Of a DNA stretch of 64,000 bases, positions 1 through 64,000 are shown in pieces (position 1 is the stretch's first letter; each line of letters begins with the position of its first letter). This DNA comes from Paragordius varius. Lineage: Eukaryota > Animalia > Nematomorpha. Where the stretch lies: NCBI GenBank assembly GCA_964247055.1, contig OZ176053.1, positions 1,674,001 to 1,738,000 on the forward strand, in the 5' to 3' direction. The translations under genes were made by a program, and so were the position numbers. The notes below the pieces were generated by a model. The model searched no databases, had not been told where the DNA came from, and saw only the letters and a list, made by a program, of their open reading frames with translations.

Positions 1-426
1 GTTGATATGAACCTTATATTATCTTCAAATTACATTGTTATCTTAATTTAGGGGATATTTTTATACAAATATAATATAATTTACGTATATTTGCTGTTGT
101 AATACAGTATGCATTTTAATGTTTGCTTATTTCATACTATAATAGGGCAATTTGCAACATACTAGTGTAAAAAACAGCAAAATATTGAATAAACAATTAT
201 TTCCTTTCTTTCCAATATGATCATTTTTAAATATTTTTAGATTCTAAACAGAAAACTAAAAAAATTCGAAAATGTATTTATTTTAGAGACTTCTTTGGCA
301 AGTCTAGGAAAATTGTTTTACTAAGATTTTATCAATCTAAATTAGCATTAGATAAAAAATGCTATCTTTTAAATATAATACCATGTTAATTTTTTCTGTA
401 ATAATGAGCCTTTCTTTCTCTAAATT
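1..426 (-). promoter_or_regulatory. 5' flank of an additional LRR copy (L0) lying left of the window
   Basis: Matches the conserved sequence upstream of every LRR ATG (e.g. 7845-8150, 13967-14166, 28420-28850: gttgatatgaaccttatattatcttc...). Confidence 0.75.
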
Positions 427-484
427 TAAGCTGACCAGATTTTTTGAAGGAAAAAGCGGGACGAATCCGAGAAAGGGGGGGGGG
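427..484. mobile_element. Isolated right-end fragment of the hAT family element seen at 19410-23944
   Basis: TAAGCTGACCAGATTTTTTGAAGGAAAAAGCGGGAC is the reverse complement of the element end at about 23905-23944. It is fused directly to sulfotransferase exon B sequence. Confidence 0.8.
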
Positions 485-1804
485 TGATGGCTCTTGGGTC
501 TCGAACCAGGAAGATATAAGAAAATTGAGTATTTGGAACTAATATGATATAATGTATGGGGATAAATTTAGATATTATCCTTTAAATAAATATTTTTATT
601 AATAAAAAAGAGATTTTTCAAATATATGATATTTGGCTATTATGGGGAGATAAAACCGAAAAATAAATTTGAACGAAACTCAACATTATTTTGTAGAGCC
701 GCTTTAAGCCTGAAAAGCGATTTCGAATCGTTTTCACAACTGAAACCGAATTCTTAATGATTAGGCTTACTTTGGTTTTTTTGAAACATTAGCATACAAT
801 AATGTTTTATGGCTTTAAATATTAATATTTTGCAGCAATTTATTTACACTCCAGGACATATGTAAAATAAAAAAAATTTAACCAAAATTTGTACAATGAA
901 AAATAATGGAATTAGGACCATTTTTTCCCCGCGAAATAATAAAGCCAGAACAGATTGCAGCAGAAACACATTGTCACTAAATAGAACCGAGACCAAAAAC
1001 TAAAATATTAATATTCCTATATACTATTGGCATTATAAATTATCCCTGACCTTTAAAAGTCGTGTAAGACTGGGAATTTCGGATATTCACTTCGATTCAC
1101 CCTTAAACATTTAATTTAAGGTCGACAATTCGGAAAACAATAACTAATCGGTAAATTAGGGTTCAGGAGTAGTGTTGATCAAAGAATTTAATTTTTTTAT
1201 GCTATTTAAAAGGTTTATTAATTTTATAGGCGTTTTATTAAAGATATGTTGGTCCTATTATAAACTTTTAGCAGCGTGTTTTATGATAGATGTGACATTT
1301 TTTTATCATTTTTGCCATAACTTTTTTTGATTTGTAAAATAACTAAATAAATTTAACTTTCTGAAAATATTGAGAGGTAGGTTGATAGATGTCCGCGGAC
1401 AAACTTAAATATTTTTGTCGGATATTTGAGACACAGTTGTTAAAAAGTGTATTTTGTAATGAGTGAAAATTTCCTTTGTCAAACAATGCGGATTGGTACA
1501 ATTTAAGTAATTTTGTATGGTACGACTTCGGGGTAAGATAAAGTATTTGTAATTTAGGGCAAAATTAAGCCATCTTATGTCAGATAAATAATTGATGTCA
1601 CATTGAATTAGGACTTGCATGAATCCTATAATAAGTGTTTGTAAATGGGCTTTTAAGTAGGCTGCATCGATGTTCCCATCTATTTTATTGTGGTAAAAAT
1701 TGGTTGGTTCATGAATGTATATACTATCTATGTAAGTCAATTCAGCCAGTAGGGTTGTACCTCCTCGCATACATATATTATGATGGCGTTTTTACTTAAT
1801 GTTT
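485..1804 (-). pseudogene. Sulfotransferase copy S1 (pseudogene)
   Basis: Exon A spans about 1358-1804 (MRGGTTLL, YIHEP motifs) with a 4-nt deletion before the Met, a 6-nt deletion and a later frameshift. The exon B acceptor AG is mutated to AA (about 533), and exon B is cut off after LVRDPRA by the hAT end fragment. Confidence 0.85.
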
Positions 1805-4800
1805 CTAGTAAAAATAATTAAAGGGCTTTGATTACTGAAAAACATTACTAAATTAGAATTTAAACAAACTTATTTGCGCCTATATAACTTAATAATAAAA
1901 TTGAATTGTTTAAAATATAATATGAAATTTTCTGAAAAATACTTTTCTAATCAGACTTTCTAGGGCGTCGCAAAATGACAAAAGCAAGAATTTCGGCAAA
2001 AACGAATTTTCATAATTAGAGCAGCAAATTTGTAATGGCTCATGTAGACTTAATACTATCTGTGAAAATGGGGAAATCTATTAAACACTTTGCTCGATAT
2101 CTTAATTGTATGAGAAAAAAAAATAAAATACCAATACAAGTCATTTGAGTTTTCCTCCGATTAATCAAAATCAAAAAATCGCATTTTCCGCACATCGGTT
2201 CTCTAAGAATAGCCCGTATCCTTATTTTGACTTATAAAAGAAGAATTAAATTTAAACAAAAAATGGGGAAAAGCCTTTTTAACTACAATTAAATACTATA
2301 TACTATACATATTTAGCTTTATATAATAAACATTATTTGCATCAAAGCGAAAGTATCAAAAATACTTAACATTTTGGTGCCACTTAAGTTCCTTAGTTTT
2401 CGGTAATCGATAGAATAATTAAATAAATGTATTCATAGCTTAAAATATATATTATTTCTTATGTTAATAACGATAATCTAATAATATCATTATATATGAT
2501 TATTATGATATGAAAATAGAAATCAAAAAGAAAAATATGTGCGTATTCAAATGTAGAAAAAAGTGCGTTTTGAATTTAATTAATCACATTTCCACCATGC
2601 TTCAAAATACCATAAAGTAAGCTTAAAAACGTTTTGGCAAAACTAAATTTTTAGGCAGACTATGCATTTTATTTTTTTAATGTAATAATCTGGCATGTAT
2701 TAAAAATATTGCGTCTCGGAATTTTTGCGTTAATTAAAAAATATTAGCCCATTTTGGGTAATACAAATTTTGCGACTTTCGGAGTTGTGCTAATATTGCG
2801 ATTATAAAGCAATCATCTCAATAGTTCAATTAACTTTCTTAAATAACTTATAAGACGCAAAATTTAACAGTCTATGAGAATCCTAACAAATTTGTCTATC
2901 ATAAATTTTATGTTTTTAAGTTTTTTGTGTGCAGGTATTGTGCCTAATTTTTAAATTTTTGATAAGAAGTAGATAGTACAAAAGTGGAAATATTTTTAAA
3001 TGATCTTTATGGCATAAAACCAACACCATGGGATTCCGAATATATTTTTCTATCGGAATAAATATCATCAGAAAATATACATTTCATCAGAATTTTATGG
3101 ACACTGGGTAATTAGGATTTCAAATAGAAAAAAAATGATTATTAACTAGAATTTTTTAGCTCATGCACCGATTAATGATATCTAATTTTTTTCTTTGTTT
3201 TATTACGTAAATTAAGGATGTTAAATCCTTTTGAATAAATATTTTCCTATAATTTGTACATAAGAGTTAACACAAACCTTCAAAATAGATATAATACATC
3301 GCATTTATAAAATATATGAATTAAATTGACCTAGGGTCGCTAACAAAATTTGTATTAAAAACATAAATTTGAATGCAAAAATCCTTCATCAGTCTCTATT
3401 TAACAAAAACAGTCAAACATAACATAAATTTAATTAAATATTTTATATTCAGCACCCCCACTGTGCGCATATATAACCTTCCACCTCCATTACTTTCAGT
3501 GTACTAATTTTAATTTATCGACTGATATTGTCAGCCGAAAGCAATGGGATAGTTTATATGCCAGAGTTAAAATCTGTAAATACTGTTTCGACAGAAATTT
3601 TAGCTAAAATTTAATTAATAATTATTATTATATATTATATAAATAACCTTATAGTGTTTATAAAGTTTAGTGAATTCTGGATTCTAAAATTGGGACAGCT
3701 TTGAAAAACGATTGAAACGAACAGTCGATATTAAAATCAAAATATATTAAGTTTTCTGGTAAAAAGCCTGGAAACATTTTAAAGTTAATTATTAAATTTT
3801 CCAATCAAAATACACATTTTCATTAGCGATTTAAAAAAATTATAGATAAGGGCGGGAAAAAGTTTGAGATGAGTATATTTTACATTTTTTTAAATTTTTA
3901 AAAAGAATGCATATTTTTAAAATTCAGCTTAATAATTTATTTACTTTTTAAGATATTTAAATTTAAACTCTGATATAATTCTATTCCAAAAGGTCATTGA
4001 GTGTTAAATTTTATGGAATATAAATTTGGAAAAACAAGTAATAAAATTATCATGAGTTCAAATTTTACTTGTGAAAGCATATAATATACCACTGATAGAG
4101 AGCTAACTACAAGTAAAATTATCTTTATTTTTTACGCAACGACGGCATATCTAGAAATACAAAAAAATAAATATATATATATTTATATTTTTACTGCCAG
4201 ATGACTCGTTCTGTTCGCACTTAATTCGAGAATACCTAAATTATCACTTTATTCATACCGTACTGGGACTCCAGCCAAAAATGTGTAAATTTGTTCACGG
4301 TAAATGGGAATTCGTACGTCAATATTTTAAAAAATTTGCACGTACGTTTTTCGGCATATACAGTATCAGTAAAAATACATTGCAACATTAACTGTAAAGG
4401 TAAATATTATTGGCTAAAAGTTGGTTAACACAAAAATGCTGTTTCATCTTTTAGCCAAATAAAATGCTCTTTCCCGTAATTAAAAACTCGTAATGTATTA
4501 TTACTCAAACTATTTGTAACGTATGAATGTGTAGCTATTTCTCGTGATGTTGAGAACTTAAAAGCTGTGATGTTGATCCTGCGCATAAAATATCGTAATA
4601 ATTGATCATTTGGATTTTATTCTACCAAAAGAAACGAGAATGTTTACGTGTATAATTCAAACTGCAAGGTAAATATTATAATATTGATTTCAGGATTTAT
4701 ATAAATATTTGATTGAATTATAAATGTCGAAAAATGTTGTCCATGTGCATAATATTTACTATAACACAAACGTTGCTGCCAAAAAAAATAAAATGTTATG

Positions 4801-5445
4801 AGAGATATTATTGGTTATATTTAATTGGTCAAAATGGTTCCGAATCCACGTGCGCGTTAGCTACTTTTTTATTTTTATTATAAACATATTTAATTGTTAA
4901 ATTACAAAAAATTTAGTAACGCCTGATTTCGTTTTCATCAGAGAAAATGTTACCTTTTCATATAATAAGATTTTAAATTCTAATTTCTAATAAATGTGTT
5001 GTCTTATATCTCTGTAAACAAATTCAGGATGACTGTATAAATATACAACTATTCAAATTTAAAATCTCAATGCTAACACACTAAGGATTTTAAACCCCTT
5101 TAACCAATTAAAATACCGATGCGACCAGTAATAGCTGCCGTTATATAAAAAAGTATGGAATACACGTTGCTAGTATTTGATTTTTTATTCCCAGAGAGCA
5201 TTTACAGTAAAGCGTTATGATTGGATTTAATGGCGCATGAGATATTTTTGTATATTTTTTCAATTTTCCTTCATTTTAGCCAATAGTAATGCTTTTTTGT
5301 ATAAATGGTATCTAGCATATTTGATGAAAAACTAGCAATGTATTGTACTCTCTACTGTTTTTTACTTAACACTAAATGCGATTTTTGTTAATTAGAAACT
5401 ATGAGTACAAATATTAGCACCTAGTTTTTGCATTTATTTAGCAGC

Positions 5446-5446
5446 C

Positions 5447-5485
<39 letters not shown>
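5446..5485. repeat. (AT)n microsatellite
   Basis: Run of atatat... in the LRR 3' flank. The orthologous tract varies in length between copies (long also at about 15795-15830). Confidence 0.85.
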
Positions 5486-5562
5486 AATCAAATTCCAACA
5501 CCATCCCATATTTATTTTAAAAGTTTTAACCGAAAAAATTTTTTGTTTATAGCAAAAACAAA

Positions 5563-7609
5563 TTATTTTTCTTCATCTAAACCGAAATCTCCACTATTTC
5601 CTGAAGAGGAAGATTCTGGATTTGGTGATCTGATTTCGCTAGCATTCAAATTCAATTCATGATTTTCATAGCCCCATATTATCAAATTACATATGGCAGC
5701 ATTCATATTTTGTAAATTTATCGTTTCACCATTGTATGCACAAGTACCAATCAGAGTTGGGCCAGTTTTAAGGCTTATATCACATAAAACATGGGAACAA
5801 CTTAAAGGGTTTCCTAAAATAACAACGAAATACAGTAAACATGAGATTATACAGAGAAAACGTAAAAAGGAAGACAGATGTTTTTTAAAAAAAATGACAT
5901 TTATATATTTCAAATATTAATTTTTTTATAAATAGCGTAGCATTTGAGGTTGTTAAATAAGGAATAGAGATGTAAATTGGTAATATACAGAATTATATAA
6001 TTAAAATAATTGAATAGTTTATGCAGTTAAACCAAGGTCTCTCTAAAAGTTTTTTTGTTTAAATAGATTTTGCTTTGAAAAAAAATGATATGTGTAATTT
6101 GGGCATCGCATATAAAAAAATATAAAACAGACCTGTTAAATCTATTTCCACACTGGGAATAGCGGTATGAGCAATAACTTTTGTAATATTATTATTACTT
6201 AAATCTATGGATTGAATACTTTTGAGTTTTGCAAAATCATTTAAATCTAAATAATTTATCCCATTTCCAGAAAGCCGAATTATTTGCAATGACGGACTTA
6301 GTCGTAAAGAAGATATATTACGAATCTGGTTGTAATTCAAATTAATTTCATTTATCTGGTTTAAATTGGAAACATCTAAAGTTACTAACTTATTTCCGGC
6401 TAATTCTAAGACCTCCAAATTTTTAAGTGTAGGCAAAGTGGTTAAATTTATTTCTCCAATATGATTATTATTTAAATACAATGTTTTTAATTTGGATAGT
6501 TTCTCAGTATTTTTAGCTAGAGGTGTATTAATGTACATAATATTATTGGAATCCAAATTTACGGTTTCTAAATTTTTGCAATCGCTTATTTCGTCCATAA
6601 AATTATCGTTTTTATCGCTTCCAATCATATTTCTTTTAAGACTTAAATATTTTAAATTTTTACTCTTGAAATTACAAATATTTTTCGGAAAGGAAAGTAG
6701 CATGTTATCGTCAAACGACAGGGATTCAATCTTAGGTGGAAGAAAGTTCAAATTTTTGATTTTTTGAAGATTAGTTCCAATATACAAGTCAGTTAGTTGG
6801 CTAAAGGCTTGAGGGAATACAAGCGATTCGTCGATATCCTTAATTTTCGGAGATAAAAATTGCAAACTCTCCAGGTTTGTACATGCTATTTTTTCCTTTA
6901 ACTCTTCCATCCCAAGCAAACTCAATACTCTGAGTCCTTTAAGGGCTTTATTTTTTAATACACCACGAGTTTGGGTAAGGAATGGCATTTTAATGTTCAA
7001 AAAACTTAACTGATTTAATGCATTAAACTTCCCCCAATCCAATCGATGTATGCGATCCAAATCTAACCGGAGTGTTTTTATGGGTAAATTTTTGATTTGA
7101 TTAGTCATTGCATAGACCATCGCTTCATCAATTTTAGCATTCAAATCGTAATCTGTAATTTCCAAGTGGTTTAAATAGCTTAATCTGCCAAACAAATTAG
7201 TGTTTTCGGCTAAATCAATCCATCTAACTTGAATTAGGGAAAGAGCGCTTATTCTGACCATATCATTCACCTGGATATTCTCAAAAGAAAGCTTTTTAAA
7301 TTTTGAGTTAGTAATGAATAAAGAAATATTGAGGATAGACTGATTACCGTCTCCGCCAGTAAAATTGGCAAAAATACTTTCTAGGTTTGAAAAATCAATA
7401 TCGTCCAAACCATTACATTTAACTGAAGTTGTGATAGCCAAAATGTTAGCTATAGGTTCTTTGAATGGTTCACACATGCATTTGGGAATAAAATTGTTCA
7501 AGGTAAAACATAATTTCTCTATCCCGCCAACTTTAAAAGCTGAAGTTTTAGCCGCCAAGGATAAGGAGCATAAAATTCCAATAATGATACAGATATATCT
7601 TGAAATCAT
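5563..7609 (-). CDS. Secreted LRR protein, copy L1 (intact, about 575 aa)
   Basis: Exon 1 is 7609-6133 (signal peptide MISRYICIIIGILCSLSLAA, LRRNT-like CMC..VKC, multiple LxxLxLxxN repeats). A phase-1 GT..AG intron is followed by exon 2 at 5813-5563. The splice restores IDLTG-NPLSCSHVLC (LRRCT-like, 4 Cys) and ends SSSSGNSGDFGLDEEK*. Confidence 0.88.
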
Positions 7610-8161
7610 TATTAATTTGAAAAAAATAATTATATCTCTCTGAAAAAGAAAATTATTTTTATATAATTTTTATCGACTAATTATATTACCTTTATTTAAA
7701 TGTTAAATCTGCTAATAAAATTGTTTGTTATTATACTCAGCATATTTTTTATTGCTATTTTTTACGCAATTTGATTGAATTATACGAATTTTAACTCTAA
7801 AATCGTAAGAAATACATTCATTACCTTTATTCGTAAAAACTCGTTGATATGAACCTTATACTATCTTCGAATTACATTGTTATCTTAATTTAGGGGATAT
7901 TTTTATGAAATATAATATAATTTACGTATATTTGCTGTTGTAATACAGTATGCATTTTAATGTTTGCTTATTTCACACTATAGTAAGGGCAATTTGCAAC
8001 ACACTAGTGTATGGAAAAAACAGCAAAATGTTGAATTAACAATTATTTCCTTTCTTTCCAATATGATCATTTTTAAATATTTTATTAGATTTCAAGCATA
8101 AAATTAAAAAAAATCTAAAATGATATATAAAGTATTTATTTTAGAAACTTCTTTAGCAAGT

Positions 8162-10020
8162 TGATATAAAAAGGATATATTTTTAACGTAACAAGGACAA
8201 AAGTGTTTTTATGCACTAAAAAAGGGAAGGATAATTTGCGTATGATAATAACCCTTTTAATATACCTTCTTTCTTAAGCTTGATATCGGTCGGGTGGCTT
8301 TCGGGATCGCATCGGGTACCGGTGAGTCGTAGTAGGAGAAGTGTCACTTGTTTGCACGGGAGTATTCTCAGTTGAAGGCGCACTTTCTGATTCCGGATTC
8401 TCCTCGATGTTTTCAGGGGTTCTTATTTCATGTTCCGTGGGATGTTTTCGGAGGTTATTATCATTGTTGTTTAAGTTTCGAATGATGAGTTAGGAATGCT
8501 GATTGATATTTCCGGGTTATCTAGATTTTTAGTCTTTTCCTCACTTCTCCCGTCTTCTCCTTCGGCCGACCAATCCATGCGATTCTTTAATTGATCAGCA
8601 TGTTTGCGGATAATTTTGCCATTGTCGTTGACATTGTACGATAACCATCCCGTTCTGTCGACGATTTGTCCCTCCCTCCAACCAGTACACAATTCATTCT
8701 TGATATATACCTTTTGCCCCTTTTCAAACTCCTGCGGAATGTCGGGAGTATCCATGAATTCGTTGGGTTTCATTTTCATCCATGTAAATGGGCTTTGCAT
8801 AGTTCTTTTAAAAACAAATGCGCGGGGGTCTCCTTCATGGAACTGTGATGCGTGTTTCGGTAAGCCCATAAGATTTGGTTTAATCCTCGCACTGGGTCTA
8901 CTGAAAGTGGGGTTGACATTGAATAATAATTTTTTAGAGTGTAAATTACTCTCTCTACCAACCCCTTTGTTCGGGGGTGGTAGGGAGCTGATGTTACGTG
9001 TTTTATATTAGAGGAAGCTAAAGTTCTTTCAAACTCCCCCGATTTAAAATAAGAGCCGTTATCAGTAACCACCACTTTTGGGTACCCATACCGGCAAAAA
9101 CAGGTTTCTGAAAACTTTCGAATATTACCTGTATTCACAGAGCGTAACGTCTCTACCTCCACCCAGCGGGTGCAATGATCAATTAGTACCACCCAGTATA
9201 AATTGTCAATGCCGTTCCCATATGGTTGTATTCCCGTTCCATTTAAAGGTTGGATTTTCGGGTACATTTAGGCGCAGCCTTTGGCAGTTTTGGCAACTAC
9301 GCACCCATTCCAATAAACCCTATGCAAAGCCCATTTACATGGATGAAAACGAAACCCAACGAATTCATGGATACTCCCGACATTCCGCAGGAGTTTGAAA
9401 AGGGGCAAAAGGTATATATCAAGAATGAATTGTGTACTGGTTGGAGGGAGGGACAAATCGTCGACAGAACGGGATGGTTATCGTACAATGTCAAAGGTTG
9501 GGATTATGTATTGGGGCGGTTTTATGTGTGGATTTATACTTATTTTAAAATCCGCGCATATTCTAAGCTCTTTATTCGGTTTTAAAATATTTACAGTAGG
9601 GCTGGACCAAACGATTCTAGTCTTTTTTGGATCAACAGGCTCAATTATATCCAGTTTTACCAATCTATTTATCTCATCCTCCACTTTGCTTTGTAACGAT
9701 AGTGGCACCCTTCTACTTGGAAAAATTCTACCACAATTATTATTACTTAAAAACACTTTAATCGGTTCGCCTTTCCAGCAACCAAGGCCCTCAGAAAATA
9801 ACTTGTTAAATTTGTTATATATATCATATGAAGATAAGTTATTTATTATTACATGACTGGGTAATTTCAAATTAAATTGTTTTATCCAGTCCATTCCATA
9901 TATTGATGGTAAATTGTTGTTTATAATAAAGCACTCTAGAATGTGCGTTCTTTTATCTAATTCAACCTGTAATTTGCATTTACCTAATGTTTTTTATACG
10001 ATTATTATTGTATGCATGTA
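8162..10020 (-). mobile_element. Rearranged Ty3/Gypsy LTR retrotransposon remnant
   Basis: RT N-terminus at 9494-9900 (RRVPLSL..VEDEI..L..IIEPV, WSSP, LRICADFK). Integrase Zn finger and core at about 8790-9300 (CQNC, VVVTDNGSYF, SAPYHPRTKGLVER). Integrase tail RSRKPPDRYQA* is followed by a purine tract and a short TG-starting putative 3' LTR at 8162 to about 8263. Frameshifted, with no 5' LTR. The right boundary is approximate. Confidence 0.85.
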
Positions 10021-10830
10021 TGAAAATATTATTGTTATGAAAATCTAGTGCTGGTTTGCCTAGACGGCCCAATATATATATTGGATAATTAATATTCCAG
10101 AGTTGAAATCTAATAAACTATTTTGAAAAAATTTAGCTAAAACTTAATTATCAAAAATTATTATCATGTATTAGATAAAAAGTATATAGTTGTTTTTTCA
10201 CAGTTTTGTGACTTCTAGAGTCTGGATCTTTGAAAAACAATCATAACGGCCGATTTTAAAAATTAAAATATATTAAGTTTGCTCGTAAAATATAGCCTGA
10301 AAACTTTTTAAAGTTAATTATTAAAATTTTCCCATCATAATACACGTTATTACGATTTAAGAAATTTATAGATAACGGCGACAAAAAGTTTAAGATTTTC
10401 TTGGTCATGCTCATGCCCTTTTGAAATAAAGATTTTACAATAAAAGTCGAAAATTAAAATTTATATTTTTATCATATACGCATTTTAGCTTTAAATAAAT
10501 TTCATAATATATAATGCGTAATTCTCTCAATTTTGCTACGAAATGTATTACTCAAACTATTTGTAACAATGTAAATGTGTGATTTTCTTTTGTCTTGAGG
10601 TTGAGAACTTAAAAGCTAATGTGATGTTGATACCAGGCGCATAAAATATTGTAATTATTGATCATATTTAAATTTTTATACTATTTACCAAAAGAAACGA
10701 GAATGTTTACGTGTATAATTTAACAAATTACTAGGTAAATATTGTAATTTCGATTTTTGAAACCATATAATTATTGTTTGATTAAAACATAAATGTCGAA
10801 AAATTGTTTGTCCATTTTATGCATTTTAAT

Positions 10831-11087
10831 CAGAGGCGTAGCTTGCATTTCTGGCCCCTGGTGCATGCTGTGATGCACCCCCCTTCCATGTAATCCCTTG
10901 CATTTCAAAAAAATAATCAGATTCAAACCGTGGAGCTCATAAATGGGGGTGATTTTTTTATGTATTATTTATAATAACTTTTAAAAACCTATTTTTTGAA
11001 ATAAAATCAAAGAATTTTAAATCCCACGCCTCTTCAACTATGGCGGCCGGTGCAGCCCCCCTTTCCTCCCCCCTAGCTACGCCTTTC
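10831..11087. mobile_element. hAT-type MITE (family 1), copy a
   Basis: Imperfect TIRs CAGAGGCGTAGC / GCTACGCCTTTC, about 257 bp. Absent from the homologous site in the other spacer type (about 4750, 55730). Confidence 0.75.
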
Positions 11088-11631
11088 ATTAAAATTACTA
11101 TAAATTAGATCTTGCTGCCACAAAAATCAAATGTTATAATGAGAGCTATTATTGGTCATATCGGTCCTTTATTTAGTTAAAGTGATTATAAATCCACGTG
11201 TGCATTAGTTACTTTACAAATTTTCTTTTTTTATTAGTGACATTAATTGTTAAAGTGCAAAAATTATAGTAACGCCTGATTCGTTTGCATTAGATAAAAT
11301 GTTAAATTTTTATAGAAAGGTTAGGCAAATTTCAAATTCTAATTCCAAATAATGTGTTTTTCTAATATCTCTGTAAACTTCAGGATGACTGTATTAATAT
11401 ACAGCTAAATTAATTTGAAATCTCAATACTAGCACAGTATTTTACCCTTACTGTTCACTTTTGAACGCTTAAATTCTTGTTATATTAAAAACTATGAGTA
11501 AAATTAGTTAACACCTAGTTTTTACATTTATTTAGCAGCCATTTATATATAAATCAAATTCCAATACCATCCCATTTGTATTATTGTAAAAAATTTAACT
11601 GGAAAAACTTTTTTGTTTATAGGTAAAAAAA

Positions 11632-13732
11632 TTATTTTTCTTCATCTAAACCGAAATCTCCACTATTTCCTGAAGAGGAAGATTCTGGATTTGGTGATCT
11701 GATTTCGCTAGCATTCAAATTCAATTCATGATTTTCATAGCCCCATATTATCGAATTACATATGGCAGCATTCATATTTTGTAAATTTATCGTTTCACCA
11801 TTGTATGCACAAGTACCAATTAAAGTTAGGCCAGTTTTAAGGCTTATATCACATAAAACACGGGAACAACTTAAAGGGTTTCCTAAAAAACAACAAAAAA
11901 TACAGTAAACATGAGATTATACAGACAAAACGCAAAAAGGAAGACAGATGTTTTTTTTTTAAAATGACAATTATATATTTCAAATATTAATATTTTTATA
12001 TATAACCACATTGGGTGTAAATAATAGAGACGCAAATTGGTAATACACTCAATTATATAAAATCAAAATTGTAATTTAATAGTTTATGTACTTACACCAA
12101 GGTTTAAAAATGTATCGTTGTCTATTTTAAAGAAAATATCTCTCTTAAAGTTTTTACCTTTTGTCTGTCTAATTTCAATTTTTACTGTATATTTTCCAAA
12201 ATTTTGCTTTGAAAAAAAATGATATGTGATATTTGGAATTGAATATGAAAAAACAGACCTGTTAAATCTATTTCCACACTGGGAACAACGGTAGACGCAA
12301 AAACTCTTGTTATATTATTATTAATTAAATCTATGGTTTGAATATTTTGCAGTTTTGCAAAATCATTTAAATCTAAAAAATTTATCGCCTTTCCGGCAAG
12401 CCGAATTATTTGCAATGACGGACTTAGGCGTAAAGACGATATATTACGAATCCGGTTGTAATCCAAATTGATTTCTTTAATCTGGTTCAAATTGGAAACA
12501 TCTAAAGTTACTAACTTATTTCCGGCTAATTCTAAGACCTCCAAATTTTTAAGTGTAGGCAAAGTGGTTAAATTTATTTCTCGAATATGATTATTATTTA
12601 AATACAATGATTTTAATTTGGGTAGTTTCTCAGTATTTTTAACTGGAGGTGTATTAATGTACGTAATACTATTGGAATCCAAATTTACGGTTTCTAAATT
12701 TTTGCAATCGCTTATTTCGTCTATAAAATTATCGTTTTTATCGCTTCCAATCATATTTCTTTCAAGGCTCAAATGTTTTAAATTTTTACTCTTTAAATTA
12801 CAAATATTTTTCGGGAAGGAAAGAAGCATGTTATCGTCAAACGACAGGGATTCAATCTTAGGTGGGAGAAAGTTCAAATTTTTGATTTTTTGAAGATTAG
12901 TTCCAATATACAAGTCAGTTAGTTGGCTAAAGGCTTGAGGGAATACATAGGACTCGTCGATATCCACAATTTTCGGAGATAGAAAATGCAAACTCTCCAG
13001 GTTTGTGCATTCTATTTTTTATAACTCCCTCAGCTCAAGCAAACTCAATAGTATGAGTTGTTTAAGAGATTTATTTTTTAATACACCACGAGTTTGGCTA
13101 AGGAATGGCATCTTAAAGTTCAAAAAACTTAACTGATTTAATGCATTAAACTTGCTCCAATCCAATCGGCGTATGCGATCCAAATCTAACCAAAGTGATT
13201 TTATGGGTAAATTTTTGATTTGATTAACAATCGCATAGACCATCGTTTCATTAACTTTAGCATTCAAATCGTAATCTGTAATTTCCAAGTGGTTTAAATA
13301 GCTTAATCTGCCAAAAAAATTAGTGTTTTTGGCTAAATCAATCCATCTAACTTGAATTAGGGAGAGAGCGCTTATTCTGACCATATCATTCACCTGGATA
13401 TTCTCAAAAGATAGCTTTGTAAATTTAGACTCAATAATAATAAGAGAAATATTGAGGATAGACTGATTACCCTCTCCGCCAGTAAAATTGGCAAAAATAC
13501 TTTCTAGGTTTGAAAAATCTATATCGTCCAAACTTATACATTTAACTGAGGTTTTGATAGCCAAAGGATTAGCTATGGGTTCTTTGAATGGTTCACACAT
13601 GCATTTGGGAATAAAATTATGTAAGGTAAAACATAATTTCTCTATCCCGCCATCTTTTAAAGCTGTGCCTTGAGCCATCAGGCATAAGGAGCATAAAACT
13701 CCAATAATGATACAGATATATCTTGAAGTCAT
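11632..13732 (-). pseudogene. LRR copy L2, premature stop (AAA>TAA at codon 238)
   Basis: Exon 1 is 13732-12259 and exon 2 is 11882-11632. ORFs 13019..13732 and 12182..12991 are in the same frame, separated by an in-frame TAA where paralogues have ELKKIEC. Confidence 0.85.
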
Positions 13733-14166
13733 TATTAATTTAAAAAAAAATAATTATATCTCTCCGAAAAACAAAATTAATTTTATATAATTTTTATGGA
13801 CTGATTATACTACCTTTATTTAAATGTTAAATCTGCTAATAAAATTGTTTGTTATTATAGTCAGCATTTTTTATATTGCTATTTTTTAAGCAATTCGATT
13901 GAATTCTACGAATTTTAACTCTAAAATCGCAAGAAATACATTCATTACCTTTATTCGTAAAAACTCGTTGATATGAACCTTATATTATCTTCGAATTACA
14001 TTGTTATCTTAATTTAGGGGATATTTTTATACAAATATAATTTAATTTACGTATATTTGCTGTTGTAATACAGTATGCATTTTAATGTTTGCTTATTTCA
14101 TATTATAATAGGGCAATTTGCAACACACTAGTGTATGGAAAAAACAGCAAAATGTTGAATAAACAA

Positions 14167-14807
14167 AATCGCTCACTTTGTAGGATGATGCCGCCTCAAA
14201 CATTTTTATGTTTCTGTGTTTCCATATGCTTTGTAATATTATGCTTGCCGCCATGTGCTAGGGTTTCTCCTCGCATAAAGTACATTTAACAAATGATTCT
14301 TTCTTCGTTTTTTTGATAAGGATATTCTTATTAATTCATCGTTGAATTTACAACCTCTTTTTGTACTTATATTTTTAAACTAATATTAGTATAAAAAATA
14401 TTATATTAACTTAATTTTCTAGAGTAAACGTATAAGCTACCGATTTGTGGTAATTTGTTTTTTTGATAATGTTGGCAGGTAATATCACAGTATAAAAAAA
14501 TATTTTATTACCTTAATTTTCTGGAGTAAACATATAAGCTACCGATTTGTGGTATTAATTTGTCTTTGTGATAATGTTGGCAGTAGGAGTAGGAAGCAAA
14601 GTGTATAATCATATGATATAAATTCGAAAAAAATAAATATTTTTAATTTGAAAATTAAAATTTTAATATAAAATTGATACATATTTTAATGATAACAAAT
14701 GATAAATTTAAACAAATAAAATAAATAAATTTTTTATAAAAAACTTAAATGTATTTAAAAAAATTTTTTTATATAATCGTGAAAAAGCGGGACGTCTAAT
14801 CACCCTA
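14167..14807 (-). mobile_element. Left-end fragment of the hAT family element (TIR, subterminal repeats, BED-finger start)
   Basis: Reverse complement of about 19410-20160, with terminus TAGGGTGATTAGACGTCCCGC at 14807. It joins the L2 5' flank to the L3 3' spacer. Confidence 0.85.
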
Positions 14808-15907
14808 ATGATTGCGAATTTCAAAAGCAGCTCTATTTTATGTATTTAAAGTATAGATATCTGCATATGTGTCAATCAGCTATATAATATTTGTCAATAA
14901 AATGCACGTCCCTTATATAAAAACTTTATTTGGCCCTTAAATTTTTTTAACACCACTTTACTCTATATCATGTCTAAATTATCACTTAATGCATGCGTCA
15001 CTTATAGTCCAACCAAAAAGTATGTATTAATTTATGGCAAATGGGAATTGGTTAATCCTTTTTTTAAAAAATTGGCACGTAGATTTTTGGCATATAGAGT
15101 ATGAGTAAAAACTCATTGTAACATTTACTGTAAAAATAAATATTATTGGCTAAAAGTTGATTATCATAAAAAATATGTTGTTTTTTTTCATCTTTTAGCC
15201 AAATAAATGTTCTTTCCCTGTAATAAAAAACGCGTAATGGATTATTACTCAAACTCTTTGTAACAATATAAATATTTTCTTTTGTTTTGATGTTGAAAAC
15301 CCAAAAGATATATAATTCTTAATAGATTTACATAAAATATTGTGATATATTCAATCTATTTATCAAAAAAACGATGCTGTTTACCTGTAAAATTCAACAA
15401 ACGGCTAGGTAAATATTGCATATTCGATTTCAGGATCCATATAAATATTTATTAAATAAATGTCGAACAATGTTGTCCATGTGCATTATATAAAGGATGG
15501 GTAAATATACGTTGCTAGTAATTGATTTTTTATTCCCAGATAGCATTTACAGTAAAGCGTTATGATTGGATTAAATGGCGCATAAGATATGTTTGTATAT
15601 TTTTTCAATTTTCCTTCATTTTAGCCAAAAGTAATGCTTTTTTGTATAAATGGTATCCGGCATATTTGATGAAAAAATAGCAATTACCCTTACTGTAGTT
15701 CTCACTTTTAAACGCTATGTGCAATTCTTGTTAATTAGAAACTATGAGTACAAAAATTAGCAACATCTTATTTTTGCATTTATTTAGCAGCCATATATAT
15801 ATTTATATATATATATATATATATATAAATATAAATCGAATTCCAACACCATCCCATTTGTATTGTAAAAATAACTGGAAAAACTTTTATGTTTATAGGA
15901 AAAAAAA

Positions 15908-17953
15908 TTATTTTTCTTCATCTAAACCGAAATCTCCACTATTTCCTGAAGAGGAAGATTCTGGATTTGGTGATCTGATTTCGCTAGCATTCGAATTCAA
16001 TTCATGATTTTCATAGCCCCATATTATCGAATTACATATGGCAGCATTCATATTTTGTAAATTTATCGTTTCACCATTGTATGCACAAGTACCAATCAGA
16101 GTTAGGTCAGTTTTAAGGCTTATATCACATAAAACATGGGAACAAATTAAAGGGTTTCCTAAATCAACAACAAAAAATAAAGTAAACATGAGATTATACA
16201 GACAAAAGGTAAAAAGAAACACAGGTGTTTAATGTTCATTTTTTTTAAATATAGCCTTATCATTTGAGGTTTTTAAATAAGAATAGAGATGTAAATTGGT
16301 AATACACTTAATTATATAAAATTTAAAATTATAGTTTATATAGTTAAACCTAGGTTTAAAATGTATCGTTGTCTATTTTAAAGAAAATATATCTCTTAAA
16401 GTTTTACGTTTTATCTGTATAACTTCAATTTTACTGTATATTTTATATGTGTTATTTGGAATTGAATATAAAAAAAAGAGACCTGTCAAATCTATTTCCA
16501 CACTGGGAACAGCGGTTTTCGCAATAACTCTTGTAATATTATTATTACTTAAATCTATGGATTGAATATTTTTGAGTTTTGCAAAATCATTTAAATCTAA
16601 ATAATTTATCCCATTTCTAGAAAGCCGAATTATTTGCAATGACGGACTTAGGCCTAAAGAAGATATATTACGAATCCGGTTGTAATCCAAATTAATTTCT
16701 TTGATCTGGTTTAAATTGGAAACATCTAAAGTTACGAATTTATTTCTGGATAATTCTAAGACCTCCAAATTTTTAAGTGTAGGCACAGTGGTTAAATTTA
16801 TTTCTCGAATATGATTATTATTTAAATACAATGATTTTAATTTGGATAGTTTCTCAGTATTTTTAACTGGAGGTGTATTAATGTATGTAATACTATTGGA
16901 ATCCAAATTTACGGTTTCTAAATTTTTACAATCGCTTATTTCGTCTATGAAATTATGGTTTTTATCGCTTCCAATCATATTTCTTTCAAGGCTTAAATAT
17001 TTTAAATTTTTATTGAAATTACAAATATTCTTCGGAAAGGAAATTAGCATGTTATCTTCAAACGACAGGGATTCAATCTTAGGTGGGAGAAAGTTCAAAT
17101 TTTTGATTTTTTGAAGATTAGTTCCAATACATAAGTCAGTTAGTTGGCTAAAAGCTTGAGGGAATACATAGGACTCGTCGATATTCACAATTTTCGGAGA
17201 TAGAAAATGCAAACTCTCCAGGTTTGTGCATTCTATTTTTTTTAACTCCCTCAGCTCAAGCATACTCAATAGTATGAGTTGTTTAAGAGCTTTATTTTTT
17301 AATACACCACGAGTTTGGCTAAGGAATGGCATCTTAAAGTTCAAAAAACTTAACTGATTAAACGCATTAATCCTGGCCCAATCCAATCGATGTATGTGAT
17401 CCAAATCTAACCAAAGTGATTTTATGGGTAAATTTTTGATTTGATTAACAATCGCATAAACCATCGTTTCATTAACTTTAGCATTCAAATCGTAATCTGT
17501 AATTTCCAAGTGGTTTAAATAGCTTAATCTGCCAAACAAATTAGTGTTTTTGGCTAAATCAATCCATCTAACTTGAATTAGGGAGAGAGCGCTTATTCTG
17601 ACCATATCATTCACCTGGATATTCTCAAAAGATAGCTTTGTAAATTTAGACTCAATAATAATAAGAGAAATATTGAGGATAGACTGATTACCCTCTCCGC
17701 CAGTAAAATTGGCAAAAATACTTTCTAGGTTTGAAAAATCTATATCGTCCAAACTTATACATTTAACTGAGGTTTTGATAGCCAAAGGATTAGCTATGGG
17801 TTCTTTGAATGGTTCACACATGCATTTGGGAATAAAATTATGTAAGGTAAAACATAATTTCTCTATCCCGCCATCTTTTAAAGCTGTGCCTTGAGCCATC
17901 AGGCATAAGGAGCATAAAACTCCAATAATGATACAGATATATCTTGAAGTCAT
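15908..17953 (-). CDS. Secreted LRR protein, copy L3 (intact, about 573 aa)
   Basis: Exon 1 is 17953-16483 and exon 2 is 16158-15908 (251 bp), with the same phase-1 intron. Open frame with signal peptide, LRRs and Cys caps. Confidence 0.88.
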
Positions 17954-19189
17954 TATTAATTTAAAAAAAAAATAATTATATCTCTCCGAAAAACAAAATT
18001 AATTTTATATAATTTTTATGGACTGATTATACTACCTTTATTTAAATGTTAAATCTGCTAATAAAATTGTTTGTTATTATAGTCAGCATTTTTTATATTG
18101 CTATTTTTTAAGCAATTCGATTGAATTCTACGAATTTTAACTCTAAAATCGTAAGAAATACATTCATTACCTTTATTCGTAAAAACTAGTTGATATGAAC
18201 CTTATATTATCTTCGAATTACATTGTTATCTTAATTTATTTTAGGGGATATTTTTATACAAATATAATATAATTTACGTATATTTGCTGTTGTAAACAGT
18301 ATGCATTTTAATGTTTGCTTATTTCATACTATAATAGGGCAATTTGCAACACACTAGTGTATGGAAAAAACAGCAAAATGTTGAATAAACAATTATTTCC
18401 TTTCTTTCCGATATGATCATTAAATATTTTATTAAATTTTAAACATAAAACTAAAAAAAATCTAAAATGATATATAAAGTCTTTATTTTAGAGACTTCTT
18501 TAGCAAGTCTAGGAAATTTGTATGACTAAGATTTTATCAATATTAATTAGCATTAGATAAAAAATGCTATCTTTTAAATATAATACCATGTTAATTTATT
18601 TTGTAATAATGAGCCTTTCTTTCTCTATATTACATATTATCTTTTAAATCAGAGTGTTAAACGAATCAATATATATCACAGTGCCTTATATGTTAGATAA
18701 ATTAATTTTTTTTCGAACCAAATCTTGTTCTTTGTTAATATGAGACTAATTTAAACATACGATACAAAATGATATACGTAGAGCATATGGTAAATAACAA
18801 CAAATGGTTAAATTTTTATATATCAAAGAATTCAATAGATTTGGATACGGCCACGTAAAACAAAATAGCCGAATAATTAAGTTAAAATTAGGCTTAAAAA
18901 AACCCTAATGAACTAGAAGTTAAGTGGTTCATCTATCCACTAATATAAACAAGTGCGCGGACTCTGTTTAAAACTAAATTAAAATGGCGTATTCAAAGTT
19001 TTATCTAATGAATATTTCTTATATTAGCATAACCGTGTAGGAAATTCTTATTTTTTTAAAATAGCATATTTATTTTTCCTGAGATTGTGCACTCTGTTAT
19101 TAATTTATATAATACTTATATCAATATCACTAGGTCCTTTATTTGTTGTATATATCTTAAGTTTCTGATTCTACTTAATATATCCATCC

Positions 19190-19409
19190 ACACCAACTAC
19201 CCTAATTTGGTCACATTATGAGATCTAACTCATTGGAAAAGTCCTTGATTTAGGTAATGTTAGTACACGCAAAAGGGCGGGAGAATAATAAGGTGGATGG
19301 ACAATATTTTAATAGAAAGCAATGCAACCTTGGCAGAACTCAACATTAATACTAAAAATAGCAATCTATGAAGAAGTGTTATTTACAGTATTGCAAAGAT
19401 CGACATAGC
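19190..19409 (+). mobile_element. RTE-clade LINE 3' remnant (copy 1; its 3' end is hit by the hAT insertion)
   Basis: Degenerate KL.YFGHIMR.NSLEK.L..G....KGR...W.D.I motif, typical of the C-terminus of the RTE/BovB-like RT ORF. Boundaries approximate. Confidence 0.65.
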
Positions 19410-21185
19410 TAAGGTGACCAGACGCCCCGCTTTTTCACACTTTGTCCCGCTTCCTGCTACGTTTTTAAATGTCCCGTTTTTTCACGATTATATAAAAAAA
19501 ATTTTTTTTAATACAAATAAATTTTTTTTGTCCGTTTAAATTTTTTATCATTTATCTTTAAAATCTATTCAATTTTAAATTAAAATTTTTTATTTTAAAT
19601 TAAAAATATTTATTTTTTTCGAATTTATATCATGTGATTATACACTATACTTCCTACTACTACTGTCATTATTATCAAAAAGCCAAGTTAATACCACAAA
19701 TCTCTAGATTAAAAGACAAATTGATACCACAAATCGGTACCTTACACGTTACAAAATTAAAGTAATATAAAATTTATTATACTAATATTTTAGTTTTATT
19801 ACTTGCCAACATTATTAAAAAGCCAAATTAATACCACAAATCGGTAGCTTAAAAGACAAATTGATACCACAAATCGGTACCTTACACGTTTATCATAGAA
19901 AATTAAGGTAATATAATATTTATTATACTAATAGTAGTTTATAAATATGAGCACAAAAAGAGGTTGTAAATTCAACGATGAATTAATGAAGGATTTTCCT
20001 TTTATTAAAAAAACGAAGAATGAATCATTTGTTAAATGTCTTATATGCGAGGGGGAATTCACCCTAGCACATGGCGGCAAGCATGATATTACAAAGCATA
20101 TGAAACACAGAAACATTAAAAATGTTTAGATATGGCGGCATCATCTTACAAAATGAGCGATTTTTTTGAAAAACCGCTTTCGAAGAAAAGAATTTGGCAC
20201 TAGCTGAGGGCGTGTTATCTTTTCAAGCCGTTAATCACATTACCGGCCTTTAGATCTATGGACTGTACCTCACAGGTTATTCGCACGTTATTCCATAAAA
20301 AATTTACATGTGCCCGTACAAAGGCTGAAGCCATTGTGTGCAATGTCCTTCCGCCACATGTATTTTCTGAAATACAAAAAGATTTGCTGAAAATTAATTC
20401 CATATCGCTATACTCTGATGCATCAAATCACCATGAAACAAAATTATTTCCCACTTTGATGAGATATTTTGATTCAGAAACCGGAGTAAAAATTAAAATT
20501 TTAGATTTAATTTCCCTACCCGGTGAAAATTCCGAAATAATATTTACTTCAATAATGCAAAAAAATAATTTAAAATACAAAATTATCGCATATTGCGCTG
20601 ACAACACCAATATGAACTTTGGTGGAAAAGCAAGGAGAGGAGCAAAAAAATATTTTTCCTAAATTAACAGATAATCTTAATCAAAACATTATTGGCGTTG
20701 GGTGTGCAGCGCATATAATACACAACGCTATTCAAACAGCTGCTGATTTGTTACCCCTAGATGTGGAAAATGTAGTTGGTAAAATATATTCCTCTTTTTA
20801 TATATACACGGTAGTGTTGAAACGCTTAAAGAATTCTGTGAAAATGCAGAAGTTCAATATCAAAAAATGCTTGGATATTAAACTCGTTGGTTAGCTTTTA
20901 TGCCAGCTATCGAAAGAATTTTAAAAATGTATGATCCTTTAAAATCTTTTTTATTATCACAGGACAAATGTCCTACAACTTTAAAAAAGTTTTTTGAAAG
21001 TGATTGTTCAAAAATATGGTTATTCTTACATAATCAAGCTTCTCTCTTTCAAAATGTTATTAAATTTATAGAAGGTGACAAAATTTCGGCAATAGAAGTA
21101 GCCAATGAAGTTAGTAACCTAAAATTCCAATGTCAAGAACGGTTAGAAAATAATTTTATACCATTAACCATCCGCAATATAATAA

Positions 21186-22317
21186 CACTAGTCGACAAAT
21201 TTGGACATTTTTAAGCACCACCACTCAAACTTTTTAAATTATGACTAATTTCAGTGTTTTAAAACCGAATTTGAAAAAAAATTTGATCCCGCCAATCAGA
21301 ATTTTGAAATTTTATAAGTTTTTCAATTTTTCAAAAACAAGTGAAAATCGAGAGAAAATTAAATATAACTTTATAATAAAATGTTATTATATTATAAACT
21401 TAATATCATTTAATAAAGCTTTTTAAACTCTATCTTTTGAATATAAATATGTCATTTAAATATCAGAGAGAAAAAAATAGTACGGACTTAAACGTCAAAA
21501 TTTAGTCTATTTTTTCAAGTAAATTTTTAACACATATAAAATTTTTTTAAAAAAATACTAAAAAAGGCATTCTATGGTTTAAACCTTCGGCTTTCAGATG
21601 GGCTATATTTTTTTGTTAGATTTCGTTCTTTCGAGTACTTATTAGACTTTTTCTCTTGAGTTGGTTCTTATAAAAAATTTTTTATTTATACCTAGTGGAT
21701 ATACCTTATTTTTTTAAAATTATTGGTTGTTTTGTATTTTAAATTTCAGATGGATGTTGTTTAGCCACTTTTAGTAGAATTTACTGTTATGGGGTTGGAC
21801 CATTTGTATTTACCTAATTTATATTCCAGTTAATTGTATTTATCTAACTTTATTCTGTAAATTGGTTAATATAACATGTCAATTTGCCTGGATTTTGCTT
21901 GCAAGTCTCTCTTATCGGACTTTACGATTACTTATTGTTATCTTTGCCATATCTGGCATAATTGGATCGCTTGGGGGATATGCAGAGCTTGTGCAGCCGC
22001 CCGGATCTATCACACTATACATAAGCCCCTTTTAGATTTTTAATACTATGGCTCTTAGCTTGTTTGTATCTTATTTAATCCCTAGAATTTGTTATCCATG
22101 CATGAAAAATTACTTGTATCGACTTGCTTGTTTGAATTTTAAACATATGTACACGAGGAATGATTGTTATTTTTGAACTAAATACAAATTTAAAAATTAA
22201 ATTTTGGAAAAATCCTATTGGTGGCCTCAATTTTCTTTTTTGTTTTGGCCTATCCATGCCATTAGGTATCAGAAAATGCAAAAATAATGGGGTGGTGCAA
22301 AACCTTGTTGATCAGTG
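21186..22317. mobile_element. Nested CACT-ended DNA transposon derivative (CACTA/CMC-like or Tc1-like)
   Basis: Ends CACTAGTCGACAA / TTGTTGATCAGTG, flanked by TAA on both sides. Removing it and one TAA restores the transposase frame RNIIINLEKQG. Confidence 0.75.
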
Positions 22318-22977
22318 TAATTAATTTAGAAAAACAAGGCTTAATAAATCGCCAAGATATCCTGTACCATATAAAAATGTTTTATACAAACTGTAAAGAT
22401 TATTTGGAAGACTGGACGACGCAATTTAATGAAATTGATCATTTTCATTGGATAACATTAAAATCAGAATTTAATTGGTGCGATGTTCAAAAATCATTTG
22501 ATTATATCTGCTCCCAAAAATTATCAAAAAGTAATCTTTCAGAAAATGATCTTTTTTCTGAAGTATCATTAGTTAAAAGATATATTAATAATGAAAAACT
22601 TAAATTATGGACAAAAGAAAATATACAGTAGAAAAGAAATGGTTGAAATATTTCATCATTTTGAAGCCAACTATATTACATACAATAATATTTTAAAAAT
22701 TGTGGAATTCCACTATCTTTACCTGGAACCAACGCTGCTACTGAGCGCGTTTTTTCCACAGTAAATCAGGTGTGGACATCGGAAAAATCAAATTTAAATG
22801 TTGAAACTTTAAAGGCCGTTTTATCTGTCAAATATAATTTGACAAATTCTTGTGAAGACTTCTACAATATTTTAAAAAATGATGACAATCTGCTAAAACG
22901 CATTCACTCAAACAAAAAATATACCAAAGAATAAAATATTTTCTTTAAAGTTTTTGTGTAAAAAAATAAACGAAATC

Positions 22978-23795
22978 ACGTAAAATATTGTATAAGTCTT
23001 CATAATTTGTCAAATTAGATTTGAACACACAAAATGGCTTTTATTCAACATTTAAATTTGATTCCATGTCCTTACTTAATTTACTGTGGAAAAACGCGTT
23101 CAATAGCAGTGGTTCAGGCAAAGTAATGCAAATTCTACAATTAAAATATTATTGTATGAAACATAATTTGTTTAAAAATGATTATTTTAACCATTTCTAT
23201 CCTACGTATTTTTTTCTGTTGTCCACAATATAAGTTTTCATTCAATATATTTATTTAATAATGAGACTTCATCAAAAAGTGTCATTGTGCACCGTCTTGT
23301 CTTCCAAATAATCGTTTCTGTTTGTATAAAACATATTTATATTCTGGCTATTCATTGAGCCTTGTTTTTCTGGATGCTTAATAATATTGCGCTTAGGTAA
23401 TGGTATAAAATTATTTTCTAACCTTTTTTGACTTGGAATTTTGACCTTTGTCCTGTGATAAAAAAATAGGATTCTAGGAGATCTCATTTTTATAAATATT
23501 TCAATCGCTGGCAAAAGAGCTAACTACAATATCCAAGCATTAACATCTATATTTTCTACATCCAGGCGTAACAAATCAGTAGCTGTTTGAATAGCGTTGT
23601 GTATCTGCCAATAATGTTTTGATTAAGATTATTCGCTAAATTGTTAAAAATATTTTTGTGCCGCTTCTTGCATCACCCAGCGCACTTTGTGATGATTTTG
23701 TCTTTATTATTTTTTTCTAGAATATTAAAATCACTTCACCCTTTGTTCGTGCACATGGAAATTTATTGAATAAGGTACAAACAACCTGTGAGGTA
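22978..23795 (-). mobile_element. Inverted, internally deleted second copy of the hAT transposase inside the same element
   Basis: The minus strand reproduces, in order, CTSQV..CARTK, MPAIE, RLENNFIPL..RNII..EKQG, MFYTN..DYLED and the ERVF/hATC region (ORF 23272..23514 is part of it). Confidence 0.8.
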
Positions 23796-24459
23796 CAATT
23801 TTTTTTATATTTATAATGTATTTGTGTTAAAAATAAATAAATATTGTAATATTTATTGTATAAAAATTTTTGGTTGTACCCCCCAATGACCCACCCCTTC
23901 TCAGATTTGTCCCGCTTTTTCCTTCAAAAAATCTGGTCACCTTAGACATAGCACTCCAATCCATTTACAATTATTATAAAGCGCAAGATAATATTTTGAG
24001 TTTTATTTGTTTATTTTTTATGTTAAATACGGATTTATAGTCCTCATTAAGGATGGGAGCCATTGTTTATGCAAAACTGAAATTTAGCTTTTTGAAACTG
24101 TTTTCGCACCTAAAAACGGTTTCCCATTGTGTTATAAATGTTTATTATACATTTTTTAATCAGAAAAAGTAGCATACAATATTTCTAATGTCTATAAATT
24201 GTATAAATAATTATAAATAATATCTAAAAAGTTTTAATTAAAACAAACATTACTATTATAAATTAGCTGATCCTTAATATAAAAAAATAATTAAAATCAA
24301 CGGTTCATAAATTCTATTTTTTACAAAGTAATAGTTTTCCATAAAGGCTCAGGTAAAAGTTATATGCATGCACCAAAACAAAAAAATCATACCATATTTT
24401 TAGTGGTAATTTTTATTGAGCTGTACATTTTATCATAATTATAGCGATGAATACTATAT

Positions 24460-26040
24460 TAAAGTCATTAATATTATTATCTCTCTGAAAAAGAAAATTA
24501 ATTTTATATAATTTTTAACAGATTATAACTACCTTTATTTAAGTGTAAAATCTACTAATAAAATTGCTTGTTATTCTACTCAGCACATTTTTTATTGTTC
24601 TTTTTACGCAATTCGATTGAATTCTACTAATTTTAACTCTAAATTCGTTGAAAATACATCATTACCTTTATACGTAAAAACTCTTTGATATGAACCTTAT
24701 AATATCTCTAATTTACATTGTTATCTTAATTTAGGGGATATTTCTATACAAATATAATATTATTACGTATATTTGCTGTAGGCATATAATACGATAATCA
24801 TTTTAAGAAGTATAATATTAATTACGGGTTGCTCACCAACACACAAAACCCTTCACGGGCCACATTTTTTGACTTAAAAAAACCGGCGGATTGAATACGA
24901 TATATAATCATTTTTAAATATCTTATTAGATATCGAACGTAAAACTAAAAAAATCTAAAAGGATAAATTAAGTATTTTTTTTAAAGACTTATTCAAGTCG
25001 AGTAAATCTGTTTTACTAAGTCAGTCAATCTTAATTAGCATATGCAGGTAAAAAAAGCTGTCTTAAATATAATCCATGTCAATATTTTTTGTAGCAATGA
25101 GCCTTTCTGGCTTTATATTACATTTATCACATGCCTTAAGTTTTGTTAGATAAATTAAATTTTTTTTGAGAAACCAATTCAGATTGTTCTTAACTTTCAC
25201 AAGACTGATTTAAACATATGATACAAAATGATATAAGTAATATGGTAAATAACACCAAATGGTTAAAACTAAATTTTTTACCCATAATTTTAACACTTTT
25301 TTTCCAATTTTTTGGACATTTTTTATACCTAACGCTGGTGTATATTCAAAGAAGAAAGCAAAAAGTTAATAGATTTGGATATGGCCACGTAAAACAAATA
25401 ATAAATTTGACTGATCAGGCTTGAAAAAAACCATATAGAACTGCAAGTTAGGTGGTTCATCCTCTATCCACTAGTTAAATGTATACAAGTGCGTGGACTC
25501 TGTTTAAAACTAAATTAAAATGGCGTGTCAAAGTTTATATATTCCTTATAGTAGCACAACGATCGTGTAGGAAGTTCTTATTTGTTAATAATAGCAATAT
25601 TTATTTTTTCTGAGATTAAGCACTCTGTTATTAATTTATATATTACTTATGCTAATATCACTTGTATTTGTTGTATATTATATCATTAAGTTTCTGATTC
25701 TGCTTAATATATCCATCCACACCAAACTATCCTACTTTGGTCACATTATGAGATGTAACTCATTGGAAAAATCCTTGATTTGGGTAATGTTAGTACATAC
25801 AAAAGGGCGGGAGAATAATAAGGTAAATGGACAATATTTTAAAAGAAAGCAATGCAACCTTGGCAGAACTCAACATTAATATTAAAAATAGAAATCTATG
25901 AAGAATTTTTATTTTCAATATTGCAAAGATCGACCTCAACTCTAGCCTTACATCCATCCATCCATTTACATAATTTATTATAAAGCGCAAGGTAAATATT
26001 TTGGGTTTTATGTATTGTTTATCTTGAATTATACGAATTT
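24460..26040 (-). pseudogene. Orphan LRR 5' flank with the coding sequence deleted
   Basis: Begins aagtcattaat (remnant of the start codon context) and continues as the L5-type upstream variant (compare 37375-38870), including an RTE remnant at about 25720-25965. No LRR or sulfotransferase exons on either side. Confidence 0.75.
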
Positions 26041-26110
26041 ATGCACCATCCCATTTGTATTATTGTAAAAAATTTAACTGGAAAAACTTTTTTGTTTATA
26101 GGAAAAAAAA

Positions 26111-28201
26111 TTATTTTTCTTGATCTAAACCGAAATCTCCACTATTTCCTGAAGAGGAAGATTCTGGATTTGGTGATCTGATTTCGCTAGCATTCAAATT
26201 CAATTCATGATTTTCATAGCCCCATATTATCGAATTACATATGGCAGGATTCATATTTTGTAAATTTATTGTTTCACCATTGTATGCACAAGTACCAATT
26301 AGAGTTAGGCCAGTTTTAAGGCTTATATCACATAAAACATGGGAACAACTTAAAGGGTTGCCTAAAAAACAACAAAAAATACAGTAAACATGAGATTATA
26401 CAGACAAAACGTAAAAAGGAAGACAGATGTTTTTTTCAAAAAAAGAAAATTATATATTTCAAATATTAATTTTTTTATATTGCGCCACATCATTTTGGGT
26501 GCCAAATAAGGGATAGACCAAATTATTCAAAATTCAAAATTGTAATTAAATAGTTTATGCATTTAAACAAGGTTTAAAAAGTATTGTTGTCTATTTTAAA
26601 GAAAATATCTTCTTAAAATTTTTCCGTTTTGTTCGTATAATTTCAATTTTTACTGTATATTTTTAAAAAATATTTTTTGTTTGAAAATATGATATGTGTA
26701 ATTTGGAATTGCATATAAAAAACAGACCTGTCAAATCTATTTCCACACTGGGAACAGCGGTATGCGCAATAACTGTTGTAATATTATTATTACTTAAATC
26801 TATGGTTTGGATATTTTTCAGTTTTGTAAAATCATTCAAATCTAAATAATTTATCGCATTTCCGGCGAGCCGAATTATTTGCAATGATGTACTTAGGCCT
26901 AAAGAAGATATATTACGAATCCGGTTGTAATCCAAATTAATTTCTTTTATCTGGTTTAAATTGGAAACATCTAAAGTTACGAATTTATTTCTGGATAATT
27001 CTAAGACCTCCAAATTTTTAAGTGTAGGCAAAGTGGTTAAATTTATTTCTCGAATATGATTATTATTTAAATACAATGATTTTAATTTGGATAGTTTCTC
27101 AGTATTTTTAACTGGAGGTATATTAATGTACGTAATACTATTGGAATCCAAATTTACGGTTTCTAAATTTTTACAATCGCTTATTTCGTCTATGAAATTA
27201 TGGTTTTTATCGCTTCCAATCATATTTCTTTCAAGGCTCAAATGTTTTAAATTTTTACTCTTTAAATTACAAATATTTTTCGGGAAGGAAAGAAGCATGT
27301 TATCGTCAAACGACAGGGATTCAATCTTAGGTGGGAGAAAGTTCAAATTTTTGATTTTTTGAAGATTAGTTCCAATACATAAGTCAGTTAGTTGGCTAAA
27401 GGCTTGAAGGAATACATAGGACTCGTCGATATCCACAATTTTCGGAGATAGAAAATGCAAACTCTCCAGGTTTGTGCATTCTATTTTTTTTAACTCCCTC
27501 AGCTCAAGCAAACTCAATAGTATGAGTTGTTTAAGAGCTTTATTTTTTAATACACCACGAGTTTGGCTAAGGAATGGCATCTTAAAGTTCAAAAAACTTA
27601 ACTGATTTAATGCATTAAACTTGCTCCAATCCAATCGGCGTATGCGATCCAAATCTAACCAAAGTGATTTTATGGGTAAATTTTTGATTTGATTAACAAT
27701 CGCATAGACCATCGTTTCATTAACTTTAGCATTCAAATCGTAATCTGTAATTTCCAAGTGGTTTAAATAGCTTAATCTGCCAAACAAATTAGTGTTTTTG
27801 GCTAAATCAATCCATCTAACTTGAATTAGGGAGAGAGCGCTTATTCTGACCATATCATTCACCTGGATATTCTCAAAAGATAGCTTTGTAAATTTAGACT
27901 CAATGATAATTAGAGAAATATTGAGGATAGACTGAATACCCTCTCCGCCAGTATAATTGGCAAAAATACTTTCAAGGTTTGAAAAATCAATATCGTCCAA
28001 ACCATTACATTTAACTGAAGTTTTGATAGCCAAAGGATTAGCTATGGGTTCTTTGAATGGTTCACACATGCATTTGGGAATAAAATTATGTAAGGTAAAA
28101 CATAATTTCTCTATTCCGCCATCTTTTAAAGCTGAAGTTGTAGCCGCCAAGCATAAGGAGCACAAAACTCCAATAATAATACAGATATATCTTGAAGTCA
28201 T
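26111..28201 (-). CDS. Secreted LRR protein, copy L4 (intact, about 574 aa)
   Basis: Exon 1 is 28201-26728 and exon 2 is 26361-26111. Open spliced frame ending ...GLDQEK*. Confidence 0.88.
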
Positions 28202-29499
28202 TATTAATTTAAAAAAAAATAATTTTATCTCTCCGAAAAAGAAAAAAAAATTTATATAATTTTTTATACCTTTATTTAAATGTTAAATCTGCTAATAAAA
28301 TTGTTTGTTATTATACTCAGCATATTTTTTATTGCTATTTTTTACGCTATTCGATTGAATTCTACGAATTTTAACTCTAAAATCGTAAGAAATACATTCA
28401 TTACCTTTATACGTAAAAACTCGTTGATATGAACCTTATATTATCTTCGAATTACATTGTTATCTTAATTTAGGGGATATTTTTATACAAATATAATATA
28501 ATTTACTTATATTTGCTGTTGGTAATACAGTATGCATTTTAATGTTTGCTTATTTCAAACTATAGTAAGGGCAATTTGCAACATACTAGTGTATGGAAAA
28601 AACAGCAAAATATTGAATAAACAATTATTTCCTTTCTTTCCAATATGATCATTTTTAAATATTTTATTAGATTTTAAACATAAAACTAAAAAAAATCTAA
28701 AATAATATATAAAGTATTTATTTTAGAGACTTCTTTAGCAAGTCTAGGGAATTTGTTTGACTAAGATCAATCTAAATTAGCATTAGATAAAAAATGTTAT
28801 CTTTTATATATAATACTTGTTAATTTTTTTTGTAATAATGAGCCTTTCTTTCTCTATATTACATGTTATCTTTTAAATCATAGTGTGAAACGAGTTGAAT
28901 TCAGTGGCTTAAGTTTTGTTAGAAAAATTAGAATTTTTTAGAGAAACCAAGTCAGATTGTTTTTACTTTGTTAATATGACACTGATATAAACATACGATA
29001 CAAAATGATATATGAGCATATGGTAAATAACAAATGGTTAAAATGAAATTTTTTACCTAAGATTTTGACACTCTTTTTTCCATTTAGGATTATACCACCT
29101 AACGCTGGTGTATATTCAAAGAAGAAAGCAAAATTTTAATAGATTTGGATACGGCCACGCGAAACTAAACAGCCGAATAATTAATTTAAGATTAGGCTTA
29201 AAAAAAACCCTAGAAAATAGAAGTTAAGTGGTTCATTTATCCACTAGTTAAATGTAAACAGGTGCGCAGGCTTTGTTTAAAACTAAATTAAAATGGCGTG
29301 TTCCAAGTTCTATCTAATGAATATTTCTTATATTAGCATAACCTTGTAGGAAATTTTTATTTTTTTAAAATAGCAATATTTATTTTTTCTGAGATTGTGC
29401 ACTCAGTTATTAATTTATATATTACTTATGCCAATATCACTTGGTCCTTTTTGTATATTATATCATAGAGTTTCTGTTTCTGCTTAATATATGCATCCA

Positions 29500-29740
29500 C
29501 ACCAAACTATCCTACTTTGGCCACATTATGAGATCTAATCATTGGAAAAGTCTATTTGGGTAATGTTAGCTCACACACAAAAGGGCGGGAGAATAATGAG
29601 GTGGATGGACAATATTCTAAAAGAAAGCAATGCAACCTTGGCAGAACTCAACATTAAAACTAAAAATAGCAATCTATGAAGAAGTTTTATTTACAGTATT
29701 GCAAAGATCGACCTCAAATGTAGCGCTACATCCAATCCAT
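29500..29740 (+). mobile_element. RTE-clade LINE 3' remnant
   Basis: Same YFGHIMR-containing block as at 19190 and 25720. Further copies at about 38637-38870, 49051-49285 and 61892-62115. Confidence 0.65.
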
Positions 29741-30535
29741 TTACATAATTTATTATAAAGCGCAAGATAATATTGGATTTTATTGTTTATTTTTTATCTT
29801 GAATTATACGAATTTGTACCCTTCATCAAGGATGGGAGCCATTGTTTATGCAAAAACACTTGGCTTTTTAAAACCGTTTCGCACCTATAAACGGTTTTAT
29901 TGTGTTTTAAATTTTTATCGTACATATTTTTAAATCAGAAAAAGTAGCATACAATACTTTATTGGTTATATTTTAGCTAAATAATCATATATAAAACTAT
30001 AAAAAAAGTTTGAACTGGAAAAATTTCTTATGTATAGAATCAAACCATTTTATAAAGAAATTAGCAGATCTTTACTATAAAAAAATATTTAAAATCAACC
30101 GTTAATAAATCTTATTTATACAAGTAATAGTTTTAACTGGTCTGGTTTTATGAAAATTGTGCAATTCTTCCCCTTGTATGCTCATGCACCAAAGCATATA
30201 TTACCAAATAAATTTCAAATATTTTTAACAGAAATAATAATTTATATCAAGCTGCGATAATTTTAACATGAAATAGCGAACGCATGTTCAATTTATCAAA
30301 TTTATGGCAAAGATAATTTTTTAAAGTTATTAATATTATTACAAATCGATATTTTGTGTGTTTTATTATTTAAAATGTATTCCACAGCTGTTTGGATATT
30401 TTACATTTGTTCCTCTTATATTATGACATTTGCCTCCCACTCTTATGGATAGCCTACTGAATGACGGCATTTTTAAATTTTTATAGATGAAAATTAACTC
30501 ATTAATAATTAAAATCTATTCATTGTAAAAAGAGA

Positions 30536-32351
30536 TCATTTATTATATTGTAGATATTGTAATACGTTGTCACATTTTTTGTTGATGTAAGAAATTTCCC
30601 TGGGCTTGAGCCTAATTTTCCAATCATGTAAATGTTCGGTGGGATTTTTACGATAAGTATTAAAACTTTCTTCAATCATTGCGTTGTGGGACCAAGTCGA
30701 TTTTATCAACCTTGGATTAGCGTTATAATTATTATTATATTGCTGATGACCATAAATAACCAATTTTGAATTTAAACTGTTTGATGGCAAATTCAAAAAT
30801 GTTAAAATTTTTGCCATAATAAGTGTATCTTGTGTCACCAAGTCTTCATATTTTACAAGTTTAATAATATTTTTATGCGATAATAACTTATACGTATTGA
30901 GATCATTGGACATGGTAGAACATAATTTCTTAACCATAGTCTGAAATGGATTTATAGTATTCCAATGTAATTTAATGCGGCTTGATATAATCGCTCTTGG
31001 GTCTCGAACCAGGAAGACATAAGAAAATTGAGTATCTCGAACTAATATGATATAATGTTTTGGGATAAATTAGATATTATCCTTTAAATAAATATTTTTT
31101 AATAAAAAAAGATTTTTTAAATATATGAGATTTGGCTTTTAGGGAAAGCTAAAACTAAAAAGGAGTTATATCTGTTTTTATAAAATTGAACAAAACTCAA
31201 AAATTTTGTAGAACCGCTTTAAGCCTAAAAAGACGATTTCGAACCGTTTTCAAAACTGGTACCGCGGTCATAATCATTGAGCATACATTAGATTTTTTTC
31301 GAAATATTAGCAGACAATAATGATTTATGCCTTAAATATTAATATTTTAAATATTTTGTAGCATCACACTCCAGGATATGTGTAAATTATAAATATTTCA
31401 ACCAAAATTAGTACCATATAACGAAAAACCATGGAATTAGGACCAATTTATCCCCGCAAAGTATTAAAAGTCAGAACAAATTGCCGCAGAAATATTTTAT
31501 GACTAAATCGAACCGGAACTGAAAACTAAAATATTCACCTCCCTATATACTGTTTGACATTAAAAATCCAGACTTTTAAAAGTTACCGTGTAGGACTAGT
31601 TGTTTCGGAATTTACTTAAATTCACCCTTAATTAATTGAAGGTCAACAATGCGGAAAAAAATAACTAATCGGTAAATTAGGGTCAGGAATAGTGTTGATC
31701 GAAGAATTTAATTTTTATGCTCGGAAGGTTTATTATTTTCTAACCTGGTTTTTTATTGATATGTTGGGATATCCTATTATAAAATTTTTACCAGCATGTG
31801 TTATAATAAATGTGACTTTTTTATTACTTTTGCCATAACTTTTTTTAATTTATAAAATAAAGTACATAAATAAGGCTAATTAAATTAAACTTTCAGAAGA
31901 TATTGAGAGGTAGGTTGATAGAGGTCCGCGGACAAACTTAAATATTTTTGTCGGGTATTTGAGACACAGTTGTTGAAAAGTGTATTTTGTCATGAGGGAA
32001 AATTTGTCCCTTGTCAAACAATGCGGATTGGTACAATTTAAGTAATTTTGTATGGTACGACTTCGAGGTAAGATAAAGTATTTGTAATTTAGGGCAAAAT
32101 TAAGCCATCTTATGTCAGATAAGTAATTGATGTCACATTGAATAAGGGCTTGCATGAGTCCTATTATAAGTGTTTGTAAATGGGCTTTTAGGTAGGCAGC
32201 ATCGATGTTCCCATCTATTTTATTGTGGTAAAAATTGGTTGGTTCATGAATGTATATACTATCTAAGTAAGTGTCCAACTTTTTAGCCAGAAGTGTTGTA
32301 CCTCCGCGCAATATCCATATATTATGATGGCGTTTTTTCTCTTCGATGTTT
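30536..32351 (-). pseudogene. Sulfotransferase copy S2 (probable pseudogene)
   Basis: Exon A (32351-31891) is 461 nt against 462 in S4, with a 1-nt deletion at the Met of YMRGGTT. Exon B (31035-30536) is open (LVRDPRAIISSR, KYEDL). The upstream putative first-exon region is deleted (about 1.1 kb missing at about 32600). Confidence 0.8.
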
Positions 32352-32651
32352 CTAAGAAAAACATAAAATAAATTATGGGCGTTAAATACAGAAAAACATT
32401 TCTAAATTATGATTTAAACAAACTTATTTGCGCGTATATATATTAATAATAATTGATCAATTGTTTAATATAAATATATATATTAAATTTTCCTGAAAAA
32501 TACTCTTTTAATGAGACTTTCTAGGACGTCGCAAAATGACAAAAGCAAGAATTTTGGCTAAAACAAATTGTCATAATTAGAGGAGCAAAAATTTAATGGC
32601 AGTGATCTTTAATTTTTTTTTGTTTTATAACGTAAAGTAAGGAATGTCAAG

Positions 32652-33041
32652 CAGTGGCGTACCGAACATTTGCGGCGCCCGGGGCATAAAAGTTTTATGG
32701 CGCCCCTCCCCCTTTTTTTAAAAGCCAATAAAACAATTTTGTAAAAAAAATATAAACGTTGTAACCTAAACACCATAGATAAGACAACACAGTCATATAA
32801 ATTTTAAATCTATTAAATATATATATTTTCATGATACTAAATTTATTCAATGGTACTAATTAGGTGAATAATAGAGTATATATTATAGGGATTATAACCT
32901 AAATTTCTGAAAAATCTCATTTGAAAATTCTTATTATTTTTGCATAATTAAAATTTAATTTTAAAAACTTATTTAGGCGCCCCTAAATGACGGCGCCCGG
33001 GGCATGATGCACCCTCTTGCCCCCCCCTCGGTACGCCCCTG
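32652..33041. mobile_element. hAT-type MITE (family 2)
   Basis: TIRs CAGTGGCGTACCG / CGGTACGCCCCTG and perfect 8-bp TSD ATGTCAAG. Empty site at about 43432-43445 (atgtcaagtactttt). Confidence 0.9.
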
Positions 33042-34254
33042 ATGTCAAGTACTTTTGAATAAAATTTTTCTTATATTTCAAATAAGAGTTTTATAGCGCA
33101 ATACTTAAAATGGTTTCAATACATCGCATAATTTATAAAATATTATTTCAACTGACCTAGGGTCGCTAACATTTGTATTGAAGACTTTTTATGAGTCTCA
33201 CTGTAACAAAACTAATCAATCATAACAAAAATTTAATTAAATTTTTTATATTCAGCACCCCTTAACTGGCACTTTGCGCGTGTATAAACCGCCTCCGCTT
33301 ACCCTACTTTCCAATCTAGTTTTATATTTGTCTAAACCAGCCTGATATTACCAGCCAAAATTTGTTTGGTATTGAACCAGGATATAAAAGAATATATATT
33401 ACTATTTTTTGGTGCGACATTATTTTTTAAAATTATTTATACATTGCAAATTCGTTATTAACGCTTCATGACTTTTGATTTTTTTGCCCCAATATAAATA
33501 TTGGATAGTTTATATGCCAGAGTTGAAATCTAATAAACTATTTTGAAAAAATTTAGCTAAAACTTAATTATCAAAAATTATTATCATGTATTAGATAAAA
33601 AAAGGATATAGTTTTTTCACAGTTTTGTGACTTCTAGAGTCTAAAATTCGGATCTTTGAAAAACAATTATAACGGCCGATTTTAAAATCAAAATATATTA
33701 AGTTTGCTCGTAAAATATAGCTTGAAAACTTTTTAAAGTTAATTATTAAAATTTTCCCATCATAATACACGTTATTAGCGATTTAAGAAATTTATAGATA
33801 AGGGCGGCAAAAAGTTTGAGATTTTCTTGGTCATGCTCATGCCCCTTTGGAATAAAGACTTTACAATAAAAGTCGAAAATTAAAATTTATATTTTTATCA
33901 TATACGCATTTTAGCTTTAAATAAATTTCATAATATATAATGCGTAATTCTCTCAATTTTGCTACGAAATGTATTACTCAAACTATTTGTAACGATATGA
34001 ATGTGTGGATTTCTTTTGTCTTGAGGTTGAACTCAAAAACTATTGTTATGTTGATACCAGGCGCATAAAATATTGTAATTATTGATCATAATTAATTTTT
34101 TATACTATTTACCAAAAGAAACGAGAATGCTTACGTGTATAATTTAACAAATTACTAGGTAAATATTGTAATTTCGATTTTTGAAACCATATAATTATTA
34201 TTTGATTAAAACATAAATGTCGAAAAATTATTTGTCCATTTTGTGCATTATAAA

Positions 34255-34527
34255 CAGAGGCGTAGCTTGCATTTCTGGCCCCCGCTGCATGAATTCCGTG
34301 ATGCGCCCCCTCCCCTTCCATTAATCCCTTGCATTTCAAAAAAATAATCAGATTCAAACTGTGGACATGACCGCTTATAAATGGGGGTGATTTTTTTATG
34401 TATTATTTAAAATTATAACTTTTAAAAACCTATTTTTTGAAAAAAAATTAAAATTTTTCAATCCCACGCCTCTTCAACTATGGCGGCCGGTGCAGCCCCC
34501 CTTTCCTCCCCCCTAGCTACGCCTCTC
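34255..34527. mobile_element. hAT-type MITE (family 1), copy b
   Basis: Same TIRs and same host site as 10831. Confidence 0.75.
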
Positions 34528-35285
34528 ATTAAAATTACTATAAAATAGATCTTGCTGCCACAAAAATCAAATGTTATGAGATATTATTGGTCATATCGGT
34601 TTTTATTTGGTTAAAATGATTATAAATCCACGTGTTCCTTTACATTTTTTTTATTAGTAACAATAATTGTTAAAGTACAAAAATTATAGTAATGCCTGAT
34701 TTCGTTTGCATTGAAATAGTGTAAACAGTAATAGAAAAGATAGACAATTTCAAATTCTAATTCCTAATAAATGTGTTGTCTTATATCTATGCAAACAAAT
34801 TCAGGATGACTGTATAAATATACAACTATTCAAATTTAAAATCTCAATGCTAACACACTGAGGAATTAGAATCCCTTTAACCAATTAAAATGCCATGCGA
34901 CCAATAATAAATTCCGTTAATAACATTAAAGTATGGGTAAATATACATTGCTAATATTTGTTTTGTTCCCAGATAGCACTTACCGGAAAGAGTTATGATT
35001 GGGTTAAGTGGCGCATAAAATATATTTTTTAGCCAAAAATTGATTTTTTCTGTAAATGGCATCCGGCAAATTTACTAGCAATGAATTGTACTCTCTACTG
35101 TAGTTTTAACTTTTTAACACTAAATGCGATCCTTGTTAATTAGAAACTATGAGTACAATTAGTTAACACCTTGTTTTTGCATTTATTTAGCAGCCATATA
35201 TATATAAATCTAATTCCAACACCATCCCATTTGTATTATTGTAAAAAATTTAACTGGAAAACTTTATGGTTTATAGGAAAAAAAA

Positions 35286-37381
35286 TTATTTTTCTTCATC
35301 TAAACCGAAATCTCCACTATTTCCTGAAGAGGAAGATTCTGGATTTGGTGATCTGGTTTCGCTAGCATTCAATTTCAATTCATGATTTTCATAGCCCCAT
35401 ATTATTGAATTACATATGGCAGCATTCATTTTTTGTAAATTTATCGTTTCACCATTGTATGCACAAGTACCAATCAGAGTTAGACCAGTTTTAAGGCTTA
35501 TATCACATAAAACATGGGAACAACTTAAAGGGTTTCCTAAAATAACAACAAAAAATACACTAAACATGAAATTATATAGTCATAACATAATAAGGAAGAC
35601 AGATGTTTTTTTTAAAAAAGACAATTATATATTTTAAATATTTATTTTTTAATAAATAGCCTTATCATTTAAGTTGCTAAATAAAGGATAGACTAAAATA
35701 TACAAAATTTAAAATTGTAATTAAATAGTTTATGCAGTTAAACAAGGTTTAAAAAGTATCGTTGTCTATTTTAAAGAAAATATCTCCTCAAAATTTTTAC
35801 GTTTTGTTTGTATAATTTTAATTTTTACTGTATATTTTAAATATAAATTTTGCTTTGAACAAAATGAGATGTGTTATTTGGGCATCGCATATAAAAAATA
35901 TCAAATAGAGACCTGTTAAATCTATTTCTACACTGGGAATAGCGGTAGGCGCAAAAACTCTTGTAATATTATTATTACTTAAATCTATGGTTTGGATATT
36001 TTTCAGTATTTCAAAATCATTTAAATCTAAATAATTTATCGAATTTCCAGAGAGCCGAATTATTTGCAATGATGGACTTAGTCGTAAAGAAGATATATTA
36101 CGAATCTGGTTGTAATTCAAATTAATTTCATTTATCTGGTTCAAATTGGAAACATCTAAAGTTACCAACTTATTTCTGGATAATTCTAAGATCTCCAAAT
36201 TTTTAAGTGTAGGCAAAGTGGTTAAATTTATTTCTCCAATATGATTATTATTTAAATACAATGTTTTCAATTTGGATAGTGCATCAGCATTTTTAGCTAG
36301 AGTTGTGTTAATGTACGTAATACTATTGGAATCCAAATTTACGGTTTCTAAATTTTTGCAATCGCTTATTTCGCTATAAAGTTATCGTTTTTATCGCTTC
36401 CAATCATATTTCTTTCAAGGCTTAAATGTTTTAAATTTTTACTGTTTAAATTACAAATATTCTTCGGAAAGGAAATTAGCATGTTATCTTCAAACGACAG
36501 GGAATCAATCTTAGGTGGGAGAAAGTTCAAATTTTTGAATTTTTGAAGATTAGTTCCAATATACAAGTCAGTTAGTTGGCTAAAGGCTTGAGGGAATACA
36601 TAGGACTCGTCGATATCCACAATTTTCGAAGATAGAAAATGCAAACTCTCCAGGTTTGTGCATTCTATTTTTTTTAACTCCCTCAGCTCAAGCAAACTCA
36701 ATAGTATGAGTTGTTTAAGAGCTTTATTTTTTAATACACCACGAGTTTGGCTAAGGAATGGCATCTTAAAGTTCAAAAAACTTAACTGATTTAACGCATT
36801 AAACCTGGCCCAATCCAATCGATGTATGTGATCCAAATCTAACCAAAGTGATTTTATGGGTAAATTTTTGATTTGATTAACAATCGCATAGACCATCGTT
36901 TCATTAACTTTAGCATTCAAATCGTAATCTGTAATTTCCAGTGGTTTAAATAGCTTAATCTGCCAAACAAATTAGTGTTTTTCGCATCAATCCATCTAAC
37001 TTGAATTAGGGAGAGAGCGCTTATTCTGACCATATCATTCGCCTCGATATTCTCAAAAGATAGTTTTGTAAATTTAGACTCAATAATAATTAGAGAAATA
37101 TTAAGGATAGACTGATTACCGTCTCCGCCAGTATAATTGGCAAAAATACTTTCTAGGTTTGAAAAATCAATATCGTCCAAACCATTACATTTAACTGAAG
37201 TTTTGATAGCCAAAATGTTAGCTATGGGTTCTTTGAATGGTTCACACATGCATTTGGGAATAAAATTGTTCAAGGTAAAACATAATTTCTCTATCCCGCC
37301 ATCTTTTAAAGCTGTGCCTTGAGCCGTCAGGGATAAGGAGTACAAAACTCCAATAATAATACAGATATATCTTGAAGTCAT
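35286..37381 (-). pseudogene. LRR copy L5, two frameshifts
   Basis: Exon 1 (37381-35913) has 1-nt deletions at about 36941 and 36372. Exon 2 (35536-35286) is intact. Confidence 0.82.
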
Positions 37382-39121
37382 TATTAATTTGAAAAAAAAT
37401 TATATCTCTCCGAAAACGAAAATTAATTTTATATAATTTTTATCGACTGATTTTATATTACCTTTATTTAAGTGTTAAATCTGCTAATAAAATTGTTTGT
37501 TATTATACTCAGCATATTTTTTATTGCTATTTTTTACGCAATTCGATTGAATTCTACGAATTTTAACTCTAAAATCGTAAGAAATACATTCATTACCTTT
37601 ATACGTAAAAACTCGTTGATATGAACCTTATATTATCTTCGAATTACATTGTTATCTTAGTTTAGGGGATATTTTTGTACAAATATAATATTATTACGTA
37701 TATTTGCTGTAGGCATATAATATGATAATCATTTTAAGGCACACAAGTATAATATTAATCACGGGTTGCCCACCAACACACAAAAAGCTTCACGGGCCAC
37801 ATTTTTGACTCAAAAAAATCGGCGGATTGAATACGATATATGATCATTTTTAAATATCTTATTAGATCTCGAACGTAAAACTAAAAAAATCTAAAACGAT
37901 GAATCAAGTATTTTTTTAAGACTTATTAAAGTCGAATGTTTTACTAGGTTATTCAATCTTAGTAAGCATATGCAGATCAATTTTTTTGTAGCGAGCCTTT
38001 CTTTCTCTATATTACATATTGTCTTTTAAATCAGAGTGTTAAACCAATCCATATTTATCACATGCCTTAAGTTTTGTTAGATAAATTAAATTTTTTCGAG
38101 AAACTAAGTCAGATTTTTTTTAACTTTGTTAATATGAGACTGATTTAAACAGACGATAAATGATATACGTAGAACGTATAGTAAATAATAACAAATGGTC
38201 AAAATTAATTTTTTAACAATATATTTTTCAATATTTAGGACGTGTATAATTAAAGAAGAAAGCAAAAATTTAATAGATTTGGATACCTGACAACAAAACA
38301 GCCGAATATTTAATTTGGACTGATCAGGCTAAAAATCTATATAGAATTCTAAGTTAGGTGGTTCATCATCTATCTACTAGTTAAATGTATACAGGTGCGC
38401 ATCCGACTTTGTTTGCTAAATTAAATCGGCTTTTTCAAAGTTCTATCTGCTAATGAATTATTCATTATATTGGCATGACCGTGTAGGAAATTCTTATTTA
38501 TAAAAAATAGCAATATTTATTTTTTTTGAAAGTACACTGTTATAATTTATATATTACATATACAAATATCACTTGGTGTATTATTTGTTGTATATTATAT
38601 TATTAAGTTTCTATTTCTGCTTAATATGTGCATCCACACCAAACTATCCTAATTTGGTCACATTATGACATCTAACTCATTTGAAAAGTCCTTGATTTGG
38701 AAAATGTTAGTACACACAAAAGGGTGTGAGAATAATAAGGTGGATGGACAATATTCTAAAAGAAGGCAATGCAACCTTGGCAGAACTCAACATTATAACT
38801 AAAAATAGCCATCTATGAAGAAGTTTTATTTACAATATTGCAAAGATCGACCACATCTGTAGCACTACATATTTACATAATTTAAAATCTTATTTATAGA
38901 AAGTATTATAGTTTTCAATAAATTGTCTGGTAAAGGTAAGAAAATTGTATAATTTTTCCCCTGGTATGCATGCATACACCAAAGCATATATTAACAAATA
39001 AATTTCATACAATTTTTTAGCAGAAATAATAATTTATATCGAGGTGCGATAATTTTAACATGAAATACCGAAGGCATGTACAATTTATCAAAATTATGGC
39101 GATGATTATTTTTTAAAGTTA

Positions 39122-40080
39122 CTAGCGCAAATCTCGTGCTGCTACGCAGCCCGAGGAAGTCCTTCCGACTTCTGGGAGGGGAGGGGGGCATTTTGGATTT
39201 TATAAGCAATTTTGTTATGCGTCACGAAGTTTTAAAATGATTAGTCTCATATTCTGAAATTCGGCTCCAAAGGCATGATGTATCGATATGATGGCGCAGT
39301 TGTAGGCGGGTAGCCCCCAGGCCAATATAAAAATGTAGTTAGATAAATTTTGCCTTTATTAGAATCAGCGTTCATTCCTAATAGTTTATGGAAGAATGGC
39401 TTCAAAACTAAATGATAGTTCAATGATAGCGCATTTTTTAGAGAGTAAAGGGTTTATTTAACAGCTAATTCGAAAAATCCACTCGACTATTTTTGACTTT
39501 TTACGGGTAATACTTTAAGCAGCTATTGAACTCATATGGCCTAATTTCAGAAATTTAGCCCCAAAAGCACGCTATTTCGATATGACGGGTCAGTTTTTCG
39601 CGGGTAGCTCCTTACTCAGCTATCATCAAAGAAACGCTTGATTAAAATTTTTGCCTTTTAGGGTGGAATCCTTATTGTGGGCGAAAAATAGATTCAAAAA
39701 ATTTTTGTGGATTTTGTTTTTTTGAAAAAAATGGCATAATACGGGGGAAGTGGGTAAAAAGAGGGCTTAAATTATAAAAGTGAACCGACTATGTTTGGCG
39801 CAATCAAAAATAGGTAAACAAAAATCATATTTGAAATTGAATGGTCCAACACGTTATCCGGAAAATTGTCTTAAAGACACGATTTTTGTGGACTTTTGTT
39901 TTCAAAAAAAACCCGTTTTTCACACGGGGTGGGCCCGAACTGGGGGCCTAATTCAAAAAAAGGGCGAAGCTATTGACGGGACATTCATTAATGATTATAT
40001 CAATGTTTGGTTTTGAATGGGTCTACCGGTTTTCCGGAAACAGATCACAACAGGATTTTCCATTTTTATAAATATATAGA
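39122..40080 (-). mobile_element. Non-autonomous Helitron, copy a
   Basis: On the minus strand: 5' A|TC, 3' CTAG|T, and a GC-rich hairpin CTCGGGCTGCGTAGCAGCACGAG about 10 nt before the 3' end. No TSD. Absent at the homologous site in the S2 unit (about 30325). Confidence 0.82.
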
Positions 40081-40226
40081 TTACAAATCGATATTTTATG
40101 TGTTTAATTATTTTAAAATGTATTACACCTGTTTATGACGTTTGACTCCCATTTTTATGGATAGCCTATTGAATGACGGCATTTTTAAAGTAAAATAATT
40201 AAAAATCTATTTATTGTAAAAAGAGA

Positions 40227-41999
40227 TCATTTATTATATTGTAGATATTGTAATACGCTGCCACATTTTTTGTTGATGTAAGAAATTTCCCTGGGCTTGA
40301 GCTTAATTTTCCAATCATGAAAATGTTCGGTGGGATTTTTACGATAAGTATTAAAACTTTCTTCAATCTAGGACCAAGTCGATTTTATTAACCTTGGATT
40401 ATCATAATTATTATATTGCTGATGACCATAAACAACTAATTTTGGATTTAAACTGGTTGATGGCAAATTCAAAAATGTCAAAATTTTTGCCATAGTAAGT
40501 GTATCTTGTGTCACCAAGTCTTCATATTTTACAAGTTTAATAATATTTTTATGCGATAATAACTTATACGTATTGAGATCATTGGACATGCTAGAACACA
40601 ATTTCTTAACCATAGTCTGAAACGGATTTATAGTATTCCAATGTAATTTAATGCGACTTGATATGATGGCCCTAGGGTCTCGAACCAGGAAGACATAAGA
40701 AAATTGAGTATCTGGAACTAATATGATATAATGTATAGGGATAAATTTATATATTATCCTTTAAATAAATATTTTTAATAATAAAAAAAGATTTTTTTTA
40801 ATATATGATATTTGGCTTTTATGGGGAGATAAAACTAAAAAAGAGTTATATCTGTTTTTATAAAATTGAACCAAACTCAACATTTTTCTGTAGAACCGCT
40901 TTCCTGAAAAGACGATTTCAAACCGTTTTCAAAATTGACTGCGGCCCGAATTCTAGATCATCAAGCATACTTTAGATTTTTTCGAAATATTAGCATACAT
41001 GTTTTATGCCTTAAATAGTATTATTTTGTAGCAATTTATTCACACTCCAGGATATGTGTAAAATAAATTTTTTTATCAAAAATAGTATCATTAAACAAAA
41101 AACAATGGAATTAGGACCACTTTATCTCCGCAAAATATTAAAAATCAGAACGAATTGCAGCAAAAACATTTTATTGCCACTAAATAGAACCGGAACCAAA
41201 AACGAAATTATTTACCTCCGTATATACTATTGACATTATGAATCATCCCTGAAGTTACCGTGTAAGACTTGGAATATTCGGAATTCACTTAAATTCACTC
41301 TTAAATAATTTAAGGTCGACAATTCAAAAAATAAAATGGTAAATTAGGGTTGGAGTAGTGTTGATCAAAGAATAATTTAATTTTTTATGCTATTTATAAG
41401 GGTTATTAATTTTCTATACTTGGTTATTAAAGATATGTTGGTATATCTTATTGTAATTTTATGTGACTTTTTTTTATCACTTTTGCCATAACTTTTTTTG
41501 ATTTATAAAAGAAACTACATAAATAATGCTAATTAAATTAAACTTTCAGAAGATATTGACAGGTAGGTTGAAAGAGGTCCGCGGACAAACTTAAATATTT
41601 TTGTCGGATATTTGAGACACAGTTGTTGAAAAATGTATTTTGTTATGAGCGAAAATTTGTTCTTTGTCAAACAATTCGGATTGGTACAAAGTAATTTTGT
41701 ATGGTACGACTTCGAGGTAAGATAAAGTATTTGTAATTTAGGGCAAAACTAAGCCATCTTAGTCCGATAAATAATTGATGTCACATTGAATCAGGGCTTG
41801 CATGAGTCCTAAAATAAGTGTTTGTAAATGGGCTTTTAAGTAGACAGCATCGATGTTCCCATCTATTTTATTGTGGTAAAAATTGGCTGGTTCATGAATG
41901 TATATACCATCTAAGTAAGTGTCCAGCTTTTTAGCCAGCAGTGTTGTACCTCCTCGCATATATCCATATATTACGATGGCGTTTTATTCTTCGATGTTT
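40227..41999 (-). pseudogene. Sulfotransferase copy S3 (pseudogene)
   Basis: Exon A (41999-41544) has several 1-4 nt deletions. Exon B (40711-40227) has a net 9-nt deletion creating TAG after KSTWS. Confidence 0.88.
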
Positions 42000-44634
42000 C
42001 TAGTAAAAATAATTATAGAGCTTTGATTACTGAAAAACATTTCTAAATTATAATTTAAACAAACTTATTTGCGCGTATATAAATTAATAATAATTGATCA
42101 ATAGTTTAATATATAATATATATATATATATATATATTTTCCTGAAAAATACTCTTTTAATGAGACTTTCTAGGGCGTCGCAAAATGACAAAAGCAAGAA
42201 TTTTGGCAAAAACAAATTGTCATAATTAGAGGAGCAAAAATTTAATGGCTCATTTTGACTTATTACTGTCTGCGAAAATGGGGAAATCTATTAAACACTT
42301 TGCTCGATATCTTAGTAAGAGAAAAAGAATAAAATACCAATACAAGTCATTTGAGTATTTCTCCGATTAATCAAAATCAAAAAATCGCATTTTCCGCACA
42401 TCAGTACTAAGAATAGGTTTCCCCCGTATCCTTATTTTGTCTTATAAAAGAAGAATTAAATTTAAACAAAAAAATGGGGAAAAGCCTTTTTAACTACAAT
42501 TAAATACTATATACTATACATATTTAGCTTTATATAATAAACATTATTTGCATCAAAGCGAAAGTATCAAAAATAGTTAACATTTTGGTGCCACTTAAGT
42601 TCCTTAGTTTTCGGTAATAAGTCGATAGAATAATTTAAATAAATGTTTACATAGCTTAAAATAAATAATAATTTTTATGTCAACTAACGATAATCTAATA
42701 ATTTTTAATATATGTTTATGATATGAAAATAGAAATCAAAAAGAAAAATATGTGCGTATTCAAATGTAGAAAAAAGTGCGTTTTGAATTAAATTAATCAC
42801 ATTTCCACCATGCTTCAAAATACCATGAAGTAAGTTTAAAAACGTTTTTGCAAAACTAAATTTTTAGGCAGACTATGCATTTTATTTTTTTGATGTAATA
42901 ATCTGGCATGTATTAAAAATATTGCGTCTCGGAATTTTTGCGTTAATTTAAAAATATTAGCCCATTTTGGGTAATACAAATTTTGTGACTTTCGGAGTTG
43001 TGCTAATATTGCGATTATAAAGCAATCATCTCAATAGCTCAATTAACTTTCTTAAATAACTTATAAGACGCAAAATTTAACAGTCTATGAGAATCCTAAC
43101 AAATTTGTCTATCATAAATTTTATGTTTTTAAGTTTTTTGTGTGCAATCTGTATTGTGCCTATTTAATTTTTTGATAAGAAGTAGATAGTACAAAAGTGG
43201 AAATATTTTTAAATGATCTTTATGGCATAAAACCAACACCATGGGAATCCGAATATATTTTTCTATCGGAATAAATATCGTCAAAATAAATACATTTCAT
43301 CAAAATTTTTACTGGCACTGGGTAATTAGGATTTAAAATAGGAAAAAATGATTAGTAGCTCTAATTTTTTAGCTCATGCACCGATTAGTGATTTCTAATT
43401 TTTTTCTTTATTTTATAACGTAAAGTAAGGAATGTCAAGTACTTTTGAATAAAATTTTTCTTATATTTTAAATAAGAGTTATATTGCGCAATATTGAAAA
43501 TGGATTCAATACATCGCATAATTTATAAAATATTATTTAAACTGACTAGGTCGCTAACATTTGTATTGAAGACTGTTTATGAGTCTCACTGTAACAAAAA
43601 TATCAATCATAACAAAAATTTAATTAAATTTTTTATATTCAGCACCCCTTAACTGGCACTTTGCGGGTGTATAAACCGCCTCCGCCTACCTTACTTTCCA
43701 GTCTAGTTTTATATTTGTCTAAACCAGCCTGATATTACCAGCCAAAATTTGTTTGGTGTTGAACCAGGATATTAAAGAATATATATTACTATTTTTTGGT
43801 GCGACAATATTTTTTAAAATTATTTATACATCGCAAATTCGTTATTAACGCTTCATGACTTTTGATTTTTTTGCCCCAATATAAATATTGGATAGTTTAT
43901 ATGCCAGAGTTGATCAAATAAACTATTTTGAAAAAATTTAGCTAGAACTTAATTATCAAAAATTATTATCATGTATTAGACAAAAAAAGTATATAGTTGT
44001 TTTTTCACAGTTTTATGACTTCTAGAGTCTAAAATTCGGATCTTTGAAAAACAATTATAACGGCCAATTTTTAAATCAAAATATATTAAGTTTGCTCGGC
44101 AAATATAGCCTGAAAACTTTTTAAAGTTAATTATTAAAATTTTCCCATCATAATACACGTTATTAGCCATTTAAAAAATTTATAGATAAGGGCGGCAAAA
44201 AGTTTGAGATTTTCTTGGTCATGCTCATGCCCCTTTGAAATAAAGACTTTACAATAAAAGTCGAAAATTAAAATTTATATTTTTATCATATACGCATTTT
44301 AGCTTTAAATAAATTTCATAATATATAATGCGTAATTCTCTCAATTTTGCTACGAAATGTATTACTCAAACTATTTGTAACAATGTAAATGTGTGGTTTT
44401 CTTTTGTCTTGAGGTTGAGAACTTAAAAGCTAATGTGATGTTGATACCAGGCGCATAAATTATTGTAATTATTGATCATATTTAAATTTTTATACTATTT
44501 ACCAAAAGAAACGAGAATGTTTACGTGTATAATTTAACAAATTACTATGTAAATATTGTAATTTCGATTTTTGAAACCATATAATTAAAACATAAATGTC
44601 GAAAAAATTGTTTGTCCATTTTATGCATTTTAAT

Positions 44635-44899
44635 CAGAGGCGTAGCTTGCATTTCTGGCCCCTGGTGCATGCTGTGATGCACCCCCCCTTCCATGTAATC
44701 CCTTGCATTTCAAAAAAATAAACAGATTCAAACCGTGGACATGACCGCTCATAAATGGGGGTGATTTTTTTTATGTATTATTAATAATAACTTTTAAAAA
44801 CCTATTTTTTGAAATCTAATTAAAGAATTTTAAATCCCACGCTTCTTCAACTATGGCGCCCGGTGCGACCCCCCTTTCCTCCCCCTAGCTACGCCTCTC
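44635..44899. mobile_element. hAT-type MITE (family 1), copy c
   Basis: Same TIRs and host site as 10831 and 34255. Confidence 0.75.
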
Positions 44900-45667
44900 A
44901 TTAAAATTACTATAAAATAGATCTTGCTGCCACAAAAATCAAATGTTATGAGATATTATTGGTCGTATCGGTCTTTTATTTGGTTTAAGTGATTATAAAT
45001 CCACGTGTTCCTTTACATTTTTTTATTAGTAACAATAATTGTTAAAGTGCAAAAAATATAGTAATGCCTGATTTCGTTTGCATTGAAATAGTGTAAACAG
45101 TAATAGAAAAGATAGACAATTTCAAATTCCAATTCCTAATAAATGTGTTATCTTATATCTCTGCAAACAAATTCAGGATGACTGTATAAATATATAACTA
45201 TTCAAATTTAAAATCTCAATGCTAACACACTGAGGAATTAGAATCCCTTTAACCAATTAAAATGCCATGCGACCAATAATAAATTCCGTTAATAAAATTA
45301 AAGTATGGGAAATTATACATTGGTAATATTTGTTTTATTCCCAGATAGCACTTACCGGAAAGAGTTATGATTGGGTTAAGTGGCGCATAAAATATATTTT
45401 TTAGCCAAAAATTGATTTTTTTCTGTAAATGGTATCCGGCAAATTTGATGAAAAACTAGCAATGAATTGTACTCTCTACTGTAGTTTTTACTTTTTAAAA
45501 CTAAATGCGATCCTTGTTAATAAGAAACTATGAGTAAAATTAGTTAACACCTAGTTTTTACATTTATTTAGCAGCCATTTATATATAAATCAAATTCCAA
45601 CACCATCCCATTTGTATTATTGTAAAAAATTTAACTGGAAAAACTTTTTTGTTTATAGGAAAAAAAA

Positions 45668-47747
45668 TTATTTTTCTTCATCTAAACCGAAATCTCCACT
45701 ATTTCCTGAAGAGGAAGATTCTGGATTTGGTGATCTGATTTCGCTAGCATTCAAATTCAATTCATGATTTTCATAGCCCCATATTATCGAATTACATATG
45801 GCAGCATTCATATTTTGTAAATTTATCGTTTCACCATTGTATGCACAAGTACCAATTAGAGTTAGGCCAGTATTAAGGCTTATATCACATAAAACATGGG
45901 AACAACTTAATGGGTTTCCTAAAAAACAACAAAAAATACAGTAAACATGAGATTATACAGACAAAACGCAAAAAGGAAGACAGATGTTTTTTCAAAAATA
46001 GAAAATTATATATTTCAAATATTAATTTTTTTATATTGCGCCACATCATTTTGGGTGCCAAATAAGGGATAGACCAAATTATTCAAAATTCAAAATTGTA
46101 ATTAAATAGTTTATGCAGTTAAACAAGGTTTAAAAAGTATTGTTGTCTATTTTAAAGATATCTTCTTAAAATTTTTCCGTTTTGTTCGTATAATTTCAAT
46201 TTTTACTGTATATTTTTAAAAAATATTTTTTGTTTGAAAATATGATATGTGTAATTTGGAATTGCATATAAAAAACAGACCTGTCAAATCTATTTCCACA
46301 CTGGGAACAGCGGTATGCGCAATAACTGTTGTAATATTATTATTACTTAAATCTATGGTTTGGATATTTTTCAGTTTTGTAAAATCATTCAAATCTAAAT
46401 AATTTATCGCATTTCCGGCGAGCCGAATTATTTGCAATGATGGACTTAGGCCTAAAGAAGATATATTACGAATCCGGTTGTAATCCAAATTAATTCCTTT
46501 TATCTGGTTTAAATTGGAAACATCTAAAGTTACGAATTTATTTCTGGATAATTCTAAGACCTCCAAATTTTTAAGTGTAGGCAAAGTGGTTAAATTTATT
46601 TCTCGAATATGATTATTATTTAAATACAATGATTTTAATTTGGATAGTTTCTCAGTATTTTTAACTGGAGGTGTATTAATGTACGTAATACTATTGGAAT
46701 CCAAATTGACGGTTTCTAAATTTTTGCAATCGCTTATTTCGTCTATAAAATTATCGTTTTTATCGCTTCCAATCATATTTCTTTCAAGGCTCAAATGTTT
46801 TAAATTTTTACTCTTTAAATTACAAATATTTTTCGGGAAGGAAAGAAGCATGTTATCGTCAAACGACAGGGATTCAATCTTAGGTGGGAGAAAGTTCAAA
46901 TTTTTGATTGAAGATTAGTTCCAATACACAAGTCAGTTAGTTGGCTAAAGGCTTGAAGGAATACATACTCGTCGATATCCACAATTTTCGGAGATAGAAA
47001 ATGCAAACTCTCCAGGTTTGTGCATTCTATTTTTTTTAACTCCCTCAGCTCAAGCATACTCAATAGTATGAGTTGTTTAAGAGCTTTATTTTTTAATACA
47101 CCACGAGTTTGGCTAAGGAATGGCATCTTAAAGTTCAAAAAACTTAACTGATTTAATGCATTAAACTTGCTCCAATCCAATCGGCGTATGCGATCCAAAT
47201 CTAACCAAAGTGATTTTATGGGCAAATTTTTGATTTGATTAACAATCGCATAGACCATCGTTTCATTAACTTTAGCATTCAAATCGTAATCTGTAATTTC
47301 CAAGTGGTTTAAATAGCTTAATCTGCCAAACAAATTAGTGTTTTTGGCTAAATCAATCCATCTAACTTGAATTAGGGAGAGAGCGCTTATTCTGACCATA
47401 TCATTCACCTGGATATTCTCAAAAGATAGCTTTGTAAATTTAGACTCAATGATAATAAGAGAAATATTGAGGATAGACTGAATACCATCTCCGCCAGTAA
47501 AATTGGCAAAAATACTTTCTAGGTTTGAAAAATCGATATCGTCCAAACTTTTACATTTAACTGAAGTTTTGATAGCCAAAGGATTAGCTATGGGTTCTTT
47601 GAATGGTTCACACATGCATTTGGGAATAAAATTATGTAAGGTAAAACATAATTTCTCTATCCCGCCATCTTTTAAAGCTGGAGTTGTAGCCGCCAAGCAT
47701 AAGGAGCACAAAACTCCAATAATAATGCAGATATATCTTGAAGTCAT
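45668..47747 (-). pseudogene. LRR copy L6, frameshift
   Basis: Exon 1 (47747-46281) has a 4-nt deletion at about 46908 (LQKIKN region) and a 3-nt deletion. Exon 2 (45918-45668) is intact. Confidence 0.82.
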
Positions 47748-49848
47748 TATTAATTTGAAAAAAAATAATTATATCTCTCCGAAAAAGAAAATTAATTTTA
47801 TATAATTTTTTATACCTTTATTTAAATGTTAAATCTGCTAATAAAATTGTTTGTTATTATACTCAGCATATTTTTTTATTGCTATTTTTTGCGCAATTTG
47901 ATTGAATTCTACGAATTTTAACTCTAAAATCGTAAGAAATACATTCATTACCTTTCGTAAAAACTCGTTGATATGAACCTTATATTATCTTCAAATTACA
48001 TTGTTATCTTAATTTAGGGGATATTTTTATACAAATATAATATAATTTACGTATATTTGCTGTTGTAATACAGTATGCATTTTAATGTTTGCTTATTTCA
48101 CACTATAGTAGGGCAATTTGAAACACAACAATAGTGTATGGAAAAAACAGCAAAATGTTGAATAAACAATTATTTCCTTTCCCTCCAATATGATCATTTT
48201 TAAATATTTTATTAGATTCTAAACAGAAAACTAAAAAAAACTAAAATGATATATAAAGTATTTATTTTAGAGACTTATTCAGCAAGTCTAGGAAATTCGT
48301 CGCACTAAGATTTTATCAACCTTAATTAGCATAAGGTAAAAAAGCTATCTTTTAAATATAATACCATATTAATTTTTTTTGTAATAATGAGCCTTTTTTT
48401 CTCTATATTATATATCAAATTTTAAATCATAGTGTGAAATGAGTTCATATTTACAATTGGCTTAAGTTTTGTTCGATAAAATATAATTTTTTTCGAGAAA
48501 CCAAGTCAAATTGTTTATAACTCTGTTAATAAGAATGATTTAAACATACGATACAAAATGATATACGTAGAGCGGATGATAAATAACAACAAATGGTTAA
48601 AATGAAATTTTTTACAGATTTTGACACTCTTTTTTTCAATATTTAGGATTATACCACCTAACGCTGGTGTATATTCAAAGAAGAAAGCAAATTTTTAATA
48701 GATTTGGATACGGCCACGCGAAACAAAACAGCCGAATAATTAATTTAAGATTAGGCTTAAAAAAACCCTAGAGAAATAGAAGTGGTTCATCTATCCACTA
48801 GGTAAATGTAAACAGGTGCGCAGACTTTGTTTAAAACTAAATTAAAATGCCAAGTTCTATCTAATGAATATTCTTATATTAGCATAACCGTGTAGGAACT
48901 TCTTATTTTTTTGAAATAGCTATATTTGTTTTTTGAGATTAAGCATTCTGTTATTAATTTATATATAATACTTATGCCAATATCACTTGGTCCTTTATTT
49001 GTTGTATATTATATCATTAAGTTTATGATTCTGCTTAATATATCCATCCGCACCAAACTATCCTACTTTGGTCACATTATGAGATGTAACTCATTGGAAG
49101 AGTCCTTGATTTAGGTTTAGTACATACAAAAGGGCGGGAGAATAATAAGGTGGATGGACAATATTCTAAAAGAAAGCAATACCTTGGCAGAACTCAACAT
49201 TAAAACTAAAAATAGCAATTTATAAATAAATTTTACTTACAATATTGCAAAGATCGACCTCAACGTAGCCCTACATCCATCCATTCATTAACATAATTTA
49301 TTATAAATCACAAGATATTATTTTGGGTTTTATTGTTTATTTTTTTTAATTATACGAATTTGTACTTTTCATCATGGATGAAAGCCAATGTTTATGCAAA
49401 AATGACACTTAGCTATTTAAAACCCGGTTTTATATTGTGTTGTATATTTTTACTGTACATTTTTAAATCAGAAAAAGGAGTCAATACTTCTATTATTTAT
49501 AAATTTGTAGCTAAATAAACATAAATAAAACTATAAAAAAGTTTAAACAAAAATATTTATGTATAGAATCAAACCATTACTATAAATTAGCAAATCCTTA
49601 ATCGTTAATAAACCTTATTTATACAAAGTAATAGTTTTCATTAACTGGTCTGGTAATAGTTGTGAAAATTGTTAATCTTCCCCTGGTATGCATGCATGCA
49701 CCAATCAAAGCATATATTAACAAATAAATTTCATACAATTTTTTAGCAGAAATAATAATTTATATCGTGGCGCGATAATTTTAACATGAAATAGCGAAAG
49801 CATGTACAATTTTTCAAAATTATGGCGATGATTATTTTTTTAAAGTTA

Positions 49849-50822
49849 CTAGCGTAAATCTCGTGCTGCTACGCTGCCCGAGGAAGTCCTTCCGATTTCT
49901 GGGAGGGGGGGCATATTTGATTTTATAAGCAATTTTGTTATGTGTCATGAAATTTTAAAATGATTAGGCTCATATTCTGAAATTTGGCTCCAAGGGCATG
50001 CTGTATCGATATGATGGCGCAGTTGTAGGCGGGTAGCCCCCAGGCCAAAATAAATATAGATTAAAATTTTTGCCTTTATACCTAGAATCAGCGTTCATTC
50101 CTAATAGTTTATGGTAGAATGGCTTCAAAACTAAATAATAGTTTAATGATAGCGTATTTTTTAGAGAGTAAAGGGTTTATTTAACAGCTAATTTAAAAAA
50201 ATCCACTCGAAGTAAATTTTTGACTTTGTACGGGTAATACCTTAAGCAGCTATTGAACCCATATGGCCCAATTTCACAAATTTAGCCCCAAAAGCACGCT
50301 ATTTCGATATGACGGGTCAGTTTTTCGCGGGTAGCTCCTTATTCAGCATCTATCATCAAGCTTGACTAAAATTTTTGCCTTTTAACAGGGAATACGTGGA
50401 ATCCTTATTGAATTTTTACGGTCTCATACCTTGGGCGAAAAATAGATTCAAAAAATTTTTTTTTGTGGATTTTGTTTTTTTGAAAATGTCATAATAAGGG
50501 GGGAGCGGGTAAAAAGAGGGCTTAAATTAAAAAAGTGAACCGACTATGTTCGGCGCAATCGAAAATAAAAAATCATATTTGAAATTGAATGGTCCAACCG
50601 TTCTCCGGAAAATTGTCTTAAAGACACGATTTTTGTGGACTTTTGTTTTCAAAAAAACCCGTTTCTCACATGGGGTGGGCCCGAACTGGCGACCTAATTC
50701 AAAAAAGGGCGAAGCTATTGTCGGGGTCAATGATTATATCGATGTTTGGTCTTGAATGGGCCTACCGGTTTTCCAGAAACAGATCACAAAGCCATTATTT
50801 TCCATTTTTATAAATATAGAGA
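49849..50822 (-). mobile_element. Non-autonomous Helitron, copy b
   Basis: Same termini, hairpin and host site as 39122. Confidence 0.82.
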
Positions 50823-50971
50823 TTACAAATCGATATTTTATGTGTTTAATTATTTTAAAATGTATTACACCTGTTTATGACGTTTGACTCCCATTTTTAT
50901 GGATAGCCTATTGAATGACGGCATTTTTAAGGTAAATTAATAATTAAAAATCTATTTATTGTAAAAAGAGA

Positions 50972-52785
50972 TCATTTATTATATTGTAGATATTGTAATA
51001 CGCTGCCACATTTTTTGTTGATGTAAGAAATTTCCCTGGGCTTGAGCTTTATTTTCCAATCATGTAAATGTTCGGTGGGATTTTTACGATAAGTATTAAA
51101 ACTTTCTTCAATCATTGCGTTGTGGGACCAAGTCGATTTTATTAACCTTGGATTATCATAATTATTATATTGCTGATGACCATACACAACTAATTTTGAA
51201 TTTAAACTGTTTGATGGCAAATTTAAAAATGTCAAAAGTTTTGACATAATGCGTGTATCTTGTGTCACCAAGTCTTCATATTTTACAAGTTTAATAATAT
51301 TTTTATGCGATAATAATTTATACGTATTGAGATCATTGGACATGGTAGAACACAATTTCTTAACCATAGTCTGAAACGGATTTATAGTATTCCAATGTAA
51401 TTTAATGCGACTTGATATGATGGCCCTTGGGTCTCGAACCAGGAAGACAAAAGAAAATTGAATATCTGGAACTAATATAATATAATGTATAGGGATAAAT
51501 TTATATATTATCCTTTATATAAATATTTTTAATAATAAAAAAAGATTTTTTTTAATATATGATATTTGGCTTTTATGGGGAGATAAAACCAAAAAAGAGT
51601 TATATCTGTTTATATAGAAGAAAACTCAAAAATTTTGTAGAACCGCTTTAAGCCTAAAAAGACGATTTCGAACCGTTTTCAAAACTGGTACCGCAGTCTG
51701 AATTCTTAATCATTGAGCAATTAGATTTTTTTCGAAATATTAGCAGACAATAATGATTTTTGCCTTAAATATTAATATTTTAAATATTTTGTAGCATCAC
51801 ACTCCAGGATATGTGTAAATTATAAATATTTCAACCAAAATTAGTACCATATAACGAAAAACCATGGAATTAGGACCACTTTATCTCCGCAAAATATTAA
51901 AAATCAGAACGAATTGCAGCAAAAACATTTTATTGCCACTAAATAGAACCGAAACCAAAAACTAAAATATTCACCTCCTCTATACTATTGACATTATACA
52001 TCCCGAACTTTTAAAAGTTACCGTGTAAGACTTGGAATTGAATTCACTTAAATTCACCCTTAAACATTTAATTTAAGGTCGACAATTCGGAAAAAATAAC
52101 TCATCGGTAAATTAGGGTTCAGGAGTAGTGTTGATCAAAAAATAATTTAATTCTTTTATGCTATTTATAAGCGTTATTAATTTTCTATACTTGGTTTTAT
52201 TAAAGATATGTTGGTACCTATTAAGCGTGTTTTATAATATAGATGTGACTTTTTTATCACTTTTACCATGACTTTTTTAGAATTATAAAATAAACTACAT
52301 AATTAATGCTAATCAAATTAAACTTTCAGAAGATATTGAGAGGTAAGTTGATAGAGGTCCGCGGACAAACTTAAATATTTTTGTCGGATATTTGAGACAC
52401 AGTTGTTGAAAAGTGTATTTTGTCATGAGTGAAAATTTGTCCTTTGTTAAACTATGCGGATTGGTACAATTTAAATAATTTTGTATGGTACGACTTCGAG
52501 GTAAGATAAAGTATTTGTAATTTAGGGCAAAATTAAGCCATCTTATGTCCGATAAATAATTGATATCACATTGAATTAGGGCTTGCATGAGTCCTATAAT
52601 AAGTGTTTGTAAATGGGCTTTTAAGTAGGCAGCATCGATGTTCCCATCTATTTTATTGTGGTAAAAATTGGTTGGTTCATGAATGTATATACTATCTAAG
52701 TAAGTGTCCAACTTTTTAGCCAGCAATGTTGTACCTCCTCGCATATATTCATATATTAAGATGGCATTTTTACTTTTCGATGTTT
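50972..52785 (-). CDS. Carbohydrate sulfotransferase-like protein, copy S4 (catalytic exons intact; first exon uncertain)
   Basis: Exon A is 52785-52324 (KNAILIYEYMRGGTTLLAKKLD..IYIHEP..KFVR). After a phase-1 intron, exon B is 51465-50972 (FVFLVRDPRAIISSR..VKYEDLV). These match the 5'PSB, 3'PB and RYEDL motifs of the Gal/GlcNAc/GalNAc 6-O-sulfotransferase (CHST1/3/5) type. About 317 aa without the N-terminal exon. Confidence 0.8.
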
Positions 52786-55700
52786 CTAGTAAAAATAATT
52801 ATAGCTTTAATTACTGAAAAACATTAATAAATTAGAATTTAAACAAGCTTGCGCGTAAAATTTATAATAATTGATCAATAGTTTAATATATAATATATAT
52901 ATATATATTTTCCTGAAAAATACTCTTAATGAGACTTTCTAGGGCGTCGCAAAATGACAAAAGCAAGAATTTCGGCAAAAACTAATTGTCATAATTAGAT
53001 TAGCAAAAATTTAATGGCTAATGTTGACTTATATCTATCTGCGAAAATGGGGAAATCTATTAAACACTTTGCTCGATATATTAATTGTATGAGAAAAAGA
53101 ATAAAATACCAAAACAAGTCATTTGAGTTTTTCTCCGATTAATCAAAACCAAAAAATCGCATTTTCCGCACATCAGTTCTTTATAAATAGGTTTCCCTGT
53201 ATCCTTATTTTGACTTATAAAAGAAGAATTAAATTTAAACAAAAAATGGGGAAAAGCCTTTTTAACTACAATTAAATACTATATACTATACATATTTAGC
53301 TTTATATAATAAACATTATTTGCATCAAAGCGAAAGTATCAAAAATACTTAACATTTTGGTGCCACTTAAGTTCCTTAGTTTTCGGTAATCGATAGAATA
53401 ATTAAATAAATGTATTCATAGCTTAAAAATATTATTTCTTATGTTAATAACGATAATCTAATAATATCATTATATATGATTATTATGATATGAAAATAGA
53501 AATCAAAAAGAAAAATATGTGCGTATTCAAATGTAGAAAAAAGTGCGTTTTGAATTTAATTAATCACATTTCCACCATGCTTCAAAATACCATAAAGTAA
53601 GCTTAAAAACGTTTTGGCAAAACTAAATTTTTAGGCAGACTATGCATTTTATTTTTTTGATGTAATAATCTGGCATGTATTAAAAATATTGCGTCTCGGA
53701 ATTTTTGCGTTAATTAAAAAATATTAGCCCATTTTGGGTAATACAAATTTTGCGACTTTCGGAGTTGTGCTAATATTGTGATTAAGCAATCATCTCAATA
53801 GTTCAATTAAAGACTCAAAATTTAACATATAAAATCCTAACAAATTTTTCTATCATTTTTATGTTTTTAAGTTTTTTGTGAGCAATCTGTATTGTGCCTA
53901 ATTTTTAATTTTTTGATAAGAAGTAGATAGTACAAAAGTGGAAATATTTTTAAATGATCTTTATGGCATAAAACCAACACCATGGGAATCCGAAAATATT
54001 TTTAAAATAAATATCGTCAGAATAAATACATTTCATCAAAATTTTTACTGGCACTGGGTTATTAGTATTTAAAATAGGAAAAAATGATTATTAGTTATAA
54101 TTTTTTAGCTCATGCACCGATTAATGATATCTAATTTTTTTTGTTTTATTACGAATTAAGGATGTCAAATCCTTTTGAATATTATCCTATAATTTGTGCA
54201 TAAGAGTTAACGCAAACCTTAAAATAGATATAACACATCGCATTTATAAAATATATGAATTAAATTGACCTAGGGTCGCTAACAAAATTTGTATTAAATT
54301 AAATTTGAATGCAAAAATCCTTCATCAGTCTCTCTTTAACAAAAACAGTCAAACATAAAAAAAATTTAATTAAATTTTTTATATTCAGCACCCCTTAACT
54401 GGCACTGTGCGCATATATAAACCCCTTCCACCTCCATTACTTTCAGTGTATTGATTTTAACTTTAAATTTATCGAAACTCTGACATTGTCATCCGAAAGC
54501 AATGGGATAGTTTATATGCCAGAGTTAAAATCTGTAAATACTGTTTTGACCTAAATTTTAGCTAAAATTTAATCATTAATTATTATCATTTATTATATAA
54601 ACAACCTTATAGTGTTTTTAAAGTTTAGTGACTTCTGGATTCTAAAATTGGGACAGCTTTGAAAAACGATTGAAACGAACAGCTGATATTAAAATCAAAA
54701 TATATTAAGTTTTCTGGTAAAATAGAGCCTGGAAACATTTTAAAGTTAATTATTAAATTTTCCAATCAAAATACACATTTTCATTAGTGATTTAAAAAAT
54801 TTATAGATAAGGGCTGGAAAAAGTTTGAAATGAGTATATTTTGACAATTTGCATTTTTTTGAATTTTTAAAAAGAATGCATATTTTTAAAATTCAGCTTA
54901 ATAATTTATTTACTTTTTAAGATATTTAAATTATAAACTCTGATATTAAACCATTCCAAAAGGACACTGAGTGTTAAATTTTATGGAATATAAATTTGGA
55001 AAAACAAATAATAAAATTATCATGAGTTCAAATTTTACTTGTGAAAGCATATAATACACCACTGATAGAGAGCTAACTATAAGTAAAATTATCTTTATTT
55101 TTACGCAACGACGGCATATCTAGAAATACAATAAAATAAATAAATATTTAATATTTATATTTTTACTGCTATATGACTCGTTCTGTTAGCACTTAGTTCG
55201 CGAATACCTAAATTATCACTTTATTCATACGGTACTGGTACTCCAGCCAAAAATGTGTAAATTTGTTCACGGTAAATGGGAATTTGTTCGTCAATATTTT
55301 AAAAAATTTGCACGTACGTTTTTCGGCATATACAGTATCAGTAAAAATACATTGCAACAAACTGTAAAGGTAAATATTATTGGCTAAAAGTTGGTTAACA
55401 CAAAAATGCTGTTTTTTCATCTTTTAGCCAAATAAAATGCTCTTTCCCTCGTAATTAAAAACTCGTAATGTATTATTACTCAAACTATTTGAACGTATGA
55501 ATGTGTAGCTATTTCTCTTGATGTTGAGAACTTAAAAGCTGTGATGTTGATCCTGCGCATAAAATATCGTAATAATTGATCATTTGGATTTTATTCTACC
55601 AAAAAAAACGAGAATGTTTACGTGTATAATTCAAACTGCAAAATAAATATTATAATATTGATTTCAGGATTTATATAAATATTTGATTGAATTATAAATG

Positions 55701-56513
55701 TCGAAAAATGTTGTCCATGTGCATAATATTTACTATAACACAAACGTTGCTGCCAAAAAAATAAAATGTTATGAGAGATATTATTGGTTATATTTAATTG
55801 GTCAAAATGGTTCCGAATCCACGTGCGCGTTAGCTACTTTTTTATTTTTATTATAAACATATTTAATTGTTAAATTACAAAAAATTTAGTAACGCCTGAT
55901 TTCGTTTTCATCAGAGAAATGTTACCTTTTCATATAATAAGACAATTTTAAATTCTAATTTCTAATAAATGTGTTGTCTTATATCTCTGTAAATAAATTC
56001 AGGATGACTGTATAAATATACAACTATTCAAATTTAAAATCTCAATGCTAACACACTAAGGATTTTAAACCCCTTTAACCAATTAAAATACCGATGCGAC
56101 CAGTAATAGCTGCCGTTATATAAAAAAGTATGGAATACACGTTGCTAGTATTTGATTTTTTATTCCCAGAGAGCATTTACAGTAAAGCGTTATGATTGGA
56201 TTAAATGGCGCATGAGATATTTTTGTATATTTTTTCAATTTTCCTTCATTTTAGCCAATAGTAATGCTTTTTTGTATAAATGGTATCTAGCATATTTGAT
56301 GAAAAACTAGCAATGTATTGTACTCTCTACTGTTTTTTACTTAACACTAAATGCGATTTTTGTTAATTAGAAACTATGAGTACAAATATTAGCACCTAGT
56401 TTTTGCATTTATTTAGCAGCCATATATATATATATAAATCAAATTCCAACACCATCCCATTTTTATTTTAAAAGTTTTAACCGAAAAATTTTTTTGTTTA
56501 TAGCAAAAACAAA

Positions 56514-58614
56514 TTATTTTTCTTCATCTAAACCGAAATCTCCACTATTTCCTGAAGAGGAAGATTCTGGATTTGGTGATCTGATTTCGCTAGCATTCAA
56601 ATTCAATTCATGATTTTCATAGCCCCATATTATCGAATTACATATGGCAGCATTCATATTTTGTAAATTTATCGTTTCACCATTGTATGCACAAGTACCA
56701 ATCAGAGTTAGGCCAGTTTTAAGGCTTATATCACATAAAACACGGGAACAACTTAAAGGGTTTCCTAAAATGCCAACAAAAATCGAGTAAAAATGACATT
56801 ATACAGACAAAACGTAAAAAGAAAGACAGATGTTTTTTAAAAAAAAAGACAATTATTTATTTCAAATATTAATTTTTTAATAAATAGCCTTATCATTTAA
56901 GTTGCTAAATAAAGGATAGACCAAAATATACAAAATTAATTGTAATTAAATAGTTTATGCAGTTAAACCAATGTTTGAAAGGTATCATTGTCTGTTATAA
57001 AGAAAATATCTCTTTTAAAGATTTTACGTTTTGTTTGTATAATTTCAATTTTTACTGTATATTTTCAATATAAATTTAGCTAGGAACAAAATGAGATGTG
57101 TTATTTGGGCATCGCATATAAAAAAATATCAAATAGAGACCTGTTAAATCTATTTCTACACTGGAAATAGCGGTAGGCGCAAAAACTCTTGTAATATTAT
57201 TATTACTTAAATCTATGGTTTGGATATTTTTCAGTATTTCAAAATCATTTAAATCTAAATAATTTATCGAATTTCCAGAGAGCCGAATTATTTGCAATGA
57301 TGGACTTAGGCATAAAGAAGATATATTACGAATCCGGTTGTAATCCAAATTGATTTCTTTTATCTGGTTCAAATTGGAAACATCTAAAGTTACCAACTTA
57401 TTTCTGGATAATTCTAAGATCTCCAAATTTTTAAGTGTAGGCAAAGTGGTTAAATTTATTTCTCCAATATGATTATTATTTAAATACAATGATTTTAATT
57501 TGGATAGTTTCTCAGTATTTTTAGCTAGAGGTGTATTAATGTACGTAATACTATTGGAATCCAAATTTACGGTTTCTAAATTTTTGCAATCGCTTATTTC
57601 GTCTATAAAATTATCGTTTTTGTCGCTTCCAATCATATTTTTTTCAAGGCTTAAATGTTTTAAATTTTTACTCTTTAAATTACAAATATTCTTCGGAAAG
57701 GAAAGAAGCATGTTATCGTCAAACGATAGAGATTCAATCTTAGGCGGGGAAAAGTTCAAATTTTTGATTTTTTGAAGATTAGTTCCAATACACAAGTCAG
57801 TTAGTTGGCTAAAGGCTTGAGGGAATACATAGGACTCGTCGATATCCACAATTTTCGGAGATAGAAAATGCAAACTCTCCAGGTTTGTGCATTCTATTTT
57901 TTTTAACTCCCTCAGCTCAAGCATACTCAATAGTATGAGTTGTTTAAGAGCTTTATTTTTTAATACACCACGAGTTTGGCTAAGGAATGGCATCTTAAAG
58001 TTCAAAAAACTTAACTGATTTAATGCATTAAACTTGCTCCAATCCAATCGGCGTATGCGATCCAAATCTAACCAAAGTGATTTTATGGGTAAATTTTTGA
58101 TTTGATTAACAATCGCATAGACCATCGTTTCATTAACTTTAGCATTCAAATCGTAATCTGTAATTTCCAAGTGGTTTAAATAGCTTAATCTGCCAAACAA
58201 ATTAGTGTTTTTGGCTAAATCAATCCATCTAACTTGAATTAGGGAGAGAGCGCTTATTCTGACCATATCATTCACCTGGATATTCTCAAAAGATAGCTTT
58301 GTAAATTTAGACTCAATAATAATTAGAGAAATATTAAGGATAGACTGATTACCGTCTCCGCCAGTATAATTGGCAAAAATACTTTCTAGGTTTGAAAAAT
58401 CAATATCGTCCAAACCATTACATTTAACTGAAGTTTTGATAGCCAAAATGTTAGCTATGGGTTCTTTGAATGGTTCACACATGCATTTGGGAATAAAATT
58501 GTTTAAGGTAAAACATAATTTTTCTATCCCGCTATCTTTTAAAGCTGAGGTTCGAGCCGTCAGGTATAAGGAGCACAAAACTCCAATAACGATACGGATA
58601 TATCTTGAAGTCAT
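56514..58614 (-). CDS. Secreted LRR protein, copy L7 (intact, about 574 aa)
   Basis: Exon 1 is 58614-57141 and exon 2 is 56764-56514. Open spliced frame. Confidence 0.88.
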
Positions 58615-59296
58615 TATTAATTTAAAAAATAATTATATCTCTCCGAAAAAGAAAATTTATTTTATATAATTTTTATCGACTGATTATACTACCTTTATTT
58701 AAATGTTAAATTTGCTAATAAAATTGTTTGTTATTATACTCAGCATTTTTTATTGCTATTTACGCAATTCGATTGAATTCTACGAATTTTAACTCTAAAA
58801 TCGTAAGAAATACATTCATTACCTTTATTCGTAAAAACTAGTTGATATGAACCTTATATTATCTTCGAATTACATTGTTATCTTAGTTTAGGGGATATTT
58901 TTGTACAAATATAATATAATTTACGTATATTTGCTGTTGTAATACATTATGTATTTTAATGTTTGCTTATTTCATATTATAATAGGGTAATTTGCAACAC
59001 ACTAGTGTATGGAAAAAACAGCAAAATGTTGAATAAACAATTATTTCCTTTCTATCCAATAGTATCATTTATAAATATTTTATTAGATTTCAAACATAAA
59101 ACTAAAAAAATTCTAAAATGTTATATAAAGTATTTATTTTAGAAACTTCTTCAGCAAGTCTAGGAAAGTTGTTTTACTAAGATTTTATCAATAATTAGCA
59201 TTTGATAAAAAAGCTATCTTTTAAATATAATACCATGTTAATTTATTTTGTAATAATGAGCCTTTTTTTCTCTATATTACATATTATCTTTTAAAT

Positions 59297-61265
59297 CAGG
59301 GGTGCCAACAGGGTACTCGCCAGCCACTAGTGGCTCATTAAAAATTTTGAGAGGCTCTTTGAAAATTTGAAAAAAAAATTTTTTTAATAAAAAATAATTT
59401 CTATTTTTTAAAAAAATTTTTATATATAAATTATGCATTTTTATTTTGACATTTAAATTATTTTTAGAAACTTTATAAAATTCTTTATCATAAATATCCA
59501 TCATCGCATTCATTTAATCATTTATAAAACACATTTCCTGCATGTTATTTCCAATTTCAAGATGATAACTTTCACATTAAATTAACTTTAAATTAATTGC
59601 AAAAAATAAGTATTTAAAATAATTTATTTGGCTTTTATACCAATACTGGGAATCTTAATTTGGGTCCATTGAAACATTGAAATACTTGCAAAAAATAGGT
59701 ATTTAAAATAATTTATTTAGCTTTCATACCAATACTGGGAATTATAATTTGGGTCCATTGAAACAATAAATTACTTGCAAAAAATAGGTATTTAAAATAA
59801 TTTATTTATCTTTCAATATGCATAAATTTAAAAAAGTAACTAAAAAATACAATTCCGACTGGGAATTAAATGGGTTTACTCAAATTTTCAACAAAGCGGA
59901 GTGCCTTATTTGCAAATTTACGACAAACGGGTTTCGCGAATATAATTTAAAAAGACATGCCGGCGCACATGCTCTGACAATAGACAATGTTATGACCGTT
60001 GTTATTAAAGTAGTTAATTTTATAAAATCTCATGCTTTGAAGCATAGGCAGTTTAAGGAGTTATTAAAAAAATTCATTCAGAATATGGAGATCTTATATT
60101 TTTTTCGAATGTAAGGTGGCTTAGTCGAGGTAAATGTCTAAAAAGGTTTTATTATTTTTATAAGAAATAAATATTTTTTTATTGCTGAATAATTATTTGG
60201 TAGAGGAATTAACCAATAGTGATTGTCAGATTTATGCTTTTCCGTAGATATTACCGAAAAACTAAATCAATTAAATGAAACCAGATAATTTAATTGTTGA
60301 TGCGATAAACCATATTTAAGCGTTTTGTGAAAAAATGATGTTATTTGAATGCCATTTAAAAAAAATAATGCTGAAGATTTTCCAGAATTGAATAGATTTA
60401 AAGCTGGTAAAACTAACGATTTTTCAAAATATGCAGATAAAATTAACATATTTAACAAGCTTTTAATAATCGACACGGGGATATGAAAAAATATGAAAAA
60501 ATATTTGATTTATTTTGTTGTCCATTCTACGTTGAAGCTATCAACGCTCCTATTAATTTACAAATGGAACTACTAGATTTGCAATCCAACAATGAATTAG
60601 AATTATTATTTGGGCAAACAAATAAAATTGAATTTTATAAAAAATATATAACGTTTGATAAATTTTCTAATTGAAGAATTATTGCACAAAGATTAAATTG
60701 TGCTTTTGGGTCCACTTATCTTTGTGAAAATTTTTTTGTAAATGAAATACACAAAATCTCTTTCACGTTCTTTTTTAACTAATGAAAACTATCTCTCTCA
60801 CGTTCTTTTTTAACTAATGAAAACTTAGAATGTATTGAGATGTGCTGTATCAAATATTGATATAGATCTGAATAAATTAAGCAAAAAAATACAAAACAAA
60901 CACCCCATTAAAAATTTAATTATGCAATGAAAAATATTTATTTCTTTTATTTTTATTAGATAAAAAAAGGTTACATTTAAGCGATTAAATTCGCCACAGT
61001 CTACTCTAGTCATACTATCGAATTGCAATAAGTTTTTCATATCCATAAATTTTTATCTTTTTTTTTACACAGTGATATAATTTAATTATCAAAATTATAT
61101 TTATACTGTTTATTTTCTTTTTGATATAAAAATTAGCACATCTATATGTTAATATAATAAATTTATTTGTTACCAATGTCTTGAGATATATAAATAAAAA
61201 GTGGCTCTTTGGAATTTTGAGGTCGAAATGGTGGCTCTTCAAGCCATTTGTGTTGGACACCCCTG
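59297..61265 (+). mobile_element. hAT (SPIN/Charlie/GTF2IRD2-like) internally deleted DNA transposon
   Basis: TIRs CAGGGGTGCCAAC / GTTGGACACCCCTG and 8-bp TSD TTTTAAAT. Transposase remnants: CLIC..NLKRH, VIKVVNFIKSHALKHRQF, VRWLSRGKCLKRF, FGSTYLCE. Empty site e.g. at about 28871. Confidence 0.92.
59598..59815. repeat. About 87-bp tandem repeat (2.5 copies) in the hAT left subterminal region
   Basis: tgcaaaaaata(a/g)gtatttaaaataatttattt... recurs three times. Confidence 0.8.
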
Positions 61266-62378
61266 TTTTAAATCATAGTGTGAAACGAGTTCATATTTAT
61301 CACATTAAGTTTTGTTAGATAAATTAATTTTTTTTCGAACCAAATCTTGTTCTTTGTAAATATGAGACTGATTTAAACATACGATACAAAATGAAATACG
61401 TAGAGCATATGGTAAATAACAACAAATGGTTAAATTTATCACCTAAGATTTTGACACTCTTTTCTCCAATATTTAGGACATTTTTTCCCTGGTATATATC
61501 AAAGAAGAAAGCAAAAATTCAATAGATTTGGAAACGGCCACGTAAAACAAAACAGCCGAATAACTAATTTAAGATCAGGCTTAAAAAAACCGTAGAGAAC
61601 TAGAAGTTAATTGGTTCATCTATCCACTAGTTAAATGAATACAGGTGCGCATCCGACTCTGTTTGGAACTAAATTAAAATGGCGTGTTCCAAGTTCTATC
61701 TAATATATTATTCCTTTTATTGGCATAACAATCGTGTAGGTGATTCTTATTTTTTAAAAATAGCTATATTTATTTTTTGAGATTAAGCATTCTGTTATTA
61801 ATTTATATATTACTTATGCCAATATCACTTGGCCCTTTATTTGTTGTATATTATATCATTAAGTTTCTAATTCTGCTTAATATATGCATCCACACCAAAC
61901 TATCCTAATTTGGTCACATTATGACATCTAACTCATTTGAAAAGTCCTTGATTTGGAAAATGTTAGTACACACAAAAGGGTGTGAGAATAATAAGGTGGA
62001 TGGACAATATTCTAAAAGAAGGCAATGCAACCTTGGCAGAACTCAACATTATAACTAAAAATAGCCATCTATGAAGAAGTTTTATTTACAATATTGCAAA
62101 GATCGACCACATCTGTAGCACTACATATTTACATAATTTAAAAGCTTATTTATAGAAAGTATTATAGTTTTCAATAAATTGTCTGGTAAAGGTAAGAAAA
62201 TTGTATAATTTTTCCCCTGGTATGCATGCATACACCAAAGCATATATTAACAAATAAATTTCATACAATTTTTTAGCAGAAATAATAATTTATATCGTGG
62301 CGCGATAATTTTAACATGAAATAGCGAAAGCATGTACAATTTTTCAAAATTATGGCGATGATTATTTTTTTAAAGTTA

Positions 62379-63358
62379 CTAGCGTAAATCTCGTGCTGCT
62401 ACGCTGCCCGAGGAAGTCCTTCCGATTTCTGGGAGGGGGGGGCATATTTGATTTTATAAGCAATTTTGTTATGTGTCATGAAATTTTAAAATGATTAGTT
62501 TCATATTCTGAAATTTGGCTCCAAGGGCATGCTGTATCGATATGATGGCGCAGTTGTAGGCGGGTAGCCCCCAGGCCAAAATAAATATAGATAAAAATTT
62601 TTGCCTTTATACCTAGAATCAGCGTTCATTCCTAATAGTTTATGGAAGAATGGCTTCAAAACTAAATAATAGTTTAATGATAGCGTATTTTTTAGACAGT
62701 AAAGGGTTTATTTAACAGCTAATTCAAAAAATCCACTCGAAGTAAATTTTTGACTTTGTACGGGTAATACCTTAAGCAGCTATTGAACCCATATGGCCCA
62801 ATTTCACAAATTTAGCCCCAAAAGCACGCTATTTCGATATGACGGGTCAGTTTTTCGCGGGTAGCTCCTTATTCAGCATCTATCATCAAAGAAACGCTTG
62901 ACTAAAATTTTTGCCTTTTAACAGGGAATACGTGGAATCCTTATTGAATTTTTACGGTCTCATACCTTGGGCGAAAAATAGATTCAAAAAAATTTTTTTT
63001 GTGGATTTTGTTTTTTTGAAAATGTCATAATAAGGGGGGAGCGGGTAAAAAGAGGGCTTAAATTAAAAAAGTGAACCGACTATGTTCGGCGCAATCGAAA
63101 ATAAAAAATCATATTTGAAATTGAATGGTCCAACCGTTCTCCGGAAAATTGTCTTAAAGACACGATTTTTGTGGACTTTTGTTTTCAAAAAAACCCGTTT
63201 CTCACACGGGGTGGGCCCGAACTGGCGACCTAATTCAAAAAAGGGCGAAGCTATTGTCGGGGTCAATGATTATATCGATGTTTGGTCTTGAATGGGTCTA
63301 CCGGTTTTCCAGAAACAGATCACAAAGCCATTATTTTCCATTTTTATAAATATAGAGA
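62379..63358 (-). mobile_element. Non-autonomous Helitron, copy c
   Basis: Nearly identical to copy b, with the same termini and site. Confidence 0.82.
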
Positions 63359-63506
63359 TTACAAATCGATATTTTATGTGTTTAATTATTTTAAAATGTA
63401 TTACACCTGTTTATGACGTTTGACTCCCATTTTTATGGATAGCCTATTGAATGACGGCATTTTTAAAGTAAATTAATAATTAAAAATCAATTTATTGTAA
63501 AAGAGA

Positions 63507-64000
63507 TCATTTATTATATTGTAGATATTGTAATACGCTGCCACATTTTTTGTTGATGTAAGAAATTTCCCTGGGCTTGAGCTTTATTTTCCAATCATGC
63601 AAATGTTCGGTGGGATTTTTCCGATACGTATTAAAACTCTCTTCAATCATTGCGTTGTGGGACCAAGTCGATTTTATCAACCTTGGATTATCATAATTAT
63701 TATATTGCTGATGACCATAAACAACTAATTTTGGATTTAAACTGTTTGATGGCAAATTTAAAAATGTCAAAAGTTTTGACATAATGCGTGTATCTTGTGT
63801 CACCAAGTCTTCATATTTTACAAGTTTAATAATATTTTTATGCGATAATAACTTATACGTATTGAGATCATTAGACATGATAGAACACAATTTCTTAACC
63901 ATAGTCTGAAACGGATTTATAGTATTCCAATGTAATTTAATGCGACTTGATATGATGGCCCTTGGGTCTCGAACCAGGAAGACATAAGAAAATTGAGTAT
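63507..64000 (-). CDS. Sulfotransferase copy S5, last exon (rest of the gene outside the window)
   Basis: Open 494-nt exon B (LVRDPRAIISSR..KYEDL..YLQYNK*), near-identical to S4 exon B. Confidence 0.75.
   Translation of the reverse strand, partial: TQFSYVFLVRDPRAIISSRIKLHWNTINPFQTMVKKLCSIMSNDLNTYKLLSHKNIIKLVKYEDLVTQDTRIMSKLLTFLNLPSNSLNPKLVVYGHQQYNNYDNPRLIKSTWSHNAMIEESFNTYRKNPTEHLHDWKIKLKPREISYINKKCGSVLQYLQYNK

What the first reader, a model, noticed from the sequence alone, without database searches (positions are those of the whole stretch)
5563..5650. LRR C-terminal tail looks like a glycosaminoglycan attachment site: possible enzyme-substrate pair
Seen: all seven copies end in nearly invariant NASEIRSPNPESSSSGNSGDFGLDEEK (ETRS in L5, DQEK in L4), i.e. 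two Ser-Gly dipeptides flanked by acidic residues and a Phe. The solenoid also carries many N-glycosylation sequons (NFT/NYT, NQS, NIS, NLT, NIT, NAS). Known: SG with neighbouring acidic and hydrophobic residues is the xylosylation context for chondroitin/heparan sulfate chains. Small leucine-rich proteoglycans carry GAG on SG (decorin, biglycan) or keratan sulfate on N-glycans (lumican), and these chains are sulfated by CHST-family 6-O-sulfotransferases. Inference: the neighbouring enzyme may sulfate this LRR proteoglycan, giving a self-contained sulfated-proteoglycan cassette.
Basis: partly seen in the sequence, partly recalled or inferred. Interest (0 to 1): 0.75.

Follow-up and report, generated by a model that had tools for sequence, protein, structure and literature searches.

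The report
Conserved acidic tail on hairworm LRR proteins
Seven tandem copies of a secreted leucine-rich-repeat gene in an AT-rich animal genome (probably a horsehair worm) do end in the same 27-residue acidic Ser/Gly tail, but the sequence only permits a sugar-chain (proteoglycan) attachment site, and nothing beyond adjacency ties it to the neighbouring sulfotransferase genes.

Summary
All seven minus-strand LRR genes end in NASEIRSPNPESSSSGNSGDFGLDEEK-stop, with ETRS in L5 and DQEK in L4. This tail is the least variable 81-nt stretch of the coding sequence: 2 of 81 columns vary, against 15% in exon 1 and 23 of 60 just after the stop.

Silent sites are frozen too, and three of the seven copies are pseudogenes. 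Recent duplication or gene conversion therefore explains part of the invariance.

- The two Ser-Gly sites fit only the loose rule (SG plus nearby acidic residues), which occurs 2.9 times per 1000 residues in unrelated LRR proteins.
- They fail the stringent nematode motif E/D-G/A-S-G.
- N-glycosylation sequons (7 observed, 9.1 in shuffles) and SG dipeptides (3 observed, 2.2 in shuffles) are not enriched.
- The protein is not a small leucine-rich proteoglycan by its cysteine caps or repeat number.

The neighbouring enzyme does fit the carbohydrate 6-O-sulfotransferase family (PF00685, exact RDPRxxxxSR motif). Published work reports that this family expands lineage-specifically in several invertebrates. 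Of the five copies here, two are pseudogenes, and no signal-anchor exon was found.

No RNA data and no orthologues were obtainable. My verdict is a real, conserved, probably disordered acidic tail. GAG attachment is possible (about 15%). A dedicated enzyme-substrate cassette is unlikely (about 5-7%).

The parts
5566..5646 (-). L1 C-terminal tail, 27 codons: NASEIRSPNPESSSSGNSGDFGLDEEK. SG sites at residues 563 and 566 of the 575-aa product. Stop codon at 5563-5565.
   Evidence: Least variable 81-nt coding window among the 7 copies. No secondary structure in the AF2 model of exon 2, which has low confidence.
5647..5813 (-). L1 exon 2, C-terminal cap of the LRR solenoid, with four Cys (residues 498, 503, 517, 534).
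   Evidence: No Pfam LRRCT hit even at E<=10.
5814..6132 (-). L1 intron, 319 nt, GT..AG, phase 1. It holds a high-copy repeat around 5968-6041.
   Evidence: DNA contigs of runs X1 and X3 cross it unspliced, and depth peaks in 5968-6041.
6133..7609 (-). L1 exon 1: signal peptide (about residues 1-19), 4-Cys N-cap (C34, C44, C46, C65), then an LRR solenoid of roughly 18 repeats by length (regular LRRs from about residue 290).
   Evidence: (LRR_8 1.1e-13). The AF2 model is low-confidence; Foldseek returns generic LRR solenoids.
11632..13732 (-). L2, with an in-frame premature stop at 13019-13021. Tail at 11635-11715, identical to L1.
15908..17953 (-). L3, intact. Tail at 15911-15991, identical.
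26111..28201 (-). L4, intact. Tail at 26114-26194 ends DQEK (one nonsynonymous change).
35286..37381 (-). L5, with two frameshifts in exon 1 (near 36923-36941 and 36372-36378). Tail at 35289-35369 reads ETRS (one nonsynonymous change).
45668..47747 (-). L6, with one frameshift near 46908. Tail at 45671-45751, identical.
56514..58614 (-). L7, intact. Tail at 56517-56597, identical.
30539..32401 (-). S2 sulfotransferase, two catalytic exons, both open. The exon-A reading frame is 32401-31883 and carries RGGTTL (5'PSB variant). The exon-B reading frame is 31069-30539 and carries RDPRAIISSR (3'PB) and KYEDLV. No N-terminal signal-anchor exon was identified.
   Evidence: (PF00685 2.4e-9)
50972..52744 (-). 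S3 sulfotransferase, both catalytic exons open.
40194..42249 (-). Exon A is frameshifted and exon B has a stop, so it is a pseudogene.
487..2039 (-). S1 sulfotransferase remnant. Exon A has a stop and frameshifts, and exon B is truncated after about 27 codons, so it is a pseudogene.
63411..64000 (-). S4 sulfotransferase. Exon B is open; the rest lies beyond the window end.

Best explanation
The 27 residues are the genuine translated C-terminus of a lineage-specific family of secreted LRR glycoproteins. The architecture is a signal peptide, a 4-Cys N-cap, a solenoid of roughly 18 LRRs, a 4-Cys C-cap, and then the tail.

Shown:
- The tail is hydrophilic (mean Kyte-Doolittle -1.37) with net charge -4.
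- It is rich in Ser, Gly, Pro and Asn.
- It follows the last structural cysteine and has no hydrophobic stretch, so it is neither a GPI signal nor a membrane anchor.
- It is the most conserved part of the gene across seven tandem paralogues, while the solenoid diverges (dS 0.09-0.16, dN/dS 0.3-0.5).

Inferred:
- It is a flexible, exposed 'constant' acidic appendage behind a more variable binding solenoid.
- It most likely serves as a common handle for some secretory-pathway modification of its Ser cluster (O-glycan, phosphate or xylose) or for docking to a basic partner or matrix.
- Its invariance comes partly from purifying selection and partly from recent duplication or gene conversion, because silent sites and pseudogene copies are frozen too.
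- The carbohydrate 6-O-sulfotransferase genes are neighbours carried along in a roughly 10-kb L-S segmental duplication, not demonstrated partners.
For: - Gene model and open 575-aa product with a signal peptide, no other hydrophobic segment, and an acidic hydrophilic tail.
- Seven copies with only two tail changes.
- Tail is the least variable coding window (2/81 against 14.9%, P=2.4e-4), with a sharp rise in variation right after the stop.
- Exon 1 dN/dS is 0.32-0.53.
- 0 of 27 third positions vary in the tail against 18.5% in exon 1 (P=0.004); 0 synonymous differences in 21 pairs.
- L2, L5 and L6 are disabled yet keep the tail.
- The tail has no secondary structure in the AF2 model.
- The L-to-S intergenic DNA is homologous between cassettes (for example 93.6% over 3.5 kb between L1 and L7 downstream regions), so the duplication unit includes both genes.
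- Lineage-specific expansions of the 6-O-sulfotransferase family are reported in lancelet (16 sequences), acorn worm (31) and sea urchin (30): PMC7353957.
Against: - No transcript evidence. The only runs that hold the locus are DNA, so splicing, the 3' end and expression are inferred from sequence alone.
- No orthologue outside this genome was found, so constraint is measured only among recent paralogues with a short shared tree.
- Frozen silent sites fit gene conversion as well as selection, so a protein-level function of the tail is not proven.
- The statement leaves the actual modification open.
Confidence: 0.55

Rival explanations
1. First reader's reading, part 1. The tail is a glycosaminoglycan attachment site. 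A peptide O-xylosyltransferase xylosylates Ser563 and/or Ser566, and a chondroitin or heparan chain is built there. The family would then be lineage-specific LRR proteoglycans.
For: - Two SG dipeptides lie within 4 residues, with E at -4 of the first, D at +2 of the second, and DEE downstream, on a signal-peptide-bearing protein.
- This meets the loose criterion used to nominate C. elegans chondroitin proteoglycans.
- It is within human XT1 tolerance.
- Proteoglycan cores are typically lineage-specific.
- Drosophila Windpipe is an LRR chondroitin sulfate proteoglycan.
- The tail is conserved and predicted unstructured.
Against: - It fails the 'highly stringent' nematode motif E/D-G/A-S-G. The contexts here are S-S-S-G and G-N-S-G.
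- The loose motif occurs 2.9 times per 1000 aa in unrelated LRR proteins, and 18 of 173 such proteins have two sites within 10 aa.
- The cited review itself warns that motifs alone are ambiguous.
- There are no acidic residues at -2 or -3 of either serine.
- SG count is not enriched in the protein.
Confidence: 0.15
2. First reader's reading, part 2. The adjacent 6-O-sulfotransferase specifically sulfates glycans carried by this LRR protein, and the two genes are co-amplified as a functional enzyme-substrate cassette.
For: - L and S alternate on the same strand, and the intergenic DNA is co-duplicated.
- S has PF00685, an exact RDPRxxxxSR 3'PB motif and an RxG(S/T)(S/T)-type 5'PSB motif. It therefore fits the family that sulfates chondroitin sulfate, keratan sulfate and related glycans.
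Against: - Adjacency is the only link, and co-duplication of neighbours is the null expectation for a segmental duplication.
- The ratio is uneven. There are 7 L to 5 S, with L3-L2-L1 in a row without S. 3 L and 2 S copies are disabled without matching partners.
- No signal-anchor exon was found for S. The frame just upstream of the 5'PSB motif differs between S2 and S3, so Golgi localisation is unverified.
- The family expands in other invertebrates.
- This reading also requires part 1, or a sulfated N- or O-glycan, to be true.
Confidence: 0.06
3. The invariance is purely historical. Recent duplication plus gene conversion of the 3' exon homogenised exon 2, and the tail is an unconstrained low-complexity extension with no specific role.
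For: - Silent sites are as frozen as replacement sites: 0 synonymous differences, while both observed changes are nonsynonymous.
- Pseudogenes L2 and L6 have identical tails.
- The rest of exon 2 is also less diverged than exon 1 (pS 0.065 against dS 0.09-0.16).
- In the DNA runs, one collapsed contig covers exon 2 at about 6x the depth of an L1-specific contig.
Against: - Conservation stops abruptly at the stop codon (1 variable column in 5620-5561, then 23 in 5560-5501). A conversion tract has no reason to respect that boundary in all seven copies.
- The intron immediately upstream is far more diverged (17%).
- The tail differs significantly even from the adjacent cap-coding part of exon 2 (P=0.012).
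Confidence: 0.2
4. The constraint is on the nucleic acid, not the peptide. The last 80 nt of the ORF would act as an RNA element (localisation, stability or small-RNA target).
For: All 27 third-codon positions are invariant.
Against: - No RNA structure signal: MFE z-score is -0.23.
- No antisense ORF is shared by all the copies.
- No supporting data of any kind.
Confidence: 0.04

Closest known systems
Small leucine-rich proteoglycans (decorin, biglycan, lumican)
   Same: Secreted LRR solenoid with cysteine caps. SG dipeptides in an acidic context lie outside the solenoid.
   Different: - SLRP features below are from established knowledge.
- SLRPs have about 12 LRRs or fewer; this protein has about 18 by length.
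- The SLRP N-terminal cluster is Cx2-3CxCx6-9C; here it is C-x9-C-x-C-x18-C.
- SLRPs end in a 2-Cys 'ear' cap; here the C-cap has 4 Cys.
- Decorin and biglycan carry their GAG at the N-terminus, not on a C-terminal tail.
- No sequence homologue was found, and no SLRP appears among the top 50 fold matches.
- It is not a member.
Drosophila Windpipe (LRR chondroitin sulfate proteoglycan)
   Same: An ecdysozoan LRR protein, without SLRP-type Cys clusters, that carries CS on SG serines in the extracellular domain (PMC7185963).
   Different: - Windpipe is a single-pass membrane protein with four LRRs; this family has about 18 LRRs and no transmembrane segment.
- No detectable homology.
- Windpipe's CS chains were shown by glycoproteomics; here nothing has been shown.
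C. elegans chondroitin proteoglycans (CPG-1 to -9 and later additions)
   Same: Lineage-specific secreted cores nominated by a signal peptide plus SG with nearby acidic residues.
   Different: - Mapped nematode sites follow E/D-G/A-S-G, which the tail lacks.
- Several CPGs carry many SG sites; this tail has two.
- No LRRs are mentioned among the CPG domains quoted in the passages read.
Carbohydrate 6-O-sulfotransferase family (CHST1-7 / C6OST), for the neighbouring gene
   Same: PF00685 domain (2.4e-9), exact 3'PB motif RDPRxxxxSR (RDPRAIISSR), and a 5'PSB-type loop R-x-G-(S/T)-(S/T). Lineage-specific expansion is reported for this family in several invertebrates.
   Different: - The 5'PSB reads RGGTTL, not RxGSSF.
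- No signal-anchor exon was found.
- No named homologue was retrieved; the length-limited searches were blank or weak.
- The acceptor sugar is unknown.
Generic extracellular LRR ectodomains (Toll/TLR, LGR, Slit-type) with LRRNT/LRRCT caps
   Same: Signal peptide, 4-Cys caps on both ends, and a long solenoid. Fold matches are TLR13, LGR5, LRRC8 and internalins.
   Different: - No TM, TIR or other downstream domain.
- The caps are too divergent for Pfam LRRNT or LRRCT.
- The N-terminal 240 residues have no detectable relatives.

Membership tests
Small leucine-rich proteoglycans (SLRP classes I-III) | N-terminal cysteine cluster Cx2-3CxCx6-9C | tested here: not met
   Cys at 34, 44, 46 and 65 give C-x9-C-x-C-x18-C. 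No Pfam LRRNT hit at E<=10. The SLRP pattern itself is from established knowledge.
Small leucine-rich proteoglycans (SLRP classes I-III) | Short solenoid of about 12 LRRs or fewer, with a C-terminal 2-Cys 'ear' capping motif | tested here: not met
   About 450 residues lie between the caps, which is about 18 repeats by length. The C-cap has four Cys at 498, 503, 517 and 534.
Small leucine-rich proteoglycans (SLRP classes I-III) | Sequence homology to decorin, lumican or similar | tested here: not met
   Only generic LRR hits came back in 5.8 billion and 1.84 billion-protein searches, confined to residues 245-488. No SLRP among the top 50 Foldseek PDB hits, though the model is low-confidence.
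Proteoglycan core (GAG-bearing protein) | Entry into the secretory pathway | tested here: met
   N-terminal hydrophobic signal segment (KD19 2.03), with no other hydrophobic segment (maximum 0.92).
Proteoglycan core (GAG-bearing protein) | Loose acceptor context: Ser-Gly with one or more acidic residues within about 8 residues | tested here: met
   S563 and S566 both qualify. The criterion is from PMC2063922. The context is common: 2.9 per 1000 aa in control LRR proteins.
Proteoglycan core (GAG-bearing protein) | Stringent nematode attachment motif E/D-G/A-S-G | tested here: not met
   No match anywhere in the 575-aa protein. The motif is from PMC8418075.
Proteoglycan core (GAG-bearing protein) | A GAG chain actually attached (linkage tetrasaccharide on Ser) | not testable with these tools
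   Needs lyase digestion or glycoproteomics. The cited review stresses that motifs alone are ambiguous.
Carbohydrate 6-O-sulfotransferases (C6OST, CHST1-7) - neighbouring gene | Sulfotransfer_1 domain PF00685 | tested here: met
   Exon B scores 37.4 bits, E=2.4e-9, against a cut-off of 22.
Carbohydrate 6-O-sulfotransferases (C6OST, CHST1-7) - neighbouring gene | 3'PB motif RDPRxxxxSR | tested here: met
   RDPRAIISSR is present in S2, S3, S4 and Sx. The motif definition is from PMC7353957.
Carbohydrate 6-O-sulfotransferases (C6OST, CHST1-7) - neighbouring gene | 5'PSB motif RxGSSF | tested here: inconclusive
   It reads RGGTTL. R and G are kept, SS is replaced by TT and F by L, a conservative variant.
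Carbohydrate 6-O-sulfotransferases (C6OST, CHST1-7) - neighbouring gene | Type II Golgi topology (N-terminal signal anchor) | tested here: inconclusive
   No convincing upstream exon was found. The frame upstream of the 5'PSB motif differs between S2 and S3.
Carbohydrate 6-O-sulfotransferases (C6OST, CHST1-7) - neighbouring gene | Phylogenetic placement among named C6OSTs | not tested
   The spliced protein cannot be passed to the tools by reference. Exon-wise searches were blank or weak because of the length limits.

The most novel reading that the evidence does not exclude
A horsehair-worm-specific family of secreted LRR proteins carries a chondroitin or heparan chain on a constant C-terminal SG tail, and is sulfated by a dedicated 6-O-sulfotransferase encoded in the same tandemly amplified cassette. 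This would be an animal example of a genomically linked proteoglycan core and tailoring enzyme.
Probability: 0.05. Interest if true: 0.65.

Novelty: new member of a known kind. Interest (0 to 1): 0.25.

Why it matters
If the tail really carried a GAG chain, this would be a new invertebrate LRR proteoglycan class. Together with the adjacent sulfotransferase it would be a rare case of an animal enzyme-substrate gene cluster.

On present evidence it is something more modest: a lineage-specific secreted LRR family whose short acidic tail is its most conserved part. That makes the tail a sensible target for mass spectrometry. Its C-terminal tryptic peptide is 21 residues long. But it gives no reason to expect a proteoglycan.

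The case also shows how unspecific the 'SG plus acidic residues' rule is.

Tried and rejected
- **Orthologue search for exon 1.** The word-indexed search of 5.8 billion proteins and the full HMMER scan of 1.84 billion representatives returned only generic LRR matches, confined to residues 245-488. There were no orthologues, so tail conservation across species could not be tested.
- **Search with exon 2 (cap plus tail).** No candidate at all.
- **RNA evidence.** The only runs that hold the locus behave as DNA: their contigs cross the intron unspliced. The putative RNA runs of the same species label hold none of its words. Splicing and expression are therefore untested. Runs X5 and X6, from other organism labels, carry near-identical sequence and add no evolutionary depth.
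- **Sulfotransferase subfamily by homology.** The PDB sequence search gave only chance hits and a second call failed on frame. The ESM Atlas gave only 'Sulfotransfer_1' clusters. The search for homologous proteins gave one weak hit because of its length window. Classification therefore rests on Pfam plus published motifs.
- **GPI anchor or transmembrane reading of the tail.** Rejected. There is no hydrophobic C-terminus.
- **A hidden third exon.** Downstream regions are homologous only as whole duplicated segments, and the stop codon is invariant. This is not excluded without RNA.
- **RNA structure in the tail.** z=-0.23, rejected.
- **Keratan-sulfate-on-N-glycan idea.** Sequons are not enriched.
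- **Structure models.** Exon 2 (pLDDT 56) and exon 1 (pLDDT 54) are low-confidence. I used them only for 'LRR solenoid' and 'tail unstructured'.
- **Signal-anchor exon of the sulfotransferase.** Not found.
Full report
**What is in the window.** The window is AT-rich (28% GC) eukaryotic DNA with transposon debris. Earlier notes of this scan on other parts of the same genome call it an ecdysozoan, probably a horsehair worm related to Gordionus. I did not test that.

Seven paralogous genes (L1-L7) lie on the minus strand. A 41-nt core of the reported tail occurs seven times without a mismatch, against 0 expected.

**Gene model.** For L1, exon 1 runs from the ATG at 7609 to 6133. A GT..AG phase-1 intron of 319 nt follows (6132-5814). 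Exon 2 runs 5813-5563 and ends in TAA. The spliced ORF is 575 codons with no internal stop. The product has these features:
- an N-terminal signal-type hydrophobic segment and no other hydrophobic stretch;
- four Cys at 34, 44, 46 and 65, forming an N-cap;
- a long LRR region (Pfam LRR_8, 1.1e-13);
- four Cys at 498, 503, 517 and 534 in exon 2, forming a C-cap;
- then the 27-residue tail.

**Observation check.** All seven terminal exons translate to ...NASEIRSPNPESSSSGNSGDFGLDEEK*.

The tail is more conserved than its surroundings.

| Region | Variable columns or divergence |
|---|---|
| Tail | 2 of 81 columns |
| Exon 1 | 220 of 1476 columns (14.9%) |
| Cap-coding part of exon 2 | 17 of 168 columns |
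| Intron | about 17% pairwise divergence |
| 60 nt after the stop | 23 of 60 columns |

The tail is the minimum of all 81-nt coding windows. The statistics are binomial P=2.4e-4 against exon 1, P=0.012 against the rest of exon 2, and Fisher P=2e-8 against the 3' flank.

L1 and L7 sit in segments whose non-coding DNA is 93.6% identical over 3.5 kb, yet their tails are identical (P about 0.005).

**Caveats on that conservation.**
- The silent sites are frozen as well. 0 of 27 third positions vary, against 18.5% in exon 1 (P=0.004). There are no synonymous differences in 21 pairs, and both observed changes are nonsynonymous.
- Three copies are disabled yet keep the tail. L2 has an in-frame stop at 13019-13021, L5 has two frameshifts, and L6 has one near 46908.
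- In DNA runs of the same species label, one collapsed contig covers exon 2 at about six times the depth of an L1-specific contig. This fits about seven near-identical exon 2 copies and nothing more diverged.

Part of the invariance must therefore be recent duplication or gene conversion rather than selection on the peptide. Against a purely historical explanation, conservation ends sharply at the stop codon in all copies.

An RNA-structure explanation finds no support (z=-0.23).

Exon 1 evolves under relaxed purifying selection (dS 0.09-0.16, dN/dS 0.32-0.53).

**Is it a GAG attachment site?**

For:
- The protein is secretory, and the tail is hydrophilic, net -4 and unstructured in a low-confidence model.
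- It holds two SG dipeptides, at S563 and S566, with E at -4, D at +2 and DEE downstream.
- That satisfies the loose rule used to nominate C. elegans chondroitin proteoglycans: Ser-Gly plus one or more acidic residues, usually within eight residues (PMC2063922).
- Human XT1 is 'surprisingly unspecific'. It needs Ser at 0 and a small residue at +1, tolerates uncharged residues at -1, and has only a general acidic preference (PMC5992326).
- Proteoglycan cores evolve independently in different lineages.
- Drosophila Windpipe shows that an ecdysozoan LRR protein can be a chondroitin sulfate proteoglycan (PMC7185963).

Against:
- In C. elegans, the nearest phylum with mapped sites, the motif is 'highly stringent' E/D-G/A-S-G (PMC8418075). 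The tail reads S-S-S-G and G-N-S-G, and the motif occurs nowhere in the protein.
- The loose motif is common. In 173 unrelated LRR proteins (273,452 residues) it occurs 2.9 times per 1000 residues, and 18 of the 173 proteins have two such sites within 10 residues. The stringent motif occurs 0.06 times per 1000 residues.
- SG dipeptides are not enriched in L1 (3 against 2.2 expected). N-glycosylation sequons, at 7, are if anything fewer than the 9.1 expected from composition. The 'many sequons / keratan sulfate' argument therefore falls.
- The same review warns that motifs alone are an ambiguous way to identify proteoglycans.

I put GAG attachment at about 15%.

**Is it an SLRP?** No.
- The N-terminal Cys spacing is C-x9-C-x-C-x18-C. 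This is not the Cx2-3CxCx6-9C cluster of SLRPs (a pattern from established knowledge).
- The C-cap has four Cys, not the two of the SLRP 'ear' cap.
- The solenoid is about 18 repeats long by length.
- No Pfam LRRNT or LRRCT model matches, even at E<=10.
- Sequence searches find only generic LRR similarity, restricted to residues 245-488.
- The low-confidence fold (pLDDT 54) matches TLR13, LRRC8, LGR5 and internalins, not decorin-type proteins.
- Decorin and biglycan carry their GAG at the N-terminus (established knowledge).

The family is lineage-specific, or at least absent from the databases searched.

**The neighbouring enzyme.** The sulfotransferase has two recognisable catalytic exons. 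Exon B hits PF00685 at 2.4e-9 and contains RDPRAIISSR. This is an exact match to the 3'PB motif RDPRxxxxSR that, together with RxGSSF and PF00685, is used to define carbohydrate 6-O-sulfotransferases (PMC7353957). The 5'PSB motif reads RGGTTL, a conservative variant.

There are five copies, not four:
- S1 (487-2039) is a pseudogene;
- S2 and S3 are open in both exons;
- S4 is cut by the window end.

I could not find a signal-anchor exon, and the reading frame just upstream of the 5'PSB motif differs between S2 and S3. Golgi topology is therefore unverified.

**The linkage.** Read along the minus strand, the order is S4 L7 S3 L6 Sx L5 S2 L4 (transposon) L3 L2 (retroelement) L1 S1. The L-to-S intergenic DNA is homologous between units, so a cassette of about 10 kb holding both genes was the duplication unit. 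Co-duplication of neighbours is what any segmental duplication produces. The copy numbers and the pattern of pseudogenes do not pair up. The 6-O-sulfotransferase family is reported to expand lineage-specifically in lancelet (16 sequences), acorn worm (31) and sea urchin (30). Adjacency is the only evidence for an enzyme-substrate relationship, and I rate that at about 5-7%.

**Best reading.** The tail is a real, translated, probably disordered acidic Ser/Gly/Pro/Asn appendage. It sits behind the C-cap of a lineage-specific secreted LRR family and is kept constant while the solenoid diverges. It most likely acts as a shared exposed handle, either for some secretory-pathway modification of its Ser cluster (xylose/GAG, another O-glycan, or phosphate) or for electrostatic docking. 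Part of its invariance is owed to recent duplication or conversion.

- Shown: the sequence, the gene model, the conservation statistics, the motif tests and the enzyme family.
- Inferred: disorder, exposure and modification.
- Not obtainable here: transcripts, orthologues and any biochemistry.

**Limits.** There is no RNA support for the splice or for expression. The paralogues share a short tree, so the statistics treat sites as independent on few substitutions. Spliced proteins could not be submitted to the search or fold tools.

Noticed in passing
Exon A is frameshifted and exon B has a stop. With it, the array reads as alternating L-S cassettes of about 10 kb.
   Followed up: yes
window 8471-9894, arms 8628-8802 and 9320-9494: A retroelement remnant (integrase core, Pfam rve 3.2e-13) lies between L1 and L2. 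It carries a 175-nt inverted duplication, 99% complementary, with arms 517 nt apart, so the same peptide is encoded on both strands.
   Followed up: partly
window 19947-22631 (+) and 59818-60114 (+): Fragmented plus-strand ORFs with CxxC...H...H-type motifs, possibly remnants of a DNA transposon (a guess from the peptide sequences). They sit between L3 and L4 where an S copy would be expected, and again between S4 and L7. The two fragments scanned against Pfam gave no hit.
   Followed up: no
window 5968-6041 (L1 intron): Contig depth in the species' DNA runs jumps to about 8450, against about 200 for an L1-specific contig, and many loose ends start here. A high-copy short repeat appears to be inserted in the intron.
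   Followed up: no
window 5440-5485 and equivalent sites downstream of other L copies: A (TA)n microsatellite lies about 80-120 nt downstream of the stop codon. A conserved ATGGGATGGTG block lies about 60 nt downstream of the stop in all seven copies and is possibly 3'-UTR sequence.
   Followed up: no
window 32330-32401 vs 52744-52800: The reading frame immediately upstream of the sulfotransferase 5'PSB loop differs between S2 (..HHNIWILRGGTT) and S3 (..ILIYEYMRGGTT). In S1, Sx and S3 an ATG directly precedes RGGTT. The true 5' end of the enzyme is unresolved.
   Followed up: partly
L1 residue 276 vs L3/L4/L7: L3, L4 and L7 have a Cys where L1 has Tyr (DLCIGT vs DLYIGT). Outside the signal peptide (Cys 7 and 14 excluded), L1 therefore has 11 Cys, an odd number, against 12 in the others.
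   Followed up: no
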